64,000 nt of DNA from Escherichia phage P-GXEC-L2P5. The DNA is taken from sequence record PQ843332.1; one strand, 5' to 3'. Of this stretch, positions 1 to 64,000 are shown one piece after another. The position numbers and the translations under genes are program-made. The notes beneath the pieces are model-generated. The model was not told the DNA's origin. It saw only the letters and a program-made list of their open reading frames with translations, and made no database searches. The number at the start of each line of letters is the position of its first letter. Within the stretch, counting starts at the first letter, position 1.

Positions 1-169
1 CGATGTTCTTTTCCACCCAATCGACGGCAACTTCGCTATAGCCGTCATCCAGCCAGCGGGTCGGATGGCGAATCATCCACGCCACCATTAACACGCCTTG
101 CACGCAATGCAGGATAAAGCCCAGCGCACCGAGCAAAAACATCAATAAGATTGCGAATACTTTATTCAT
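1..169 (-). CDS. small membrane protein, 5' part only (start codon 167..169; gene runs off the window start)
   Basis: Equivalent to the complete 80-aa ORF 49625..49867 in unit 2; hydrophobic N-terminus. Confidence 0.4.
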   Translation of the reverse strand, partial: MNKVFAILLMFLLGALGFILHCVQGVLMVAWMIRHPTRWLDDGYSEVAVDWVEKNI

Positions 170-1746
170 TGCTTAAGTCCTCGTCAGTAGCTTCCGACCA
201 CGCAGGGCGCGGGTCGTCGATTGGTGCTAACACCGGTTTGGCAGGTGCGCGCGTGATTTTATCACACAGCTTCGCCCACACTTTCGGTTTTTCGTCCTTC
301 AGTACCTTCTCGGCATCCGTAGGGCTGAGCAATGTTTCTTTGTACATCACATCGCGCTTGATCCGGGCCTTCGTGAAGATTTCAATAACTTCGCTCTCGT
401 CCGCCCACTTACGGATCCCTTCCTTACCGGCAACCATCTTGAGGCCCAGCGATTCGCCATCGCCCGCTCGCTCTCATCCGCCCACTTACGGATCCCTTCC
501 TTACCGGCAACCATCTTGAGGCCCAGCGATTCGCCATCGCCCGCCATTACCGCTTTGAATACCGCGGACTCGATAGCTTTGATGTGCTGGCGCATTGCGT
601 CCAGGCCTTCATAAGCCTTGCGCAGTTCTGCGGCGGTCATAGCGCCGGGGGCCGCTTCTTTCTTGCCACGCTTAGCACGTCGTGCCGCTTTGCGGGCTTC
701 GCGGGCCATATTGCGGTCGTGATTGGCGCATTCTTCCTCTGTCGCAATACTCACGTCGTCGCCCAGGTCTTCGTCTGTTGCCGTTGGTGGGGTCATCGTG
801 TCGATTGCAGCCTTAGCGCGGGCGCTACACTGATCCGCAAATCTGCACCACTGACACGCATCAACGCTCGGTCGGAAGTCGGCACGGGTTAGTCCCTTTT
901 TGCCGCGGGCGTACGCTTCCAGGGCGGCGATAGCACGCTTGGACGCAAACTTCGCGAATATCTCCAGGGCTTCTACCGAAATATCCCACTCCGACGCCCC
1001 GCCGCAATACGGCTGGAAGATAACCAGGCGCACGGTCGTAATGTCGTACATGGTTTTCAGCTTGCGCAGCAGGCCCAGCGCATACAACATAAGCTGTTTG
1101 TTTTCTTTCGCCTCGACCTTATGCCACCCAGTCTTCAGGTCGCCAACAATCAGCATGTACGTACCGTCGGTCTTCTTCATGACCATGACCATATCTGCAG
1201 TACCGAACGTCTTAACCCGGTTGCCGTCGATCTCGTAGTCTGAGTGAAGGACGCGGGTCAGATCGGCGCGCATCTCAAGCTGGACAAACTCTGCCACTTC
1301 GAGGAGCGGTCGCCACCTGAGTGAAGGACGCGGGTCAGATCGGCGCGCATCTCAAGCTGGACAAACTCCGCCACTTCGAGGAGCGGTCGCCAGTGGTCGA
1401 TGTACGCGTCGCACTGTTTCACCATGTCGTCGTTGACCAGTACGCCGCCTTTCGGCGCTTTCGGGTGCGCCTTTACTGGCCCCTTGCCTTCATTCTCGAC
1501 GTAGCACCCTTTGTACGTCTTCGCGGTTATCATCTTCTCACCGGCAATGATGCGGTTGAGCACGACTTCAGATACGGTGTGCATACTCGTACCGTTAATC
1601 GCCGCTTGCCCGGATTCGTTCGGGATATCTTTTTCCACCACCAGGGCGGCGGGGCAACCCATCCATTTTTTAGACCCGGACGGGCCGAGTAATGAATGCT
1701 CCGTGTTGCTACCGGATTGCGTTTTACGTTTTGGTTTAATCGCCAT
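162..1746 (-). CDS. DUF2800-type PD-(D/E)XK nuclease (Cas4/RecB-like); frame broken by tandem duplications 391..544 and about 1240..1392
   Basis: N-terminus LLGPSGSKKWMGCPA, IVGDLKTG...K core, C-terminal CQWCRFADQC cysteine cluster; the intact unit-2 fragment is a single 391-aa ORF. Confidence 0.7.
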
Positions 1747-1822
1747 TATTCCACCCGTGTAAACTGTAATGAGTGTTCTGTATTGCTACCGGATTGCGTT
1801 TTACGTTTTGGTTTAATCGCCA

Positions 1823-2002
1823 TTATTCCACCCGTGTAAACTGGACAATTACATATTTCACATTAGCCTTGCCCGCTTTTTCGCCGCGGCGCTTAACTTC
1901 ATTTTGTGCGTCCGCAAAGCAATTGCTTTCGTTGGTGTTTTCAACAATAAAAGAGCAATGGTCGTCTAATTTGTGGCATGTTGCCAGGACGAAGAATTTC
2001 AT
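1823..2002 (-). CDS. small hypothetical protein (59 aa)
   Basis: Hand-translated MKFFVLATCH...; GGGAGA RBS; TAATG stop/start overlap with the upstream gene; diverged homolog in unit 2. Confidence 0.4.
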   Translation of the reverse strand: MKFFVLATCHKLDDHCSFIVENTNESNCFADAQNEVKRRGEKAGKANVKYVIVQFTRVE

Positions 2003-2253
2003 TATTTTGTCTCCCAGCGGTCAATTGTTCTTGCTTCTGATGCAACGGCGAAGCGAACATATTCCAGATTGGAATCGGCCCAAATATAAAAGTCGGGATT
2101 AGTAAAGGTGGTGCGCTTAATTTGCGCGGGGGTGTTGCGGCGTTTGTCTATTACAGCCACGCGCGACCGAAAATTGCCGATGCGTTCGAATAGCCAATAA
2201 TATGGGCGTTGGTCGCGGGAGTCCACCGCCTCGATTAGCGTGAAGCGTGCCAT
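2002..2253 (-). CDS. hypothetical protein (83 aa)
   Basis: ORF conserved in unit 2 (51623..51874). Confidence 0.55.
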   Translation of the reverse strand: MARFTLIEAVDSRDQRPYYWLFERIGNFRSRVAVIDKRRNTPAQIKRTTFTNPDFYIWADSNLEYVRFAVASEARTIDRWETK

Positions 2254-2301
2254 TGTCTCGTCCTCTAAAAAGAGGCCCGCTAATATGCGGGCCGGATAAT
2301 A

Positions 2302-2427
2302 TTAATCTTCACCGCCGAGTTGTTTATAAACCTCGTCCGGGTCGTCGCCTCTTTCTTCGCAGAAGGCGGTGAATGCCGCCCAATTTTCTGCTATGAAATC
2401 GAGCATGATTCTCATTTCATAGTCCAT
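2302..2427 (-). CDS. small hypothetical protein (41 aa)
   Basis: Hand-translated MDYEMRIMLDFIAENW...; start directly after the upstream stop; conserved in unit 2. Confidence 0.35.
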   Translation of the reverse strand: MDYEMRIMLDFIAENWAAFTAFCEERGDDPDEVYKQLGGED

Positions 2428-2431
2428 GATA

Positions 2432-2950
2432 TTAGTCTTCCAGTTCGAAATAAGTCTCGACGATTTCTTTTAAATCTTTGTGGAAGTCTTCGACGTCGTC
2501 GTCTTCCAGCTTGGCGATTGATTTGATCTCGAACGCTTCCAGCAGGTCGTCAAATTCGTCGTTAGCATCGTCGTCATCACCACCGGCGATAATCGCGGCA
2601 TACTGTTTGATTTCGTCGCGCATCTCTGCCAGCGGATCGGCATCTTTCTTACCTTTGCCTTTCGCCGGTGCTTTTTTAGCCTTAGCCGGTTTTTCGTCTT
2701 CGGCGTCTTCGTCGTCGTCATCTTCTACGACTTCTTTTTTGGCCTTACCCTTCGCCGGTGCTTTTTTAGCTTTAGCCGGTTTTTCGTCTTCGGCTTCATC
2801 GTCGCCATCTTCGACAACTTCTTTTTTGGCCTTAGACGGCTTCTTGTCGTCCTGCTTACCAACGGCAGCGCCAACGGTTTCATAATGCTTAGCGATGACT
2901 TCCAGTGCTACTACGCCGCGAGTGATCAGGTTTACGATTTGCTCAAACAT
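2432..2950 (-). CDS. acidic/lysine-rich repeat protein, first gene of the leftward operon
   Basis: Internal in-frame repeat EVVED(D)..EDEKPAKAKKAPAKGK twice, poly-D/E tracts, GGAG RBS. Confidence 0.6.
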   Translation of the reverse strand: MFEQIVNLITRGVVALEVIAKHYETVGAAVGKQDDKKPSKAKKEVVEDGDDEAEDEKPAKAKKAPAKGKAKKEVVEDDDDEDAEDEKPAKAKKAPAKGKGKKDADPLAEMRDEIKQYAAIIAGGDDDDANDEFDDLLEAFEIKSIAKLEDDDVEDFHKDLKEIVETYFELED

Positions 2951-3264
2951 GGTATATCTCCGATTGGTTAAGTTTAGGTGTCGGCAGTTAACTTCGTCGG
3001 TGGCCTTAACATATTGCCAGGTTGCGCGTTCTCCCGTTCGGGTAGTGGACCTGGTTATATAATCACGGTTGGGAATCCTGACACTTCGATCCGGCCCCTG
3101 CGTTGCCCCTCCTTTCGGGTAGTGGACCTGGTTATATAATCACGGTTGGGAATCCTGACACTTCGATCCGGCCCCTGCGTTGCCCCTCTCCAGTTTGCGT
3201 CCTGCATCCTGTCGACGAGGTGAATGATAGATTGGTTGCAGGATGGGTGTCAACAACTAATTTC

Positions 3265-3298
3265 AAAAAAAAAGCGCCGAGGCAAAATGCGACGGCGC
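3265..3298 (-). terminator. rho-independent terminator on the minus strand inside the control region
   Basis: Stem GCGCCG/CGGCGC with 13-nt loop followed on the minus strand by a 9-10 T run; stem conserved in unit 2. Confidence 0.5.
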
Positions 3299-3369
3299 TA
3301 ACCAATAAGAGACAATGAGACGGGAATTATTATTACACGCGTGCGCGCCCGTTTCAATATCCAAAGGAT

Positions 3370-3398
3370 TTGACACCATGCAGTTTTAGGTGTAGTTT
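3370..3398 (+). promoter_or_regulatory. candidate sigma70-like promoter for the rightward operon
   Basis: Perfect TTGACA at 3370..3375, 17-bp spacer, weak -10 TAGTTT; conserved in unit 2. Confidence 0.35.
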
Positions 3399-3429
3399 CG
3401 TTGGTCATTAACCAACAGGAGACTGAATT

Positions 3430-3759
3430 ATGAATATCAAAGAAGCAATTGAAGTGTTATCTAATGCAATCCGCGGCGAAGCGGGTAAATCCTGGTATTA
3501 CACAAATGCGGTGGATACTCTGTTATTTGAAGTGTCCAGATTATCGCGTGCTGAGAAGGAGCTTACCGCGAAGCTGGAATTGCTCAACGGCACGGCAGCA
3601 AGCAAGCTGCAAAAACACAATGAAGAAATGGAAGAATACAAAAAGCAGGTTATCCGTTTGCGCAATGAGGGAAAGTCATGGGCAATGATCGCCGAGTTGA
3701 CCGGAATTAATCAGAGCACAGTGCGCTCCTGGGTACGCAATAATAAAACTTCAAAGTAA
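3430..3759 (+). CDS. HTH DNA-binding regulator
   Basis: C-terminal GKSWAMIAELTGINQSTVRSWV helix-turn-helix; first gene of the rightward operon. Confidence 0.6.
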   Translation: MNIKEAIEVLSNAIRGEAGKSWYYTNAVDTLLFEVSRLSRAEKELTAKLELLNGTAASKLQKHNEEMEEYKKQVIRLRNEGKSWAMIAELTGINQSTVRSWVRNNKTSK

Positions 3760-3846
3760 GGCAACGGCAATGAGCTTGATTAAATTCGCTGTAACACGAC
3801 CCGCTAAAAAAGGCGAAAAAGCCAGGTTCGAAGTAAGGCAACGGCA

Positions 3847-6111
3847 ATGAGCTTAATTAAATTCGCTGTAACACGACCCGCTAAAAAAGGCGAAAAAGCC
3901 AGGGCGGAAAACTTCCAGATGACTACCGAAGAGTTTTTCGAATTTATCAATGATGCGAAAGAAATCTCCTCGGTGCATATCAACAAAACGGAAGATAAAG
4001 CGGAGTATGCGCGCCGCAAGCGTAAGGCTGATGGGATTGTGGCTTATACCAGTGACGGATTACGCCGCAAGACCAGTGCGGTGGATCGCTCGATCCTGTT
4101 CTTCGATATTGACCGTACCGACACCCGCACCCTGCGCCGCTGCCGTAAGGCGTTCATCGACGCGGGACTGGAACATGTATTTCACACCACAACCGGCGAT
4201 CGCCACCCGCTGAAAGGTGGCACGCGTTGCGCTCGTTTCCTGGTGCTCACTGACAAGCCTGTACCGGCTGAAGACCTGGGCCGCGTCCAGTATGCACTAT
4301 TACACCAACTGGGCCTGTCAGATGTGGACTTCGACGATTGCACGAAAGACACAAACCGCCTTATGTACCTGCCTCACCAGCAATCGGTTGTTAAGTGTCA
4401 CTACGGCAAACGTGCCCGCGTCCGTCGTCTGCTTCGCCTGGCTGATAAGCTGGGAGTGGAAAAAGAGGAAGTACGCCGCGAGCTTACCCATGGCGACGAC
4501 GCAGTGGCAGACGGCATTCTGGACTGGTGCTTCCAGGCCGGATTCGAGGAGTTATCTTCTGGTCGCGGTTATGAAGTGCCGTGCCCGAACGAACATCTGC
4601 ATAGTGGCGAAGGGTCCACCGCTATCATGGTTAAGGATGGCGAGATCCGTTTCAAGTGTATGCACACCGGCAACGAGTGCTGTTCCGAACTGAACAGACA
4701 CCAGCACCTGGCGCTACGTCTTATCGGGATCCCGGACCACCTGAACGTCGAACCGCACAACATGTCACGTAAGCAAATCGCCGCCATCCTCCCAGGACTG
4801 GACGACGAGGAAGTGGAATCGTGCTATGCGCATATCGTTGATGCGGTCGGAGACGGCGACGAGTACGGCGGATGTACGGACGCAGACTTGGACAACGAGC
4901 CGGTTGCACTGTTCAGCAAGCACGACCCGATCATCGAGGGGTTGATTAACTTTAAATCGACCTGGTATCTTGCCGGTGAGTCGAACATCGGTAAGTCGTT
5001 CTATGTGCTGGGGCAAATGGGTGCGGTTGCCGCGGGGATTCCGTTCGGCGGCGCGAAGGTCGTCCAGTCTCATTGCTTCTATTTCGACGCGGAAGGTGGC
5101 GAAGCCTCCAACCAGCGTAAGGAAGCATTGCAGATTAAATATGAGCACGACCTGGACAAGCTGCACATTATCGATCTGCAATCACGCGGCTGGGATATCA
5201 CCAGCAAATCCGGCTTGCGTGAAGTTATCAGCTTCATCAACCGCACCGCTAACGGCGAGCCGGTTGGCCTGGTGGCGTTCGACTCACTCAACCAGACTGT
5301 TGCGCTGCGGTCCGCCGATGCTAAACCGTTCGACGAGAACAACGCCAGCGATATGGGTGAAGTGGTCAAAGCGCTGAAGGCCATTGCGGAAAATACAGGC
5401 GGCAGTGCGGGCGTCATCCACCACCCGGCGAAGGGTGCAAACGGCAGCAGATCTCCCCGTGGGTCCGGCGCGCTGCATGGCGCTGTCGATTCTGCGTTCT
5501 TCCTCGAGCAACCGGACGACAATCAGCCGGGCCAATTGAACCTGTATCACGAAAAGGCGCGTAACGGCATCAAGCAAGCGCCGCGCGGCTTCGTCCTGCT
5601 CAAGTGCAAGGTTAAGGTGGATCTCCGCAAGTCCGAAGCGTTCGAATCACACCAGTCCACCAGCACCGGGCCTGACTTCGGCGACGTGGTTGCCGGTTGG
5701 GACGTCAAGCCAATTGCATCCACGCCACGCGACGAGACTCTTTATCTCGTACCTGTCGCCCTGGCACCGTTCGCCATCGAACAGGCGAAGGCCGCGGGCA
5801 AGGCCGCAGTTAAGGATGAGAACGCCGCAGGACCGCGCAATGAAAAAGAGAAAGTGCTTTATGCGGCACTGGAAAAACTGATGGAAGATAACCCGGACCA
5901 TACCGGATTCAGTAAATCGGCAATTGTCCGCCAGGCGGGATTGGCAAAAGGTGGCACATCGACGAAGGCAATAGACGATATGGTGGAGCGCGGCGTGCTC
6001 GGTTTTTATACAGATCCGCACACCGGGGCCATCTATGGGTCGTCGAATATCGTCATTAAAACGAATATACCCATCACGCTTTCTGCGACCGATGACGATC
6101 TGAAAGATTAA
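3847..6111 (+). CDS. DNA primase/helicase (AEP primase-polymerase domain plus RecA-like P-loop NTPase)
   Basis: LFFDIDRTD and HVFHTTTG primase motifs; Walker A-like GESNIGKSFYVLG; 754 aa; start region duplicated at about 3770/3847. Confidence 0.85.
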   Translation: MSLIKFAVTRPAKKGEKARAENFQMTTEEFFEFINDAKEISSVHINKTEDKAEYARRKRKADGIVAYTSDGLRRKTSAVDRSILFFDIDRTDTRTLRRCRKAFIDAGLEHVFHTTTGDRHPLKGGTRCARFLVLTDKPVPAEDLGRVQYALLHQLGLSDVDFDDCTKDTNRLMYLPHQQSVVKCHYGKRARVRRLLRLADKLGVEKEEVRRELTHGDDAVADGILDWCFQAGFEELSSGRGYEVPCPNEHLHSGEGSTAIMVKDGEIRFKCMHTGNECCSELNRHQHLALRLIGIPDHLNVEPHNMSRKQIAAILPGLDDEEVESCYAHIVDAVGDGDEYGGCTDADLDNEPVALFSKHDPIIEGLINFKSTWYLAGESNIGKSFYVLGQMGAVAAGIPFGGAKVVQSHCFYFDAEGGEASNQRKEALQIKYEHDLDKLHIIDLQSRGWDITSKSGLREVISFINRTANGEPVGLVAFDSLNQTVALRSADAKPFDENNASDMGEVVKALKAIAENTGGSAGVIHHPAKGANGSRSPRGSGALHGAVDSAFFLEQPDDNQPGQLNLYHEKARNGIKQAPRGFVLLKCKVKVDLRKSEAFESHQSTSTGPDFGDVVAGWDVKPIASTPRDETLYLVPVALAPFAIEQAKAAGKAAVKDENAAGPRNEKEKVLYAALEKLMEDNPDHTGFSKSAIVRQAGLAKGGTSTKAIDDMVERGVLGFYTDPHTGAIYGSSNIVIKTNIPITLSATDDDLKD

Positions 6112-6255
6112 ATCCTGCGCGCATTGGTTGCCGGTATGGGAATTCCCATATCGCTAAAAGGTTAAATTTTGCGCGCATTGGTTGCCATTTTGAGTGTTTT
6201 TATCGGGTCGTATTGGTTGCCGTGTAGTGTAAATATAATGAATAGTTATGCAGTT

Positions 6256-6428
6256 TTATTGCATAAAGTAAGCGGGACAGAAAGCGGGACAAACAAGGGG
6301 CGGGACAAAGCGGGACAGCACCCCCGTCCCGCCCCGTATGGCGCGGCCTGGAGAGGAGCGGGACAGGCGGGACAACCCCCAGTCTTTCAGACTAGACGGG
6401 GGTCAGCGGCCCCCCTCGTCTGAGACTG
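6256..6428. repeat. iteron array: six GCGGGACA direct repeats preceded by TGCATAAA, then a GC-rich imperfect hairpin
   Basis: GCGGGACA at 6272, 6284, 6299, 6310, 6358, 6367; inverted repeat cagtctttcagactagacggggg / cccccctcgtctgagactg. Confidence 0.7.
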
Positions 6429-6645
6429 AATAAAATCCGGGGATTGCAAAATACACGGCAGCATGATGCGAAGTGCGGTCGCGGATGAACTAGGCAACCA
6501 ATGCGAGTTGCATTATGCGAAGTGAAAAATGCGGTTTGCAGTCACAGCAGATAGCGATCAACTTTTTCATGCGCGTGATTAATATTGGTTGCGTTCCGCC
6601 TGGCACCTTGCTATATTGGTTGCACCCCAACATGAGGACTGAACA

Positions 6646-6972
6646 ATGAAAGCGATTATCTGGAATTACGCAATGGCTATGGCGGCGGCACAAGAAGCGG
6701 CGGAGTTCGCCGGTGAAGGAGCGGAAGCGGTCGAAAGACTATCGGCAGCGTGGTCCGTTGTTCGCGTCACGCAGCAGGCCATCGCTTGTATGCTGGAGCG
6801 CCGCTTCGACACGATGGCGGAGATCCAGCCACTGGCGAACGCAATCCAGGACTACGCGCTTGCATTTGCCCGTGAGCGCCTTGCGTATCGCTTCGGGATC
6901 GGCGAGACGGCAGTGACAAACGTCGCCCGGATTAAAGCCCAGCGTGAACTATTCGCCCAGCTTGCGAAATAA
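6646..6972 (+). CDS. hypothetical protein (108 aa, alanine-rich helical)
   Basis: ORF conserved in unit 2 (56423..56749). Confidence 0.55.
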   Translation: MKAIIWNYAMAMAAAQEAAEFAGEGAEAVERLSAAWSVVRVTQQAIACMLERRFDTMAEIQPLANAIQDYALAFARERLAYRFGIGETAVTNVARIKAQRELFAQLAK

Positions 6973-7209
6973 GGGGCCAAAATGAGCCGTTGACGCAGAC
7001 TCGCTACTTGCACCAGTTCGCAGCGCAACACGATTTCAGGGTGCGGACTTCCTTGCAACCAATGGGAATACGCAGACACGCTACTTGCACCAGTTCGCAG
7101 CAAAACACGATTTCAGGGTGCGGACTTCCTTGCAACCAATGGGAATTCGTATTACATTACGCCGGAAGCCCGCCGTTGAGCGGGTAGGCAAACACTGGAG
7201 ACTGAGCAA

Positions 7210-7464
7210 ATGACGCCAATGCAAATAACGCTAATGGCAGGGTATTCGCAGGAGTTTATCGACCTCGTATCCTGCTATGACGACTACACCCATTACGGCA
7301 TCGCTACGGTATGCGACGGCGACAACCTTACAGCCGACGAGCTTGATGAGGTCGACGACTACACTACCGAGGAACTTTGCGCGCTGATGTGCGGCGTGCC
7401 TGTATGGGCGAAAGAGTCCCCACTAGCCGCAGACGGCGACAACATGTACAGGTACAGAAAGTAA
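7210..7464 (+). CDS. small protein whose C-terminal ~45 aa mimic the DNA polymerase C-terminus; absent from unit 2
   Basis: DDYTTEELCALMCGVPVWAKESPLAADGDNMYRYRK versus polymerase DDYTTEELCALMCDLPIWAKGFPLAAEGDCMYRYRK. Confidence 0.5.
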   Translation: MTPMQITLMAGYSQEFIDLVSCYDDYTHYGIATVCDGDNLTADELDEVDDYTTEELCALMCGVPVWAKESPLAADGDNMYRYRK

Positions 7465-7536
7465 GATTATGAAAGCATCGATTAGCAAAACATTAAACTT
7501 CCCCGCAGCACGGTTAAACTTTAAGGAGACAGAACA

Positions 7537-8109
7537 ATGAAATTACTATTCCGCCGTAAGCACGATGGCCGTATCCTGAAGCCGATCCAAACCCTGGATT
7601 CCCACGTCCGCTTACAAAACGCGGCTGGCGGTCGGGTGTGGTGGGCAAAGAAATACACGCTGCCGGAAAACTTCGACGTACTAACTCACGATATCGAGCG
7701 CGGCGATGTGCTGCGTGATATTCGCGACGGCGGATTGTGGGTCGTCGAGTATGTCGGCCGTCATGGCCTGCGTATGCAATCCCGCAAGGATGGCGTAGTG
7801 GGTAACATACAGAGGGGTATGACGTACTTTGGGCTAATCAACTACGAGCGAGTGGGGCGCAAGTACAGCCTGCGCGACCGCCAGCCTCATGAGCGCGTTG
7901 AGTTCCGCAAGTCGCAGCCCGCGTATGCCACTTACGACGCGAGCAAAGTGATGGAGCCGATCCGCCAGGCCACGCGTGAGATAGTCAATCGCTTTGATGC
8001 CGTGACGAATGCACAGCGCCAGGCGCGGGAATACGGTGTGGGATTTATCCGTGTCGAACCAGACGGCAGCATGAAGGCCATCGACCCGCGCTCGGTGATT
8101 ATGAAATGA
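7537..8109 (+). CDS. hypothetical protein (190 aa)
   Basis: ORF with GGAGA RBS; conserved in unit 2 (57025..57567). Confidence 0.55.
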   Translation: MKLLFRRKHDGRILKPIQTLDSHVRLQNAAGGRVWWAKKYTLPENFDVLTHDIERGDVLRDIRDGGLWVVEYVGRHGLRMQSRKDGVVGNIQRGMTYFGLINYERVGRKYSLRDRQPHERVEFRKSQPAYATYDASKVMEPIRQATREIVNRFDAVTNAQRQAREYGVGFIRVEPDGSMKAIDPRSVIMK

Positions 8110-8252
8110 GTGCGTCTATCCGTGATATGCTCATGCACAACCGCTTTGAGATAGGCGGTCGGGTGTTTCGCAATTACTTCGTGGCGCGTGCATGGGCGCG
8201 CCATATTGGCAAACCGGAAGGGGCAATTCGATGCTATACGTCTTCGCGGTAG
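8106..8252 (+). CDS. small hypothetical protein (48 aa)
   Basis: ATGA overlap with the upstream stop; conserved in unit 2. Confidence 0.3.
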   Translation: MSASIRDMLMHNRFEIGGRVFRNYFVARAWARHIGKPEGAIRCYTSSR

Positions 8253-8316
8253 TATGTGGCGGTAGTCTGGCGGCCCTGGTGCTGTTGGCGTCGGTTATTA
8301 GTCTGGTTAAATACCT

Positions 8317-8616
8317 ATGGGGCAGATTATGATTCATGATGTGATTTATTGGTTTGGTATGGCCAGCATGTTATGCCTGGTTACGGGAGTGCTGGGCGCA
8401 ATATGGGTATTCCTGGTATGGCCTGCGGTGGAAGCTGCCAGCATTACCCGGATGACATTCGAGATCTACAAGCGCCGTGGAATAACGGAGCACCCGACCA
8501 GGCTTCGGATGTGGTGGCTGTGGTATCGGGATATGATAGGCGGTCGAACATTCGAAGCCGTCCGCTCATCCGGGTGGGAGTGGAAAGGCGTCGGCAAGTT
8601 GTCCGTTTTCGATTAA
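8317..8616 (+). CDS. small membrane protein (lysis-associated candidate)
   Basis: Hydrophobic segment FGMASMLCLVTGVLGAIWVFLVW; identical ORF in unit 2. Confidence 0.45.
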   Translation: MGQIMIHDVIYWFGMASMLCLVTGVLGAIWVFLVWPAVEAASITRMTFEIYKRRGITEHPTRLRMWWLWYRDMIGGRTFEAVRSSGWEWKGVGKLSVFD

Positions 8617-8668
8617 TTATGCAAGCGTGATATAGTCCCAGTGAGCTAAAACTTACTGGGACTTTTTT

Positions 8669-9007
8669 ATGGATAAGCTAAACGAGTGGTTATTCGCCCT
8701 CGCATGTCTGGCTGGCGGCTTCGTAGGCGCACGCATTCATGGCGAGGCTACGAAAGGGCCGCTAAACTTCGTGTTATATATCGTGGTCGGCTTCTTGTGT
8801 GCCGTTTTTGGCGCTCCAGCGATTGCCGAGTGGGCGGGCTTATCTGGTGAGCGCACTGTCGCCGGTTTGGGGTTCGTAACTGCAATCTTCTGGATGCCAA
8901 TAGCCGCCCGGATCAGGGAGACTATTGAGTCGTTCCGACTTCCGGGGGCGCAAAATGATTATCTCCGTCCTGTTGTTTGTTATCATCGGGGCTTCGTCCC
9001 TGTTTAA
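8669..9007 (+). CDS. holin-like membrane protein; C-terminus differs from unit 2 by a 1-nt indel
   Basis: Two or three predicted transmembrane segments; directly upstream of the endolysin. Confidence 0.5.
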   Translation: MDKLNEWLFALACLAGGFVGARIHGEATKGPLNFVLYIVVGFLCAVFGAPAIAEWAGLSGERTVAGLGFVTAIFWMPIAARIRETIESFRLPGAQNDYLRPVVCYHRGFVPV

Positions 9008-9031
9008 CGTGTATGCGCCGGGGGGCGCAAA

Positions 9032-9277
9032 ATGATTATCTCCGTCCTGTTGTTTGTTATCATCGGGGCTTCGTCCCTGTTTAACGTGTATGCGCCGTCC
9101 GTCCGGGATGGCATTTTCGGTCGGGTGCTATATCTGCTAACGGCGATGATCTGCGTTATCGGATTGTTGCAAACAGGAGACGTATCTGACACCACCTGGA
9201 CCGCGTTAATCTGGCTGTTTGCATTGCGCACGCTGCGTAATGCTGTTTTGAATGGGGTAAAACATGCGATTCAGTGA
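9032..9277 (+). CDS. small membrane protein (holin/antiholin candidate)
   Basis: MIISVLLFVIIGASSLF and LLTAMICVIGLL hydrophobic segments; overlaps the endolysin start. Confidence 0.5.
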   Translation: MIISVLLFVIIGASSLFNVYAPSVRDGIFGRVLYLLTAMICVIGLLQTGDVSDTTWTALIWLFALRTLRNAVLNGVKHAIQ

Positions 9278-9755
9278 CAACGGTCTACGATTTACGGCAG
9301 CATGGGAGACGTTTAGCCCGGTGCCGTATTTCGCGACTAAGAAAGAGCAGGCCCGCGGCCTGTACACCTGGGGTTATGGTCACACTGGCACTAACCCGCC
9401 TCGAAGCATTACCCGCGCGGAAGCGCTGGAGCTACTTAAGCGCGATGTGGCGTATGCTGAGGACTGGGTGAACAAATACGCGCATAATAGCATTAACCAG
9501 GCGCAATTCGACGCGCTGGTGGACCTGGTTATCAATGCAGGTCAAGGTCCGATCGTACCGGACCATATTGCCAATGACTTCGACGACGCGGTGCGCTTGG
9601 GCGACTGGGCGAAGGTCCGTGCTACGCTGCCGCAGTTCCGCAAGCAAGGCGGCGAAGTGCTTAAGGGTCTGGTACGCCGTGCAATCGGCAGACAGGCGTT
9701 GTTTGATGGTAAGCAGTGGGACGTTGCCGAACGAATCGGTCGTAACGCTGCATAA
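9264..9755 (+). CDS. endolysin, GH24 lysozyme family
   Basis: GYGHTG and NQAQFDALVDLVINAG motifs typical of lambda R / P22 gp19-type lysozymes. Confidence 0.85.
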   Translation: MRFSDNGLRFTAAWETFSPVPYFATKKEQARGLYTWGYGHTGTNPPRSITRAEALELLKRDVAYAEDWVNKYAHNSINQAQFDALVDLVINAGQGPIVPDHIANDFDDAVRLGDWAKVRATLPQFRKQGGEVLKGLVRRAIGRQALFDGKQWDVAERIGRNAA

Positions 9756-9771
9756 TACGAGGGGACACGAT

Positions 9772-9939
9772 ATGTTAAAAAGTATTCTTGATCATAATGC
9801 GGACGCGCTTGCCGCACTGGCTAAAACCGAAGACCCAGGCGCACGCGCTATCATCGCGGACTCTATCAACCACGCGGGGGTCTTTGATGCGAAGCTGCCA
9901 AGCCCACCACCGCCGGAAGAACCCGGCCCCGCAGCGTAA
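9772..9939 (+). CDS. small hypothetical protein (55 aa, proline-rich C-terminus)
   Basis: GAGGGGA RBS; no cysteine, so not an Rz1-type lipoprotein. Confidence 0.3.
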   Translation: MLKSILDHNADALAALAKTEDPGARAIIADSINHAGVFDAKLPSPPPPEEPGPAA

Positions 9940-9946
9940 ACAATCA

Positions 9947-9971
9947 AGCCCGGATAATACCGGGCTTTTTA
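9947..9971 (+). terminator. rho-independent terminator
   Basis: AGCCCGG-ataata-CCGGGCT followed by TTTTTAT. Confidence 0.75.
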
Positions 9972-9975
9972 TTGC

Positions 9976-10005
9976 TTGACTCGCAACCAACATAGGGGCC
10001 ATACT
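9976..10005 (+). promoter_or_regulatory. candidate sigma70-like promoter overlapping two GCAACCAA motifs
   Basis: TTGACT, 18-bp spacer, CATACT (TATACT in unit 2). Confidence 0.4.
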
Positions 10006-10176
10006 GCAACCAACCAACGAGAGGAGTAATCAAGATGGCACGTAAAGATATTTGGGTATTGGCAATCTGGACCACCGCAGCTTTCATCGGCATGGTTATT
10101 TGCGAATTGATATAGCCCGCCGCCATATGGACCGTGGTATATTGTCCACGGTCAACTAATCAGGAATTAATTAAAT

Positions 10177-11473
10177 ATGCACCCGCAAACTAAAATTACC
10201 GATGAGCAATTGATCACAGAAATTCAGGCAGGGACTACGGTTAAAGAGATTGCGAAGAAATACGGCATTGCACTTCGAAATGTCTATATGCGCAAAGCCC
10301 GCCTGTCGAAAAAGGGGATTGGTCATGGCAATTATGCCGTGATCCGTAAGCGCGTTGCCGATGGCTTTGGGGTTAAGCGCGTATCGGCCCTGGTGCGCGG
10401 TAATGGCGAAGAGGTCATGTCGTGGGTCATCACTGAGCAGGACAAGGAGCGCCAACTCGAAGCTATGCGCGCTGTTGTCGAGGGTATGAACAGCGAAATC
10501 ACACCGGCAGCGCCAGTAAACGCCCCGCCAGTACCGATCCCATGCGCGCTGTTGTCGAGGGTATGAACAGCGAAATCACACCGGCAGCGCCAGTAAAAGC
10601 CCCGCCAGTACCGATCCAGGCGCTAGACTTGCTCAACCTGTACACCGTGTCCGACTTCCACCTGGGTATGCTGGCATGGGGCGAGGAGACTGGCGAAGAT
10701 TGGGATATGGCGATCGCCGAAGACCTGTTCTACCGCTGGTTTGTCGAAGCCTTCGCCCGCGCACCGGACGCAGGCACTGCCGTGATCAATATCCTCGGCG
10801 ATATGGCGCACTTTGATAGCCTTGATGCCGTCACACCGGCAAGCGGTCACGTATTGGACGCCGACACCCGATACCAGAAGTTAGTCCGCTACATGATCCG
10901 CATGGTGCGCAACGTGGTAGACCTGGCGCTGCAAAAACACCACAAAGTCAAACTGCTAATCGTCCAGGGTAATCATGACGAGTCAGGCATGATTTGGCTT
11001 GCTGAGATGTTCAACACGCTGTACGAGAACGAGCCGCGCGTCGATGTGGATACGATGAGTCGGGCATGATTTGGCTTGCTGAGATGTTCAACACGCTGTA
11101 CGAGAACGAGCCGCGCGTCGATGTGGATACGTCCCCGGACGTCTACAAGATGGTGCAGCACGGTAAGACCACACTATTTTTCCACCACGGGCACAAAGCG
11201 CGATTTGACGCTATCGAGCCGGTCATGATTTCGAAATTTCGTGAGGCGTTCGGGTCCAGCCAGTACAGCTATGCGCACGTAGGACACCTGCACCACCAGA
11301 AGATTGTCGAATCGCGCAACATGATTGTTGAACAGCACCGCACGCTTGCCGCGAAGGATGCCTACGCCAGCCGAGGCGGTTGGATGAGCGGACGCAGTGC
11401 AAACGTGATAACCTATAGCGCCAACTACGGCGAAGTAGCGCGCTTAACCATTAGCCCGGAAATGTTGAAATGA
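10177..11473 (+). CDS. HTH domain fused to calcineurin-like metallophosphoesterase; frame broken by duplications near 10490..10600 and 10980..11075
   Basis: N-terminal HTH TVKEIAKKYGIALRNVYMRKARL; phosphoesterase motifs DFHLGM, GDMAHFD, GNHDE, HHGH, GHLHH; reads as one ORF in unit 2 apart from a single duplication. Confidence 0.7.
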
Positions 11474-11715
11474 TCAGACAAGTATTCATGAGCACGCAGG
11501 CCACCCGCCTGAAAGAACTACGCAAGCAACTCGAAGGCTTGCGCCGATTTGAACGAACGGCAGCGGCAGTCGGAATGTCGATGGACGAGAGGATCGAAAT
11601 ACTGTCGCAAATACGCTACACAGAAGGCGCGATAAGAGAAGTACAAAGCATGTTAACCCGATACTACGGGCGCGGATACTATCGCAAATACGCTACACAG
11701 AAGGCGCGATAAGAG
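11470..11715 (+). CDS. small hypothetical protein present only in unit 1
   Basis: ORF with internal artefact duplication; the whole ~290-bp segment is missing from unit 2. Confidence 0.35.
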
Positions 11716-11767
11716 AAGTACAAAGCATGTTAACCCGATACTACGGGCGCGACGTTTAAACCGCGCA

Positions 11768-11793
11768 GCCCCACCGATTTGGTGGGCTTTTTT
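11768..11793 (+). terminator. rho-independent terminator
   Basis: CCCACC-gattt-GGTGGG followed by CTTTTTTGT. Confidence 0.7.
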
Positions 11794-11798
11794 GTGCC

Positions 11799-11807
11799 TG
11801 TTATAAT
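11799..11807 (+). promoter_or_regulatory. extended -10 promoter element upstream of the terminase genes
   Basis: TGtTATAAT perfect extended -10; conserved in unit 2. Confidence 0.45.
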
Positions 11808-11855
11808 CCCCTTAGATGGCAGGGCCGTCTCTTATGTTGCCGATGGTCGGCGCAT

Positions 11856-12428
11856 ATGCACAAAAGGGCTTATATCATGGCAGAAATTAAAGTTAAAGGC
11901 CGTCGCGCTAAACTGGACGGACGAGTAGCAGTTACCCCGCGCCGTAAACCAGGCGAGCAAACCGAGCACACCAATCTCGGACCTGAAATCGAGTACGGAA
12001 AGCGCCGTAAAGGCGGCAAATGTGGACGCCCTACTGACTACCGATCCGTTTACTGCGACCAGCTTCGCCGCTATTTTGCCGACGCCGACGCATGGCAGGT
12101 CAACTACTCCGATAAAGGCGCTGCGCAAGTAATCCCCCGGAACAAAATGCCAACCTTCGGCCGATTTGCCGCTGAAATCGGCGTGGGTGTAGCTTGCTTG
12201 TATCGCTGGGCGCGTGCGCATGAGGAGTTTGCCGAGGCGATGGCGGACGCAATGGAGTTGCAGAAAACTTTCCTGATGGAAGCTGGCGGCGTAACCATCG
12301 CGGCGGGCTTCGCTACGTTCCTGCTTAAAGCAAACCACGGCGTCCGCGACGATGTACCGCTGGATGACGACGAAGATGATAACGGCGACGTAGTTGTCGA
12401 ACCTTCCGGCAAAGGTCAGGGTGAATAA
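11856..12428 (+). CDS. terminase small subunit
   Basis: GRPTDYRSVYCDQLRRYFADA region and acidic C-terminus; immediately upstream of TerL; alternative start 11877. Confidence 0.65.
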   Translation: MHKRAYIMAEIKVKGRRAKLDGRVAVTPRRKPGEQTEHTNLGPEIEYGKRRKGGKCGRPTDYRSVYCDQLRRYFADADAWQVNYSDKGAAQVIPRNKMPTFGRFAAEIGVGVACLYRWARAHEEFAEAMADAMELQKTFLMEAGGVTIAAGFATFLLKANHGVRDDVPLDDDEDDNGDVVVEPSGKGQGE

Positions 12429-13890
12429 TGCGTAACTATGCGGCAGAACACCGCGCACTGGAACGCGCGATCGCAAAGCGTAACCGACCGCCACGCCCGA
12501 CACGCGTTGCGCAGGCCGTCCGCCTTTACCAGCCAGATTGCCTTCCGCACCAGGTCGAACTGCTGCGTGACACGAAGACTAAAATCCTCGGCCTGTGTTC
12601 CGGCTTCGGTGGTGGGAAGTCGTGGGTCGCAGCCCGTAAGGTAATCCAGCTTCTGACACTTAACCCCGGTCATGATGGCATCGTAACAGAACCGACGATT
12701 CCCCTCCTGGTTAAAATCATGTATCCGGAATTGGAAAAGGCATTCGACGAGGCGGGCTTCCGGTGGAAGTTCAATAAGCAGGACAAGATCTATAACGTGC
12801 TTGTGAAAGGCAAATGGACCCGCGTTATCTGTGAGTCAATGGAGAACTATACCCGCCTGATCGGGGTTAATGCCGCGTGGATTGTTGCCGACGAGTTCGA
12901 TACCACGAAGCAAGACGTCGCGCTGGCGGCATATCACAAATTGCTCGGTCGTCTGCGTGCTGGCTTCGTCCGCCAGTTCGTCATCGTGTCAACGCCTGAA
13001 GGCTACCGGGCGATGTATCAAATTTTCGAAGTGGAGAAGGATAGCCAGAAGCGTTTGATCCGGGCGAAGACCACCGATAACCACCACTTACCGGCAGACT
13101 TTATCGACACGCTGCGCAGCCAATACCCGGCTAACCTGATTGATGCGTACTTGAACGGCCTGTTTGTCAACCTTACGTCGGGCGCGGTGTACAAGATGTT
13201 CAACCGGGAGGAGAACGCCAGCACCGAAGAAGTGCAGCCGGAAGACACGCTGATTATCGGCATGGACTTTAACGTCACGAAGATGGCGGCGGTCGTGTAC
13301 GTCAGACGGCAGCGCATCACCGAAAACAAGGAGTTCCGCGACGAGATCCACGCAGTGGATGAATTTGTGGACCTGTTTGATACCCCGGCTATGATTGAGG
13401 CGATCGAGGAGCGCTACCCCGATCATTGTGCTGCCGGTCGTGTTGTCGTTTACCCGGATAGCAGCGGCAAGTCTCGCAAGACTGTTAACGCATCGTCGTC
13501 AGATATCGCACAACTGGAAGACGCGGGCTTCGAGGTGGAATACGACAGTGTTAACCCACCTGTGAAAGACCGATTGATCGCGATGAATACTATGATGTGC
13601 AACTCGAAGGGTGTGCGCCAGTATTTGTTAACCCGCCTGTGAAAGACCGATTGATTGCGATGAATACGATGATGTGCAACTCGAAGGGTGTGCGCCAGTA
13701 TTTTGTCAACCTGGATAAATGCCCTACACTAGCGAAATGTCTGGAACAGCAGGTTTACGACCTGAAGAAAGGCGAGCCGGATAAAACCGCCGGTGTGGAC
13801 CACATGAACGATGCCGCGGGCTATCCAATTGCGCACCTGTTCCCAGTGATTCGCCCAATCGCCGTTGTTCCAACTGTAGACTTCTACTAA
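12428..13890 (+). CDS. terminase large subunit (ATPase plus nuclease); 3' part frame-broken by duplication near 13560..13680
   Basis: Walker A GFGGGKS, Walker B IVADEFD, C-terminal nuclease region VDHMNDAAGYP. Confidence 0.85.
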
Positions 13891-13900
13891 GGAAACGACC

Positions 13901-15652
13901 ATGACCGTTAACGTAGACAACCAGCACCCGCTCTATGCGCGCATCGCGCCAGAGTGGAAAATGATCCGTGACTGCGTAGCAGGGGAGCGCGTGACAACCA
14001 GCACCCGCTCTATGCTCGCATCGCGCCAGAGTGGAAAATGATCCGTGACTGCGTAGCAGGGGAGCGCGCCGTGAAGGCGTGCGGGCCATTATACCTGCCA
14101 CACCCAGCAAGCGGCGACACCACCGACCCTAAATCGCGTGCGCGTTATAAGGCGTATAAGCAGCGCGCCGTCTTCCTGAACGCCACCGCCAGAACCCTTA
14201 ACGCACTGTTAGGCGTGGCCTTCGCGAAGCCGGTGAGTATTGACCTTTCCGGGGCAATGGCTGACCTGATTGATGACGTAGACGGCAGCGGGATGCCACT
14301 GGCGCAACTCCTGCGCGGTGCTATGTCGGAAGTGCTGCAATCAGGCCGTGCGGGCTTTATGGTGGACTACGATCGCCAGGCGCATTTTGATGAACTGGGT
14401 AACGTAGTTCCGCAGACAGCCGCCGAGATGGCGTCACACCGCCCTCTTATCCGCCTGTACACGGCAGAACAGATCATCAACTGGCGGCAGACCAACGGCG
14501 TCGATACGCTAATTGTGCTGAAGGAAACGGACGAAATCAGCACCGAAGACCCGGACGACTTCGCAAACCACGAAGTAACAATCTGGACCGAGCTTCGCAT
14601 GATTAACGGTGCGGCACACGCCCGCCGCTGGTACTACAACGCGGACACGTCCGAGGTGCAAATGGACTTGCCGCGCGGCTTCACCCGAACCGACCTTGTA
14701 CCACTGGTGGATGCTGCCGGTAACGCGCTTACGCAACTACCGTTTTGCTGGTGCGGTGCGGTGGACAACAACGCAACGCCTGACGCCGCTCCGCTGGCGG
14801 ATATCGCATCCATCAACATTAAGCACTACAACGCCGAAGCGGACGTCGCCGAGATTGCGCACATCGTGGGCCAGCCTACCCTAGTTGCGACGGGCTTGAC
14901 CCAATCATGGGCGGACAAGAACCTGAAGGGCGGCATTGCCCTCGGTGCGACTAAGGGCGTTATCCTGGGCCAGAACATGGACGCTAAACTGATCCAGGCG
15001 GAGGAGCGCAACTTGTCTGTTGCACTGTGTGAGCGTCGCGAATTGCAAATGGCTAAACTTGGCGCGGCCCTGGTCGAGAAGGGGACCGCACCTAAGACGG
15101 CAACGGAAGCGGCCTACGATGCGCAGTGGCTAAACTGGGCGCGGCCCTGGTCGAGAAGGGGACCGCACCTAAGACGGCAACTGAAGCGGCCTACGATGCG
15201 CAGACTGATAACAGTATCCTGTCACTGATTGCCGGTAACGTCGAGAAGGCTTTCAACCGTGCGCTGCAAATCGTCCAGCTATTCACGGGCGACACCGCCG
15301 ACCAGCGTGTGACGCTGAATAAGTTCTACACCGAAATCACGGTTGATGCGCAGCTTATGACCGCGATGATGTCGGGTGTGCAGACGGGTACGGTCCGCCT
15401 GGCTGACTTCATCAAGTGGATGATGGCGCAGGGTGTCATCGACGACTCGCAAACCGTCGAGCAGGTGGAAGACGAATTGCGAAATCAGAATCCATTGCCT
15501 CAAATGTCCCCGTTATTGATGACTCGCAAACCGTCGAGCAGGTGGAAGACGAACTGCGAAATCAGAATCCATTGCCTCAAATGTCCCCTGATGCGGTAGA
15601 ATCTACCGAAGAAGACCCGGACAAGGTAGCGGACAATGGCGAAGACAATTAA
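13901..15652 (+). CDS. portal protein; frame broken by three duplications
   Basis: Large ORF directly after TerL and before the head morphogenesis gene; assignment by position and size only. Confidence 0.6.
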
Positions 15653-16816
15653 TCAACATTTGGCGGATCGAATGATTCGCCGTCACATCTTCACCCAGCG
15701 CCTGAGCAATGATCAGGCGCGGAGGGTGCTGGCTATGTGGGAGAAGTTCCGGCCCACTTTACTTGGTAAGCTGACCGAGTTACTTGATGGCAAAAAGTCC
15801 ATGAGCAACAAGGCACTTACCACACTGTTAACCCAAATCGACAAGACCGTCAAAACGGAACTGCGCGCCGAGTTTAAAGTGCTGGCGGAGAGCCTTCAGG
15901 AGTTCGCCGACACCGAGGCTGATTATCTCGCGGACACACTAACGGCAGCGATCCAGCCCGCTGTCGCTGTACCAGCGGTTGAGGTGGTGGGTGTAGTTAC
16001 GGGCGCGCAGATTGCAGCGACTGCAATGAAAAACCCGTTCCAGGGAAACACCATGATGCAATGGCCTGATTCACTTTCCGAGTGGACTAGGACGCAGATC
16101 GGCAATCAGGTGCGCGCTGGATTCATCCAGGGCAAGCCGACGATGGAAATTATCGCGGATGTGAGGCGCGCGCTAGGCGGTCGTAGTGCGCAAGCAATCT
16201 CAAGCGTTGTTAAGTCCGCGGTCAACCACTATGCGGCGACCGCCCGCGAATTAATGGTAAAAGCTAATGACGATATTCTCGAAGGTCGCCAATGGTTGGC
16301 TACATTGGACACGCATACTTCTCCCATGTGCCAGCTACGCGATCGCCTGTTTTATCCGGTTGATGTCAATGGTTATCTACATTGGACACGCATACTTCTC
16401 CCATGTGCCAGCTACGCGATCGCCTGTTTTATCCGGTTGATGTTACTCCCGACACCAAAGGAAAGCGCGGCGGGAAAGTGGTGGCGGGGTCACAATATGG
16501 CGCTGGTCCGGGCAAGCTGCATTATTGCTGCCGTTCGACGGAGACGTGGAAAGTCAAAGGTATGGAAGATTGGCCCAGTGGTAAGCGTCCGGCACTGAAG
16601 GCTGACGCAGGCAGATTGCTGAGTGAGCAGGTCGACGCGCAGACTGATTTCTTCTCATGGGTGCAGCGCCAGCCGCGCCATATTCTGGAGGAATTATATG
16701 GGGTGCAGCGCGCCGATCAGATTATGCGCGGCGTGAAAGTGCCGAAGATGTTCACCGATACTGGCGAACTAATGACTATTGCACAGCTTAAAAACCGGGG
16801 GTTATGGCGTGATTAA
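15636..16816 (+). CDS. head morphogenesis protein (Mu F / SPP1 gp7-like)
   Basis: ATLDTHTSPMCQLRD motif typical of the family; duplication near 16300..16420. Confidence 0.7.
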
Positions 16817-17138
16817 GTATGCAGCGATTGGGCTGGTTATCGGTCTGGTGGTAGGATTCTGGCTAGGTGACTCCTATCGCGCTGGCGTAGTGGCGGAGGC
16901 GGCGCAAGAAGCGCAAGCAGAAGCCCAACGGCAGCAAACTAAAGTTATTGAGCGCTCCGTGCAGGCCGAACAAGCCCGCGACGTAGAATACCGGACTATC
17001 ACGAAAGAGGTTGTTAAATATGTTACGCGCCCTAACCGCCCTGATTGTAGTTTTGATGCTGAGCGCGTGCGGATCAAGCAACGTGCCGTTGATGCCGCTA
17101 ACGGAGTCGGCACTGCGACCGCCGTGCAAGTTCGATAG
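16809..17138 (+). CDS. i-spanin (Rz-like)
   Basis: N-terminal transmembrane segment AAIGLVIGLVVGFWLG then coiled-coil AEAAQEAQAEAQRQQ; GTG start with GGGGG RBS (alternative ATG 16779). Confidence 0.55.
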   Translation: MIKYAAIGLVIGLVVGFWLGDSYRAGVVAEAAQEAQAEAQRQQTKVIERSVQAEQARDVEYRTITKEVVKYVTRPNRPDCSFDAERVRIKQRAVDAANGVGTATAVQVR

Positions 17139-17327
17139 AGCGCGTGCGGATCAAGCAGCGTGCCGTTGATGCCGCTAACGGAGTCGGCACTGCGACCGCC
17201 GTGCAAGTTCGATAACCCGTCCGCGGACCCCGACGAAGATTTGATGATTGACGTGAAAAATATGGAATGCGGGGCGAAGCTGAGGGCGCAGGTCCTGGAG
17301 TTGCAGCAGATAATTCGGGGGCCGTAA
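17020..17327 (+). CDS. o-spanin lipoprotein (Rz1-like) overlapping the i-spanin in the +1 frame; interrupted by duplication 17140..17214
   Basis: Signal peptide with lipobox LSAC|G, proline-rich mature part, AAGAGG RBS. Confidence 0.55.
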
Positions 17328-17342
17328 TGGCCCCCTTTTATT
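17316..17342 (+). terminator. rho-independent terminator
   Basis: GGGGGCC-gtaat-GGCCCCC followed by TTTTATT. Confidence 0.75.
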
Positions 17343-18105
17343 AGCGCGGAATACCGCAGATTTCGTTTAACGTCTTCACGTCCAGTGCCACCGCCGTGGA
17401 CTTCGGCTTGTCCGGGTATGGAATAAACTGTTCCACTTCAGGCCACGCCTTGATCAGCTTCTTATCGGTATTGTGCATATCCAGCACACCGGTAACGGTT
17501 AGTTTGAACGCGTCATACTTAGCTCGCAACTCGCGGCGGGACTTGTCGTTGCGATCCAGGCACTTACAGAAATCATGGTCCGCCGGGTAGTCTACGCGAC
17601 CGCGCGGAAGATATATCGGCAGCGATTTTCCGTCCTCGTCCACTTCGCACACTGAAGCCAGCATAACTTCCTCGTACCCCGGTACGATATCACCGAGATC
17701 GGGAGATAGCTTGTTCATATATTTCTCTTCCCAGTATCCGCGGTGCAGGCGGTATCGGTATCCATCGCCGCTCAATGATACGGTGCGAACATTACCGCCT
17801 GCGTTGATATCGAATCCGGCGCTATAAACGCGGCCGATGCCTTTTGGCCGGTCGGAGTTATAGCTATACGTCGCCTTGTCGGTGTAAACGCTAACGCCAT
17901 ACATCTGCGACTGGTTATCGCGGATTTCTGCGATATATGCGCGTAACTCGGCGAACGTGCGAATGCCTTCCGGCATACAGTCCAGCGTAATGGCGTACGC
18001 CAAGTCGCGAGAGTCCATCATGATGGATTTTGCTTCGGTCGCGATTTCATGGTCGCGCAGGATGTTAGCCAGAATCTGGTTTTTAATGTCTTTCGTCAGT
18101 CTCAT
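17341..18105 (-). CDS. hypothetical protein (254 aa), opposite-strand moron gene
   Basis: ORF 17341..18192 with the likely start at MRLTKDIK (AAGAGG RBS); no recognisable motif. Confidence 0.5.
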   Translation of the reverse strand: MRLTKDIKNQILANILRDHEIATEAKSIMMDSRDLAYAITLDCMPEGIRTFAELRAYIAEIRDNQSQMYGVSVYTDKATYSYNSDRPKGIGRVYSAGFDINAGGNVRTVSLSGDGYRYRLHRGYWEEKYMNKLSPDLGDIVPGYEEVMLASVCEVDEDGKSLPIYLPRGRVDYPADHDFCKCLDRNDKSRRELRAKYDAFKLTVTGVLDMHNTDKKLIKAWPEVEQFIPYPDKPKSTAVALDVKTLNEICGIPR

Positions 18106-18119
18106 TTGTGTGTCCTCTT

Positions 18120-18281
18120 TTAGTGGTTGTATAATTCGCCGCGTGCGTCGGCATCTTCCATTTGGTGTAGTGCGTGTTTCTGGTCCTGGCAAGGAATCCA
18201 GCGTTCCTCTAATTTATGCCAGAAGTAAAACACCCCGTTATCCAGCTTAATCTCGGCAATACCGTTATTGAAAGTTAGCAT
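18120..18281 (-). CDS. small hypothetical protein (53 aa), first gene of the moron unit
   Basis: GAGGG RBS; ATTGGTTGCA tandem motif immediately upstream. Confidence 0.4.
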   Translation of the reverse strand: MLTFNNGIAEIKLDNGVFYFWHKLEERWIPCQDQKHALHQMEDADARGELYNH

Positions 18282-18430
18282 TTTGTTACCCTCATTTGTT
18301 GGTATGCAACCAATATACTGCAACCAATCCACCAATGCAAGCAAATTTTGCGATTATTTTTATCGCTGATAATATTAGAAGCGTGAAGTCGAGCGGGTGG
18401 CCTGCTCTGCCACAATCCCAGGGGGATAGC

Positions 18431-19212
18431 ATGAAACTTACTAAAGCAGAATATGACGCGTTGCCGGAAGGTATGAAGGCGCTTTTTGTTGCCGATGGCG
18501 ACGGGTATAAATCAACGTTCATGACCGCAGAAGAAGTACAGGCGGAAATCAAGGGTCTGAAAGACAACAACGCTAAGCTGGTGAGCGAGAAGAAAGCAGA
18601 AGCTGAACGCCGCGCCGAAGCTGAGCGCCTTGCGAAAGAGAAAGAGGAAGCCGCCGCGCGCAAAAATGGCGACCTCGAAGCGATCGATAAGTCCTGGAAA
18701 GATAAGTTTGCGAAACACGAAGCAGACACATCGGGAAAAATCGAAGCCTACCGCAAGCAGATCCACGACCTAACCATCGGCAGCGCTGCCAAAGACCTGG
18801 CATCGAAGCTATTCGGTAAGAATGCGGGCATCATGCAACGCCACGTAATGGACCGCCTGACGCTGGAAGACGGCGAAGACCGAAGCTGTTCGGTAAGAAT
18901 GCGGGCATCATGCAACGCCACGTAATGGACCGCCTGACGCTGGAAGACGGCGAAGACGGCAGCTTGAAAGTGCGTGTCTTGCAGGATGGCAAACCGTCCG
19001 CGCTGACTATGGAAGAGCTTGAAAAAGAGTTCCGTAATAACGCCGATTTTGCATCCGTCCTGGCTGGCACGCCAGCCGGTGGTGCGCCGAGCAAACCGAC
19101 GCAGGTTGTCGAAGATGTGAAGTCGAAAATCACTATGGGCCATAGCTTCGGTATCACTGACCTTACGAAACAGGCGGGGGATATCATCGCGAAGATGGGC
19201 GACGACGAGTAA
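18431..19212 (+). CDS. scaffolding protein
   Basis: Charged coiled-coil protein (AEAERRAEAERLAKEKEEAAARK) directly upstream of the major capsid gene; duplication near 18815..18960. Confidence 0.6.
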
Positions 19213-19216
19213 GCAG

Positions 19217-19243
19217 ATCGCCCGCGAAAGCGGGCGATTTTGC
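19217..19243 (+). terminator. weak terminator or attenuator
   Basis: ATCGCCCGC-gaaa-GCGGGCGAT with a short T run. Confidence 0.4.
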
Positions 19244-19386
19244 TAGCGCGGAAATCTAAGGTAACATTAACGTCACTGGGCGAATGCTCACAACTCAAAG
19301 GATTTCGATATGTCTTTAACAGTGTTCCAGCGTAAACTCGTTACCGCGGTTACGGGGCGAATGCTCACAACTCAAAGGATTTCGAT

Positions 19387-20641
19387 ATGTCTTTAACAGT
19401 GTTCCAGCGTAAACTCGTCACCGCGGTTACGCAAATGATCCCCGACAACCTGAACGTGTTCAACGCCGCCGCCAATGGCGCTGTTGTTCTCGGTACTGGT
19501 GAAGTGCTGAAGGATGTTATTGAGAAAATGTCCGTAGGCTTGATCGCCAACCTCGTTACCGACCGTAACGCCTACGCCCCTGTCGGCACTCCGGCAACCG
19601 CGAAAGTTCTGGCGCGTATGCTGACCAACTCGGTTAACCTTTCCGCAAAAGTGGGTCCGGTAGCAATCACTAAGGCTATGATGGCTAAGATCGAAACCAA
19701 CCCAACTCAGTTAACCTTTCCGCGAAAGTGGGTCCGGTAGCAATCACTAAGGCTATGATGGCTAAGATCGAAACCAACGTTAACAGCGTTGCGGCTGAGA
19801 TTGCGGCACAGGCTACTCAAGCGATTATGCTGCACTACCTGAAAGCTGGTATCGGCGCAAGTAAAGCGGCGATCGAAAGCAACGCAGCGGCAAAATACAC
19901 CCAACCGGCGCGCGTTGACGGCGTTGGCGGTCGTACCTTCCCGACCCTGTCGAAAGCAACGCAGCGGCAAACTACACCCAACCGGCGCGCGTTGACGGCG
20001 TTGGCGGTCGTACCTTCCCGACCCTGGCAGACTTCCCGCTGGCGGCTTCTAAGTTCGGCGATCAGGCGTCTTTGATTAAGTCCTGGTTTATGGACGGCGT
20101 TACCTGGGCAAACTTCATTGCGTACCAGGCACTCCCTTCCGCTGAACAGGTATTCGCAATTGGCGATCTACAGGTAATGGGTGATGGCCTGGGCCGTCGA
20201 TTCATTATCTCCGATGCCGCTGCCGATTCTATGGGCGCTGGTAACATGCTGGGTCTGGTTCCTGGCGCGGTTGCAGTTACCACCAACGGCCTCGATATGC
20301 TGGCGCAGGAGAAAGGCGGTAACGAGAACATCGAACGCTGGTGGCAGGGCGAGTTCGACTTCAACGTGGCCGTTAAAGGCTACCGTCTGAAGGCGTCCGC
20401 TCGTACCCCGATCGAAGGTGTGCGCTCGTTCAAGCTGGACGATATCACCACTTCCGCTAACTGGGAACTGGACCAGGGCCAGGTAGACAACGCACCGGCA
20501 ACCGTGCAGGATGTTGGCGCTGTGGGGGATGGCGATACTAAAGGCCGTCGTAAGACCCAGGCCGCACAGGCAGTGCCTACCCGCCACATCAAGGAAACGG
20601 CTGGCGTACTGGTTACGCTGACTGCGACTACCGCGTCTTAA
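19387..20641 (+). CDS. major capsid protein; frame broken by duplications
   Basis: About 370 aa once duplications are collapsed; follows scaffold and is followed by a strong terminator; assignment by position. Confidence 0.7.
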
Positions 20642-20658
20642 CGGGCGCAAATCCCAAA

Positions 20659-20685
20659 GGGGCGGGCTTATGCCCGCCTTTTTTA
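20659..20685 (+). terminator. rho-independent terminator
   Basis: GGCGGGC-ttat-GCCCGCC followed by TTTTTTAT. Confidence 0.8.
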
Positions 20686-20699
20686 TAGGAGTGAATACA

Positions 20700-21200
20700 A
20701 TGTATGGCGACCCGCAAACCTTTATTGATTATGCCGCTGCGCGAGGCGTTGAAGTCACGCTGAGCGATGCAACGCGACACCTTACCATCGTTAATGACTT
20801 CCTTAACGGCATCAACTGGATCGGCGAACCGGCGGACCAGACAGGAATAGACGCATGGCCCCGCATCAATTACCCATCGGACGGTAAGCCGGTGCGCGAC
20901 ACGCTAACCGAAGTCGTGGCGGTAGTGCCTGCCAGGCAAATCGTAGACTTTGCATCAATCCCCGTTGCCGTTGAGCAAGCTGTTTACCGGCTGGCGCTGT
21001 TGGTGGCGGACGAGATCGATATTTCTCCGGTCGGCGATGGTAAAGAGACTATCCGCGAAACGGTCGGCCCGATAACGATGGAATATGACCCGGCGTCGAT
21101 TGGTAGCGGGGTGTCGTTCCCGTGGTGGGATGGCTTGTTAGGGCACTGGGTTGATTCTGGCGGCAACGCCGCAGGCAATTTCGACGTATTCAGGGGGTAA
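20700..21200 (+). CDS. putative head-tail connector/adaptor protein
   Basis: ORF 20670..21200 with ATG at 20700; assignment by position. Confidence 0.4.
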   Translation: MYGDPQTFIDYAAARGVEVTLSDATRHLTIVNDFLNGINWIGEPADQTGIDAWPRINYPSDGKPVRDTLTEVVAVVPARQIVDFASIPVAVEQAVYRLALLVADEIDISPVGDGKETIRETVGPITMEYDPASIGSGVSFPWWDGLLGHWVDSGGNAAGNFDVFRG

Positions 21201-21307
21201 TATGAATCCTGCATTACTCGCGGCGATAATCGCCGCCAACACTAAACAGCCGCCGGAACAAGAACCGGAGCCAGAACCAGTACAACCGGCACAGGAGAGC
21301 GAAGAAG

Positions 21308-21661
21308 ATGGCGGGCTTTAATTACGCAGGATTAAAGCGGAAAGTGAATCCGCTGATTAAAAAATTCGGCATGACCGTTACGGTTACGCGTCCGGGATCG
21401 GTTGACCGTGTAGACGGCGACGAAGTGGTAATCCCGCCAACGTCGTTTGACGTCATCGGTCTTCGCGAGGAGTACAAGCCTAGCGAGATCGACGGAACGC
21501 GTATCGTTGCCGGTGATGTGAAGTTTTTATGTCGGGCGGTTGAGCAATTGCGGGTGGGCGACCTTGTTAACCTGAACGGCACTGACTACCGGGTAGTCAA
21601 CCCGAACCCACTGCAACCGGCTGGCACTACCATGCTGTTTCAACTACAGCTAAGGGGCTAA
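21308..21661 (+). CDS. putative head-tail joining protein
   Basis: 117-aa ORF in the head-tail junction block. Confidence 0.4.
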   Translation: MAGFNYAGLKRKVNPLIKKFGMTVTVTRPGSVDRVDGDEVVIPPTSFDVIGLREEYKPSEIDGTRIVAGDVKFLCRAVEQLRVGDLVNLNGTDYRVVNPNPLQPAGTTMLFQLQLRG

Positions 21662-21739
21662 CGTGGCTGAAGTCTACTCATTCGCCGCCACTATTGCTAC
21701 GTACGACCATGCTGTTTCAACTACAGCTAAGGGGATAAC

Positions 21740-22487
21740 GTGGCTGAAGTCTACTCATTCGCCGCCACTATTGCTACGTGGGTGGATAAGACGAAGGAGA
21801 ACAACGATAAGGCGGTGCGGGCGTACGGAATGCAAATACTCGGACGCCTTATTGAGATCTCCCCGGTGGGCGACCCTCGCCGGTGGAAGATTAACAAGGC
21901 CTACGCGCTTGCACGCGAACACGCGAACAAGGTGAACGCCGCGCAGCGCCGCAAGAATGGCGGCAAACTGAAGCGCGGGCAGAAGAAGCACGCCAGTGTG
22001 CTCATCTCATTCAAAACTAAAAACGGCAACGTCACGTTCCGCCAGCGTGGCTGGGCTGCGAAGAATTACACCGGCGGACGCTTCCATTCAAGACTAAAAA
22101 CGGCAACGTCACGTTCCGCCAGCGTGGCTGGGCTGCGAAGAATTACACCGGCGGACGCTTCCGGGGAAACTGGCAGGTTACGTTCGACCGACCGGCGGTC
22201 GGCGCTATTGACCGCGTGGACAAGGCCGGAACGGCAACATTAGCCGCAGGGCGTGAAGTGCTGGCGCATTACGATTCCGGTGAATACGCCGCGTGGACAA
22301 GGCCGGAACGGCAACATTAGCCGCTGGGCGTGAAGTGCTGGCGCATTACGATTCCGGTGAATACGGGTCGATCTGGTTTACTAACAACGTGCCATACGCG
22401 CAGCGACTTGAGTATGGCTGGAGTAAACAAGCGCCCGCGGGGATTGTTCGCGTCGTAGCGGCAGAAATTAATTCGAAGGTGAAATAA
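21740..22487 (+). CDS. putative head closure / tail attachment protein (HK97 gp10-like); frame broken by duplications
   Basis: ORFs 21740..22243 and 22293..22487 are contiguous once duplications are collapsed. Confidence 0.4.
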
Positions 22488-22909
22488 TGAGCAATACCGC
22501 AATCCGCAAAGCGCTTAACAGCGTGGTTGAAGAGTTATCGGCAAGCCTGAGCACAAGCCAGCGTCCGATTAGGGTTAACTGGGAGAACGTGAGCGGCGAC
22601 CACGCAAACGGCAGCGGTGTCTACCTGGAGCCGTACCTGCTACCGGCCCCGACCCAGTTTGTGGGCTTACAGCAGAAGGGTCGGATCTATGCTGGCGTAT
22701 ATCAGGTTGCCGTGGTGTTTCCCGCGGGAACTGGAACACAGTACGCGAGCGAACTGGCGGACGCCATCACTACGTCTGATAAGTGGCTGGCGGTGAAGAT
22801 TTCCGGTGCGTCATTTCAGATTCAGGACGCGCCATACACCAGTTCAGTGATTGAAGACGTTGATCGCGCCCGCATCGTGGTTACAGTACCCTACACCTGT
22901 TGCGCCTGA
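22487..22909 (+). CDS. putative tail completion protein
   Basis: 140-aa ORF immediately upstream of the major tail gene. Confidence 0.4.
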   Translation: MSNTAIRKALNSVVEELSASLSTSQRPIRVNWENVSGDHANGSGVYLEPYLLPAPTQFVGLQQKGRIYAGVYQVAVVFPAGTGTQYASELADAITTSDKWLAVKISGASFQIQDAPYTSSVIEDVDRARIVVTVPYTCCA

Positions 22910-22970
22910 TTTGGCGCTATTCTGCGCGTGCTGTATCATTAAACCGTATATCTAAACAGGAGCGTTCATT

Positions 22971-23850
22971 ATGGGTTATCAACTTCCTAACGGGTCTAGC
23001 GTCCAGATTGGGTCCGTACTGGGCAACGGCATCGCTGTTACGGCAGCTACCAACGCCGCCGCGTCGATCTCCGACCTTACGCAAGGTTGCGTAATTACCT
23101 GCGCGGAGTCTCACGGTCTGGCTGTTGGCGACGTTGTTATGTTCACTAAAACCCCGTGGGTCCGTGCGCTGAACCGCGCGTTCATCGTTGGTAAAGTATC
23201 GGGGAACGACGTTACACTGGCGCGCTTCGATACTCAAGACGCCACCAAATACCCGACCGGTGCTTTCGGCGTAGGCACACCAGGCGAGGTGGTGAAGGTG
23301 TCGAGCTTTATCGACTTCCCGTTTATCACTATACCGGTGCTTTCGGCGTAGGCACACCAGGCGAGGTGGTGAAGGTGTCGAGCTTTATCGACTTCCCGTT
23401 TATCACTAACGTCGCCGTGTCTGGTGGCGACCAGCAGACTACTACCTTCCAGCCGTTGCAGGTGAATACCGCGATTAGTCTGAACACCACGAAAAACCCG
23501 TTGGTCCAGACTTACACCTTCACCCATGACGAAGAAGACCCGATCCGCCCAATCCTGGAAGACCTGGACGACACACAGAAAACCACTGTGATTAAGTTCA
23601 CTAACCCGGCAGCGGCAAGCGGCAAAGGTGAGATCCGCATTTACCCGGCTAAGGTGTCTTTCCGGAAGATTCCATCGGCTGAAGAGCGGCAGCAAGCGGC
23701 AAAGGTGAGATTCGCATTTACCCGGCTAAGGTGTCTTTCCGGAAGATTCCATCGGCTGAAGTAAACAACGTGGAGACGGTGGAGTCCACTCTGACCATGC
23801 AATCCGATATGGTTATTTACCGTAAGGACCTGGTTGAAGCGCTGTCGTAA
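22971..23850 (+). CDS. major tail (tube) protein; frame broken by duplications
   Basis: About 250 aa; followed by a strong terminator and then the chaperone genes. Confidence 0.65.
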
Positions 23851-23878
23851 TTTGGTCGCTTAAATAGCGGGTGTTAAT

Positions 23879-23904
23879 ATGGGGCCAGTACGGCCCCTTT
23901 TTTA
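23879..23904 (+). terminator. rho-independent terminator
   Basis: GGGGCC-agtac-GGCCCC followed by TTTTTTATT. Confidence 0.8.
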
Positions 23905-23919
23905 TTGGAGAATACTACA

Positions 23920-24282
23920 ATGGCAAAAGCACCACTCTTTACACTTGACCCTAAGCCGACCTTTAAGCTGCCGATTGAGATCCCGCGCCCCGGTGAAAAC
24001 GAACCGGGAAAAATGACGTTTACCGTGCGCCACCGCCCGATCGACGAATTTTCGCAAACCATGCAGGACACCGAACGAAAGTTGTCGGAATATGACGACA
24101 ATGACCCGGACGGCTTTAACGTTATGGTCGAGGCCATCATGCACGTCGCAGAAGGCTGGAATCTGCCAGACGAATTTAACGCGGAGAACGTCCGCCGCCT
24201 GGTGGTAAACTATCCGCGCGCGTTCGGGGTGTTCCACACGTCGTACTATCTTGAACTGATGGGATTGCGTGAAAAAAACTAA
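23920..24282 (+). CDS. tail assembly chaperone (G-like)
   Basis: GGAG RBS and ATG at 23920; ends at TAA 24280..24282 just after the slippery heptamer. Confidence 0.65.
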   Translation: MAKAPLFTLDPKPTFKLPIEIPRPGENEPGKMTFTVRHRPIDEFSQTMQDTERKLSEYDDNDPDGFNVMVEAIMHVAEGWNLPDEFNAENVRRLVVNYPRAFGVFHTSYYLELMGLREKN

Positions 24283-24673
24283 TTGAGGCGGCGCGACGCT
24301 TTTATGGCCCGCCGCCTTCGTACTATCTCGAACTGATGGGATTGCGTGAAAAAAACTAATTGAGGCGGCGCGACGCTTTTATGGCCCGCCGCCACCCTCC
24401 GAAGATTTAGCCGCAAGTTTATGGGGTGCGGCCCCCGAAGATGTTTGTCCGCCTGTTGCGCTATGGCCTGACAACGCGAAGGTAGTCGCAGTCTTCACAG
24501 ATTGCTCCACGCAATGGCGCACCGGATTTGGTGGCGCATACGGCATCGACTACGGCGTGCTGGAGTGGTTATTTAAGATGCACGGTGTCGAAAACGAGCA
24601 GCGAGCGTTTAAAGATATCAAGCTAATGGAGCGAATCGCGCTTGATGAAATGGCGCAACAAAACCCCGCATAA
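23920..24673 (+). CDS. tail assembly chaperone frameshift product (GT-like)
   Basis: Hand translation of the -1 frame gives an ~130-aa extension (…KLIEAARRFYGPPPPSEDLAASLWGAAPEDV…) with no stop. Confidence 0.5.
24273..24279 (+). other. -1 programmed frameshift slippery heptamer A_AAA_AAC
   Basis: The -1 frame stays open to a TAA at 24671..24673; the site is repeated at 24350..24356 by an artefact duplication. Confidence 0.55.
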
Positions 24674-25160
24674 TGAAGCGGGACAAGCGGGACGTCCCGT
24701 TTTGTCCCGCCCCTCAAAAACTGCATACTTATTTACTATTATTGCATAAACTAAAAGCGGGACAAGCGGGACGTCCCGATCTGGCACCCCTCTGAAAAGC
24801 GCATACCTATTCAGTTTTACTGCATAAACCAAACGGGACAAAAAGCGGGACAAACAAGGGGCGGGACAAAGCGGGACAGCACCCCCGCCCCGCCAGTGCT
24901 GCCGCGGGGTTTAGCCGATCGGGACAGGCGGGACAAAGCCCAGTCTTTCAGACTAGACGGGGGTCAATGGCCCCCCTCGCGCGGTTTTTAGCCGATCGGG
25001 ACAGGCGGGACAAAGCCCAGTCTTTCAGACTAGACGGGGGTCAATGGCCCCCCTCGTCTGAGACTGAATAAGGTTTGTTTTAAATTCGCTGATACAATGT
25101 TTCAGACTAGACGGGGGTCAATGGCCCCCCTCGTCTGAGACTGAATAAGGTTTGTTTTAA
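24674..25160. repeat. non-coding iteron/hairpin region between the chaperone and tape measure genes
   Basis: agcgggacaagcgggacgtcccg twice (24677..24699, 24756..24778) with 12-bp palindrome CGGGACGTCCCG; GCGGGACA x4 at 24833..24895; GC-rich hairpin repeated; TGCATAAA boxes; AT-rich tract 24720..24760. Confidence 0.7.
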
Positions 25161-25211
25161 ATTCGCTGATACAATGTCAACCGGCAACTGCATAAAAAAG
25201 GGGGCTGCATA

Positions 25212-28008
25212 ATGGCAGATCAAGCAGCAGGCATCACGCTAAAGGCGGATGTCGCACAAATCAGAACGGCGAATACTGTGCTTGATTCATTCGCACAGAA
25301 ATCCGAGAACACAGAAAACAAGGTTAAGAAATTAAACGACACACTCGGCAAATCCAAAAAGGTTACGAGTGACGCCGCGGGTGGAATGGAGAAGCTGGCG
25401 ACTGAATCGCAGCGCGCCGCAGATGGCATGACGAAACAGGAGCGACTTGCCAACAGGTTAGGCATGTCGACCAAAAACCTGGGCTTTGCCTCGCGTAACG
25501 CCGCATTCCAGTTACAGGATATCGCAGTTACGCTTGAGATGGGGATGCCAGTTCACCGCGTCATGCTTCAGCAGTTACCACAGCTTACCGGGGCGTTCGG
25601 TGGATTGGGTAACACGCTGCGTTATGTTGCGGGCTTCCTCGGTCCGGTAGGGATCGGCATTGCAGCACTAACGGCAACGTTAGGCGTAGGAGTGGCGGTT
25701 ACGTCCCGTGCCGAAAACCAGGTCGCAGCGCTTAACAAGACGCTGGCGCTGTCGGGTAACATTTCCGGACTCACTGCAAACCAGATCCTGGTGCTATCCG
25801 AGAACGCCGAGCGCATGGGCGGGTCGTTCCGCAAGACGCGTGACACAATCCAGGCGCTGGCGGCGGCGGGTGTGAAAGCGGGTGGTGACTTCGGCGCACT
25901 GGCGACCGCAAGACGCGTGACACAATCCAGGCGCTGGCGGCGGCGGGTGTGAAAGCGGGTGGTGACTTCGGCGCACTGGGGAAGGTAGTGAATGACTTCG
26001 CGAAGGTGTCCAGCCAGCCGATCGAGGATGTGGTCGCGGCGGTGGCGAAGCTGTCAACCGACCCGGTAGGCGGCTTACGGGCATTGGCGGATAAGTATCA
26101 CGTCGTAAACGAAGCGCAGATCCAGCAGGTGCAGTCACTAGTGACGGCTGGTCGCGAAACCGAAGCGGTGGCGCTGGCTAACAAAACAGCCGCGGCGTCG
26201 TTTACCACTATGACCAACGATATTAAGTCCAACATGGGTACGCTTGAGCGGTCGATGAACGTCGTTACATCGGCAGCTAAATCTATGTGGGACGCCATCC
26301 TGGATGTGGGCCGCGCGCAGTCCTCGAATGAGTCAGAGATGAAAGCGCGTGAATCATTGCAGCGACTGACCACGGCTTACTATGCCGAGATGAAAGCGGT
26401 CAACGCTGCCGGTGGGGTGATGACCGAAGCGCAGAAAGCACGTATTAACATGCTTTATAGCGAAATGGTCGCCCAGGAGAAAGTAGTCGCGTCGCTCACC
26501 CTGCGCAACCGTGCAGAGCGTGACAACGCCAACGCCGCGGAACAATCAGCAAAGGCGAACGAGGAGGCAAACCGCACTGCCCGCGACCGCGCCGCGTTTG
26601 AGAAGGAGTACGCAACCAACGCTAAGCGGCGCGCCGACGAGATCGCCCGCCTCAATTTGCTTAATAAGCGCGGCGTGATTGACGAGAAAGAGCTTGCCGA
26701 GGCGGTGAAGCAGGTAAACGAGCGTTACAAAGACCCCGCCCCGAAGAAGGCCGCCGCTGTTCGAGTCGATGCCGGGCTGAAAATGCTGGAAGTCGCGCGA
26801 AGCGAACTGGCACAGCTTCGTGAGTCTGGAAAGCAGATCGAAGCCAACTCCTCGACGCAGACCCGAACGCAACGCGCTCAAGCGGCCCTAAACAAGCTGA
26901 TCGCGGATAATGAGCAGTTAATCGCAGCAAGCAAAGAAAGAGCACTAACGGCAGCAGAAAAGCAGCAGATGGTCGAATTCGGACGCGTGAAGGAAGTACG
27001 CGAGCAGATCGTCGAAGAAGCCAAATTGCTGGACGCGAAAGAGAAGCAGGTCAAGGCGCACGCGCAGATCGACTCCTTCGTTAAGAACCAGAACGCCGAG
27101 CTAAAAGCCACCGCGGCGGGCTATGCGCTTTCCACTCGCGAAGCGGCTAACCTGCGCGAAGAATTGCAGCTAATTGACCGCCTTAAGCGGGTGGGCGCTA
27201 GTGATACCGATATTGATCTGGCGGTGTCTAAACTGCGCGAAGTGCAGGAAGCACAGACCGGTGCTAACGCCTCACTATGGGATGGATTCAGCCGTGGGCT
27301 TAAGGATAGCGTGGATGAAATGGGTAACGGCTATACGCAGATGACGTCACTCACAAAATTCACGTTCGGCGCTATGCAGGACACGATGAACGAGTTTTTC
27401 GAGACTGGCAAGCTGAACGCAAAGGATATGGTTAAGTCCATCCTGAGCGAATTAATCAAGCTGGCTACCTCGCAGGCGTTCAAGTCCATCGTTAGCGCTT
27501 TCGGTGGCGACGGCGGCAAAAACGGATTGTTCGGCGCTATCTTCTCGGGCCTCACCAAGAATGCGGACGGCGGAGCGTACGTGGCGACGGCGGCAAAAAC
27601 GGATTGTTCGGCGCTATCTTCTCGGGCCTCACTAAGAATGCGGACGGCGGAGCTTACGCAGGGGGCAATCTCGCGGCCTATTCTGGGAAAGTGGTAAGCC
27701 AGCCTACCTTTTTCAGTTATGGCGTCCAGGCGTTCGCTAAGGGCGCAGGATTGATGGGCGAGGCTGGTCCCGAGGCCATCATGCCGCTGAAGCGCGGGCC
27801 GGACGGGAAACTGGGCGTTGCCGCGTCTGGCGCAGGCGGTGGTATGGTCGTGACGACTAACGTTTACACGGGGACCGGTAAAACGGATACCAGTGTCAGC
27901 GGGCCGGATCCCCGTACCGCGCAGGCGTTCGGCAAGCAAATCACCGAGGCGGTGAAGGCCGAGATCGTGAAGGCGACGAAACCGGGTGGTGTACTTTACA
28001 AACGATGA
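25212..28008 (+). CDS. tail tape measure protein; frame broken by duplications
   Basis: About 900 aa, alanine/coiled-coil rich, lambda gpH-like C-terminal region; GGGGG RBS. Confidence 0.85.
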
Positions 28009-28042
28009 TAAAATGGCCCTCACTACAACGTGGGGGCTTTTT

Positions 28043-28719
28043 ATGTCACAAGGTACAATCACACTAACGAAAGGAAGTAAGACCGTCACGGGCGCGGGAA
28101 CGGCGTTCCTTAGCGAGATCGGGAAGGTACTCGTATTCGCCCGCATCGACGGCAACGACTACACCGGCAAAATTGCGGCATTCAACTCGAACACGGTCAT
28201 TACTCTGAAAGATAACTGGGCCGGTCCGACGAAATCCGGTGCGGCATATGAGCTAATCGAAGCACACGACCCGCGATCAAACGAATGGCCCTATTACTGG
28301 CACCGACGAAATCCGGTGCGGCATATGAGCTAATCGAAGCACACGACCCACGGTCAAACGAATGGCCCTATTACTGGCACATGCAATTGCAGGGCGGCGG
28401 CGACGTGCAGTTAGCTTTCCGGTCGGAGGAATTGCAATTCGGTAATGGCTACGGACAGAACATCGCGGACGGACCGAACGCAGAAACGAAACAGTTCCCC
28501 GTGCAATTCGTCGGACTGACTACTGATAAGTGGTGCGACCCTAAACTGGTTTATAACTTTCTGCGCGGTCACTTCGTCAAGCCGTTTGTTGTCACCGCTC
28601 CAGATGGCGAAACAGGTTTATTCGTGGTCGAGCGTTCGAGCTTGTCGTACACTGACAACGGGCACTACACGGCAACTGTGTCCGCCACCCTTAAGACAGC
28701 TATTGGATTCGTAAGATGA
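28043..28719 (+). CDS. minor tail protein (gpM-position)
   Basis: Follows the tape measure gene; N-terminus resembles the tail fiber N-terminus (35730); duplication near 28230..28380. Confidence 0.5.
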
Positions 28720-29504
28720 ATAAACTATATCGCGAGGCGACGCGCTTTGACCCATCGGGACGCGTTCGCCTGATTCACATTGACGCGCAGGACGTGGAGC
28801 CTGGCGACGGCGCGATCGGCGCGGGCCATCACTATTTTCACTACTGCTTTATTCCGCACACTGCCGAGGATATTGCTGCCGCGGGCGGAGACGAGGACAA
28901 GCTAAAGCCCAAATCTATCTTCTTCGGCGGGCAGGAATTCGAATTCTGGCCCTTCGATTTGTCCGGCCTTAACTTCTCCACATCAACGGCAGCAGAACCG
29001 CAGCTAACCATCGTTGATATTGGCGGCATAATCACCCGGCTGTCGCTGAATCACGACCAGCTACTGGGCGCGAAGGTTGAAATAATCGACACGTTTGCGA
29101 AGTTCCTGGATAACGGGTCGGATCCAGACCCGACGCAAAAACGTGTCCAGGAGTATTACATCGACTCACAGGTTGGGCGCAATCCAGGCAAGCAGATCAC
29201 CTTCGCATTATCCTCACCCGCGGATATGGAGGGGCAAGTAGTTCCCCGCCGCCAGATCATGAACATGTGCGAATGGGCGCTCAATGGGAAGTACGCCAGC
29301 GGGGACGGCTGCACGTGGAACCTTGCGAAGCCTGGCATCAAGTATTACGACGAGCGAGGTAATGAAGTCATCGCGATGAACATGGACCGATGCGGCGGCT
29401 GTTTGTCCGACTGTTATCTTCGATTTGGGCAAGGGCTTGCGGACCCTAAAGCGGCGGTGCTGGACTTCGGCGGCTTTCCGGGGTCCAGATTAATTAAGGG
29501 GTAG
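28716..29504 (+). CDS. minor tail protein L-like (Fe-S cluster cysteines)
   Basis: C-terminal CGGCLSDC cysteine cluster as in lambda gpL; gene order M-L-K-I-J. Confidence 0.7.
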   Translation: MNKLYREATRFDPSGRVRLIHIDAQDVEPGDGAIGAGHHYFHYCFIPHTAEDIAAAGGDEDKLKPKSIFFGGQEFEFWPFDLSGLNFSTSTAAEPQLTIVDIGGIITRLSLNHDQLLGAKVEIIDTFAKFLDNGSDPDPTQKRVQEYYIDSQVGRNPGKQITFALSSPADMEGQVVPRRQIMNMCEWALNGKYASGDGCTWNLAKPGIKYYDERGNEVIAMNMDRCGGCLSDCYLRFGQGLADPKAAVLDFGGFPGSRLIKG

Positions 29505-29506
29505 TC

Positions 29507-30247
29507 ATGTTAACGAAGAAGGTTAAAAGCGATATCGCCGCACACGTCGCGGCATGTCTGCCGGAAGAAGCCTGCGGCCTGGTTGTCATGGTGGGCCGCA
29601 AACAAGTTTTTATCCCGTGCGTTAACGTATTCGAAGATCCTACCGGTGCGCGCTCGCGTAAGGACGCGTTTACAATCAGTGATACGGCCTGGATGGATGC
29701 TGAGGATATGGGCGATGTCGTTCGCGTAGTCCACTCACACCCAGGTCAGCGCGAGTTAACCCCGTCATTGGGTGACGTCAACGGCTGCAACGGCAGCGGC
29801 GTCGTCTGGACAATTACCAATGAGTATGGCGACTTTATCGAGATCGACCCGGAAGACCCGCCACTGGTGGGTCGCCGATTTGTTCTCGGAATTACGGATT
29901 GTTATGGCCTCGTTATGGACTGGCATAAAAAGCATGGCGTAAACCTGCCAGACTTCCGCGTACCGTACAACTGGTGGGAGACAGGCGAAAACCTGTATAT
30001 GGACAATTGGTATGGAGCGGGCTTCCGGGAGTGTGCGGAGAATACGCCAGGGGCGATGGTCATCATGCAGATTAGCGCGCCAGTGCCTAACCACGCCGGA
30101 ATCTACCTTCCGGGCAACCAACTACTACACCATATCTACGGCAGCCTGTCGAGCGTGATCCCCTTCCGGGCAGGATTTTTCCGCGACAATGTGGTTAAAT
30201 GGGTACGTCATAAAGACTTACCGTGGGATATCACAGAATGGCAATGA
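29507..30247 (+). CDS. tail assembly protein K-like (MPN/JAB plus NlpC/P60 domains)
   Basis: EACGLV...HSHP (JAB-like) and DCYGLV...HAGIY (NlpC/P60-like Cys/His). Confidence 0.7.
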   Translation: MLTKKVKSDIAAHVAACLPEEACGLVVMVGRKQVFIPCVNVFEDPTGARSRKDAFTISDTAWMDAEDMGDVVRVVHSHPGQRELTPSLGDVNGCNGSGVVWTITNEYGDFIEIDPEDPPLVGRRFVLGITDCYGLVMDWHKKHGVNLPDFRVPYNWWETGENLYMDNWYGAGFRECAENTPGAMVIMQISAPVPNHAGIYLPGNQLLHHIYGSLSSVIPFRAGFFRDNVVKWVRHKDLPWDITEWQ

Positions 30248-30855
30248 CCACATTTAAATTATACGGCGTCTTAGGGCGTCGTTTTGGTAAAGTGCACAAG
30301 CTGGATTGCTTCACCCCGGGCGAAGGTATCACAGGCCTATGCGTGAAGCTGCCTGGCTTACAGGACTTTCTAATGTCGGCCCACCTGGAAAATATTATGT
30401 TCAAGGTGCGCAAAGGCAATCACACAATGACCGGATACGACGAGTTAGGAGAGTTCCACGGCGACCGCGTAGTTACCATCGCACCGGTTATGACCGGCGC
30501 AAAACGCGGACTAGGCCAATTACTGGCGGGCGTAGCCATCGTGGTGGCGTCGTTCTACACCGGCGGGCTTGCTACTGCCGCTTTCGGAGCTTCCGCCGCG
30601 ACCGCTGCCGCTATCGGTACGGCAACGTTTTCGTTCGGGATGTCGATGGCGCTGGGTGGCGTTATGCAATTGCTGTCACCGCAACCGAAAGGATTGCAGA
30701 CACGGCAGGACGTGGATAACAAGGCGTCTTATGCGTTCGGCGGACCGGTAAACACGACCGCGCAAGGTACGGCACTTGGTGTATTATGGGGCGAGCGTGA
30801 GATCGGCGGCGCTATTATTTCCGCCGGAATCGTAACCGAGGACTTGAACGAATGA
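30244..30855 (+). CDS. tail assembly protein I-like
   Basis: ATGA overlap with the K stop; glycine/alanine-rich hydrophobic middle; TGA/ATG overlap with J. Confidence 0.6.
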   Translation: MTTFKLYGVLGRRFGKVHKLDCFTPGEGITGLCVKLPGLQDFLMSAHLENIMFKVRKGNHTMTGYDELGEFHGDRVVTIAPVMTGAKRGLGQLLAGVAIVVASFYTGGLATAAFGASAATAAAIGTATFSFGMSMALGGVMQLLSPQPKGLQTRQDVDNKASYAFGGPVNTTAQGTALGVLWGEREIGGAIISAGIVTEDLNE

Positions 30856-30928
30856 CGATTATCTACGACGTCACAGGCCATAAAGGCGGCGGCGGCAAAG
30901 CCGGAATCGTAACCGAGGACTTGAACGA

Positions 30929-33900
30929 ATGACGATTATCTACGACGTCACAGGCCATAAAGGCGGCGGCGGCAAACAGCACACCCCACAGGAGACGCCG
31001 GACAGCCTGCATTCGCTGGCTAAAATCCGCATCTTGCTCGCACTGGGCGAAGGTGAGTTCGAAGGCATTACCGACCCTAACGAATTACGGCAGCGCGTAT
31101 ACCTGGACGGAACACCGATCCAGAACGCCGACCTGTCAGAAAACTTCCCCGGCGCGCGCGTGGAGTTCCGCCCAGGCACACAGCACCAGGACGTGATCCA
31201 CGGATTTTCAGCGGTGGAAAGTGAGCAATCCGTAGGCGTAAAACTGGAAAACGGCACGCCGTGGGTGCGCCAGATTAACGACACCAGTCTTGACGCCGTG
31301 CGCATTCGAATCGGCATTCCGGCCCTGTACACCAACGAAGACAACGGCGACCTGGTGGGCGGGCGCATCGACTACAAAATCGTTGTGTATACGGACAACG
31401 CTGATCCGCGTGAGTTTACCTTCGCTGCCGTTGGTAAAACAATGTCGCTGTACGAGCGCGACCACCGCATCGAGTTACCGCCGAACGTGAATACCGGCTG
31501 GCGCGTGGAAGTTCACCGCACAACGGCAGATTCCACATCGGCGAAAGTGGTGAACGATATTCAGGTACAGTCCATCACTGAGATTATTGACGCCCGCCTG
31601 CGTTACCCGCTAACCGCGCTGTTGTTTGTGGAGTTCGACGCCAAAGCGTTCCAGAACATCCCGCGCGTGTCCATTAAGTGCAAAGGTCGCAAAGTTCTAA
31701 TACCGAACAACTACGACCCGATCAATCATACCTATGCCGGGTACTGGGACGGCACGTTTAAACGCGCATGGACGGATAACCCTGCGTGGCACTGGTACGA
31801 TATTTGTATTACTGAGCGCTTCGGCCTCGGTCGGTTAAACGCGCATGGACGGATAACCCTGCGTGGCACTGGTATGATATTTGTATTACTGAGCGCTTCG
31901 GCCTCGGTCGCCGGATCAAGCCGCAAATGCTAAACAGATATGCGCTCTACCAGATTGCGAAGCGCTGCGATCAACTGGTCAGCGACGGCAACGGCGGGCA
32001 GGAAATCCGATTTAAGAATGATATGTACATCCAGTCGCAGACCGACGCCTGGACCGTGCTTAAGGATTTAGCCGCCATCTTTGCCGGTATGACCTGGTGG
32101 GGCAACCAGATGTTGAATATTGTAAGCGATCAGCCGGTCGCAGCGGTATCGCACACTATCACCAACGCCTCGGTCATTGATGGTCGATTCGACTACGCGT
32201 CAGGGAGCCAGAAAACTCGGTATTCCACGTTCGCTGTAGCATACGGCAACCCGAAGAACCACTATGAAGATGCCATTGCTACGGGACAGCGTGTCGAACT
32301 GGTACGCCGCCATAAGATTAACCGTCTGGATATAACGGCGATCGGCTGTACGCGTGAGTCAGAAGCGCAACGCCGCGGGCACTGGGCGCTAATCTCCAAC
32401 CAGCTTGACCAGCAAGTTAGCTTTAAGGTTGGCATGGAGGGACTTTTCTTTATTCCGGGTAGTGTAGTCGCGATCGCCGATACAAACATTTCTGGCGGCT
32501 TCGAGACACGCGGCGGTCGCCTGTTGTCAGATCCTGGCACGCGGACTGTGCTGAACACAGACAGCGAAATCACGTTCCGCCCTGGGGATAAATTCCTGGT
32601 ACGCACCGATAGCGGTAATGTGGAGACTCGCGAGATTGCCAGCGTCAACGGCAACAAGGTTACGCTAAAAACCGCACTGGACGCCGACCCGATTCCTGAT
32701 CAGCCGTTTTGCGTCGATGGCAACGATATCCAGTTGCAGAAGTTCCGCATCACCGACCTGGAATATGACGACTCTACCAGCACTTTTTCAGTGCGCGGGA
32801 TCGAATACAACGATAGCAAATATGATGCCGTTGATAATGGCGCTCGCCTTGACCCAGGCATCTTTACGCAAGTTCCTGACGGCGTAATGAAGGGGCCGGA
32901 GTCCGTGACCATTACCCCGTCGCAGATTTCATCGCAAGGCCAGCTAATCACCAACGTGGATATTGTGTTCCCGCCGGTGAAGGATGCCGTTGTTTATGAG
33001 ATCCAGTGGCGACGTACCAGCTTGCAGAATATGGCGGTACAGTGGGGAAACGACTGGGTAAACATCCCCCGCACGGCATCGAACGGCGCGCACATCCCTA
33101 ACGTGTTCTCCGGTAACTACCAAGCGCGCGTCCGCGCGATCGGTATGGGCGAGATTTCATCCCCGTGGGTGTCGTCCGCTATCACGCCGGTGGAAGGTCG
33201 TCTCGGCGGTCTTAACGCGCCTATCATCACCAACGCGATTTCGGGCCTTCACCAAATTTTGTGGAAGTGGAACCACAACAACGCCGCGACGGATATTTCG
33301 TACACCGAGCTTGAAGTTCGCAAGACGGGTGAAACGGAATGGAAATTCCTAACCAACGTCCCATACCCGGGGTCGGAGTATGCGCAAACGTCGCTGGAGT
33401 TCGGCATCTATCAGCAGTTGCGCGCCCGTGTAGCGGATAAAATCGGCAACCTGTCGGACTGGTCGGCCCCGTTTGAAGGGCAGGTGAGCAGCAGTTGCGC
33501 GCCCGTGTCGCGGATAAAATCGGCAACCTGTCGGACTGGTCGGCCCCGTTTGAAGGGCAGGTGAGTGACAATGTTGACGAGTACATGAAGGGGCTGGACG
33601 ACGAGTTCTTGACTTCTGAGGACGGTAAACGCTTCCAGGAAGCGATCGACACCATGCCGCAAGGCATTTATGAGGCTATGCTCACCGACGCACAGCAATT
33701 GTTTAACGCCCGCGCCGAGTACAAGGGGATTTATGCAGAAATCTCGGTCGCGTATAACGTGGCGGCAGATGCCCACCAGGCGGTAGCGCAACTGGAAACG
33801 TTGATCGGTACTCGCCTTGACGATGCGGAAGCGGCAATCCACACGTTGCAGACCGCGCAAAGCACGCACGAGCAAGCGTTCGCCCAGTACCAACAAACTG

Positions 33901-34433
33901 TTGCCGCTAAGTTCGGTCAGCAGTCCGCCGCGATCGAGCAGAAGATGACGTCCTCGTTTAACCACTCCGGTGGTAGCGCCACATACAGCCTTAAGGCGGG
34001 TGTGACGTATAACGGTACTTACTATGATGCGGGTATGCAGCTTTCCGTTGTAACGTCGGGCAGCGCGGTTAAATCTCGTATCGCGTTCAAAGCCGACCAG
34101 TTCTACATCATGCACCCATCTAATGGGTCGCTTTCGTCCGCGTTCATCGTCGACGGAGGACAGGTGTACATCGACACGGCACGAATCAAGAACGCGTCCA
34201 TTAACTTCGCACAGATCACGGACACGCTGCGGTCTAATAACTTCGTTGCGGGGTCGTCAGGGTGGAACCTGCCTAAATCGGGTAACGCGGAATTGAACAA
34301 CGTAACGGTCCGCGGCAACCTGTACGCCACATCGGGTAACTTCGGGTTTTCTGGTGGGACCGTGACGATCGACAAGACAGGCGTAAACGTGCCGTTACCT
34401 GGCGGGGGGAGGGTGAAAGTCGGGACGTGGTAA
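30929..34433 (+). CDS. central tail fiber / host specificity protein J-like; frame broken by duplications
   Basis: About 1150 aa; lambda J-like N-terminal region; last gene of the tail tip module. Confidence 0.8.
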
Positions 34434-34436
34434 ATG

Positions 34437-34460
34437 CGAAGGGGCCATCCGGCCCCTTTT
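34437..34460 (+). terminator. rho-independent terminator between convergent genes
   Basis: GGGGCC-atcc-GGCCCC followed by TTTT. Confidence 0.7.
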
Positions 34461-35434
34461 CAATACATATTCGGGATGACGAGTAGCGGGGTGGGTACGG
34501 CAATATTTTTACCTGGCATCTGGAATTGCTGCCGTGAGTAGTTGCCGATGACGCGGTTTTTAGCGACGCGCACATTATTACCCGCCATGCGTATTCCGTT
34601 CATGCGGACGTGGTTATAGCCCCCGTTGTTCTGAATCAGCGCGCCGGTGTATGAAAGCTGGATCAGGCTGTTTCCTATATTCTGGTCGCCCGTGCCGATG
34701 TTAATCGTGCGGTCATATACGAACGGCTTGTTCACCGTCGAGAACGTGACCTGATTCTGGTTATTTGTCATAGTGATCCCGGCCCCTGGCGTGGGTGGTG
34801 TATTGTTGAATATGACAAGGTCCATGTCCACCGAAGCCGCCACATCGTCGATGCCACCATAGGCCGCGTTGCGGACGATAATACTGCCACCATCGAAGCC
34901 TACTGATACGTTGCCGTCATCCCAGCGGGCGAACGGGACACCGCTAACGGGCAAGGCCATACTACCGTTGACGCGTACTCGCTGTGCGTATCGGCAGGTC
35001 ATTAGCTTAGACACGTTGGATATGGCGGTGAAGTCCGTCGAGTTCTCCACCAGTAAGCCCGCGTTGCGTGAACCAACCGGCAGCACTTCCATTATGACGC
35101 CAGCCCATTGTGGTAAGCCAGAGTACGCGCCATACGCATCCTCCCCGCGCAGGGTGATACCACTATTCCCGTTGCGGGTAACAGACGTAACGTAAAACGG
35201 GTCGGGAATTACCAGGGTCTGGTCGAATACCTCAATCACTTCTACCGGGCGAGTGAGCGCGACGACGACCTGCGACCCCTCCGTAAGCGGGGTGTTAATG
35301 GTTAGCGTCTTGTTGGACTGTGCCCGCTGGTTAAAGCTGGTGCAGTATGCTGGCGCGCGAAGCCCTGCGGTGATCTCCATGCGCGGTCTTCCGTCGTTGT
35401 AGTCGATAAGTATTCCAGCACCCATTATTACCAC
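34460..35434 (-). CDS. hypothetical protein (324 aa, Asn/Gly/Thr-rich), possible fiber-like or receptor-binding protein
   Basis: ORF convergent with J, downstream of the lipoprotein gene; no catalytic motif. Confidence 0.45.
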   Translation of the reverse strand: MVIMGAGILIDYNDGRPRMEITAGLRAPAYCTSFNQRAQSNKTLTINTPLTEGSQVVVALTRPVEVIEVFDQTLVIPDPFYVTSVTRNGNSGITLRGEDAYGAYSGLPQWAGVIMEVLPVGSRNAGLLVENSTDFTAISNVSKLMTCRYAQRVRVNGSMALPVSGVPFARWDDGNVSVGFDGGSIIVRNAAYGGIDDVAASVDMDLVIFNNTPPTPGAGITMTNNQNQVTFSTVNKPFVYDRTINIGTGDQNIGNSLIQLSYTGALIQNNGGYNHVRMNGIRMAGNNVRVAKNRVIGNYSRQQFQMPGKNIAVPTPLLVIPNMY

Positions 35435-35649
35435 TCCCGTGATTTAACTGATACTGTGCCTGAGAAATTGCCGTCGCTATCTGAAGACAGCCCAGTGAAT
35501 CGCATGTCCACATCTCCTGCCGGGACTTTTTGCCCATCAACGTAGCGCAACATGCAGCTACCGTACGCAACCGTAATGCACTCGCCGTTGTTGCGTTCTA
35601 CGGCGCAACCGGATAAAAGAACCGCACAAATCATAATTAAAGTTTTCAT
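35428..35649 (-). CDS. small lipoprotein, candidate superinfection-exclusion factor (Llp/Cor-like)
   Basis: Signal peptide MKTLIMICAVLLSGC with lipobox LSGC, four further Cys, GGGGA RBS. Confidence 0.5.
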   Translation of the reverse strand: MKTLIMICAVLLSGCAVERNNGECITVAYGSCMLRYVDGQKVPAGDVDMRFTGLSSDSDGNFSGTVSVKSREW

Positions 35650-35729
35650 GGTATCATCCCCTATATTTGGTTGAGTTTTAGTATTACACCGCTCAACCAG
35701 GATTGCAACCAATTTAAGAGGATTTAGCT

Positions 35730-37508
35730 ATGGCAGCGGGTACGCTATCCGTAACGAACAATAGCAAGGCTGTAGTAGGGGTCGGCACAACGTTTACCGC
35801 GTTTAAAGCGGGCGACTTCTTAACGCTGGTGGTAGGACAAGTCCCATACACCGTGGCAATCGCGTCCATTGAAAGCGCAACCGCGCTCACGCTGGTACTG
35901 CCGTTCGACGGCCCAACGGCAACCGGCCTTGCGTGGGATGGCGTTAAGCGCGATACCATGTCGCTGGCAACGATGGGCGTTACCGTACAGGCCCAAAAAG
36001 CATTGCGCTTGATGATTGCAGATGAAAACAACTGGCGTGCAATCTTCGGCGATGCTGAAGAAATCACAGTCACGCTCCCGAACGGGCAAGTTATGCAGGG
36101 TATGTCGTGGGGCTACCTGTCGTCTTTGCTGAAGGAAGTAGACCCCGTTGAGATGCGCAACCTGCAACAACAAGCCGCCGCATCGGAAGCAGCCGCGCAA
36201 GGATTCCGTAACGAGGCGGAAGGCTTCAAGAACGACGCCAACACCATCAAGACGCAGACCAGCCAACTTAAGGCAGATACGCAGGCTATCAAGGACCAAA
36301 CGAATCAGATCAAGACTGACACTGGCGTTATTCGTGATGAAGCCAATACCGCGAAGGAGGACGCGCAATCTGCCCGCACTGCCGCGCAAGGATTTCGCAA
36401 TGAGGCTGAACAATTCGCTAATAGTGTTAACCCGGAAAACCTACTTGCGAAGGCCAACAACTTAAGTGATGTTGCGGATGTGGCTGTGGCGCGCGAAAAC
36501 ATTGGCGTAGACCGCCTAACGCAAAACATAACCAGCGGCGAAACACAAATCAGGACTGCGGCGAAGAATAAATGGATCTTCGTTAAGGAAAATGGCGACT
36601 GGGGCGGGTGGGATAATGCCAACAATAAAGCCATGCCGCTGCCGATTGCATTCGGTGGTACGGGGCGCGGCGATAACGTCGCCGAGTTCCGCCAATTCAA
36701 ATCAAACGGCGACACCCAAGATGGGTTAATCATTACGCAGAACGGGTCTGGATTTGGTGGTGTATGCTGGGGGGATTCCGCCAATAAAGTACGCTGGCGC
36801 ATGGGGATTAACGACGCCGCGGGTAATTTTAAGTTGCACTCATATGACGCGTCGGGCGCGTACCGCGATACCTTTATGGAGATCTCTGGATCGGGGATAA
36901 GCGGCATGGTGTGTCATCGAGATATCATGGTCCGCCCAACAGAGACAGTTCCAGTGTTGTCTTTCGTCCTAAACAACGGAAAAGCTACCGTCCCGGCTGG
37001 TAACGTCCGCACGATGTGGGATACGGTTAACATCAATAGTAATATAATCTATAAATATTTTGAGAAGGGAGACGGCACTGGCTTCACAGTCAACTGGCCC
37101 TCATCTGGTGGTGTTATTGCCCTCCAGGGTACATCAGGAAGGGACTTTAAGAAAGATATTACCGACGCGGACGTTACAGAAGCGGTTGCACGCATTGAAC
37201 AAATGCGCATGGTGCGCTACGTGTATAAGGACGATGTGCAGGAGCGCGTCCGCTTCGGCATCATTGCCGAGGAAGCAGAAGAGATTGCGCCTCAATACAT
37301 CAAACACCGTGAGGAGACGTACGATGTGGAGGTGGACCCCGAGACTAACGCCATCGTCGGGGGTAAGACGCGCGACCGTCCGTCGGTAGACGTTAACCCT
37401 ATCGTGATGGACTTGATGGGGTGCGCACAATATGCGATCGCTGAGTGTAAACGCCTGGCGGCGGAAGTGGAGGATTTGAAAGCCGAGATCGCGGCGTTGA
37501 AGAAATAA
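35730..37508 (+). CDS. side tail fiber with C-terminal S74 intramolecular chaperone domain
   Basis: Central coiled-coil repeats (AQGFRNEAE twice); C-terminal RFGIIAEEAEEIAPQY resembles the S74 chaperone signature. Confidence 0.75.
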   Translation: MAAGTLSVTNNSKAVVGVGTTFTAFKAGDFLTLVVGQVPYTVAIASIESATALTLVLPFDGPTATGLAWDGVKRDTMSLATMGVTVQAQKALRLMIADENNWRAIFGDAEEITVTLPNGQVMQGMSWGYLSSLLKEVDPVEMRNLQQQAAASEAAAQGFRNEAEGFKNDANTIKTQTSQLKADTQAIKDQTNQIKTDTGVIRDEANTAKEDAQSARTAAQGFRNEAEQFANSVNPENLLAKANNLSDVADVAVARENIGVDRLTQNITSGETQIRTAAKNKWIFVKENGDWGGWDNANNKAMPLPIAFGGTGRGDNVAEFRQFKSNGDTQDGLIITQNGSGFGGVCWGDSANKVRWRMGINDAAGNFKLHSYDASGAYRDTFMEISGSGISGMVCHRDIMVRPTETVPVLSFVLNNGKATVPAGNVRTMWDTVNINSNIIYKYFEKGDGTGFTVNWPSSGGVIALQGTSGRDFKKDITDADVTEAVARIEQMRMVRYVYKDDVQERVRFGIIAEEAEEIAPQYIKHREETYDVEVDPETNAIVGGKTRDRPSVDVNPIVMDLMGCAQYAIAECKRLAAEVEDLKAEIAALKK

Positions 37509-37512
37509 ATAG

Positions 37513-37536
37513 AAGGGGCCATGCGGCCCCTTTTTT
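37513..37536 (+). terminator. rho-independent terminator between convergent genes
   Basis: GGGGCC-atgc-GGCCCC followed by TTTTTT. Confidence 0.8.
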
Positions 37537-38187
37537 AGTTTGAGTTTTCCCAGTCCATTTTGCGCCGCACCAGATGGCTTTCGTAATATTCCTTGCCCTC
37601 AACTTCCACTAAGGGCCAATCGTTAACAATCACGTACGGTTCCGCAATATCCTCAATCACGCCGTGCGCGCTTTGCGGCCCTAACGACACGCCCACCAGG
37701 ATAACACCGGCAACACGACGGGCAAGATACTCACGAGCGCAGCGCGCCTCTACCAGTCCGCGACGGATGCCGCTGGTGGCCTTAACTTCGTAGGTCCATA
37801 CGGCATCGATCACATGCTCGCGGAAGTCGGGACCGGACTTCACCTTGCGCTTGCCGACCATGATGATATCGCCGCGACGGCATCGATCACATGCTCGCGG
37901 AAGTCGGGACCGGACTTCACCTTGCGCTTGCCGACCATGATGATATCGCCGCGGTCAATGGTATTGGCGCTAAACAGGCCGGTACGCATGAGCAAGCCTT
38001 GAGGAATACAACTGCGCCCTCCTGCCTGCCCTTCAAGATACATGCCTGCAAACATCTCGCCCAGCACACCGACCAGTCGGCTTTGCTTGCACGCGTCAGA
38101 CTTTAAGCGCCACTGGTCAAACTCGATGCTTGCTATCATTGCCGCCAGGTGGAATTGTTTACCGGATATTTCATATTCGCCGTACAT
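37535..38187 (-). CDS. hypothetical protein, possible PD-(D/E)XK-like nuclease; frame broken by duplication
   Basis: ORFs 37840..38187 and 37535..37861 are contiguous when collapsed; weak ID...EVK motif. Confidence 0.35.
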
Positions 38188-38229
38188 CGTGTGGTCCTCA
38201 TTGATGCGGGCCGAAGCCCTCGATTAGAA

Positions 38230-38947
38230 TTATTTCAGTGCGCCAGTCACCAGTGTTTTTTCCATGTTGCGGAAATCTTCCGGCGTCATGAGGATTTTCG
38301 ATCCGTCCTCGCCAGTGAGCACGACCATAGGCTGGACGTCCTGATCTGCGATGCCAAAATTAGCGGCTTTAACAGTCTTGCCCACAGATGAAGAAGGATG
38401 CCGCGTCCCGGCGGAGGCGATGGGCCGGCCTTTGAGGCTGTCGAATTGTGCTGCCGTTGTATCGATCTGAATCTCGTCATGTACGGTCATGTAAGACTCG
38501 CCCAGCAGGGCGGCATACCGAATTGTGCTGCCGTTGTATCGATCTGAATCTCGTCATGTACGGTCATGTAAGACTCGCCCAGCAGGGCGGCATACGCCAC
38601 CAGATCCACGATGTTATCTTCCTGGTGCTTACGGTGCTGGCGCACCAGCTTCAGGCAGATCAGGAAGGTCCAGGCTTCTTGCTCTGTAAGTTATCTTCCT
38701 GGTGCTTACGGTGCTGGCGCACCAGCTTCAGGCAGATCAGGAAGGTCCAGGCTTCTTGCTCGGACAGGTCGCGACCGGTAATCGCGTTAAACACGGCCGC
38801 GATTTGTTTAGCGCTGCGTTCTTCTTTCGCGTTGTCATAGCCGTTTTCTTTCCCGCGCTGTTCCATAGTGGTGGCGGCGTTTTTGCAGTATTCGTATGCT
38901 TTCACAGTATTACCCTTTTTAGTGAAGGGGCGGTATTGCCCCGACAC
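38230..38947 (-). CDS. hypothetical protein; frame broken by two duplications
   Basis: ORFs 38660..38947 and 38230..38490; GCAACCAA palindrome just upstream. Confidence 0.4.
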
Positions 38948-38997
38948 GTTTACTATAGTGCAACCAACCTATTGGTTGCAAGTGAATTTTGCAACGT

Positions 38998-39516
38998 TTA
39001 TTGCGTAAATTTTCGGGACCAAATCACCACACGCCCGACGAATTGCCGCGATGTTCTTCTCGCAATCTTCAATGATGACCAGTTCAGACACGTCCGCGTA
39101 GCAGACCATTTTGAACACGGCGCACGCTTTAAACTCAGGCGGCGTTCAATGATGACCAGTTCAGACACGTCCGCGTAGCAGACCATTTTGAACACGGCGC
39201 ACGCCTTAAACTCTGGCGGCGGGGTGTCGTCCAGCATGTGGCGCATAAACAACCGGCCTACGGGGAAGACCTCCAATTGCTCGGCGGTGGTGTCCCAGCA
39301 TTCTCGCTGCCGGTTGGTCAGATATGCGATCTCGAAGCCTTGCTCTTTATACATGCGCAGTAGCGGCAGCATATCCATGTTCAGGTCTTCGCGGACGTGC
39401 GCCTTGTGCCACTTCGCCCAAAAGGTGGATTTAGTTTTTATCCCCGGCACCAGGTCGGCGCGCGCATCGCTTGATCCATTAATAACGCCATCCAGGTCAC
39501 AAATCAGTAATTTCAT
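38998..39516 (-). CDS. HAD-superfamily phosphatase-like protein
   Basis: N-terminal MKLLICDLDGVI (HAD motif I DxDG). Confidence 0.5.
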   Translation of the reverse strand: MKLLICDLDGVINGSSDARADLVPGIKTKSTFWAKWHKAHVREDLNMDMLPLLRMYKEQGFEIAYLTNRQRECWDTTAEQLEVFPVGRLFMRHMLDDTPPPEFKACAVFKMVCYADVSELVIIERRLSLKRAPCSKWSATRTCLNWSSLKIARRTSRQFVGRVVIWSRKFTQ

Positions 39517-39606
39517 TTCAATTCCTCAATCAAATTTGCACGAACAATTGATCCATTAATAACGCCATCCAGATCACAAATCAGTAATTTCATTTCAATT
39601 CCTCAA

Positions 39607-39816
39607 TCAAATTTGCACGAACACTACGGGCGGAAAACGTGTCACACACACAAGATGACAGCGGGCAGTCATTACAAGCCAGCCAGTAAGGTCCATGCCC
39701 AGGATGTGTTCCGGACGTGACACACGACGCACTTTGTTCTCCCTCGGGTTTATTTGGTAGCGTTTAACAATTTCGTCCACGACGCGCATACTGCGATCAA
39801 CGACTAAGATATTCAA
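39607..39816 (-). CDS. small hypothetical protein (69 aa)
   Basis: ORF only. Confidence 0.3.
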   Translation of the reverse strand: MNILVVDRSMRVVDEIVKRYQINPRENKVRRVSRPEHILGMDLTGWLVMTARCHLVCVTRFPPVVFVQI

Positions 39817-39882
39817 GGAGTTCTCCTTCGCTCATTATTTCAATTTGTGCGCTGCCGGTGGGCGGCGCTTCGTCAAAGATTA

Positions 39883-40436
39883 TCAATTGCTGGCACTTGT
39901 TATTGCTCGGCCCGTTTCAATTTGTGCGCTGCCGGTGGGCGGCGCTTCGTCAAAGATTATCAATTGCTGGCACTTGTTATTGCTCGGCCCGACTTCGCCG
40001 GTTACAGCATGTATGAATCGGATCCGCCAGTCCAGAAGAATTATCAGGTTTGCAGTCTTCCGGGCCAGCTTCGCCCACTTCGTCGACGTGTCCTGATTCA
40101 GTAGCATGACGGTCCGGCGTCCGTGCGCCGCGCACTCGACCCACGGCAGCGGATCGGAATACGGCGGGTTGCACCACTTCCACCCTTTCAACTCTGACCA
40201 GTCCGCATCGAGCGCGCTGTGCTCTGCCGTGAAGTAACGCGGTAGCAGGTGGTTGGCATCGCTCGCCGCCATGTCATAACGGAATCTGTACTTCCGGCGC
40301 AGCGGTTTAAATAAAGCTGGCGGCGTGCGCCAGCTATCTTTTTGCTCACTCTTCTGCATGATCGGTACTTCCGGCGCAGCGGTTTAAATAAAGCTGGCGG
40401 AGTGCGCCAGCTATCTTTTTGCTCACTCTTCTGCAT
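39883..40436 (-). CDS. DNA N6-adenine methyltransferase (phage Dam family); frame broken by duplications
   Basis: MQKSEQKDSWRTPPALF N-terminus, DMAAS, NPPY catalytic motif. Confidence 0.75.
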
Positions 40437-40887
40437 GGTCTGTGTCTATCGCATAAAGTGGAGTCTTACCACCTTTATTGATGACGCGCTGCACGCGCTT
40501 TGCTTCTTCGACACTAAGCGGGCGCGCGTTATGGTAGATGCTGCCGTTTGTAGGGTTGCGCCACGCCATGAGCACAAGGTCTTTACGGTCGATCTTCGTT
40601 GTGCGACCTTTTGGGCGCACGTACTCCTCGGCACGTTTGCAATGCTCGCGCAAACCTTCGGCAGTGATGCGGTTTAGTGCAACGCTGGTTGTGTATCCGG
40701 TGCGCTGCATAATCCCCATCAATTCGAAAAGCAGTTCGAAACGCTCCTCTAGCTCCTGGCGCACTTTCTTCTCTCCTTCATATAGCGCCTGGTTGGTGTC
40801 AGCCACCGCGTTCGCACGTTCGGCCTGTTCGCGGGCTTCGAGGCATTGCGCGGCCCAGTAATTTTTCTCTTCTTGTAAAATTTTCAT
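40423..40887 (-). CDS. hypothetical protein (154 aa)
   Basis: ORF; tandem ATTGGTTGCAT motif upstream. Confidence 0.5.
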   Translation of the reverse strand: MKILQEEKNYWAAQCLEAREQAERANAVADTNQALYEGEKKVRQELEERFELLFELMGIMQRTGYTTSVALNRITAEGLREHCKRAEEYVRPKGRTTKIDRKDLVLMAWRNPTNGSIYHNARPLSVEEAKRVQRVINKGGKTPLYAIDTDHAEE

Positions 40888-40968
40888 CGTGTCGTCTCCG
40901 GGTATTAAAAAGGGCGTCCAAACCGGACACCCTCAATATAATGCAACCAATCTAATTATGCAACCAAT

Positions 40969-41292
40969 TTACGAATAAAAATTTGGGTCGCGTGCAACGT
41001 CTACCAGATACAGATTGCTGATTCGGTTGCCGTAGTGGCCTGGTGTTCGCTGGCGGCACACAACGGCGTAGCCTGGAGGAATTGTATTGCCGGTCGCGAT
41101 AATCCACGCCACGCGTGCGCCAGACAGCGTCTTTCCGTTGCATTCGATACGTGTTCCGCCGTCGGCAGTATTGATGTTGCCAATCTTGCAGCCGGTGGAC
41201 TTCAGACGAATGACGCCGGTTTTGCTGTCGTAGGAGAATAACTGGTTAGTCATTGCGACCGAAAAGTCGATGGCTTCGAATGTCGTATTCAT
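40969..41292 (-). CDS. HNH-like endonuclease, possibly degenerate
   Basis: NGK...ARVAWI...GN..SNL pattern of phage HNH proteins but no clear His/Cys metal ligands. Confidence 0.4.
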   Translation of the reverse strand: MNTTFEAIDFSVAMTNQLFSYDSKTGVIRLKSTGCKIGNINTADGGTRIECNGKTLSGARVAWIIATGNTIPPGYAVVCRQRTPGHYGNRISNLYLVDVARDPNFYS

Positions 41293-42138
41293 TTTAAATT
41301 TTCCTCGTTAACCGCTATCGCGAAGCCGCGCGGAGTGAGCGACCGGATTAATTTTGTGCGGGCTGATTTGCCTCCGAGGCGACTATACTGCTTCGAGTAC
41401 CCTTTTTCAACGAAAACAGGTTTCTTCTCTGGCATACGGAAGCCGTTGCCGGTCCATAAGCAGGTCAGCTTCGGATATGAATCGCGGGCGTTGATGTATT
41501 CTTCTCTGGCATACGGAAGCCGTTGCCGGTCCATAAGCAGGTCAGCTTCGGATATGAATCGCGGGCGTTGATGTATTCCGGGAAGAGCGGGTGTACGTCA
41601 TCATCCGGCAGATATCCCCCATACTCCCACGGGTCGAATGAGTGATCCGGTTTGCGCCACTGTGTGGAAAGCACACTGCGCGGATTCTCAATCATATACG
41701 GCACTTCGAAGAAGTCACCCAGGTAAGCGGCGATCTTCGCGGTGCGCACCGCCTTAAGCTGAAAGGCTGGGTCTTTTGCACGCCGAAGAAGTCACCCAGG
41801 TAAGCGGCGATCTTCGCGGTGCGCACCGCCTTAAGCTGAAAGGCTGGGTCTTTTGCACGCTTGCGCGGGAAAGCTGGCGCACCGCTCACTGCCAGATCCG
41901 TGCACGGAGGAAACGCATAGATGATATCTGGCGTACCGAAATCGCCATTCATCGCACGGTCTACAAAGTCCAGATCGATAAACTCATTGCGATAGCGGAT
42001 TCCGCGACCATAAATCCGGTAGTCAAGGTACGACCCGTGATCGGCTTCGGAGTAGTTGAAGCAATAACACTTATGCCCCATCTCGGCAGCACGCTCAATC
42101 ATCAAGCCGCTGCCGTCAAACAATGACCAGATTATCAT
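41289..42138 (-). CDS. DNA cytosine-5 methyltransferase-like protein; frame broken by duplications
   Basis: LFDGSG (motif I), FPPCTD (PC motif), ENP (ENV-like motif). Confidence 0.6.
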
Positions 42139-42211
42139 TTATAACACTTATGCCCCATCTCGGCAGCACGCTCAATCATCAAGCCGCTGCCGTCAAACAA
42201 TGACCAGATTA

Positions 42212-43942
42212 TCATTTGCGCGCCTTTTTAGCTTTCATGTATTCCATCAAGTCGTCCTGTATATCTCGCTTACTGTCGCGACGCTCGGCGACCAGTTCGT
42301 CTAGTGTTCCGCGCGCCTGGATAATGTAGACGAATACCGGTCGAGGGTGTCCGGCCTGCATCTGGCGAACCGGCCCGATACGTTCAACGATCTGCGAAAA
42401 GTGCTCAAAGTTCCAGGTATCGGAGAAGATTGCCAGGTGATGACCGCCGTCCTGCAAGTTAAGGCCGTGGCCCGCCGATGCCGGGTGTGCAAACATGATG
42501 GGGATCTCGCCCCTGTTCCACGCTTCCATATCCTTATTGCCCTGCTTACCCTTACCCAACGCGACGCCGTGCGGAAATTTCTTCTTAAGACGTGCCAGGT
42601 CATGCTTATACTGATACGCAACGAGCAACGGCGCGCCGTTCAACTCCTCCACGATACTTTCCAGTGCGTCCAGCTTCGCGTCGTGAATCTTCACCCACTC
42701 GTCGGTCCGTTCGCCGTCTTCGTCCACCTTATACACAGCGCCGGAAGCAAGCTGAAGGCACTTAATTGTCTTCGATGCCGCGTTCGCCGCTTCCACTGTT
42801 CCGCTTTCCAGTTCGGCAAATAGCTCGCTTTCAAACTGGTCGTAAATCTTGCGGGCTTTCTTCGGCAGGTCCACAACAACCGGCGTATAGATTGGCTTGT
42901 CGCACCCGAAGTATTCAGCCGCGTCAACGGTGAGGGATACATCTGACAGACGTTGTTGTATCTCTTTCTCGGAGTTCTTTAGCGGAGCGTGCTGCATAGT
43001 GAAGCTGCCAGGCTTAACAGGCTTGCTAATGAACCAGCGGTCGGTGAATGCCTTATAGCTACTACCGAGGCGTTCACCACCGTCGACGAACCACGTCTGA
43101 CCCCATAAGTCTTTCAAGCCGTTTGGTGCGGGTGTGCCGGTCAAGTTAATCCAGCGCTTGACGTGCTTATGTGCAATCGCCGCCAGTGCGCGTGCGCGCT
43201 TACTGCCCTGCTTGCTTCGATAGCCTTTCAGCTTAGTCGATTCATCGGCAACAACGACCGTAAAGGGCCACGCATCGCCGTAATAGTCGACCAGCCACTC
43301 AACCACATCGTAGTTAACACAAACCACGTTAGCGTCGCTCTCAAGCGCCGCAATACGGTCCTTCTCCGGCCCGGTGCCGTCTACAACCAGCAGGGATGAG
43401 AACCGCCATTTCTCCTGCTCCGGGGGCCATGTACCTGACGCAACACGCAGCGGGGCCAGCACCAGTACGCGGTCCTCATGATGGGACAGGACGCCAGTCT
43501 GGAACATTTTATTCAGCGCCCACATTGTCGCGCCGGTTTTACCCGATCCCATTGTCGCCCAGATATTACATCGCTTATGCTTGAGGATGAACGCGGTTAT
43601 CAACTTCTGATATTCGCGGCGTCGGAATCGTGCCATATCTTTATTCCGCCTTTTTCCAGACTTCGGTTTCACTGTTCCAGTTCCTTTTTGTAGCGTCGTA
43701 GTTGGTGGCGTGTCCGATGTGGACGCCTTTTTCCAGACTTCGGTTTCACTGTTCCAGTTCCTTTTTGTGGCGTCGTAGTTGGTGGCGTGTCCGATGTGGA
43801 CACCAGTAGCCCGGAAGCTCTTAAATTTTTGCCAGCACACCGTCAACGGCAGCGGGTCATTCATGCCAGCAATAAACCACACGCGATCGCCCGGTTTGCA
43901 TTCGCCCAGCTTGGTGAGTCGGTAATGTTCTTTCATCGTCAT
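42212..43942 (-). CDS. SF2 helicase (SNF2/DEAD-like)
   Basis: Walker A ATMGSGKT, DExx box VVADEST, C-terminal helicase domain; ATG 43942 with GGGAG RBS; duplications in the N-terminal extension. Confidence 0.8.
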   Translation of the reverse strand: MTMKEHYRLTKLGECKPGDRVWFIAGMNDPLPLTVCWQKFKSFRATGVHIGHATNYDATKRNWNSETEVWKKASTSDTPPTTTLQKGTGTVKPKSGKRRNKDMARFRRREYQKLITAFILKHKRCNIWATMGSGKTGATMWALNKMFQTGVLSHHEDRVLVLAPLRVASGTWPPEQEKWRFSSLLVVDGTGPEKDRIAALESDANVVCVNYDVVEWLVDYYGDAWPFTVVVADESTKLKGYRSKQGSKRARALAAIAHKHVKRWINLTGTPAPNGLKDLWGQTWFVDGGERLGSSYKAFTDRWFISKPVKPGSFTMQHAPLKNSEKEIQQRLSDVSLTVDAAEYFGCDKPIYTPVVVDLPKKARKIYDQFESELFAELESGTVEAANAASKTIKCLQLASGAVYKVDEDGERTDEWVKIHDAKLDALESIVEELNGAPLLVAYQYKHDLARLKKKFPHGVALGKGKQGNKDMEAWNRGEIPIMFAHPASAGHGLNLQDGGHHLAIFSDTWNFEHFSQIVERIGPVRQMQAGHPRPVFVYIIQARGTLDELVAERRDSKRDIQDDLMEYMKAKKARK

Positions 43943-44056
43943 GTCTCCCAAAAATGGCGGGACAAGCCCGCCGTATTAATTATTTTTGCTCTGCGCCGGT
44001 AATGTTCTTTCATCGTCATGTCTCCCAAAAATGGCGGGACAAGCCCGCCGTATTAA

Positions 44057-44230
44057 TTATTTTTGTTCTGCACGGTAGCGGCGCTGCCGTTCGCGCTCTT
44101 TCTTATTGCGGCACGATTTGCACTCTGCCCGATACCCGTCTGGACTGCGCGCAGTCTTACCGGTGTATTTGTGGAACTGGGATAGCGGCTTTACACAGCC
44201 GCAATTACTACAACGTTTTTCTTCAATCAT
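44057..44230 (-). CDS. small zinc-ribbon-like protein
   Basis: CSNCGC...CKSC cysteine pairs; ORF 44057..44365 with likely start at MIEEKR. Confidence 0.4.
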   Translation of the reverse strand: MIEEKRCSNCGCVKPLSQFHKYTGKTARSPDGYRAECKSCRNKKERERQRRYRAEQK

Positions 44231-44270
44231 CTCTAAAATCCTCGATATGGCTAACCGGCACACTATACCG

Positions 44271-44549
44271 CTATGCGACCAATTCAGCAACCAATAAATC
44301 GCAGTCGGATATGTTGTCGATAACGCGAACGTCAGCACCGCGGCGGGCCATTCGCTCATGTTCACGTACCTGGTGCGGCTTCGGTTTTCCTCCGGGGCGC
44401 TTCACTTCGACGAACACTATTTTGCCGTTGATGATAATAATCAGGTCGGGCGCACCCGCGCGCCCCTCCCATGCCAGTTTTCGGCAGAAGCCGCCAACCT
44501 CTTTCACCCGTCGCATCAGGTGGCTTTGAATCTTGCCTTCTGGTGTCAT
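44271..44549 (-). CDS. VRR-NUC domain nuclease
   Basis: GAPDLIIIINGKIVFVEVKRPGGK PD-(D/E)XK core; ATGA overlap with the HNH stop. Confidence 0.6.
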   Translation of the reverse strand: MTPEGKIQSHLMRRVKEVGGFCRKLAWEGRAGAPDLIIIINGKIVFVEVKRPGGKPKPHQVREHERMARRGADVRVIDNISDCDLLVAELVA

Positions 44550-45148
44550 TGTCGGCTTTTCCTTACGGCCGCGATGGCCGGTCCGATAAACTTCTTCATT
44601 TCGTCCGGGGTAAACCGGTCCCCGCGGGCTATGTTGCACTCTACGCAGCACGGCACGCAGTTATCTTTCGTATGGCCTACTGCGTTGTCGAGTCGGTCCG
44701 CGCCATTGTCGCCGGTGAATCCGCAGTATGCGCATGGTTGAGAAGTAAGGCGTAGCACGTCCTCGGTGGTTAGGTCGGTGGTTAGCCCCTTCCTTTCGTC
44801 CGCCTTACGGTACTGAAAGAGCTTATAGTAAGCTCGGATCTCTGGTGTCCGGTGGTTGTACTCACGGCGGGACTTATTAGAGCACGACCTGCATTCTTTA
44901 CGAATGTGTGACTGGCTTGCCCGGTTTCCGGGCCGGAAGTTTTCCGGCGTAAGCGGCTTGCGTTCCCCGCACTGACGGCACGTTACGATCTCCCCGGTAT
45001 ACTCTCGCCATACTTCGCGCGGCGGCGCTCCTCTTTCCTTATCACGTCTCTCTTTCTTATACGCCGCCATGCATTTGGCACACCACGACTGACCCTTGTT
45101 GAAAGCGGACTCATCTTTATCCGTATTACAACGCCCACAATGTTTCAT
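44546..45148 (-). CDS. HNH endonuclease (zinc-finger rich)
   Basis: CAYCGFTGDNGADRLDN...GHTKDNCVPCCVECNIAR HNH core, several CxxC pairs, GGGGGG RBS. Confidence 0.7.
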   Translation of the reverse strand: MKHCGRCNTDKDESAFNKGQSWCAKCMAAYKKERRDKERGAPPREVWREYTGEIVTCRQCGERKPLTPENFRPGNRASQSHIRKECRSCSNKSRREYNHRTPEIRAYYKLFQYRKADERKGLTTDLTTEDVLRLTSQPCAYCGFTGDNGADRLDNAVGHTKDNCVPCCVECNIARGDRFTPDEMKKFIGPAIAAVRKSRQ

Positions 45149-45214
45149 ATACCCCCCGAAAAAGAAAACGCCAGACAATATTGCCTGACGTTTCCGCTAA
45201 AAGCAACATTTCCG

Positions 45215-48200
45215 CTACTTGCGGTATCGATACATACAATCGCCCTCTGCGGCAAGTGGGAAGCCTTTCGCCCAAATCGGCAGGTCGCACATCAGCGCGC
45301 AAAGTTCCTCGGTCGTGTAGTCGTCAGTGTCCGGCACTTCGGTGATCAATTCATCGTGCACTGACAGGACGATTTCATAGCCCGCAGCTTCAACGCCAGG
45401 CATGGACCACGCGAGAATATCGCGACACAACGCTTGCACGATGTTCTCCGTAAGTTTGCCGCCGTAGGTGTACTGGAATCCCCACTGGCGCGTCGTCTGA
45501 TTCTCGCCCTGATATTTGATGCGGGTACTGGTGCGCTTCTTGCCGGTGTCTTCGTCGATCTCGGTCGTGACAGACAGTGCGATGCCGGGGTAGCTCATGA
45601 TGCGCCCCGACGGCAACTCAATTTTTAACCACCACCCCGCGGCGTTCGGGTCGTCGCGCTCCTCGTCAAAGGTTGGGTCGTGCTTCGCCTTCGTACGGAC
45701 AATCTTGAGCGCTTTTCTACCGTCCGGGCGAACGTTCGCACCAGCCCAGTATGCTTTGCCCGGATTGCGGATTGCACACAACACCGCGTCCTCAAGCTCG
45801 GCCCAAAAGGCTACCGTCTTCGGGTGAGCCTCACGCCACATACGTTTGATCGCGTCACAAGTAAGCCATACGTTTTTCGGCAGTATGTAAGTCGGGCGCT
45901 CGTCCTTCTTGCCCGGCTTCGGTGGGCGTTTCGCTTCGTTAATGCGGGCGTACTCATAACCGCGCTTCGCCGCCGCCCAAATGTGATCCGGGAACGTGCC
46001 TTTCATCACGTCCGCCATAGTGTAAAGGTCGAGTCCCAGGTTTTTAGCGAACTGCAAGAACGCCGCGACGCCGCCACCATAGCCCAGGCCAAGCTCGCAG
46101 TTATGCGCCACCAGAAAACCAGACTTAGACGCAATAAGGAACCGGTTTCCGTCTTCCACATCAATCAGGTCGTAAACCGGCTCGCAATAGGTTAACTTCC
46201 CGTTCCAGTTCAGCAATGCGGGTAAGGGCTTCATCGTACTTTCTCTGAAGCTCGGGCACGCTGCGCCGGTTACGGCAGTTTTCCGAACGGCTGACAAACC
46301 GAAGGTTTCCAGGCTCATAGTTGCCGTCTGTATCGATCCGGTCCATTTCGAAGTCGGGATTATCCCAGCCGTCCAGCGTTTGAACGTAGAGAAGAAACGA
46401 CCTTTTATCTCTCTTCCATTCGTCACATACGGCAATCCCACGACTGCCGTAGTTTTTATACCCTTTGGCGCGGGGGTTTGTCGTTCGTGATATTGCCGCT
46501 GACAGCCGGTTGAGCAGCCGCGTTCTGTGCGCATCGTCTGGCATTGCGTCATCGTAGCAAAAATACTGTTTACGATACCGCTTTGTCGCTTCAATTGCGC
46601 AGAGGTTGCATTGGGATGTTTTACCCCTTCGGACGTTGTCATACCCGACGCGTCCTGGCATCGCTCCGCAATCACATTGGGCCAGCAGTTGTCTGTGCCC
46701 CTGTCGTTTTGGTAATTCGCGCAGGATAACCAGGCGTCCATACCTCTCGCCAGGGCGCGGGCCATCGTGCACCTGTCTGAAACGAGTTGCCTTGCCTCCT
46801 TCCATGAATGCGTCAAGATTTTGTGGTCTTCTGTCATCAAGACCCCGTCCACGTCTATCACTGGTTTCCACCCCATAAGGTGCGCGCCTTGTGTACTCAC
46901 CCATTTTTCGCCGTTCCATACTTTATCCGTTGATGTTACGGCCATAATATCCTTGAACCCGCCATTGGTCAATACTTGGGTATGGCGGTGCAAGCAAGCC
47001 TTACCGATCTGGCGTAAGTCCTTGCGGTTAGCTTTAATGTAATCCGGGTCCAGGCCGAACATTTTACCGGCAGTCTCGCAATAAATATCGCGACCGGCCT
47101 TAAACACCATTAACGCGGTTTTCTCGCCAGCGACCCAGGCAAGGCCGCGCCCTTCCACGTTGGAGTAGTCCGCGACGACAAACTTCTTGCCCTTAGCCGG
47201 AATGATGCACCCGCGAACGGTCGAGGCGGTTAGCTTCGATATGTCATACGCCCAGTGCGCTGTCCCGCGTAACAGGGAGTTGATGCCGTTGGTGAGCATG
47301 TGCGACCGAACCCAAAACGAGACGTCGCTTTCACCCTCGCGGCGTTTAATCTTCCCTTCGTGGTCGTCGCTGTACTCGCCACGCGCCAGGTTTTGAGGTT
47401 GAAAGCCTTTACCGGCCCAGCGTAGCGTGCGCTTTGCCCCACCATACTGAAGACACCCACGGCGGCGACCATCTGCGGATAAGCCGTTAACTAGCGGATT
47501 GTACTTAGTCGATGCCGTTGATGACGCTCCGAGGCGCATTTCTATAAGCGCTTTGCCTTCGTCGGGGAAGTCCGGGTCTTCAAGCAGGTCGTTAAGTGTG
47601 GATTTCTGCGCGTTGTGGATTGTGAACGCCGGGGCGATATCACGCAGGATTGGCAGGAAGTCATTGCCTGTCAGTTTACCACCAAATCGCTCCCAGGCTT
47701 CTTCCTTCAATTCTTCCTTATGCGCCTGCACCGCTTTGATCGCGGCGTTCGCCAGGTCAACGTCGACGTAGAAGCCGCGGTCGTTAATCAACTGGTCGAT
47801 GAGCAGGATTTCATCTTCCTTAGGCGAGTTTCCCCAGTCCGGTATGCGCCAGTAGACTTCACGCATTGCGATAATATCCAGCGCGGCATAGCGCAGAAAT
47901 TTGGCCCATTCTTCCGGGTGAGTCTCGCGAGTGTAGCGGCGGATTTTGTAGGTCTTAGGGGTAGGCTTACAGAATCGGTTAATCAGCGCCTTGCCTGCCT
48001 TATCCTTCGCGTGCTCTGCGTCAACGCCCAGAACCTGGCACTGCATATCGAGGCTACCGGGCAGCGCGTGGCGAAAGGCCATAATCATAGTGTCTTCGAT
48101 CTGGCTTACCGGCAGGTCAATACCCCACTTCTCGCGGATAACCAGGCGGTCAAACAGGAGGCCGTTAGCCATCACTATTTTAGCCTTCTTGCGGGATACC

Positions 48201-48403
48201 CGGCGGAGCGCCTTGCGCAGTTCACGCGGCATTGTGGGGGATTCAGTGGCATCCCATGTCTGCACGCGGCCCTCGTCTATGGCGTAGGTGCAAATCATAA
48301 TCTCTGTGGTTGGGTGCTCCGCGTAGGCGTACGCCCCAACTTTCTTCAGGTCCACCCCGCTAAATGTCTCGGTGTCGAGAAACAGGCGTTCGAAGTCTTT
48401 CAT
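45215..48403 (-). CDS. DNA polymerase, family A, with 3'-5' exonuclease domain and an intein inserted in motif B
   Basis: Exo LDTET; motif A DYSNVEGR; motif B split as RQIGK | intein | ELGLGYGGG; motif C VHDE; continuous 1062-aa ORF. Confidence 0.85.
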   Translation of the reverse strand: MKDFERLFLDTETFSGVDLKKVGAYAYAEHPTTEIMICTYAIDEGRVQTWDATESPTMPRELRKALRRVSRKKAKIVMANGLLFDRLVIREKWGIDLPVSQIEDTMIMAFRHALPGSLDMQCQVLGVDAEHAKDKAGKALINRFCKPTPKTYKIRRYTRETHPEEWAKFLRYAALDIIAMREVYWRIPDWGNSPKEDEILLIDQLINDRGFYVDVDLANAAIKAVQAHKEELKEEAWERFGGKLTGNDFLPILRDIAPAFTIHNAQKSTLNDLLEDPDFPDEGKALIEMRLGASSTASTKYNPLVNGLSADGRRRGCLQYGGAKRTLRWAGKGFQPQNLARGEYSDDHEGKIKRREGESDVSFWVRSHMLTNGINSLLRGTAHWAYDISKLTASTVRGCIIPAKGKKFVVADYSNVEGRGLAWVAGEKTALMVFKAGRDIYCETAGKMFGLDPDYIKANRKDLRQIGKACLHRHTQVLTNGGFKDIMAVTSTDKVWNGEKWVSTQGAHLMGWKPVIDVDGVLMTEDHKILTHSWKEARQLVSDRCTMARALARGMDAWLSCANYQNDRGTDNCWPNVIAERCQDASGMTTSEGVKHPNATSAQLKRQSGIVNSIFATMTQCQTMRTERGCSTGCQRQYHERQTPAPKGIKTTAVVGLPYVTNGREIKGRFFSTFKRWTAGIIPTSKWTGSIQTATMSLETFGLSAVRKTAVTGAACPSFRESTMKPLPALLNWNGKLTYCEPVYDLIDVEDGNRFLIASKSGFLVAHNCELGLGYGGGVAAFLQFAKNLGLDLYTMADVMKGTFPDHIWAAAKRGYEYARINEAKRPPKPGKKDERPTYILPKNVWLTCDAIKRMWREAHPKTVAFWAELEDAVLCAIRNPGKAYWAGANVRPDGRKALKIVRTKAKHDPTFDEERDDPNAAGWWLKIELPSGRIMSYPGIALSVTTEIDEDTGKKRTSTRIKYQGENQTTRQWGFQYTYGGKLTENIVQALCRDILAWSMPGVEAAGYEIVLSVHDELITEVPDTDDYTTEELCALMCDLPIWAKGFPLAAEGDCMYRYRK
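46100..46996 (-). mobile_element. intein (Hint domain) within the DNA polymerase
   Basis: Block A CLHRHTQVLTNGGFKDI, block B LMTEDHKILT, block F/G PVYDLIDVEDGNRFLIASKSGFLVAHN followed by Cys. Confidence 0.75.
46161..46919 (-). CDS. HNH homing endonuclease domain encoded inside the intein in a different frame from the polymerase
   Basis: GERYGRLVIL...CDCG...SQCNLC zinc region, GYKNYGSRGIAVCDEW, DRIDTDGNYEPGNLRFVSRSENCRNRR. Confidence 0.6.
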   Translation of the reverse strand: MERRKMGEYTRRAPYGVETSDRRGRGLDDRRPQNLDAFMEGGKATRFRQVHDGPRPGERYGRLVILRELPKRQGHRQLLAQCDCGAMPGRVGYDNVRRGKTSQCNLCAIEATKRYRKQYFCYDDAMPDDAHRTRLLNRLSAAISRTTNPRAKGYKNYGSRGIAVCDEWKRDKRSFLLYVQTLDGWDNPDFEMDRIDTDGNYEPGNLRFVSRSENCRNRRSVPELQRKYDEALTRIAELEREVNLLRAGLRPD

Positions 48404-48570
48404 TGCTTTATCCTCACTACGGCGTCAGCGCTGCCGATCATGGAGAAGATGCCGTCGGACAGGGCGATCTCTTCGCCGTTGTTGCGAATCTCGGCAACTG
48501 TGAAATATTCCCCCAGTAGCTTGGACCATACTTGCATTCCGACTTTTACTTCGCTGGCTTTAATACGCAT
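48400..48570 (-). CDS. small hypothetical protein (56 aa) overlapping the polymerase start
   Basis: Hand-translated MRIKASEVKVGMQVW...; ATGA overlap with the polymerase ATG. Confidence 0.3.
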   Translation of the reverse strand: MRIKASEVKVGMQVWSKLLGEYFTVAEIRNNGEEIALSDGIFSMIGSADAVVRIKQ

Positions 48571-48583
48571 TTTTCATTGTCCT

Positions 48584-48609
48584 GTTAAAAAGCCCGCATT
48601 AAGCGGGCT
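48584..48609 (-). terminator. rho-independent terminator on the minus strand
   Basis: AAGCCCGC-ttaat-GCGGGCTT followed by a T run on the minus strand; copied again at about 48663 by an artefact duplication. Confidence 0.6.
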
Positions 48610-48782
48610 TGAATAGTGGGCTTTGCCCTTAACGGCGGCGACGGTTACGTGGTGCTTCGTCTTAAAAAGCCCGCATTAAGCGGGCTTGAATAGTGGGCTT
48701 TGCCCTTAACGGCGGCGACGTTTACGTGGTGCTTCGTCTTCGTCGTCGTCCATTAAGCGGGCTTGAATAGTGGGCTTTGCCC

Positions 48783-49478
48783 TTAACGGCGGCGACGTTT
48801 ACGTGGCGCTTCGTCTTCGTCGTCGTCTTCGTCATCGTCATCACGACGTTTTGACTTTTTGGACTTACGCGGGCTTTCATCTTCGTCATCGTCGCCCAGG
48901 TCTTCGTCGGAACATGAAGACCCGCCACCGCCGAAGGCTTCGCCGTCATCACGGAAGCGCATACCCAGCAGACCACAGCCTAAGCCTTTGCCGTTGGTAT
49001 TGTTCCAGGCCCAAATATCTAAGGAAACGTTGCAATAGCAACCGGAATAGATTTCCTTCCCTTCGATTTCGTCGCCGTCGATGGTCAGACCCTGCTCCGT
49101 CTGCTTCTCGCCTTCGGAAGTCTGGATGATCGGCTGTTTGAACGATTTGGCGTTGATGTACAACATGCCTTCGAATTCTTCGGTTACTTCGTCGCGCTCG
49201 TCACCGTCGCGAACTGCGCATTCCTTAGAATCCTGGGCGTAGTGGCGGTCCATCCACTTATCGGCATTCTTCTCGGATTTCAGCTTGTCGGTGAGCACTG
49301 CGCGCGCTGCCGCTTCCACTTTGTCCACCTGCGGATCTTCTTTATCAAGAAGAATCACGGCGCGGTATGCCGGTTTTTGTCCATCCTGTTTAGGGGTATC
49401 ACGTTCCCAAATTTTAAGGAAACATACACGCACATTTTTCAGGTTGACTTTAGCCATTTTCCAATTCCTCATTTTCAC
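48783..49478 (-). CDS. DUF2815-type SSB-like protein
   Basis: N-terminus MAKVNLKNVRVCF; acidic C-terminal tail; adjacent to DUF2800 and the polymerase. Confidence 0.7.
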   Translation of the reverse strand: MKMRNWKMAKVNLKNVRVCFLKIWERDTPKQDGQKPAYRAVILLDKEDPQVDKVEAAARAVLTDKLKSEKNADKWMDRHYAQDSKECAVRDGDERDEVTEEFEGMLYINAKSFKQPIIQTSEGEKQTEQGLTIDGDEIEGKEIYSGCYCNVSLDIWAWNNTNGKGLGCGLLGMRFRDDGEAFGGGGSSCSDEDLGDDDEDESPRKSKKSKRRDDDDEDDDEDEAPRKRRRR

Positions 49479-49624
49479 ATGTATCGGGGTTATTGGAAGC
49501 CACCCCGTTCGGCTTGGTTGCTAATTTACTCCATTTTCCAATTCCTCATTTTCACATGTATCGGGGTTATTGGAAGCCACCCCGTTCGGCTTGGTTGCTA
49601 ATTTACTTGGTTGCGCCTGAGCGG

Positions 49625-49867
49625 TCAAGCATTTTCATTAAAAAGATTTCGGGTAACGTAGTTGGTCGCGTTCTCGATCCAGCTTAACGGCGGGCGGTTG
49701 ATGTTCTTCTCCACCCAATCGACGGCAGCTTCGCTATAGCCGTCATCCAGCCAGCGGGTCGGATGTCTAATCATCCATGCCACCATTAACACGCCTTGCA
49801 CACAATGCAGGATAAAGCCCAGCGCGCCGATAACAAACATCAATAAGATTGCGAATACTTTATTCAT
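49625..49867 (-). CDS. small membrane protein (80 aa)
   Basis: Hydrophobic N-terminus MNKVFAILLMFVIGALGFIL; same gene as the partial ORF at 1..169. Confidence 0.45.
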   Translation of the reverse strand: MNKVFAILLMFVIGALGFILHCVQGVLMVAWMIRHPTRWLDDGYSEAAVDWVEKNINRPPLSWIENATNYVTRNLFNENA

Positions 49868-51367
49868 TGCTTAAGTCCTCGTCAGTAGCTACAGACCACG
49901 CAGGGCGCGGGTCGTCGATGGGTGCTAATACCGGTTTAGCTGGTGCGCGCGTGATTTTATCACACAGCTTCGCCCATACTTTCGGCTTCTCGTCCTTCAA
50001 TACCTTCTCGGCATCAGTAGGGCTGAGTAATGTTTCTTTGTACATCACATCGCGCTTGATCCGGGCCTTCGTGAAGATTTCAATCACTTCGCTTTCGTCC
50101 GCCCACTTGCGAATCCCTTCCTTACCTGCAACCATCTTGAGGCCCAGCGATTCGCCGTCGCCCGCCATCACAGCCTTGAATACCGCGGACTCGATAGCCT
50201 TGATGTGCTGGCGCATTGCGTCCAGGCCTTCATAAGCCTTGCGCAGTTCCGCGGCGGTCATAGCGCCGGGGGCCGCTTCTTTCTTGCCACGCTTCGCACG
50301 TCGTGCCGCTTTGCGGGCTTCGCGGGCCATATTGCGGTCGTGATTGGCGCATTCTTCCTCTGTCGCAATACTCACGTCGTCGCCCAGGTCTTCGTCTGTT
50401 GCCGTTGGTGGGGTCATCGTGCCGATTGCAGCCTTAGCGCGGGCGCTACACTGATCCGCAAATCTGCACCACTGACACGCATCAACGCTCGGTCGGAAGT
50501 CGGCGCGGGTGAGTCCCTTTTTTCCGCGGGAGTACGCTTCCAGGGCGGCGATAGCACGCTTGGACGCAAACTTAGCGAATATCTCCAGGGCTTCTACCGA
50601 AATATCCCACTCCGACGCCCCGCCGCAATACGGCTGGAAGATAACAAGGCGCACGGTTGTAATGTCGTACATAGTTTTCAGCTTGCGCAGCAAGCCCAGC
50701 GCATACAACATAAGCTGTTTGTTTTCTTTCGCCTCGACCTTATGCCGCCCCGTCTTCAGGTCGCCAACAATCAGCATGTACGTGCCGTCGGTCTTCTTCA
50801 TGACCATGACCATATCGGCAGTACCGAACGTCTTAACCCGGTTGCCGTCGATCTCGAAGCCTGAGTGAAGGACGCGGGTCAGATCGGCGCGCATCTCAAG
50901 CTGAACAAACTCCGCCACTTCGAGGAGCGGTCGCCAGTGGTCGATGTACGCGTCGCACTGTTTCACCATGTCGTCGTTGACCAATACGCCGCCTTTCGGT
51001 GCTTTAGGGTGTGCCTTTCGATGTACGCGTCGCACTGTTTCACCATGTCGTCGTTGACCAGTACGCCGCCTTTCGGTGCTTTCGGGTGGGCCTTTACCGG
51101 CCCCTTACCTTCGTTCTCTACGTAGCACCCTTTGTACGTCTTAGCGGTTATCAGCTTCTCCCCGGCAATGATGCGGTTTAGCACCACTTCAGATACGGTG
51201 TGCATACTCGTACCGTTAATCGCCGCTTGCCCGGATTCGTTCGGGATATCTTTTTCCACCACCAGGGCGGCGGGACACCCCATCCATTTTTTAGCACCGG
51301 ATGGGCCAAGTAATGAGTGTTCTGTATTGCTACCGGATTGCGTTTTACGTTTTGGTTTAATCGCCAT
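49860..51367 (-). CDS. unit 2: DUF2800-type nuclease; frame broken by duplication near 50950..51070
   Basis: ORFs 49860..51035 and 50963..51367 with the same motifs as 162..1746. Confidence 0.7.
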
Positions 51368-51443
51368 TATTCCACCCGTGTAAACTGGACAATTACATAT
51401 TTCACATTACCGGATTGCGTTTTACGTTTTGGTTTAATCGCCA

Positions 51444-51623
51444 TTATTCCACCCGTGTAAACTGGACAATTACATATTTCACATTCGCCAAGCCCGCTTT
51501 TTCGACACGGCTGCGCACTTCATGCTGCGCATCGGTCCAGCACATCGAGGCGTCCTTGTTAACAACAAGAAAAGAGAAATGGTCGTTTAATTCGTGGCAA
51601 GTTGCCAGCACGAAAAATTTCAT
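51444..51623 (-). CDS. unit 2: small hypothetical protein (diverged homolog of 1823..2002)
   Basis: Hand-translated MKFFVLATCHELNDH... Confidence 0.35.
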   Translation of the reverse strand: MKFFVLATCHELNDHFSFLVVNKDASMCWTDAQHEVRSRVEKAGLANVKYVIVQFTRVE

Positions 51624-51874
51624 TATTTTGTCTCCCAGCGGTCAATTGTTTTTGCTTCGGATGCAACGGCGAAGCGAACATATTCCAGATTGGAGTCAGC
51701 CCAAATATAAAAATCGGGGTTAGTAAAGGTGGTGCGCTTAATTTGCGCGGGGGTGTTGCGGCGTTTATCTATTACGGCAACGCGGGATTGAAAGCTGCCG
51801 ATGCGTTCGAATAGCCAATAGTACGGGCGCTGGTCGCGGGAATCCACCGCCTCGATTAGCGTGAATCGTGCCAT
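51623..51874 (-). CDS. unit 2: hypothetical protein (homolog of 2002..2253)
   Basis: ORF, 83 aa. Confidence 0.55.
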   Translation of the reverse strand: MARFTLIEAVDSRDQRPYYWLFERIGSFQSRVAVIDKRRNTPAQIKRTTFTNPDFYIWADSNLEYVRFAVASEAKTIDRWETK

Positions 51875-51922
51875 TGTCTCGTCCTCTAAAAAGAGGCCCG
51901 CTAATATGCGGGCCGGATAATA

Positions 51923-52048
51923 TTAATCTTCACCGCCGAGTTGTTTATAAACCTCGTCCGGGTCGTCGCCTCTTTCTTCGCAGAAGGCGGTGAATGCCGC
52001 CCAATTTTCTGCTATGAAATCGAGCATGATTCTCATTTCATAGTCCAT
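51923..52048 (-). CDS. unit 2: small hypothetical protein (homolog of 2302..2427)
   Basis: Same start/stop arrangement as unit 1. Confidence 0.3.
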   Translation of the reverse strand: MDYEMRIMLDFIAENWAAFTAFCEERGDDPDEVYKQLGGED

Positions 52049-52052
52049 GATA

Positions 52053-52644
52053 TTAATCTTCCAGTTCGAAATAAGTTTCGACGATTTCTTTTAGCTCTTT
52101 GTGGAAGTCTTCGACGTCGTCATCTTCCAGCTTAGCGATTGATTTGATCTCGAACGATTCCAGAAGGTCGTCGAATTCGTCGTTCGCATCGTCGTCATCG
52201 CCACCGGCGATAATCGCGGCATACTGTTTGATTTCGTCGCGCATCTCCGCCAGCGGATCGGCATCTTTCTTACCTTTGCCTTTCGCCGGTGCTTTCTTAG
52301 ACTTAGCCGGTTTTTCGTCTTCGGCATCGGCATCGTCGTCGTCATCTTCTACGACTTCTTTTTTGGCCTTACCTTTCGCCGGTGCTTTTTTGGTTTTCGC
52401 CGGTGCTTCGTCTTCAGCGTCGTCATCTTCTACGACTTCTTTTTTTTACCTTTCGCCGGTGCTTTTTTGGTTTTCGCCGGGGCTTCGTCTTCAGCGTCGT
52501 CATCTTCTACGACTTCTTTTTTGGCCTTAGACGGCTTCTTGTCTTCCTGTTTACCAACGGCAGCGCCAACGGTTTCATAATGCTTAGCGATGATTTCCAG
52601 TGCTACTACGCCGCGAGTGATCAGGTTTACGATTTGCTCAAACA
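52053..52644 (-). CDS. unit 2: acidic/lysine-rich repeat protein; frame broken by duplication near 52370..52500
   Basis: ORFs 52053..52244 and 52430..52873 share the KPAKAKKAPAKGK repeats. Confidence 0.5.
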
Positions 52645-53123
52645 TGGTATATCTCCGATTGGTTAAGTTTAGGTGTCGACCATTAACTTCGTCGGTGGCC
52701 TTAACATAGTGCCAGGTTACGCGTTCTCCCTTTCGGGTAGTGGACCTGGTTATATAATCACGGTTGGGAATCCTGACACTTCGATCCGGCCCCTGCGTTG
52801 CCCCTCTCCAGTTTGCGTCCTGCATCCTGTCGACGAGGTGAATATTAGATTGGTTGCAGAAGGGAGTCAACAACTAATTTCAAAAAAAAAGCGCCGAAGC
52901 AAAATGCGACGGCGCTAACCAATAAGAGACAATGAGACGGGAGTATTATTACACGCGTGCGCGCCCGTTTCAATATTCCAAAGGAGTTGACACCACCAAT
53001 AAGAGACAATGAGACGGGAGTATTATTACACGCGTGCGCGCCCGTTTCAATATCCCAAAGGAGTTGACACCCTGCGGTTTTAGGTGTAGTTTCATTGGTC
53101 ATTAACCAACCGGAGACAGAATA

Positions 53124-53453
53124 ATGAATATCAACGACGCAATCGAAATGCTAACGAAGACTGTCTGCAGTGAGACTAGCCGGTCCTGGGCGTATACCGA
53201 TGCCGTGGGGGCGGTGCTATTTGAAATCGAACGTCTGCGACTTACCGAAAAAGAATTGCGCGCCAGGCTGGAATTACTCAACGGTACGGCAGCCAGCAAG
53301 CTGCAAAAGCACAATGAAGAAATGGAAGAATACAAAAAACAGGTTATCCGTCTACGTGAGGAAGGTAAATCCTGGGCTATGATCGCCGAGCTAACCGGAA
53401 TCAACCAGAGCACCGTGCGCTCCTGGGTACGCAATAATAAAACTTCGAAGTAA
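53124..53453 (+). CDS. unit 2: HTH regulator (diverged N-terminus, conserved C-terminal HTH)
   Basis: 109-aa ORF homologous to 3430..3759. Confidence 0.6.
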   Translation: MNINDAIEMLTKTVCSETSRSWAYTDAVGAVLFEIERLRLTEKELRARLELLNGTAASKLQKHNEEMEEYKKQVIRLREEGKSWAMIAELTGINQSTVRSWVRNNKTSK

Positions 53454-53463
53454 GGCAACGGCA

Positions 53464-55959
53464 ATGAGCTTAATTAAATTCGCTGTAACACGACCCGCTA
53501 AAAAAGGCGAAAAAGCCAGGGCGGAAAACTTCCAGATGACCACCGATGAATTTTTCGAATTTATCAATGATGCGAAAGAAATCGCGAAAAAGCCAGGGCG
53601 GAAAACTTCCAGATGACCACCGATGAATTTTTCGAATTTATCAATGACGCGAAAGAAATATCATCGGTGCATATCAACAAGACCGAGGATAAAGCGGAGT
53701 ATGCGCGCCGCAAGCGTAAGGCCGATGGCATCGTAGCGTATACCAGTGACGGCTTACGCCGCAAGACCAGCGCGGTGGACCGCTCGATCCTGTTCTTTGA
53801 TATTGACCGCACCGACACTCGCACCTTACGCCGCTGCCGTAAGGCGTTCATTGACGCGGGTCTGGAACACGTATTCCACACAACCACCGGCGACCGCCAC
53901 CCGCTTAAAGGCGGCACGCGTTGCGCTCGCTTCCTGGTACTCACTGATAAGCCGGTCCCGGCTGAAGACCTGGGCCGTGTCCAGTATGCGCTATTACATC
54001 AACTTGGTCTGTCGGATGTGGACTTCGACGATTGCACGAAAGACACAAACCGCCTGATGTACCTGCCGCACCAGCAATCGGTTATTAAGTGCCACTACGG
54101 CAAACGTGCCCGCGTCCGTCGTCTGCTTCGCCTGGCGGATACGCTTGGCGTGGAGAAGGAAGAAGTACGCCGCGAGCTTACCCAGGGCGACGACGCAGTG
54201 GCGGACGGGATTCTGGACTGGTGCTTCCAGGCAGGATTCGAGGAGTTATCTTCCGGTCGCGGTTATGAAGTGCCGTGCCCGAACGAACATCTGCACAGCG
54301 GCGAAGGGTCGACGGCTATCATGGTCAAGGATGGCGAGATCCGTTTCAAGTGTATGCACACCGGCAACGAGTGTTGCTCTGAGCTGAACAGACACCAGCA
54401 CCTGGCGCTACGTCTTATCGGGATACCGGACCACCTGAACGTCGAGCCGCACAACATGTCACGTAAGCAAATCGCCGCCATCCTCCCAGGGCTGGACGAC
54501 GAGGAAGTCGAATCCTTATATGAACATATTGTTGATGCGGTTGGCGACGGCGAAGAATACGGCGTGTGCACCGATGCGGATCTGGATAACGAGCCGGTCG
54601 CACTGTTGTTGATGCAGTTGGCGACGGCGAAGAATACGGCGTGTGCACCGATGCGGATCTGGATAACGAGCCGGTCGCACTATTCAGTAAGCACGACCCG
54701 ATCATCGAAGGCCTGGTCAACTTCAAATCGACCTGGTACATGGCTGGCGAGTCGAACATCGGTAAATCGTTCTACGTGCTGGGCCAAATGGGCGCGGTTG
54801 CCGCGGGGATTCCGTTCGGCGGTGCGAAGGTCGTCCAGTCTCATTGCTTCTATTTCGACGCGGAAGGTGGCGAAGCCTCCAACCAGCGTAAGGAAGCATT
54901 GCAGATCAAATATGAGCACGACCTGGACAAGCTGCACATTATTGACCTGCAATCACGCGGCTGGGATATCACCAGCAAATCAGGCTTGCGTGAAGTTATC
55001 AGCTTCATCAACCGCACCGCTAACGGCGAGCCGGTTGGCCTGGTGGCGTTCGACTCACTCAACCAGACTGTTGCGCTGCGGTCCGCCGATGCAAAACCGT
55101 TCGACGAGAACAACGCCAGCGATATGGGCGAAGTGGTCAAAGCGCTGAAGGCCATTGCGGAAAATACAGGCGGCAGTGCGGGCGTCATCCACCACCCGGC
55201 GAAAGGTGCAAACGGCCGCAGATCTCCCCGTGGGTCCGGCGCGCTGCATGGTGCTGTCGATTCTGCGTTCTTCCTGGAGCAACCGGACGACAACCAGCCA
55301 GGTCAATTGAACCTGTATCACGAAAAGGCACGTAACGGCATCAAGCAAGCGCCGCGCGGCTTCGTCCTGCTCAAGTGCAAGGTTAAGGTGGATCTCCGCA
55401 AGTCCGAAGCGTTCGAAGCCCACCAGTCCACCAGCACCGGGCCAGACTTCGGCGATGTGGTTGCCGGTTGGGACGTCAAACCAATTGCGTCCACCCCGCG
55501 CGACGAGACTCTATACCTCGTACCGGTAGCCCTGGCACCGTTCGCGATAGAACAGGCGAAGGCGGCGGGCAAAGCCGCAGTTAAGGAAGAGAACACCGCC
55601 GGTCCGCGCAACGAAAAAGAGAAAGTGCTTTATGCGGCCCTGGAAAAACTGATGGCAGATAACCCTGACCATACTGGATTCAGTAAATCGGCAATTGTAC
55701 GCCAGGCGGGACTCGCTAAGGGTGGCACTTCGACGAAGGCAATAGACGATATGGTCGAGCGCGGCGTGATTGGTTTCTATACAGATCCGCACACCGGGGC
55801 CATATATGGGTCGTCGAATTTAGTCATCAAATCTGATATCCCCTGATTGGTTTCTATACAGACCCGCACACCGGGGCCATATATGGGTCGTCGAATTTAG
55901 TCATCAAATCGGAGATCCCCATAACGCTTTCGGCGACCGATGACGACCTGAAAGACTAA
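53464..55959 (+). CDS. unit 2: DNA primase/helicase; frame broken by duplications
   Basis: ORFs 53613..55148 and 54641..55846 homologous to 3847..6111. Confidence 0.8.
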
Positions 55960-56030
55960 ATCCTATTTTGAGTGTTTTTAGCTGGTCGCATTGGTTGCCG
56001 TGCAGTATAAATATAGTGAATAGTTATGCA

Positions 56031-56210
56031 ATAAAACTGCATAAAGTAAGCGGGACAAAAAGCGGGACAAACTTGGGGCGGGACAAAGCGGGACAGCACC
56101 CCCGTCCCGCCCCGGATGACGCGGCCTGGAGAGGAGCGGGACAGGCGGGACAACTCCCAGTCTTTCAGACTAGACGGGGGTCAGCGGCCCCCCTCGTCTG
56201 AGACTGCATA
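56031..56210. repeat. unit 2: GCGGGACA iteron array plus GC-rich hairpin
   Basis: Same TGCATAAA / GCGGGACA / hairpin architecture as 6256..6428. Confidence 0.7.
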
Positions 56211-56422
56211 AAATCCGGGATTGCAAAATACACGGCAGCACATTGGAAATCGCGGTCGTCGATGAACTGGGCAACCAATGCGAGTTGCAGAATGTGGTGT
56301 GAAAAATGCAGTTTGCAGTCACAGCTGATAGCGATCAACTTTTTCATGCGCATGATTAATATTGGTTGCATTCATGCCAGCACCCTGCTAGATTGGTTGC
56401 ACACCAACATGAGGGCTGAACA

Positions 56423-56749
56423 ATGAAAGCGATTATCTGGAATTACGCAATGGCTATGGCGAAGGCACAAGAAGCGGCGGAGTTCGCCGGGGAGGGGGCG
56501 GAAGCAGTAGAGAGACTATCGGCAGCGTGGTCCGTTGTTCGCGTCACGCAGCAGGCCATCGCCTGTATGCTTGAGCGCCGCTTCGACACGATGGCGGAGA
56601 TCCAGCCGTTGGCGAACGCTATCCAGGACTACGCGCTTGCATTTGCCCGTGAACGCCTGGCGTATCGCTTCGGGATCGGAGAGACGGCAGTGACAAACGT
56701 TGCCCGGATTAAAGCCCAGCGTGAGCTATTCGCCCAGCTTGCGAAATAA
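56423..56749 (+). CDS. unit 2: hypothetical protein (homolog of 6646..6972)
   Basis: ORF, 108 aa. Confidence 0.55.
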   Translation: MKAIIWNYAMAMAKAQEAAEFAGEGAEAVERLSAAWSVVRVTQQAIACMLERRFDTMAEIQPLANAIQDYALAFARERLAYRFGIGETAVTNVARIKAQRELFAQLAK

Positions 56750-57024
56750 GAGGCCAAAATGACCCGTAGACGCGCAAAACAGCTTTCGTGGCATATCCCC
56801 CTGCATTGCATACGAATATGGGCTAAGAATGCGAATGCGGGGGACTCTGTGTACTGGTGCTATCGCGACGACGTTAAGCCGTTGACGCAGACTCGCTACT
56901 TGCACCAGTTCGCCGCGCAACATGATTTCTATGTGCGGACCTCCTTGCAACCAATGGGGATCCGTATTACATTACGCCGGAAGCCCGCAGTCGAGCGGGT
57001 AGGCAAACACTGGAGACTGAGCAA

Positions 57025-57567
57025 ATGAAATTACTATTCCGCCGAAAATCAGATGGCCGCATTCTTAAGCCAATACAGACCCTTGACACCCATGTGCGAC
57101 TTCACCACGCCGCAAGCGATCGTGTCTGGTGGGCGAATAAGGCAAAGCTGCCGGAGAAATACGAAATCCTCACGCATGATATTGAGCGCGGCGATGTGCT
57201 GCGTGATATTCGCGACGGGCAATTGTGGGTCGTTGAGCACACCAGCCAGCACGGCTTGCGTATGCAAACCCGCAAGGGCGGAGTAGTGGGTAACATACAG
57301 AGGGTTATGACGTACTTCGGGCTAATCCACTACGAGCGCGTGGGGCGCAAATACTGCCTGCGCAACCGCCAGCCTCATGAGCGCGCAACCTACGACTCCC
57401 ACCAGGTGCAAGCGAAGATGGGCCGCGCCGTACACCAAATCGTCAATCGCTTTGATGCCGTGACGAACGCACAACGCCATGCGCAGGAATACGGTGTTGG
57501 ATTCATCCAGGTGGAACGAGACGGCAGCATGAAAGCCATCGACCCGCGCTCGGTGATTCTGAAATGA
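57025..57567 (+). CDS. unit 2: hypothetical protein (homolog of 7537..8109)
   Basis: ORF, 180 aa. Confidence 0.55.
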   Translation: MKLLFRRKSDGRILKPIQTLDTHVRLHHAASDRVWWANKAKLPEKYEILTHDIERGDVLRDIRDGQLWVVEHTSQHGLRMQTRKGGVVGNIQRVMTYFGLIHYERVGRKYCLRNRQPHERATYDSHQVQAKMGRAVHQIVNRFDAVTNAQRHAQEYGVGFIQVERDGSMKAIDPRSVILK

Positions 57568-57710
57568 GTGCGACGATCCGTGATATGCTTCAGCACAACC
57601 GCTTTGAGATAGGCGGTCGGGTGTTTCGCAATTACTTCGTGGCGCGTGCATGGGCGCGCCATATTGGCAAACCGGAAGGGGCAATTCGATGCTATACGTC
57701 TTCGCGGTAG
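57564..57710 (+). CDS. unit 2: small hypothetical protein (homolog of 8106..8252)
   Basis: ATGA overlap conserved. Confidence 0.3.
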   Translation: MSATIRDMLQHNRFEIGGRVFRNYFVARAWARHIGKPEGAIRCYTSSR

Positions 57711-57774
57711 TATGTGGCGGTAGTCTGGCGGCCCTGGTGCTGTTGGCGTCGGTTATTAGTCTGGTTAAATACCT

Positions 57775-58074
57775 ATGGGGCAGATTATGATTCATGATGT
57801 GATTTATTGGTTTGGTATGGCCAGCATGTTATGCCTGGTTACGGGAGTGCTGGGCGCAATATGGGTATTCCTGGTATGGCCTGCGGTGGAAGCTGCCAGC
57901 ATTACCCGGATGACATTCGAGATCTACAAGCGCCGTGGAATAACGGAGCACCCGACCAGGCTTCGGATGTGGTGGCTGTGGTATCGGGATATGATAGGCG
58001 GTCGAACATTCGAAGCCGTCCGCTCATCCGGGTGGGAGTGGAAAGGCGTCGGCAAGTTGTCCGTTTTCGATTAA
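57775..58074 (+). CDS. unit 2: small membrane protein
   Basis: Identical in protein sequence to 8317..8616. Confidence 0.45.
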   Translation: MGQIMIHDVIYWFGMASMLCLVTGVLGAIWVFLVWPAVEAASITRMTFEIYKRRGITEHPTRLRMWWLWYRDMIGGRTFEAVRSSGWEWKGVGKLSVFD

Positions 58075-58203
58075 TTATGCAAGCGTGATATAGTCCCAGT
58101 GAGCTCGGGTGGGAGTGGAAAGGCGTCGGCAAGTGGTCCGTTTTCGATTAATTATGCAAGCGTGATATAGTCCCAGTGAGCTAAAACTTACTGGGACTTT
58201 TTT

Positions 58204-58494
58204 ATGGATAAGCTAAACGAGTGGCTATTCGCCCTGGCATGTCTGGCGGGTGGCTTCGTAGGCGCACGCATTCATGGTGAGGCTACGAAGGGGCCGCTAA
58301 ACTTCGTTTTGTATGTTGTAGTTGGCTTCCTGTGTGCCATATTTGGCGCACCGGCTATTGCCGAGTGGGCTGGTTTGTCGGGTGAGCGCACTGTCGCCGG
58401 TTTGGGCTTCGTAACTGCGATCTTCTGGATGCCAATCGCCGACCGGATCAGGGAGACTATTGCGTCGTTCCGACTTCCGGGGGGCGCAAAATGA
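58204..58494 (+). CDS. unit 2: holin-like membrane protein
   Basis: 96-aa ORF ending with ATGA overlap into the next gene. Confidence 0.5.
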   Translation: MDKLNEWLFALACLAGGFVGARIHGEATKGPLNFVLYVVVGFLCAIFGAPAIAEWAGLSGERTVAGLGFVTAIFWMPIADRIRETIASFRLPGGAK

Positions 58495-58736
58495 TTATCT
58501 CCGTCCTGTTGTTTGTTATCATCGGGGCTTCGTCCCTGTTTAACGTGTATGCGCCGTCCGTCCGGGATGGCATTTTCGGTCGGGTGCTGTATCTGTTAAC
58601 GGCAATGGTCTGTATTATCGGATTGTTGCAAACAGGAGACGTATCGGATACCACCTGGACCGCGTTAATCTGGCTGTTTGCATTGCGCACCCTGCGTAAT
58701 GCTGTTTTAAATGGGGTAAAACATGCGATTCAGTGA
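58491..58736 (+). CDS. unit 2: small membrane protein
   Basis: Homolog of 9032..9277. Confidence 0.5.
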   Translation: MIISVLLFVIIGASSLFNVYAPSVRDGIFGRVLYLLTAMVCIIGLLQTGDVSDTTWTALIWLFALRTLRNAVLNGVKHAIQ

Positions 58737-58799
58737 TAACGGTCTTCTGGCTGTTTGCATTGCGCACCCTGCGTAATGCTGTTTTGAATGGGGTAAAAC

Positions 58800-59445
58800 A
58801 TGCGATTCAGTGATAACGGTCTACGATTTACGGCAGCCTGGGAGGCTTTCAGCCCGGTGCCGTATTTCGCGACCAAGAAAGAGCAGGCCCGCGGCCTGTA
58901 CACCTGGGGCTATGGTCACAGGCTTTCAGCCCGGTGCCGTATTTCGCGACCAAGAAAGAGCAGGCCCGCGGCCTGTACACCTGGGGTTATGGTCATACCG
59001 GCACTAATCCGCCTCGAAGCATTACCCGCGAGGAAGCGCTGGCACTGCTCAAGCGCGATGTGGCGTATGCTGAGGACTGGGTTAACAAATACGCACATCC
59101 GAGCATTAACCAGGCGCAATTCGACGCGCTGGTGGACCTGGTAATCAACGCCGGTCCGGGTCCGATCGTACCGGATGACGTCGCGAATGATTTCGATGAT
59201 GCGGTGTGGTGGACCTGGTAATCAACGCCGGTCCTGGTCCGATCGTACCGGATGACGTCGCGAATGATTTCGATGATGCGGTACGGTTGGGCGACTGGGC
59301 GAAGGTCCGTGCTACGCTGCCGCAGTTCCGCAAGCAAGGCGGCGAAGTGCTTAAGGGTCTGGTACGCCGTGCAATCGGCAGACAGGCGTTGTTTGATGGT
59401 AAGCAGTGGGACGTTGCCGAACGAATCGGTCGTAACGCTGCATAA
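58800..59445 (+). CDS. unit 2: GH24 endolysin; frame broken by duplications
   Basis: ORFs 58934..59221 and 59206..59445 carry the GYGHTG and NQAQFDALVDLVINAG motifs. Confidence 0.75.
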
Positions 59446-59461
59446 TACGAGGTAACACAGT

Positions 59462-59629
59462 ATGTTAAAAAGTATTCTTGATCATAATGCGGACGCGCTT
59501 GCTGCACTGGCTAAAACCGAAGATCCGGGCGCTCGCGCTATCATCGCGGACTCTATAAACCACGCTGGGGTCTTCGATGCGAAGCTGCCTAGCCCACCAC
59601 CGCAGGAGGAATCTGGTCCTGCAGCGTAA
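59462..59629 (+). CDS. unit 2: small hypothetical protein (homolog of 9772..9939)
   Basis: ATG 59462; same proline-rich C-terminus. Confidence 0.3.
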   Translation: MLKSILDHNADALAALAKTEDPGARAIIADSINHAGVFDAKLPSPPPQEESGPAA

Positions 59630-59943
59630 ACAATCAAGCCCGGGGGGTCTTCGATGCGAAGCTGCCAAGCCCACCACCGCAGGAGGAATCTGGTCCTGCA
59701 GCGTAAACAATCAAGCCCGGAATTAACCGGGCTTTTTATTGCTTGACTTGCAACCAACATAGACTCTATACTGCGACCAATCAACGAGAGGAGTAATCAA
59801 GATGGCACGTAAAGATATTTGGGTATTAGCGATCTGGACCACCACGGCTTTTATCGACATGGTTATTTGCGAATTGATATAGCCCGCCGCCATACGGACC
59901 GTGGTATATTGTCCGCGGTCCACTAATCAGGAATTAATTAAAT

Positions 59944-61163
59944 ATGCACCCGCAAACTAAAATTACCGATGAGCAATTGATCGCAGAAATTCAGGAAGGG
60001 ACTACAGTTAAAGAGATTGCGAAGAAGTACGGCATCGCACTTCGAAATGTCTATATGCGCAAAGCCCGCCTGTCTAAAAAGGGGATTGGTCACGGCAATG
60101 ATGCAGTGATCCGTAAGCGCGTTGCCGATGGTTTTGGTGTTAAGCGCGTATCGGCCCTGGTACGCGGCAATGGCGAAGAGGTCATGTCGTGGGTCATCAC
60201 TGAGCAGGACAAAGAGCGCCAACTCGAAGCCATGCGCGCTGTTGCAATGGCGAAGAGGTCATGTCGTGGGTCATCACTGAGCAGGACAAGGAGCGCCAAC
60301 TCGAAGCCATGCGCGCTGTTGTCGAGGGTATGAACAGCGAAATCACACCGGCAGCGCCCGTAAACGCCACGCCAGTCCCGATTCAGGCGCTCGACTTGCT
60401 CAACCTGTACACAGTGTCCGACTTCCACCTGGGTATGCTGGCGTGGGGCGAGGAGACTGGCGAAGACTGGGATATGGCGATTGCTGAAGACCTGTTCTAC
60501 CGCTGGTTTGTCGAAGCCTTCGCCCGCGCACCGGACGCAGGAACTGCCGTTATCAATATCCTCGGGGATATGGCCCACTTTGATAGCCTTGATGCCGTCA
60601 CACCGGCAAGCGGTCACGTACTGGACGCCGACACACGATACCAGAAGTTGGTCCGCTATATGATTCGCATGGTGCGCAACGTGGTTGACCTGGCGCTGCA
60701 AAAACACCACAAAGTAAAACTGCTAATCGTCCAGGGTAATCATGACGAGTCGGGCATGATTTGGCTTGCTGAGATGTTCAATACCCTGTATGAGAACGAG
60801 CCGCGCGTCGATGTGGACACGTCCCCGGACGTCTACAAAATGGTGCAGCACGGTAAGACCACGCTATTTTTCCACCACGGGCACAAAGCGCGATTCGATG
60901 TTATCGAGCAGGTTATGATCGCTAAATTCAGACAGGCGTTCGGGGCGAGCGAATACAGCTACGCGCACGTAGGCCATTTGCACCACCAGAAGATTGTTGA
61001 ATCCCGCAACATGATTGTCGAACAGCACAGGACGCTCGCAGCGAAAGACGCCTACGCCAGTCGTGGCGGCTGGATGAGCGGTCGCAGCGCAAACGTCATC
61101 ACCTATAGCGCCAACTACGGAGAAGTAGCGCGCTTAACCATTAGCCCGGAAATGTTGAAGTAA
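59944..61163 (+). CDS. unit 2: HTH-metallophosphoesterase fusion; one duplication near 60170..60290
   Basis: ORFs 59944..60333 and 60261..61163 are contiguous when collapsed; all phosphoesterase motifs present. Confidence 0.7.
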
Positions 61164-61349
61164 CGGCGACCCGTAACCAGCCCAGCCTGCCGATTTGGTG
61201 GGCTTTTTTGTGCCTGTTATAATCCCCGTTAGATGGCAGGGCCGTCTCCTATGTTGCCGATGGCTGCCGATTTGGTGGGCTTTTTTGTGCCTGTTATAAT
61301 CCCCCTTAGATGGCAGGGCCGTCTCCTATGTTGCCGATGGTCGGCGCAT

Positions 61350-61922
61350 ATGAACAAAAGGGCATATATCATGGCAGAAATCAAAGTTAAGGGCCGACGC
61401 GCCAAACTGGACGGACGAGTAGCAGTTACCCCGCGCCGTAAACCAGGCGAGCAAACCGAGCATACCAATCTCGGACCTGAAATCGAGTACGGAAAGCGCC
61501 GTAAAGGCGGCAAATGTGGACGCCCTACGGACTACCGATCCGTTTACTGCGACCAGCTTCGCCGCTATTTTGCCGACGCCGACGCCTGGCAGGTCAACTA
61601 CTCCGATAAAGGCGCTGCGCAAGTAATCCCCCGCAACAAAATGCCAACCTTTGGTCGATTTGCCGCGGAAATCGGTGTGGGCGTAGCTTGCCTGTATCGC
61701 TGGGCGCGCGCACATGAGGAGTTCGCCGAGGCGATGGCGGATGCTATGGAGTTGCAGAAAACTTTCCTGATGGAAGCTGGTGGCGTAACCATCGCGGCGG
61801 GCTTCGCTACGTTCCTGCTTAAAGCAAACCACGGCGTCCGCGACGATGTACCGCTGGACGACGACGAAGATGATAACGGCGACGTCGTTGTGGAACCTAC
61901 CGGCAAAGGTCAGGGTGATTAA
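61350..61922 (+). CDS. unit 2: terminase small subunit
   Basis: Homolog of 11856..12428; N-terminal MNKRAYIMAEIK conserved. Confidence 0.65.
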   Translation: MNKRAYIMAEIKVKGRRAKLDGRVAVTPRRKPGEQTEHTNLGPEIEYGKRRKGGKCGRPTDYRSVYCDQLRRYFADADAWQVNYSDKGAAQVIPRNKMPTFGRFAAEIGVGVACLYRWARAHEEFAEAMADAMELQKTFLMEAGGVTIAAGFATFLLKANHGVRDDVPLDDDEDDNGDVVVEPTGKGQGD

Positions 61923-63384
61923 TGCGTAACTATGCGGCAGAACACCGCGCACTGGAACGCGCGATCGCAAAGCGCAACCGACCACCACGCCCCACACGCG
62001 TTGCGCAGGCTGTGCGTCTTTACCAGCCAGATTGCCTTCCTCACCAGGTTGAACTACTGCGCGACACGAAGACTAAAATCCTCGGCCTGTGTTCCGGCTT
62101 CGGCGGTGGCAAGTCATGGGTTGCCGCACGTAAGGTCATCCAGCTTCTGACACTTAACCCTGGTTATGACGGCATCGTGACCGAACCGACTATTCCACTC
62201 CTGGTCAAAATCATGTACCCGGAACTGGAGAAGGCATTCGACGAGGCTGGCTTACGGTGGAAGTTCAATAAGCAGGACAAGATCTACAACGTGCTGGTGA
62301 AAGGCAAATGGACTCGCGTTATCTGTGAGTCAATGGAGAACTATACCCGCCTGATCGGGGTCAACGCCGCGTGGATTGTTGCCGACGAGTTCGACACCAC
62401 GAAACAAGACGTCGCAATGGCGGCATACCACAAATTGCTCGGTCGTCTGCGTGCGGGCTTCGTCCGCCAGTTTGTCATCGTGTCCACGCCGGAAGGCTAC
62501 CGGGCGATGTATCAAATATTCGAGGTGGAGAAGGGTAGCCAGAAGCGCCTGATCCGGGCGAAGACCACGGACAACCACCATTTACCGGCAGACTTTATCG
62601 ACACGCTGCGCAGTCAGTACCCGGCTAACCTGATTGATGCGTACCTGAACGGCCTGTTTGTTAACCTTACGTCGGGCGCGGTGTACAAGATGTTCAACCG
62701 CGAGGAGAACGCCAGCACCGAAGAAGTGCAGCCGGACGACACGCTGATTATCGGTATGGACTTTAACGTCACGAAAATGGCGGCGGTTGTGTATGTCAGA
62801 CGGCAGCGCATCACCGAGAACAAGGAGTTCCGCGACGAGATCCACGCAGTGGATGAATTTGTGGACCTGTTTGACACCCCGGCTATGATTGAGGCGATCG
62901 AGGAGCGCTACCCGGAACATTGTGCCGCCGGTAGGGTCGTCGTTTACCCGGATAGCAGCGGCAAATCCCGCAAGACGGTCAACGCGTCGTCGTCCGATAT
63001 CGCACAACTGGAAGACGCGGGCTTCGAGGTGGAGTATGACAGCGTTAACCCGCCTGTGAAAGACCGATTGATCGCGATGAATACGATGATGTGCAACTCG
63101 AAGGGCGTGCGCCAGTATTTGTTAACCCGCCTGTGAAAGACCGATTGATTGCGATGAATACGATGATGTGCAACTCGAAGGGCGTGCGCCAGTATTTTGT
63201 CAACCTGGATAAATGCCCTACACTAGCGAAATGTCTGGAACAGCAGGTTTACGACCTGAAGAAAGGCGAGCCGGATAAAACCGCCGGGGTGGACCACATG
63301 AACGATGCCGCGGGCTACCCTATTGCGCACTTGTTCCCTGTGATTCGTCCGATCGCCGTTGTTCCAACTGTAGACTTCTACTAA
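61922..63384 (+). CDS. unit 2: terminase large subunit; frame broken by duplication near 63050..63180
   Basis: Walker A GFGGGKS, Walker B IVADEFD. Confidence 0.85.
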
Positions 63385-63395
63385 GGAAACCGACC

Positions 63396-64000
63396 ATGAC
63401 CGTTAACGTTGACAACCAGCACCCGCTCTATGCGCGCATAGCGCCAGAGTGGAAAATGATCCGTGACTGCGTAGCAGGGGAGCGCGCCGTGAAGGCGTGC
63501 GGGCCATTGTACCTGCCACACCCCGCAAGCGGGGACACCACCGACCCGAAATCACGGGCACGCTATAAGGCATATAAGCAACGCGCTGTCTTCCTGAACG
63601 CCACCGCCCGCACACTGAATGCGCTGTTAGGTGTCGCCTTCGCCAAACCGGTGAGTATGGACCTTTCCGGGGCAATGGCTGACCTGATTGATGACGTAGA
63701 CGGCAGCGGGATGCCACTGGCGCAACTACTGCGCGGCGCTATGTCGGAAGTGCTGCAATCAGGCCGTGCCGGTTTTATGGTGGACTACGACCGCCAGGCG
63801 CATTTTGACGAACTGGGTAACGTAGTGCCGCAGACCGCCGCTGAAATGGCGGCACACCGCCCGCTTATCCGCCTGTATACGGCTGAACAGATCATCAACT
63901 GGCGGCGCAGACCGCCGCTGAAATGGCAGCACACCGCCCGCTTATCCGCCTGTATACGGCTGAACAGATCATCAACTGGCGGCAGACCCACGGGGTAGAC
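63396..64000 (+). CDS. unit 2: portal protein, 5' part (runs off the window end)
   Basis: Homolog of the 13901 start; duplication near 63830..63960. Confidence 0.55.

Follow-up and report, generated by a model that had tools for sequence, protein, structure and literature searches.

Between the gene for its J-like tail tip protein and that for its lateral tail fibre, Escherichia phage P-GXEC-L2P5 (sequence record PQ843332.1) carries a pair of genes on the minus strand, convergent with J (end 34433) and divergent from the tail fibre gene (start 35730), and the question that this locus raises is what such a pair contributes to the phage. The stretch of DNA that we analysed (64,000 nucleotides, hereafter the window) represents a Dhillonvirus genome, which over positions 34300-35800 is 95-98% identical in nucleotide sequence to phages slur05, SO-1 and Oekolampad (Bas18); 152 phage records match this stretch. 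An earlier note on this DNA had placed two minus-strand ORFs between J and the side tail fiber, where both are indeed present, and had likened the smaller one, a lipoprotein, to receptor-masking exclusion factors of the Llp/Cor type. We hold it to be very probable that the two genes form the host-recognition module of an Oekolampad-like Dhillonvirus, i.e., a receptor-binding protein (RBP) that binds LptD and a cognate exclusion lipoprotein, and nothing in the sequence contradicts this reading.

Layout of the locus and limits of the genes

The features of the locus are collected in Table 1. Mechanical ORF calling gives a 324-aa frame with a GTG start (34460..35434) and a 94-aa frame with a TTG start (35428..35712), and these were the limits adopted in the earlier note; the frames exist, but their real starts are likely to lie further inside. 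The larger gene probably begins with the ATG at 35425, which has GGGAG 9 nt upstream and lies only 2 nt past the TAA stop of the lipoprotein gene, and the lipoprotein gene probably begins with the ATG at 35649, which has AGGGGA 7 nt upstream. The resulting lengths of 321 and 73 aa agree with those annotated in Oekolampad, EK99P-1, Bas84, 22664B1 and slur05. Chance ORFs are ruled out by matches to DUF6453 (E=2.3e-121) and PF24052 (E=1.5e-21), each above the Pfam gathering score. The stop of the RBP gene is 26 nt from the convergent stop of J, and the order in which J is followed by a convergent RBP gene with the lipoprotein gene upstream of it is common to Rtp and the five phages just named.

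Table 1. Features of the gene pair and its surroundings, in positions of the window
Feature	Positions	Strand	Basis or remarks
J-like tail tip protein, C-terminal part	33495..34433	+	Phage_Tail_Tip PF09327, E=5.2e-40; phrog_31 'central tail fiber J'
GC-rich hairpin between the J and RBP stops	34438..34459		Folding
Predicted receptor-binding protein gene, 321 aa + stop	34460..35425	-	Oekolampad/Rtp44 family, Pfam DUF6453
Predicted superinfection-exclusion lipoprotein gene, 73 aa + stop	35428..35649	-	Rtp45/SE_Oeko family, Pfam PF24052
Signal peptide and lipobox, codons 1-15, MKTLIMICAVLLSG followed by C	35605..35649	-	Predicted lipidated Cys15, Ala at +2
Divergent intergenic region, 80 bp, with candidate promoter and RBS	35650..35729	-	Conservation
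Lateral (side) tail fibre gene, 592 aa	35730..37508	+	phrog_1980, E=1.5e-137; Peptidase_S74 intramolecular chaperone domain, E=3.6e-11

The window also contains 63 artefactual 77-bp duplications that stem from assembly joins. Two artefactual duplications of this length split J into three ORFs; the complete gene occupies 30929-34433.

The larger protein

The 321-aa protein scores 405 bits against Pfam DUF6453 (PF20051; cut-off 25), with residues 4-297 aligned on positions 1-290 of the 291 in the profile, and phmmer matches it over residues 1-321 to PDB chain 9RPT_C, a 'Tail fiber protein', at E=8e-208. It is 97% identical over 321/321 residues to Oekolampad gp25 (RBP_Oeko), from which it differs by nine substitutions (A26, E49, E95, E127, S139, Q147, A188, A215 and G246), and it is 33% identical to Rtp44 over its full length (residues 1-321) and 42.6% identical to OzMSK (tblastn). 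By a published criterion, an RBP of a siphophage can be assigned to the LptD-targeting family when, across roughly its full length, its identity to an RBP from a phage whose LptD dependence has been assigned experimentally is above 30% (bioRxiv 10.64898/2026.04.02.716166), and the identities to Oekolampad, Rtp44 and OzMSK all exceed this value. The homology supports the view that the protein is the predicted LptD-targeting terminal RBP of the Oekolampad/Rtp44 family, and it bears out the earlier suggestion of a receptor-binding or fiber-like protein, the near-identical RBP_Oeko having been solved with LptDE. The description of the protein as rich in Asn, Gly and Thr was a fair one (N 9.7%, G 10.3%, T 7.5%), and valine is as frequent as glycine (V 10.3%).

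A cryo-EM structure shows RBP_Oeko on the LptDE translocon (PDB 9RPT; Dunbar 2025, PMC12685063); the protein binds open LptDE through an interface of ~1,700 A2, and point mutants of LptD abolish both its binding and infection (PMC12685063). That LptD is the receptor of Oekolampad was identified from resistant mutants (PMC8594841, PMC12685063). In a published model a separate RBP docks on J (PMC8594841), and we propose by analogy that the J-like tail tip protein may serve as the docking site of the 321-aa RBP.

Existing database labels would make of the 321-aa protein something quite different, namely a membrane protein or a 'moron' unrelated to the virion: phrog_1265, which it matches, is labelled 'membrane protein; moron, auxiliary metabolic gene and host takeover', and the RefSeq product name is 'membrane protein' in slur05, EK99P-1 and Bas84. 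This label is, however, an automatic annotation without experiment, and the protein has neither a signal peptide nor a transmembrane-like segment, the highest mean Kyte-Doolittle hydropathy over 19 aa being 1.2. Such an origin is extremely improbable, and we rejected the 'membrane protein' identity on the strength of the hydropathy and of the solved structure.

The lipoprotein and its relation to Cor and Llp

The 73-aa protein matches Pfam PF24052 (Phage_lipoprotein) with 76.6 bits, where the cut-off is 27, its residues 3-73 aligning to positions 8-80 of the 80 in the profile, and phrog_4281 at E=3.9e-33. It differs from the exclusion protein of Oekolampad, gp26 (SE_Oeko; bas18_0026), by one substitution (D23E; 99% identity), and its E23 form is 100% identical to that at the gp24 locus of Sodalis phage SO-1 (tblastn). 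Identity to Rtp45 is ~35-36%, and phmmer matches the protein to PDB chain 9RPS_D at E=1.5e-8. These relationships support its assignment as a putative superinfection-exclusion lipoprotein of the Rtp45/SE_Oeko family.

The lipobox LSGC that the earlier note had reported occupies residues 12-15; an n-region (MKT) and a hydrophobic core (LIMICAVLL) precede it, and Ala stands at +2. The type II signal peptide was called by pattern match alone (regular expression [LVI][ASTVI][GAS]C), and residues 3-14 have a mean Kyte-Doolittle hydropathy of 2.4. Cys15 aligns with the lipid-anchor Cys20 of Rtp45. A 'cysteine-rich mature part', as previously described, is an overstatement, for the mature protein of 59 aa has three cysteines, the lipid-anchor Cys and two others. 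Cys24 and Cys32 align with the disulfide Cys30-Cys38 of Rtp45 and are invariant in 7/7 aligned sequences; the lipid-anchor Cys is conserved too, and R19, G22, G30, G39, P43, G45, D48, R50, G53, E72 and W73 are likewise invariant.

A lipoprotein of the same size class as Cor and Llp, destined for the outer membrane and encoded next to the tail-tip genes, might be taken for an inactivator of FhuA like those of T1, phi80, N15 and T5, encoded by a phage that is itself FhuA-dependent. FhuA dependence is known for some Dhillonviruses, and the lipoprotein does yield a weak match (E=0.0011) to phrog_1119, 'Cor superinfection exclusion protein'. That match is nevertheless limited to residues 1-30, i.e., the signal peptide; the BLASTP alignment to T1 Cor (17.7 bits, E=0.007) has most of its identical residues in the signal peptide and lipobox, and the alignment to T5 Llp, for which the query was 100% identical to T5 llp, covers only 15 residues of the signal peptide (2-16). 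A search of the PDB with the lipoprotein, at E up to 10, returned no Llp chain. The lipoprotein moreover passes the threshold of another family, PF24052, and is a homologue of Rtp45, which binds LptD; its neighbour belongs to an RBP family that is specific for LptD, not FhuA. We would give the FhuA reading almost no credence. Membership of the Cor and Llp families, which would call for homology of the mature lipoprotein to one or the other, was rejected. What stands of the Llp/Cor comparison is the receptor-masking role, by homology with Rtp45 and SE_Oeko; what falls is the family, since the likeness stops at the signal peptide and the true family is PF24052. The masked receptor is predicted from these homologies to be LptD, not FhuA.

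Neither protein has a meaningful match among the PADLOC anti-phage defence models or in NCBIfam, where matches to TraV and SteE, due to the lipoprotein signal, fall far below the cut-offs.

Intergenic signals

The spacer between the J and RBP stops can fold into a hairpin with a 9-bp stem (AAGGGGCC/GGCCCCTT core) and a 4-nt loop, with folding energies of -18.9 kcal/mol on the plus strand and -18.6 kcal/mol on the minus strand (z=-3.5 for each). It is likely to act as a bidirectional terminator; a consensus terminator scan did not call it because its T-run is shorter than 5.

On the other side of the pair, the 80-bp divergent region contains a candidate extended -10 promoter, with TTGCAA at 35708-35703, a 17-nt spacer, TG at 35688-35687 and AATACT at 35685-35680, followed by a ribosome binding site, GGGGA, at 35661-35657. 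The candidate agrees with consensus at 8/12 hexamer positions plus the TG. It scores below the threshold of the consensus scanner, which found no sigma-70 site upstream of the cassette above that threshold. Across six Dhillonviruses the region is 97% conserved, with invariant hexamers, compared with only 84-98% identity in the flanking coding sequence. We infer that the region carries a weak promoter for the cassette, and both genes may be co-transcribed from this promoter-like site.

A proposed mechanism of receptor recognition and masking

The following scheme is drawn by homology with the Oekolampad and Rtp proteins. Binding of the RBP to its receptor LptD would commit the phage to DNA injection. 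In the infected cell the 73-aa lipoprotein, as product of the first gene of a two-gene transcription unit, would be exported and then lipidated on Cys15, and the Ala at +2 would direct it to the inner leaflet of the outer membrane. Rtp45 has been solved in complex with LptDE (PDB 9RPS), on whose periplasmic side it sits (PMC12685063); its hairpin, pushed up the lumen, sterically displaces loop EL4 of LptD (PMC12685063). SE_Oeko could not be expressed, and Dunbar et al. assumed its binding mode from Rtp45 (PMC12685063). The window lipoprotein may, by the same analogy, bind LptD in the manner of Rtp45, i.e., to the periplasmic side of LptDE with a beta-hairpin pushed up the barrel lumen, where the hairpin would displace extracellular loop EL4 and so block RBP binding. 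Superinfection would be stopped as a result, and progeny virions would not be wasted on receptor in cell debris. An exclusion phenotype of the lipoprotein in living cells would be expected on these grounds.

One may ask whether a lipoprotein that binds LptDE in this way might serve mainly another end, such as protection from lysis debris only, modulation of LptDE or assistance to the RBP. Its place upstream of a late RBP gene would fit such a role, and the close spacing of the genes (2 nt here, a 1-nt overlap in Rtp) suggests co-expression with a structural gene, unlike T5 llp, which is annotated with a separate promoter. The papers that we consulted contain no assay of exclusion in living cells for either Rtp45 or SE_Oeko, and Dunbar et al. 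themselves count protection from cell fragments in the role of the exclusion protein (PMC12685063). Against this, EL4 in Rtp45-bound LptD takes up a conformation that clashes with the RBP, and from that clash alone one would predict that adsorption is blocked; debris protection and exclusion are two outcomes of one binding event, so that the proposal amounts to a refinement and not a true alternative. As an alternative it is very unlikely, and receptor masking that leads to exclusion is the reading that we retain.

Comparison with known systems

The closest counterpart of the cassette is bas18_0025/0026 of Oekolampad (Bas18), which has the same lengths (321 + 73 aa) and lies at the same place in the same orientation, with J on one side and the lateral tail fibre on the other; structures of its RBP with LptDE are available as PDB 9RPT, 9RPW and 9RQI. 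The two phages differ in the lateral tail fibre gene, which has 1,821 nt in Oekolampad and encodes 592 aa in the window. Rtp, of the Drexlerviridae and thus of another phage family, has members of both protein families in the same operon layout downstream of J. The lipid-anchor Cys and the Cys30-Cys38 pair are kept between the two lipoproteins, but the central and C-terminal parts have diverged, e.g., DSDGNFSGTVSV in the window against SSGSVRDY in Rtp45, and the details of the contact with LptD may therefore differ.

T5 offers a parallel in function, for its tail-tip RBP, pb5, is likewise accompanied by a small, periplasm-facing outer-membrane lipoprotein, Llp, which binds the receptor of pb5 and keeps pb5 from attaching to it. 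The receptor there is FhuA, not LptD, the homology does not extend past the signal peptide, and a promoter is annotated at llp. Cor of T1, phi80 and N15 is likewise annotated as a superinfection-exclusion protein; it is a small lipoprotein whose gene lies close to those of the tail tip. Cor blocks FhuA-dependent phages. In T1, cor comes after two plus-strand genes (ST32 and ST31) downstream of J and not after a DUF6453 gene. The modes of action differ as well, as Llp acts on FhuA by long-range allostery whereas Rtp45 physically displaces a loop of LptD (PMC12685063).

Cassettes of an RBP and an exclusion lipoprotein are already known (published 2021-2025), and the significance of the pair in this window is one of annotation only. 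Genes that appear in public records as 'hypothetical protein' or 'membrane protein / moron' can be named as those for an LptD-specific receptor-binding protein and its cognate superinfection-exclusion lipoprotein, with LptD as the predicted terminal receptor. LptD is essential and conserved, which makes the module of interest for phage steering and receptor engineering, a case that is already in print (PMC8594841, PMC12685063, PMC13035648).

Related genes in Kuravirus podoviruses

Podoviruses of the Kuravirus/Gordonclarkvirinae group (phiEco32, Bas88, Paul, ES17, NJ01 and others) have all three components as well, namely a Phage_Tail_Tip domain of the J type, a DUF6453 protein and a PF24052 lipoprotein. 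In the Kuravirus genomes the DUF6453 protein is encoded right after the Phage_Tail_Tip protein, and the lipoprotein gene is distant, among small hypothetical genes. In phiEco32 the Phage_Tail_Tip domain lies within the tail-needle protein phi32_20, and the DUF6453 gene is phi32_21, which by gene order would correspond to gp19 of SU10, a protein that is never mentioned in the SU10 structure paper. Current models recognise only O-antigen and LPS-core as receptors of Kuravirus podoviruses, and we found no report in the literature of LptD use by these phages. It is a tentative possibility, to which we give somewhat less than an even chance, that an LptD-binding protein has gone unrecognised at the tip of their needle and that LptD is their terminal receptor.

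Gene content and annotation of the cassette

The window is a Dhillonvirus genome. Its segment 34300-35800 has matches in 152 phage records, among them slur05 (97.7% identity), Sodalis phage SO-1 (95.8%) and Escherichia phage Oekolampad (Bas18; 95.1%). Two minus-strand ORFs occupy 34460-35712, transcribed, as the earlier note had it, against the tail operon between J and the side tail fiber. The 324 aa and the limit at 35712 cited there match the mechanical ORFs, but the ATG starts give 321 aa and 35649, and lengths of 321 and 73 aa are those annotated in Oekolampad, EK99P-1, Bas84, 22664B1 and slur05. Both ORFs are real genes, since each matches Pfam and PHROG families and the Pfam matches lie well over the curated cut-offs: DUF6453 (E=2.3e-121) and phrog_1265 (E=2.2e-122) for the 321-aa protein, PF24052 "Phage lipoprotein family" (E=1.5e-21) and phrog_4281 (E=3.9e-33) for the 73-aa protein. 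PADLOC and NCBIfam searches of the two proteins added nothing.

Features of the cassette, its surroundings and related records
Feature	Position	Orientation	Remarks
Larger mechanical ORF	34460..35434	-	324 aa, GTG start
Smaller mechanical ORF	35428..35712	-	94 aa, TTG start
321-aa protein, sensible start	ATG 35425	-	GGGAG upstream; 2 bases past lipoprotein TAA stop
73-aa protein, sensible start	ATG 35649	-	AGGGGA 7 bases upstream
J-like tail tip gene	ends 34433	convergent with cassette	last 312 residues = Pfam Phage_Tail_Tip, E=5e-40
Lateral tail fiber gene	35730-37508	divergent from cassette	phrog_1980, E=1.5e-137; Peptidase_S74 chaperone domain
GC-rich hairpin, 9-bp	34438-34459		between convergent J and RBP stop codons; from folding
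Inverted repeat	35669-35698		GGTTGAG, 16 nt, CTCAACC
J fragments	30929-31933, 31927-33564, 33495-34433		three ORFs
77-bp duplications, examples	30823-30976, 31755-31910, 33412-33565, 37800-37953, 38442-38595, 39838-39991		
phi32_20 (gp20), phiEco32 NC_010324.1	5476-6444		Phage_Tail_Tip domain, E=3.7e-27
phi32_21, phiEco32 NC_010324.1	6446-7477		next gene after phi32_20; full-length DUF6453, E=1.2e-23
Bas88_0091, Bas88 PQ850628.1	2474-2800		PF24052 lipoprotein, E=8.7e-36; LTGC lipobox, conserved cysteine pair

The LSGC lipobox that had been noticed is present at residues 12-15 of the 73-aa protein, behind a textbook type II signal (MKT, then the hydrophobic core LIMICAVLL) and followed by Ala at +2. 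The residue after the lipidated cysteine decides Lol-dependent sorting to the outer membrane, and because it is Ala here the lipoprotein is predicted to be sorted there. Its mature part of 59 aa holds three cysteines, so that "cysteine-rich" was a generous description, one of them being the lipid anchor. The 321-aa protein is composed of 10.3% Gly, 10.3% Val, 9.7% Asn and 7.5% Thr and has no hydrophobic segment; the "membrane protein / moron" label that it carries in PHROGs and RefSeq conflicts with both its hydropathy and the solved structure.

Relationship to characterized receptor-binding and exclusion proteins

The cassette is not new, being a near-identical copy of one that was characterized genetically in 2021 and structurally in 2025. 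The 321-aa protein is 97% identical to the Oekolampad receptor-binding protein (RBP) gp25 (312/321, zero gaps), aligns with PDB chain 9RPT_C from end to end (E=8e-208) and is 33% identical to Rtp44 of phage Rtp across residues 1-321. The lipoprotein is 99% identical to Oekolampad gp26 (SE_Oeko, bas18_0026; sequence confirmed in the supplement of PMC12685063), 100% identical to the gp24 locus of Sodalis phage SO-1 (tblastn) and 36% identical to Rtp45, which, complexed with LptDE and LptM, is PDB chain 9RPS_D (phmmer E=1.5e-8). In an alignment of seven family members, the lipid Cys and the two cysteines that correspond to Cys30 and Cys38 of Rtp45 are invariant, as are R19, G22, G30, G39, P43, G45, D48, R50, G53 and a C-terminal E-W.

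The observation in the earlier note is thus confirmed, and its reading of the pair as an exclusion lipoprotein with a receptor-binding protein is supported by these near-identical or homologous characterized proteins; the Llp/Cor-type families that it named have to be corrected, similarity to them being limited mostly to the signal peptide and lipobox, and the receptor is LptD, not FhuA. The match to phrog_1119 (Cor) covers residues 1-30 only (E=0.0011), the BLASTP alignment with T1 Cor (17.7 bits) falls mainly within the signal peptide and lipobox, and that with T5 Llp consists of 15 signal-peptide residues. Whereas T5 has a promoter annotated at llp, the lipoprotein gene in the window is apparently coupled to the RBP gene.

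Directly behind gpJ, small siphoviruses have allelic "RBP loci" that have been proposed to code for RBPs and cognate exclusion proteins, with each allele tracking one outer-membrane receptor; Oekolampad was among the phages for which resistant mutants mapped to lptD (Maffei et al., PMC8594841). A 2026 preprint (10.64898/2026.04.02.716166) confirms that the locus hosts four unrelated protein families, which go with FhuA, BtuB, LptD and YncD, respectively, and by its family criterion the 321-aa protein belongs with LptD. The Oekolampad RBP contacts mainly extracellular loops (EL) 3-5 and EL11 of LptD, and Y671N, D352Y and similar LptD point mutations abolish binding and infection (Dunbar et al., PMC12685063). 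The 321-aa RBP would accordingly be expected to bind LptDE and to depend on LptD, both shown for its 97%-identical relative, and it probably docks on the J tip domain.

Rtp45 sits on the periplasmic face of closed LptDE, near strands 5-8 and between LptE and LptM, and extends a partly beta-stranded hairpin up through the lumen, raising EL4 by as much as 20 A; the resulting LptD conformation clashes with the RBP, a steric mechanism in contrast to that of Llp, which acts on FhuA by long-range allostery (PMC12685063). By analogy with this 36%-identical protein, the 73-aa lipoprotein would bind LptDE from the periplasm as Rtp45 does, displace EL4 and presumably bring about exclusion in vivo. SE_Oeko could not be expressed, and its Rtp45-like binding was likewise deduced by the authors; that paper contains no plating assay that we could find for either SE_Oeko or Rtp45 (PMC12685063).

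Candidate transcription signals

The hairpin between the convergent stop codons (-18.9 and -18.6 kcal/mol on the two strands, z about -3.5) plausibly terminates both transcripts. Upstream of the lipoprotein gene, an 80-bp spacer is 97% conserved among six Dhillonviruses, its coding flanks being only 84-98% identical, and contains an invariant TTGCAA, 17-nt spacer and TG-T-AATACT, which we read as a candidate weak extended -10 promoter; it falls below the threshold of a consensus scanner. The two genes probably share one transcript, and because they are 2 nt apart here and overlap by 1 nt in Rtp, expression of the exclusion factor appears to be coupled with that of the RBP. Producing the two proteins together would fit a role in shielding progeny from receptor in debris no less well than one in early exclusion. 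The candidate -10 element lies inside the inverted repeat of the divergent intergenic region. One stem pair of this repeat has changed on both sides in Bas84 (T-A to C-G) and another is broken there, 22664B1 has mismatches, and the folding z is only -1.4 to -1.5, such that a functional role is uncertain.

Homologues in other phages

Distant homologues of the two proteins are encoded by Kuravirus/Gordonclarkvirinae podoviruses, in which all three elements recur: a Phage_Tail_Tip domain, a DUF6453 protein and a PF24052 lipoprotein. From gene order, phi32_20 would correspond to SU10 gp18 (tail needle) and phi32_21 to SU10 gp19, which goes unmentioned in the SU10 structure paper; Bas88_0091 is located well away from the tail genes, within a group of small hypothetical genes. 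The BASEL paper models Kuravirus-type podoviruses with O-antigen and LPS core receptors only, and among the papers searched we found no Kuravirus-LptD link, bar unrelated mentions inside that paper. LptD may serve these podoviruses as an unrecognized terminal receptor. Near-identical copies of the cassette are also filed under hosts in which a module for E. coli-type LptD is unexpected (Sodalis phage SO-1, Acinetobacter phage NJ01, Campylobacter phages A118 and A120); the recorded hosts may not be trustworthy, or enterobacteria may in fact have been used to grow the phages.

Assembly of the window

Across the window there are 63 tandem duplications, each of exactly 77 bp in two copies (95-100% identity; median spacing ~720 bp), which break J into three ORFs and introduce further spurious frameshifts. 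When one copy of each is removed, J becomes an uninterrupted 1,116-aa frame, as long as the annotation of J in slur05 implies, and the window comes round to its own sequence about every 45.6-46.1 kb. It exceeds a Dhillonvirus genome (~45 kb) and wraps on itself (1689-1843 with 51331-51485; 13549-13711 with 63044-63205) in two passes that are similar and not identical, which suggests a strain mix or a path through graph bubbles. The duplications are an artefact, not biology, and the window looks like k=77 assembly-graph segments joined with overlaps untrimmed, over ~1.3 turns of a ~45-kb genome. The cassette is intact, since 33566-37799 is free of 77-bp duplications.

Follow-up and report, generated by a model that had tools for sequence, protein, structure and literature searches.

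Predicted replication and DNA methylation genes downstream of the polymerase in an SO-1-like coliphage, read through 77-bp assembly duplications

The genes gp29-gp37 of Sodalis phage SO-1 (NC_013600 / GQ502199) provide an annotated reference for the locus analyzed here, and the genus to which this kind of coliphage belongs, Dhillonvirus, has genomes of 43-46 kb according to the BASEL study. Two of the protein types encoded at the locus have been characterized elsewhere. VRR-Nuc proteins of the stand-alone type, known from prokaryotes and viruses, form dimers and cut four-way (Holliday) junctions (Pennell et al. 2014, PMC4103454). The Dcm protein of phage K42, encoded by a 711-bp gene, has been shown by LC-MS to produce 5mC on msDNA by means of the catalytic residues C82 and E128 and the binding residues K175 and K176, such that the C82A/E128A/K175A/K176A mutant loses 5mC activity. 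The CCWGG site of the msDNA was mutated in the same work as a test of the sensing site, and K42 Dcm triggers the retron Ec86/Eco1.

Gene content and replication genes

The window, a 64,000-nt stretch of Escherichia phage P-GXEC-L2P5 (PQ843332.1), carries on its minus strand a block of genes at 39797-45148 that lies 3' of the polymerase gene (Table 1). All seven genes that the first-pass annotation had named are found there, directly downstream of the polymerase and in the order proposed, together with two genes inside the span that it did not list, the gp30-like and the gp34-like gene. Each of the nine ORFs matches a PHROG family. The block shares 99.6% nucleotide identity with SO-1 gp29-gp37 over the whole region and agrees with it in all nine genes, in their order and in their strand, with Dcm-like and gp37-like proteins that are 100% identical to those of SO-1. 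Once the duplications described below are collapsed, colinearity with SO-1 extends over 12.3 kb at 99.2% identity and the genome unit measures ~45.9 kb, and this identity, synteny and length place the phage in Dhillonvirus. The block is conserved in ~160 Dhillonvirus records, and at least 80% of the region is covered in 135 of the 162 matching phage records. Start and stop codons overlap in SO-1 at gp29/gp30, gp31/gp32, gp32/gp33 and gp36/gp37, and these four overlaps argue for an operon structure. Judged by its sequence, the block is the already known and annotated set of replication and methylation genes of an SO-1-like coliphage. The explanation that best accommodates the whole, and that we regard as highly probable together with the roles proposed below, is that the region represents the distal part of a leftward early (replication) operon nearly identical to that of SO-1.

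Table 1 Features of the block and its surroundings in PQ843332.1
Feature	Coordinates	Strand	Length	Remarks
Dam-like N6-adenine DNA methyltransferase, gp29 equivalent	39797..40359	-	161 aa after repair	one artefactual copy, 39915-39991
gp30-like protein	40423..40887	-	154 aa	labelled 'DNA ligase' in SO-1 and PHROGs
gp31-like, HNH_3-like protein	40969..41292	-	107 aa	phrog_99 HNH endonuclease, 1.5e-16
Dcm-like small C5-cytosine DNA methyltransferase, gp32 equivalent	41289..42138	-	231 aa after repair	two artefactual 77-bp copies
SNF2-family (SF2) helicase or DNA translocase, gp33 equivalent	42212..43636	-	474 aa	fused upstream to gp34 in the raw window
gp34-like small protein	43641..43942	-	74 aa	start at 43942; one artefactual 77-bp copy, 43724-43800
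gp35-like stand-alone zinc-ribbon protein	44057..44230	-	57 aa	CxxC...CxxC and basic tail
VRR-NUC nuclease, gp36 equivalent	44271..44549	-	92 aa	stand-alone PD-(D/E)xK; Pfam and PDB matches
gp37-like HNH/endonuclease VII-like protein	44546..45148	-	200 aa	two N-terminal zinc ribbons
Family A polymerase gene	45215-48403			directly upstream of the block
Seven 77-bp tandem duplications	39838-44071			first copies start at 39838, 40284, 41422, 41707, 42064, 43647, 43918

The helicase matches the Pfam family SNF2-rel_dom (PF00176; 1.7e-10, score 40.9 bits, cut-off 24.9) and phrog_62 (3.6e-156), and PDB matches to Snf2, INO80 and Rad54-like chains extend over both lobes at 2.6e-06 and weaker. Its sequence contains GSGKT, DEST, LTGTP and GHGLNLQ, corresponding to helicase motifs I, II, III and VI. 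The VRR-NUC protein matches Pfam VRR_NUC (PF08774; 6.6e-06, score 26.6 bits, cut-off 23.8) and, over its full length, the PDB entries 4QBN (1.2e-22) and 4QBO (4.6e-14). It has the same size of ~92 aa as these crystallised VRR-Nuc proteins (PMC4103454), lacks the FAN1 insertion and retains the PD-(D/E)xK residues as D35, E48 and K50. The protein described here is predicted to be a dimeric Holliday-junction resolvase.

The recombination activity that had been proposed for the cluster is reasonable for the VRR-NUC protein, given its nearness to the crystallised resolvases, but the helicase and VRR-NUC genes together are better understood as replication genes. In Jerseyvirus LP31 the ssDNA-binding gene, polymerase, VRR-NUC, a small ORF, Dcm and helicase genes lie together, and in Eiauvirus the polymerase, VRR-NUC, helicase, a gp31-like gene and two methyltransferase genes do so. 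The two genes are therefore best read as part of a conserved, polymerase-centred replication module common to Jerseyvirus and Eiauvirus. The replication core would consist of the upstream gp2.5-like ssDNA-binding gene and the family A polymerase, followed by the VRR-NUC resolvase and the SNF2-type translocase, and most likely it would copy the genome, remodel intermediates that have stalled or branched, and resolve junctions ahead of packaging, with gp36 as the presumed junction-cleaving enzyme.

HNH, zinc-ribbon and small accessory genes

A terminator-like hairpin at 45195-45164 precedes the gp37-like gene, the first of the block. Its product matches phrog_1035 (endonuclease VII, 1.3e-42), has no match in Pfam and resembles the PacI HNH domain in a weak, non-significant match at the level of motifs (E = 4.9). 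At 90% identity or more, gp37 occurs in just 27 phage records as against ~160 Dhillonvirus records, and in phage KS_S9, which has no gp37, the polymerase gene directly abuts the VRR-NUC gene. Because its distribution is patchy, gp37 is probably mobile, and we predict it to be a free-standing homing endonuclease, which would make the gene an optional HNH homing cassette placed between the polymerase and VRR-NUC genes. Homing, the other activity suggested for the cluster, thus fits gp37, with its patchy occurrence and clean insertion, and does not extend to the gp31-like and zinc-ribbon proteins.

The gp31-like protein reaches just E = 0.074 against Pfam HNH_3. A total of 161 phage records contain it, with an identity of at least 80% in 156, and it is a core gene of the genus. 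Alignments read VVCRQR...GHY...NL where HNH_3 reads DH. Of six Dhillonvirus homologues, five have Cys for the canonical first catalytic His, as does the Eiauvirus homologue; SSL-2009a has a divergent sequence around that position. Since the first His is replaced by Cys, gp31 is probably not an active homing nuclease. In a pairwise comparison (E = 2e-05), 45 aa of the gp35-like protein are 42% identical to the second of the two gp37 zinc ribbons, and a copy of that ribbon appears to be the best explanation of its origin. The protein matches phrog_5558 ('Lar-like', 6.5e-17), but it also matches EndoVII and HNH phrogs in their ribbon regions. An assignment of gp35 as a Lar-like restriction alleviation protein finds no support: the label appears only in PHROGs and SO-1, and a Pfam search with E values up to 10 gave no Lar family.

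As fixed core genes, gp31 and gp35 look like domesticated remnants that would bind DNA rather than cut it. A bolder proposal, that these homing-endonuclease remnants have been recruited to bind DNA as accessory or specificity factors, either of the minimal Dcm or of the replisome, strikes us as unlikely. It is suggested by the Eiauvirus gp31-like gene, which adjoins methyltransferase genes, and by the retention of gp35 in genomes that have no gp37; in addition, gp31 shares a start-stop overlap with the gene of the small, TRD-poor Dcm.

The gp30-like protein has no match in Pfam, NCBIfam, PADLOC or the PDB. Its homologues number 214; identity is at least 76% among the 120 that were listed, many of which lie on contigs of ~44 kb. 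The AlphaFold2 model of the protein (pLDDT 62, pTM 0.35) shows an extended N-terminal helix and, after it, a small alpha/beta domain. A DNA ligase finds no support for gp30, with no match to a ligase family or PDB ligase and no KxDG motif in the sequence, and the label stems only from propagated annotation. The gp34-like protein matches phrog_9291 (unknown function, 2.2e-47) and has no further family match in Pfam, NCBIfam or PADLOC. Any roles given to gp30, gp31, gp34 and gp35 would be guesses. The 'type I self-splicing intron' label of the SO-1 polymerase insert, like the gp30 and gp35 labels of that record, found no support in our tests. Nearby, the polymerase contains an intein, and with it an HNH gene that is out of frame.

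Methyltransferases and host restriction

The Dam-like protein matches nearly the whole domain of Pfam PF05869 (E = 5.7e-36, score 124 bits, cut-off 28.1), matches phrog_111 (5.5e-56) and contains the NPPY catalytic motif, as expected of a phage-type Dam. GATC is the site methylated by members of this family, VT-2 Dam and T1 Dam among them. The likeness to the phage-type family (PF05869 / TIGR01712) is strong in profile and motif, but the protein scores 88 bits against TIGR01712, below the NCBIfam equivalog cut-off of 97, and for this reason GATC, its probable target, is an assumed rather than a demonstrated specificity.

The proposal that the phage methylates its own DNA is supported by homology. 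Motif completeness was checked, and after repair both methyltransferases are intact, the Dam with its PF05869 match and NPPY and the Dcm-like protein with FxGSG, PPC, ENP and RSLTPRGFA, all invariant among its homologues. But does the block act mainly as an anti-restriction or counter-defence island, in which the methyltransferases, gp35 and the nucleases work against host restriction-modification? This is essentially where the first-pass annotation had placed its emphasis, and it would account for two orphan methyltransferases, for the 'Lar-like restriction alleviation protein' label of gp35 in PHROGs and the SO-1 record, and for a genome that does not avoid the sites in question, with 174 GATC sites (observed/expected 0.81-0.99) and 150 CCWGG sites (0.95-1.30), neither depleted. 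However, gp35 is a copy of the gp37 zinc ribbon rather than a Lar match, and Jerseyvirus and Eiauvirus keep the helicase and VRR-NUC genes with the polymerase as a replication module. Moreover, in the BASEL study Dhillonvirus phages are comparatively sensitive to type I and type II restriction-modification systems, and methyltransferase genes of the related Drexlerviridae show no simple link to restriction resistance. A phage Dcm may even be a liability, since retron Ec86 is triggered by one. We consider it improbable that counter-defence is the main function of the block.

Within the replication operon that we favor, the orphan Dam and the small Dcm with its minimal, DNMT3-like target-recognition region, both co-transcribed with the replication core, would outpace host enzymes on newly made phage DNA. 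Methylation would then protect only against restriction enzymes whose sites overlap Dam or Dcm sites, and any such benefit would be narrow because Dhillonvirus phages stay restriction-sensitive in the BASEL phenotyping. We infer, and only infer, that the DNA is methylated in vivo at the predicted sites and that the methyltransferases have an anti-restriction role.

The identity of the Dcm-like protein, which matches phrog_757 (3.8e-82), has to be argued from residues and fold. Searches of Pfam, including PF00145, return nothing even at E up to 10, NCBIfam and PDB sequence searches give no match, and a few homologues have a precomputed PF00145 match. The negative results, the length of just 231 aa, in which the target-recognition region is very short, and the modest TM values obtained below might suggest an RNA or nucleotide enzyme, or an inactive DNA-binding protein, in place of a DNA C5-methyltransferase. 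Against this stand the residues that are invariant in 38 diverse homologues, namely F7-G9-S10-G11 in the SAM loop, P77-P78-C79, E125-N126-P127, R136 and R214-S215-L216-x-P218-R219-G220, which supply C5-methyltransferase motifs I (FxGxG), IV (PC) and VI (ENV) and a conserved C-terminal motif (RSLTPRGFA). The AlphaFold2 model (pLDDT 90.9) points the same way, as the best 48 Foldseek matches are all catalytic domains of the DNA C5-methyltransferases DNMT3A, DNMT3B and DNMT3C (E from 3e-06, probability 0.99-1.0). The fold similarity is moderate (TM 0.44-0.53), and the model has a DNMT3-like class I methyltransferase fold. K42 Dcm, an enzyme of the same size, makes 5mC whereas its quadruple mutant does not, and its C82, E128 and K175 correspond to C79, E125 and K172 here with the same spacing and an offset of 3. 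K42 belongs to another, T1-like phage family, and its K176 is Leu here; homologues in T1-like phages are ~43-62% identical to the Dcm-like protein. From gene size, residue spacing and these homologues, the protein appears to belong with the K42 Dcm family, and its target is probably CCWGG. We regard a function other than C5-methylation as very unlikely.

Assembly duplications and comparison with related phages

The gene lengths used above depend on the repair of the raw sequence. The window contains tandem duplications of exactly 77 bp at 64 sites, seven of them inside the region, and the other periods tested gave no signal of tandem copies. The query of 5401 nt exceeds the 4862 nt of SO-1 by 539 nt, or 7 x 77, and aligns to it in 8 pieces. 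Since 77 is not divisible by 3, ORFs in the raw window are split, fused or altered: the Dcm-like gene falls into three ORFs (41289-41534, 41465-41749 and 41692-42138), gp34 and the helicase are fused into a 579-aa ORF (42212-43951) by the duplication at 43647-43800, and the Dam C-terminus is replaced such that the ORF ends at 39883 in place of the true stop at 39797. With a single copy of each duplication left in place, the genes regain the lengths they have in SO-1. In SPAdes, 77 is a standard largest k-mer size, and graph edges joined with their overlap left untrimmed would yield exactly this pattern. The apparent gene breaks stem from assembly duplications of 77 bp and not from biology. That the broken ORFs are genuine, with duplications inactivating Dcm and remodelling the helicase and Dam in a degenerate or defective genome, has in its favor that the copies are literally present in the window and that most pairs differ by 1-4 bases and so are not identical, yet it is extremely improbable given that all 64 sites have the one length, that they are spread over structural and replication genes of the whole window, that a frameshifting insertion of this size would be lethal in essential genes, that SO-1 has none and relatives align in at least 8 pieces rather than as one colinear match, and that the window runs past one genome length into a second copy of only ~92% identity, which points to a chimeric path through the assembly graph.

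SO-1 differs from the PQ843332.1 region in being free of the seven additional tandem copies. Jerseyvirus (Salmonella phage LP31) and Eiauvirus (Edwardsiella phage eiAU-183) have similar replication modules, encoded on one strand and converging on the tail-fibre genes. A family A polymerase, VRR-NUC, the SNF2 helicase and a small ORF are common to both, as is the gp2.5-like ssDNA-binding gene or its neighbourhood, along with cytosine or adenine methyltransferases. In Jerseyvirus, Dcm precedes the helicase, and the module is without Dam, gp30, gp31 and gp37, whereas in Eiauvirus a larger methyltransferase replaces the small Dcm and the HNH gene is a different one.

A known gene block in a faulty assembly

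The minus-strand gene block downstream of the family A polymerase gene is already known: a nearly identical block in a reference genome has been on deposit with annotation since 2009, and well over a hundred genomes carry it. A megablast search of 39800-45200 against phage genomes returned 162 records, of which the best, Sodalis phage SO-1 (genus Dhillonvirus), aligned at 99.6% identity in 8 pieces; its record annotates the same stretch as gp29-gp37, numbers that are used here, flanked by gp28 and the DNA polymerase gp38. The first-pass annotation had noted a cluster of modification and nuclease genes at this location, and the ORF listing for 36-49 kb confirms that the genes it named are present.

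Why does so close a relative align in pieces? The query spans 5401 nt and the SO-1 stretch 4862 nt, and the excess of 539 equals 7 x 77. Repeat searches and a direct scan showed the 64-kb window to contain tandem duplications at 64 sites, each exactly 77 bp long, with 0-4 mismatched bases between copies, while no other period between 55 and 127 bp gave a signal in the window. Seven of these sites lie inside the block, and a three-copy unit occurs at a single site (see table). The duplications are absent from SO-1, the only relative compared base by base. They frameshift genes throughout the window, and in the raw sequence the Dcm-like gene is broken into three ORFs, gp34 and the helicase are fused into one 579-aa ORF, the Dam C-terminus is replaced, and peptide stretches recur in adjacent ORFs across 36-49 kb. 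Deletion of one copy at each site restores colinearity with SO-1 (99.2% over 12.3 kb) and returns nine minus-strand ORFs to exactly their SO-1 lengths.

The window after collapse of all duplications measures 58,995 bp, and its final ~13 kb is a second copy, ~92% identical, of the first 13.5 kb (raw 1-14500 versus ~49500-64000). Since this second copy matches the window start at only ~92% identity, the contig is longer than one genome (~45.9 kb) and continues into another Dhillonvirus strain, through either a chimeric assembly path or a concatemer. Beyond the three-copy unit, identity of the collapsed sequence to SO-1 falls to ~93%. A genuine biological origin of the duplications is rejected on the basis of the 8-piece SO-1 alignment, the single period, the restored colinearity and the chimeric run-on. 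The window is almost certainly a faulty assembly of a strain mixture, in which graph segments were concatenated with their 77-base overlaps left untrimmed; SPAdes commonly uses 77 as its largest k-mer. For this reason, given the overlap duplications and the chimeric run-on, apparent pseudogenes, gene fusions and repeats in the window are to be distrusted.

Features of the gene block and its surroundings (raw window coordinates)
Feature	Position	Strand	Remarks
77-bp duplications, examples	391, 8944, 25023, 37800, 48585, 63829		whole window
77-bp duplications inside the block (first-copy starts)	39838, 40284, 41422, 41707, 42064, 43647, 43918		
Three-copy 77-bp unit	48585-48827		3' end of gp2.5-like ssDNA-binding gene
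GC-rich hairpin	37511-37534	both	terminator score on both strands; meeting point of leftward operon end and rightward tail-fibre gene (35730-37508)
Gene block	39797-45148	-	
Terminator-like hairpin	45164-45195	-	14-bp stem then T run; strong; between polymerase stop and gp37 start
Polymerase insert, 299 aa	46100-46996	-	in polymerase gene 45215-48403
HNH endonuclease ORF, 252 aa	46161-46919	-	within the insert, different reading frame
Promoter-like site	46972-46944		TTGACC-17-TATTAT; just upstream of the nested HNH ORF

The two methyltransferases

The Dam protein (161 aa) matches PF05869 at 5.7e-36 as well as phrog_111 and carries an NPPY motif, and its score lies under the TIGR01712 equivalog cut-off. 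A literature search for direct evidence of its specificity returned a paper concerned with another methyltransferase family, MT-A70, and the paper was set aside. The Dcm-like protein (231 aa) is 100% identical to SO-1 gp32, has no sequence match in Pfam, NCBIfam or the PDB, and falls in a family comprising over 2600 small phage proteins, in which FxGSG, PPC, ENP and RSLTPRGFA are invariant. Its AlphaFold2 model (pLDDT 90.9) finds its best structural matches in the DNMT3A/3B catalytic domains, at 3e-06. According to the retron Ec86 preprint, the Dcm of the T1-like phage K42, encoded by a 711-bp gene with key residues C82, E128, K175 and K176, makes 5mC and triggers the retron via a CCWGG site in the msDNA. 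Residues C79, E125 and K172 of the present protein are spaced as are C82, E128 and K175 in the K42 enzyme, and the small Dcm appears to belong with the phage Dcm that triggers retron Ec86. It follows that the methylases of this module may harm the phage as well as shield it.

How much of a shield would they provide? Site-avoidance statistics show no depletion of GATC (174 sites) or CCWGG (150 sites), a result that fits methylation-based protection and gives self-methylation weak, indirect support. In the BASEL phenotyping, Dhillonvirus phages were relatively sensitive to restriction-modification systems of types I and II, and among the related Drexlerviridae resistance did not simply follow from having phage methyltransferases. 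Whatever benefit the enzymes bring against restriction is therefore narrow, confined to sites overlapping the methylated motifs.

Helicase, nucleases and small genes

The SNF2 helicase (474 aa) scores above the PF00176 cut-off, matches phrog_62 at 3.6e-156 and has chain matches to Snf2, INO80 and Rad54. The VRR-NUC protein (92 aa) likewise exceeds the cut-off of its family, PF08774, and matches PDB 4QBN over its full length at 1.2e-22; the VRR-NUC family of 4QBN is dimeric and cleaves four-way junctions (PMC4103454). Upstream lies gp37 (200 aa), which matches the phrog_1035 endonuclease VII family at 1.3e-42 and has a pair of ribbons at its N-terminus and, at its C-terminus, an HNH-like part with a weak resemblance to PacI. 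It occurs at 90% identity or above in just 27 records, and phage KS_S9 lacks it cleanly, its polymerase gene lying directly against VRR-NUC. For this reason, the strong hairpin preceding gp37 may belong to the HNH cassette that was inserted.

The gp31-like protein (107 aa) has a different distribution. It matches phrog_99 and reaches only 0.074 against Pfam HNH_3. Homologues occur in 161 phage records, with 156 reaching at least 80% identity, which covers essentially every Dhillonvirus. Nearly all Dhillonvirus homologues, and the Eiauvirus one, carry Cys at the catalytic His position. Given this near-universal presence together with the replaced His, gp31 is a fixed core gene and probably not an active homing enzyme. 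The first-pass reading of self-methylation, recombination and homing is borne out in part: profile, motif and fold evidence favors two methyltransferases, VRR-NUC family membership holds, homing fits gp37 and not gp31, and any benefit against restriction would be narrow as described.

Of the remaining genes, the gp30-like protein (154 aa) has 214 homologues, many on ~44 kb contigs, and the 120 listed are all at least 76% identical. Searches of Pfam, NCBIfam, PADLOC and PDB sequences for a ligase or other function were empty, and its AlphaFold2 model is poor (pLDDT 62, pTM 0.35); the label 'DNA ligase', having no family or PDB match, is unsupported. The gp34-like protein (74 aa) falls in a PHROG family without assigned function. 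The zinc ribbon gp35 (57 aa) shares 42% identity with gp37's second ribbon, and its identification as Lar is rejected on this resemblance and on the lack of any curated Lar match.

Polymerase intein and organization of the module

Comparison with the 763-aa KS_S9 polymerase reveals an exact in-frame insert inside polymerase motif B that begins with Cys and ends with His-Asn followed by Cys+1, and these termini identify it as a predicted intein. SO-1 labels it a 'type I self-splicing intron' (group I), and an Rfam scan of 39500-48600 with E up to 1 returned nothing relevant. Together with 'DNA ligase', 'Lar-like' and 'HNH endonuclease' for gp31, 'type I intron' is a label that lacks support in this module. 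Only ~8 records (Sodalis SO-1, Shigella EP23 and a few Escherichia phages) hold the intein at 95% identity or above, and ~156 records, mostly Salmonella Jerseyvirus, hold a copy at 80-90%; Jerseyvirus records already carry the annotation 'intein-containing DNA polymerase precursor'.

Nested within the intein is an HNH ORF, and both frames are open in the Jerseyvirus copies (83.6% nucleotide identity). Of the 105 substitutions in the overlap, 63 are at third positions of the HNH frame; beyond the overlap, it is third positions of the intein frame that change. This pattern in the overlap indicates that the HNH protein is under selection, with the intein linker merely kept stop-free. A promoter-like site also lies just ahead of the ORF.

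Several neighboring SO-1 genes overlap by a few bases, which is consistent with a single operon. This leftward operon ends at a bidirectional terminator facing the tail-fibre gene. A promoter scan was at chance level (8 found versus 7.4 expected), and no operon boundaries were drawn from promoter counts. The block most likely acts as a polymerase-centered replication and recombination module with which two orphan methyltransferases would be co-expressed, gp37 being one optional, probable homing-endonuclease cassette and two small nuclease-derived genes being fixed in the module.

In biological terms little is gained, since the module is of the textbook phage replication and modification type; what proves useful is that the assembly artefact has been diagnosed and propagated labels have been corrected. 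The same gene set is found in Jerseyvirus (ssDNA-binding protein, family A polymerase, VRR-NUC, small ORF, SNF2 helicase and Dcm), and Eiauvirus has a related set in which the gp31-like gene adjoins two methyltransferase genes. An HNH gene lying out of frame within an intein is a rare, non-canonical arrangement: a 2025 preprint describes such endonucleases in actinophage inteins as rare and newly reported, and a 2025 paper describes an HNH hidden out of frame in the insert of a phage methylase.

Follow-up and report, generated by a model that had tools for sequence, protein, structure and literature searches.

Inteins whose homing endonuclease is encoded out of frame have been known since 2025, when a preprint described them in actinophages. 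These inteins are contiguous, their splicing domain lies in the extein frame and the endonuclease ORF occupies another frame of the same strand ("frame 3"); in-frame translation of the endonuclease region gives no recognisable structure. The authors, who called their own sampling sparse, proposed that a free-standing endonuclease gene had invaded the intein. A second system, the ShiLan domain of mycobacteriophage DNA methylases, is an in-frame insertion that hides an out-of-frame HNH gene (PMC11855218). No splicing domain can be detected in it, and it is believed to stay in the protein. In fractured genes, a free-standing endonuclease gene lies between the halves of a split intein (Dassa et al. 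2009, PMC2677866).

We found a new and widespread variant of the out-of-frame class in a window of 64,000 nucleotides from Escherichia phage P-GXEC-L2P5 (PQ843332.1). This phage is a Dhillonvirus with 98.7% identity to Sodalis phage SO-1 across the polymerase gene. Its family A DNA polymerase very likely carries a mobile class 1 intein with a homing-endonuclease gene nested in the -1 frame of the same strand. As in the actinophage inteins, the extein frame is uninterrupted, the endonuclease ORF lies in another frame between the splicing blocks at the identical offset, and the in-frame translation of this region has no recognisable structure. The window's family differs in its hosts (enterobacterial Dhillonvirus and Jerseyvirus, and many uncultured phages) and in the endonuclease family, here a zinc-ribbon protein of 247 aa whose predicted HNH core is PacI-like. 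Its ORF also overlaps about 45-70 Hint-N codons, takes its start codon and Shine-Dalgarno (SD) element from conserved Hint residues, and in 14/56 loci ends inside the terminal His-Asn codons.

Other resemblances are partial. Like the ShiLan domain, the insert has a stop-free host frame, a same-strand HNH gene in an alternate frame that begins only a few codons after the insert does and, in certain relatives of the window, terminates within the last four bases (TAAC), and a patchy distribution consistent with homing. Unlike the ShiLan domain, it has a complete Hint domain, located at a polymerase active-site motif. As in fractured genes, the Hint domain is interrupted at the nested-endonuclease position by what would be an independently translated endonuclease gene, but the host frame is unbroken, so that one polypeptide is encoded and splicing would be in cis. 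Ordinary class 1 inteins are mobile by homing, and those that bear an endonuclease likewise place a class 1 Hint domain in a replication protein, at a conserved active-site motif, with the endonuclease region between blocks B and F. In the window, by contrast, the endonuclease is outside the intein polypeptide and has its own start and stop, and a linker without predicted structure is found instead. The 2001 account by Lazarevic of the bnrdE intein of a Bacillus prophage reportedly may describe a similar out-of-frame ORF. Literature searches on this polymerase intein in SO-1, EP23 and Jerseyviruses gave no paper that mentions the nested gene.

The features of the locus are as follows.

45215..48403, minus strand: family A DNA polymerase precursor ORF (N-extein, intein and C-extein), 1062 aa.
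46997..48403, minus strand: N-extein, aa 1-469, with its C-terminal ...RQIGKA in motif B; aligned to aa 1-469 of the mckay polymerase.
46100..46996, minus strand: putative intein coding sequence, aa 470-768, 299 codons, 897 nt, 0 stops; from motifs, family profile and predicted Hint fold.
46697..46996, minus strand: N-terminal Hint lobe, codons 1-100, with block A (Cys1, T6, G13), block B (T55, H58) and a predicted helix at 75-101; from invariant columns and pLDDT.
46944..46972, minus strand: candidate sigma-70-like promoter in the block A coding sequence (TTGACC, 17 nt, TATTAT), 10/12 matches.
46902..46918, minus strand: likely endonuclease start, ATG 46904..46902, with its SD-like element; from synonymous-site constraint and SD pairing.
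46697..46816, minus strand: transition zone, codons 61-100, in which both frames are apparently constrained; from wobble, conservation and confident models of both products.
46161..46904, minus strand: nested endonuclease gene, -1 frame, 247 aa and a TGA stop; an in-frame ATG upstream, at 46919, would give 252 aa.
46232..46687, minus strand: host-frame "shadow" linker, codons 104-255, stop-free and without predicted structure; from model and conservation.
46100..46213, minus strand: C-terminal Hint lobe, codons 262-299, ...VYDLIDVEDGNRFLIASKSGFLVAHN; from invariant columns and pLDDT.
45215..46099, minus strand: C-extein, aa 769-1062 and the stop, whose first residue is the +1 nucleophile Cys (CELGLGYGGG); from the mckay alignment.

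A preliminary description of this DNA had placed an insert of about 299 aa at 46100..46996, splitting a family A polymerase at motif B, and both the coordinates and the content are as it described. Comparison with phage mckay, whose 763-aa polymerase is intein-less, fixes the insertion point at RQIGKA/CELGLGYGGG in motif B, which in family A polymerases sits in the fingers O-helix. The insertion is in frame, falls in a conserved host motif and is missing from orthologous alleles, in which the +1 Cys is already native (GKACELGLGYGGG in mckay). The Pfam DNA_pol_A match to the polymerase ORF (3.1e-13) stops just ahead of the insert, and in the sampled homologs it always ends at profile position ~204-217, at the same place. 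A polymerase CDS of the same length, 3189 nt, occurs in SO-1, EP23 and Pubbukkers, and the last of these is labelled "putative intein-containing DNA polymerase". The window's assembly contains about 64 scattered artefactual duplications of 77 bp, none of them within 44072..48584.

Several lines of evidence indicate that the insert, read in the polymerase frame, is a class 1 intein. It begins with Cys and ends with His-Asn followed by Cys, as had been claimed, and together with T55xxH58 these residues make up the class 1 pattern. Cys1 and the C-terminal HN are present in 80/80 copies, which have Cys (79) or Ser (one) at position +1, and C1, T55, H58, D276, G293, H298 and N299 are invariant in 46 diverse copies. 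The proposed check against intein profiles was informative: a profile of the family, compared with the PDB, matched the Mtu RecA intein (E=1.7e-4) as well as the inteins NEQ068 and DnaX; of its 13 matches, 12 are intein or Hint-type entries. In an AlphaFold (AF2) model, block-mean pLDDT is 96-98 for residues 1-90, 78 for residues 91-100 and 93-97 for residues 271-299, with residues 262-270 less confident than those from 271 onward (>90). All of the top 24 Foldseek matches to this model are inteins or Hint domains (probability 0.4-1.0); E-values are only ~1e-2 because the N lobe alone aligns (74-94 alignment columns). For linker residues 104-255, although the alignment comprised 46 sequences, pLDDT is <50 and the model has no secondary structure, in agreement with the earlier remark that the middle of the insert has no recognisable domain.

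Curated Pfam and NCBIfam models gave no Hint or HNH match at E<=1 to the insert in both frames or to an artificial mini-intein, although one homolog matched Pfam Vint (5.8e-5), and single-sequence searches of the PDB gave no match. The Hint blocks, previously called recognisable, can be seen in the motifs, the family profile and the predicted structure, but not by Pfam or NCBIfam. In PHROGs, the insert read in the host frame matched positions 1-282 of the 613-position phrog_93 profile, labelled "endonuclease" (1e-126). We interpret this profile as seeded by mis-called ORFs of the same region, putatively running from an internal Met of the intein into the C-extein, and did not use the match as evidence. 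We infer splicing from the intact catalytic residues and the presumed essentiality of the host gene.

The product of the nested frame is a predicted zinc-ribbon, HNH-like endonuclease. The +2 (equivalently -1) frame is open across 46161..46919 (252 aa), and the remaining frame has dozens of stops. PHROGs matched the endonuclease frame to HNH families (2.7e-47) and gave a weak link to endonuclease VII (phrog_1035, 7.6e-5). The 247-aa protein is predicted to be well folded and to combine a Cys4 zinc ribbon with a beta-beta-alpha core of HNH-like type (…EMDRIDTDGNYEPGNLRF…N..N.R) and a helix at its C terminus; the four residues of the putative zinc site (C77, C79, C99, C102) are invariant in 57 sequences. 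The predicted core is PacI-like, but the canonical catalytic His is missing, and a search of the PDB with the endonuclease profile returned just zinc-ribbon look-alikes. The HNH domain that had been termed clear is thus indicated by PHROGs, motifs, profiles and predicted structure, but Pfam and NCBIfam are silent on it and the term was somewhat too strong. Free-standing phage genes annotated as HNH (for example ORF058 of Staphylococcus phage G1 and homologs from phages of Enterococcus, Bacillus and Ralstonia) are homologous to nested residues ~52-215 at 28-36% identity. Among the matches listed, the relatives from Staphylococcus, Enterococcus and Bacillus phages align from residue ~52 on, and the free-standing genes have no aligned counterpart of the N-terminal extension, so these ~50 aa appear to be the part that was overprinted on Hint-N.

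The two-frame layout is conserved. Across 80 related viral loci, whose endonucleases range from 100% down to 40% identity, the same nesting, frame offset and open host frame occur in 79. The only frame-broken copy is that of Salmonella phage SS3e, in which two 1-nt insertions split the polymerase into separate ORFs. The wobble position corresponds to host codon position 3 over codons 1-65 and again from codon 271, and to the endonuclease frame between them, with the phase switching at around codons 65-80 and 270. As judged from this pattern, selection acts on the host frame at both ends of the insert and shifts to the endonuclease frame in between, and residue conservation, scored per frame, changes in parallel. 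No wobble position is dominant in codons 61-85, and in codons 76-100 residue conservation is 0.50 for the host frame and 0.61 for the endonuclease frame (baseline 0.45). In the linker, host-frame residue conservation (0.37-0.43) is that of the third-frame baseline (0.36-0.40). The endonuclease frame is under strong purifying selection over ~190 codons across 40-50% divergence; mid-region differences between the window and one related locus (L018) include 84 that are synonymous in the endonuclease frame and 13 that are synonymous in the host frame.

Stop codons are avoided in the host frame. None occurs in 56/56 non-redundant loci, compared with 3.6-5.4 expected and 13.7 in the third frame. In the central 207 codons of the window, synonymous permutation of the endonuclease codons created a mean of 4.6 host-frame stops, with P(no stop) ~0.01, and 0/200 draws with extein codon usage were stop-free; binomial and permutation P-values of this kind overstate independence, since the loci share a phylogeny. 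As the polymerase is presumably essential, selection would remove any host-frame stop that arose within the endonuclease gene; the shadow frame would in this way stay open while its sequence remained free to change. These observations support the view that the layout is genuine dual coding maintained by selection, as opposed to an error of sequencing. The preliminary description had left open two readings, an open linker with an overprinted endonuclease or a pair of compensating frameshifts, and it is the former that the shared offset, the wobble switch, the stop avoidance and a constrained start codon favor.

The start of the endonuclease is most likely at the second ATG, 46904, and not at 46919, the limit given earlier. 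This ATG consists of the last base of host codon 31 and the TG of Trp32, and the gene product opens with MGEY. Across the family, the codons for Trp27-Asn28-Gly29 form an SD-like element upstream. The base before Trp32 is A, G or T in 56/57 loci, and the four-fold-degenerate codons at this position end in A in 14/14 cases. In a sister clade, Val33 before Cys34 is encoded by GTA in 16/16 cases, which generates an ATG. SD pairing energies at these starts are -8.0/-8.8 kcal/mol against a background of -2.6, although the window's own element, at -4.3 kcal/mol, falls short of the family mean. The first ATG, 46919, has no SD-like pairing (family mean -0.9 kcal/mol) and is missing in many loci. This pattern supports a start codon maintained through constraint on synonymous sites of the host frame. 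The promoter candidate inside block A is a lead only. By chance, 1.0 such site is expected in the region, and the same position is promoter-like in 24/57 loci. Codon bias lends it moderate support: Leu9 is encoded by TTG in 55% of cases against 26% at other Hint sites (p=1.6e-5, ignoring kinship), and Ile17 by ATA in 50% against 33% (p=0.009, likewise ignoring kinship).

The full insert occurs in only 8/311 matching phage records, a patchy distribution. Phages with 92-97% identity in their exteins share 99.0-99.9% identity in the intein, and the low divergence reaches the immediate flanks of the intein, as if these had been co-converted. The contrast in identity indicates recent homing, that is, horizontal spread. 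The family comprises 1177 clusters at 50% identity (E<=0.001). On the evidence of these sequences, hundreds of diverged phage polymerases share the conserved layout, which extends beyond a few actinophages.

Within family A polymerases, this Hint family seems to occur in four states: a mini-intein with a remnant of an endonuclease gene, contiguous inteins with the gene in the -1 or in the +1 frame, and a split intein whose halves flank a free-standing gene of the GIY-YIG or HNH-like type. The first is exemplified by a related mini-intein (L063) that retains only a remnant of the out-of-frame ORF. One split locus (L083), in the same polymerases, has Hint-N, a stop, a GIY-YIG gene and Hint-C; in another (L029), Hint-N and a stop are followed by an HNH-like gene akin to the window's and then by Hint-C in a different frame. 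If the series is what it seems to be, it captures free-standing endonuclease genes colonising inteins, with bifunctional or split inteins as the outcome. We are evenly divided on a broader reading, namely that the locus is a long-lived, co-adapted two-frame selfish element belonging to this series, with the endonuclease start, the SD element and possibly a promoter written into conserved Hint residues (WDGxxWV; VLT…AIV) and with a precursor carrying a peptide of ~150 aa that is kept only stop-free.

In the mechanism we propose, ribosomes translating the polymerase would read through the whole 299-codon insert. The Hint lobes (N ~100 aa, C ~38 aa) would pair across the ~150-aa linker, which would be a mere off-frame translation of the endonuclease gene. 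Splicing via Cys1, T55xxH58, His298-Asn299 and the +1 Cys would excise the insert, rejoin RQIGKA-CELGLGYGGG and restore motif B. Separate initiation at the internal ATG 46904, part of which comes from the conserved Hint Trp codon, would yield the 247-aa nuclease. In co-infections this nuclease may cleave intein-less polymerase alleles, and repair would then copy the intein into them.

Other explanations fit the locus less well. An ordinary intein with an in-frame HNH domain, displaced by two compensating frameshifts that arose as sequencing or assembly errors or as recent mutations, has a probability close to nil. The artefactual duplications in the assembly speak for it, as does the annotated SS3e ORF, which fuses Hint-N to the HNH frame. 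However, those duplications spare the polymerase region, a single substitution and no indel separate the insert from that of SO-1, which was sequenced independently, and there is no in-frame version among the 80 loci, of which 79 share the offset down to 40% identity. The wobble phase and the conserved internal ATG point to long-term selection on the layout, and the SS3e fusion arises from the same two 1-nt insertions that fragment its polymerase. A group I intron is extremely improbable, despite the annotation of gp38 and gp39 in SO-1 as "type I self-splicing intron" and despite the frequency of HNH ORFs in phage group I introns, polymerase genes included (PMC3428280). In a covariance-model search against Rfam, neither strand of 45000..48600 matched a group I or II intron at E<=10, so no conserved ribozyme core was detected. 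Every listed insert length is divisible by three, only one of the 80 loci lacks an open host frame, and the insert ends, which model as a Hint domain, are under host-frame selection at the protein level with invariant catalytic intein residues. It is also quite unlikely that the insert is a non-splicing loop tolerated in the mature polymerase and hiding an HNH gene. Although this architecture is known from the ShiLan domain (PMC11855218), the window's insert shows all the hallmarks of a class 1 intein and is predicted to adopt a Hint fold, and 299 aa in the fingers O-helix of an essential enzyme are unlikely, on general grounds, to be tolerated.

Two further alternatives concern the endonuclease. 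Its -1 offset relative to the host frame could mean that programmed -1 ribosomal frameshifting produces a fusion of N-extein, Hint-N and HNH, and in a few loci the -1 frame is indeed open well upstream of the intein start. In most loci, however, a stop closes this frame just upstream of the conserved ATG, and the ATG and SD element are under synonymous-site constraint. An X_XXY_YYZ heptamer occurs in the relevant 300 nt in just 9/57 loci, at unconserved positions, and the match to an Rfam frameshift element is weak (13 bits, gathering threshold 70), which leaves this explanation very improbable. The nested ORF might instead be a decaying relic, in effect making the insert a mini-intein with a long junk linker that no longer homes. 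The homing-cycle model expects endonuclease decay after fixation, a related mini-intein has in fact kept only a remnant, and the nested protein lacks the catalytic His. Nevertheless, we consider decay improbable given the purifying selection over ~190 codons with its 84 to 13 excess of synonymous differences, an ORF that is intact in all loci except SS3e, and Dhillonvirus inteins that are far more alike than their exteins.

A mobile intein with a nested endonuclease gene, which we prefer, would mean that two genes in different frames of one stretch of DNA, one for an intein and the other for its homing endonuclease, can persist together. It lends support to the view that the splicing domain came first and the endonuclease gene invaded later, and it links contiguous to split inteins. 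The locus is also a clean natural case of overprinting in which one frame appears to be selected solely against stops, and could serve to calibrate methods that detect overlapping genes and synonymous constraint. A Hint domain predicted to tolerate an unstructured insert of 150 residues may interest protein engineers.

There are also consequences for annotation. Because of the intein, the polymerase sequence used in phylogeny or expression would be that of the precursor. Gene callers overlook the nested gene, and in one record the insert appears, wrongly, as a group I intron. About 150 Salmonella Jerseyvirus/Dhillonvirus records match at 80-90% identity; among the ~15 such matches listed, only SO-1, and SS3e via its broken ORF, annotate more than the polymerase there.

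The genome is that of a Dhillonvirus. In the polymerase region, it matches Sodalis phage SO-1 at 98.7% identity; the values for Shigella phage EP23 and for Escherichia phages AV129, PS2 and Pubbukkers are 94.5-96.6%.

Features of the polymerase region
45215..48403, minus strand: family A polymerase ORF, 1062 aa; its Pfam DNA_pol_A match ends just ahead of the insert
46100..46996, minus strand: insert (intein), 897 nt, polymerase residues 470-768; Cys first, His-Asn last, then Cys
46161..46919, minus strand, -1 frame: nested endonuclease ORF, open for 252 codons, matching PHROGs HNH-endonuclease families (2.7e-47)
46972..46944, minus strand: sigma-70-like site (candidate promoter) inside block A

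At least 80% of the polymerase gene is covered in only 8 of 311 matching phage records, and residues 470-768 are missing in most relatives. The remaining records, such as that of phage mckay, align in two pieces and are continuous across the insertion point, with RQIGKACELGLGYGGG uninterrupted; the intein-less motif B DNA of mckay around this point is …CAGATCGGTAAGGCG|TGCGAATTGGGA…. Within the insert, the polymerase frame (host frame) has 0 stops, the -1 frame is open for the 252 codons of the nested ORF and the third frame has dozens of stops. The coordinates, the reading of the frames and the intein-less mckay gene thus bear out the preliminary description, which had noted an insert in the polymerase ORF that starts with Cys and ends with HN followed by Cys. 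Across the intein family, there are three adjacent insertion points in motif B, located 2, 3 or 6 residues past a conserved Lys.

The family-level evidence that the insert is an intein is clear. HMMER comparison of the host-frame insert with the whole library gave 1177 clusters (50% identity) at E<=0.001, of which 346 reach E<=1e-10. The best matches mostly span the full 299 residues, within proteins of ~900-1300 aa, and all eight sampled matches belong to family A polymerases, in which the Pfam match stops at motif B. Eighty inserts were compared, drawn from viral contigs, two metagenome loci and the window. All of them begin with Cys and end with His-Asn, and the residue at +1 is Cys in 79 inserts and Ser in the remaining one. 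Residues C1, T6, G13, T55, H58, D276, G293, H298 and N299 are invariant in 46 diverse intein copies. A profile of intein copies matches solved inteins (Mtu RecA with E=1.7e-4, next NEQ068 and DnaX), and 12 of its 13 matches are intein or Hint-type entries. The AlphaFold2 model built on the alignment of those copies has pLDDT values (means of 10-residue blocks) of 96-98 for residues 1-90 and 93-97 for residues 271-299; residues 104-255 have values below 50 and lack secondary structure. The top 24 Foldseek matches to this model are all inteins or Hint domains, with E-values of only ~1e-2 because just one lobe aligns. The splicing domain whose Hint blocks had been called recognisable in the polymerase frame is found by the family profile and in the model, but Pfam and NCBIfam scans of the insert in both frames, as well as single-sequence PDB searches, yielded no match.

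The HNH-like endonuclease previously noted in the other frame is a real gene, as seen from its PHROGs match, its homologs and a conserved motif. There are 460 homologs, and the majority of the best 120 are 236-263 aa long. Little or no variation is seen in four Cys residues (a zinc ribbon) and in the motif D-R-x-D…Y-E-P-G-N-x-R-F…N..N.R. The AlphaFold2 model of the protein has a mean pLDDT of 84 and is confident from about residue 50, with the first ~20 residues disordered. In distant relatives from Staphylococcus, Enterococcus, Bacillus and other phages, many of which carry the annotation 'HNH endonuclease', the alignment begins only at residue ~52, so that residues 1 to ~50 look like an extension created by overprinting of the sequence coding for Hint-N, the N-terminal lobe of the splicing domain.

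Two explanations had been offered for the separate frames: dual coding, or two compensating frameshifts. The host ORF is open over the entire endonuclease ORF, at the same offset, in 79 of the 80 best viral loci, whose identity ranges from 100% down to 40%. This distribution supports dual coding and leads us to reject compensating frameshifts. The lone exception, Salmonella phage SS3e (AY730274.2), has two single-base insertions, at intein nt offsets 33 and 305, one of which lengthens a G run. They split its polymerase into separate ORFs, and an annotated 268-aa ORF joins Hint-N to the endonuclease frame. Probably this old record contains sequencing errors, or the copy is defective. Three metagenome contigs, whose endonuclease is 44-47% identical to that of the window, share one layout: a family A polymerase whose frame encodes Hint-N, then stays open over a stretch that has no recognisable protein sequence, and then encodes a Hint-C ending in …HN|C, with the endonuclease in the -1 frame.

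Dual coding is also supported by a switch of phase and by conservation in each frame. In 57 non-redundant copies, variability peaks at host position 3 in host codons 1-65 and 271-299, and at host position 2, which is the endonuclease third position, in host codons 80-270. Over codons 101-260, residue conservation is 0.62-0.71 in the endonuclease frame, 0.37-0.43 in the host frame, which is the level of the unused third frame (0.36-0.40); at the two intein ends, it is 0.61-0.73 in the host frame and about 0.40-0.45 in the endonuclease frame. Codons ~61-100 appear to be constrained in both frames, and both structure models are confident there.

The central ~200 codons contain zero host-frame stops in 56 of 56 non-redundant loci, compared with an average of 13.7 in the third frame. 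When the endonuclease codons are permuted synonymously, 3.6 host-frame stops are expected (mean P(0) ~0.04; 0.01 for the window), and with extein codon usage 5.4. Given that synonymous sites have likely turned over many times at such divergence, something must actively keep the host frame open, and the simplest explanation is the truncation of the polymerase that a stop there would cause.

The preferred endonuclease ATG (46904 in the window, for a protein of 247 aa) draws on conserved Hint codons: it consists of the last base of codon 31 and the TG of Trp32. Among 57 loci, the base before this TG is A (38 loci), G (17), T (one) or C (one), and all 14 four-fold-degenerate codons at position 31 end in A. 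A sister clade starts at Val33-Cys34 instead, and the Val codon is GTA in 16 of 16 cases. Shine-Dalgarno-like pairing upstream of these starts averages -8.0 and -8.8 kcal/mol (background -2.6, 5th percentile -6.9); at -4.3 kcal/mol, the pairing in the window is weaker than the family means. The upstream ATG at 46919 has essentially no such pairing across the family. At the other end, 14 of 56 loci have an endonuclease ORF that terminates at a TAA within the final CAT-AAC (His-Asn) codons; in the window, the ORF stops 61 nt ahead of the intein end. A promoter-like sequence occurs at the same position as the sigma-70-like site in 24 of 57 loci, and some codon bias in related loci favours it. Since the site is within chance expectation for the window, we regard a promoter as a lead only. 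The mechanism that these comparisons support well is one in which a polymerase precursor carrying an unstructured shadow linker would splice in cis, and a separate homing endonuclease would be made by internal initiation.

An endonuclease produced by -1 frameshifting is unlikely, because no slippery heptamer is conserved across the loci. In the SO-1 record, the insert is annotated as a 'type I self-splicing intron'. We reject this annotation, since Rfam intron models have no match at E<=10, 79 of 80 loci have an open host frame, which is under protein-level selection at both ends, and the ends are predicted to fold as a Hint domain. The insert could also be a tolerated loop that does not splice, as was proposed for the ShiLan domain (PMC11855218), but its complete intein catalytic set and its location in motif B make this unlikely. 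Purifying selection on the endonuclease frame, together with the recent spread of the element, contradicts the reading of the nested ORF as a decaying relic.

A literature search did not find a paper on the nested gene of this polymerase intein. An older Bacillus prophage report may describe a similar out-of-frame ORF in an intein. A 2025 preprint describes actinobacteriophage inteins with a separate-frame endonuclease; sampling was sparse, and the endonuclease VII-like gene, in 'frame 3', was called previously unreported by the authors (bioRxiv 10.1101/2025.01.02.630785). The window element is of the same kind and has the same frame offset, but differs in endonuclease family, host gene and phages, and the conservation of its family differs in depth and breadth. 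Also in contrast to those inteins, its nested ORF overlaps the splicing domain, which supplies the start codon and Shine-Dalgarno sequence. We class the window element as a widespread, new form of the recently described out-of-frame-endonuclease intein.

Identity to the window of the intein and its exteins (flanking polymerase parts)
Pubbukkers: N-extein 92.0%, intein 99.1%, C-extein 93.3%
EP23: N-extein 97.9%, intein 99.0%, C-extein 92.0%
SO-1: N-extein 97.0%, intein 99.9%, C-extein 100%

Between Dhillonviruses, the intein is far more alike than the host gene, and the low divergence reaches a short way into the flanks, as would be expected after recent homing accompanied by co-conversion. Within the phage collection, full-length copies are found in a few Dhillonviruses and, at 80-90% identity, in about 150 records of Salmonella phages, most of them Jerseyvirus. 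The sampled records label the CDS over the element 'DNA polymerase' or 'intein-containing DNA polymerase precursor', and the nested gene is unannotated.

In the window and 57 related loci, the Hint-coding parts have markedly more A/T-ending codons than the exteins: for example, CTG makes up 21% of Leu codons, versus 42.5% in exteins, and ATA 33% of Ile codons, versus 13.5%. This codon usage is consistent with an element moving between hosts. Homologs of the nested gene (e.g. L005, L006, L007 and many contigs of ~0.9-1.3 kb) very often lie at contig ends or on tiny contigs, a sign that assemblies of metagenomes may break at the insertion site owing to presence/absence polymorphism of the intein.

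The same Hint family occurs in several states at other polymerase sites. Two loci have a second, split intein: in L083:1200-2600, Hint-N ends at a stop and is followed by a free-standing GIY-YIG gene before Hint-C resumes, and in L029:600-1800, an HNH-like gene related to that of the window separates the halves, which are in different frames. This layout is the 'fractured gene' arrangement. Locus L085:4163-5083 has a second contiguous intein of 307 codons with an open host frame, where the related HNH-like ORF is in the +1 instead of the -1 frame. The equivalent site in L063:4103-4573 holds a 157-aa mini-intein, whose +1 frame keeps only a helix-turn-helix-like ORF remnant. These states fit a scheme in which free-standing endonuclease genes invade mini-inteins, and the survivors keep the host frame open or become split inteins.

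Directly downstream of the polymerase (44546..45178, minus strand) is a free-standing gene for a 210-aa endonuclease VII/HNH-like protein (phrog_1035, 3.8e-43). A gene is present at the equivalent position in SO-1 (gp37, 'putative HNH endonuclease') and mckay (hypothetical protein), whereas EP23 and Pubbukkers lack one. This is probably another mobile endonuclease gene next to the polymerase, independent of the first.

Tandem duplications of 77 bp, exact or nearly so, occur at ~64 sites in 391..63983, very roughly one per kb, with none within 44072..48584. They have 2.0 copies, mostly 96-100% identical (e.g. 43920..44071 and 48585..48817), and each frameshifts the gene that it hits, as in the doubled 'MFFHRHVSQKWRDKPAVLIIF' peptide in ORFs at 43787..44529. 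The window sequence also recurs at an interval of about 49.5 kb. The duplications look like an assembly artefact, namely untrimmed k=77 unitig overlaps along a circular path through a ~45-kb genome.
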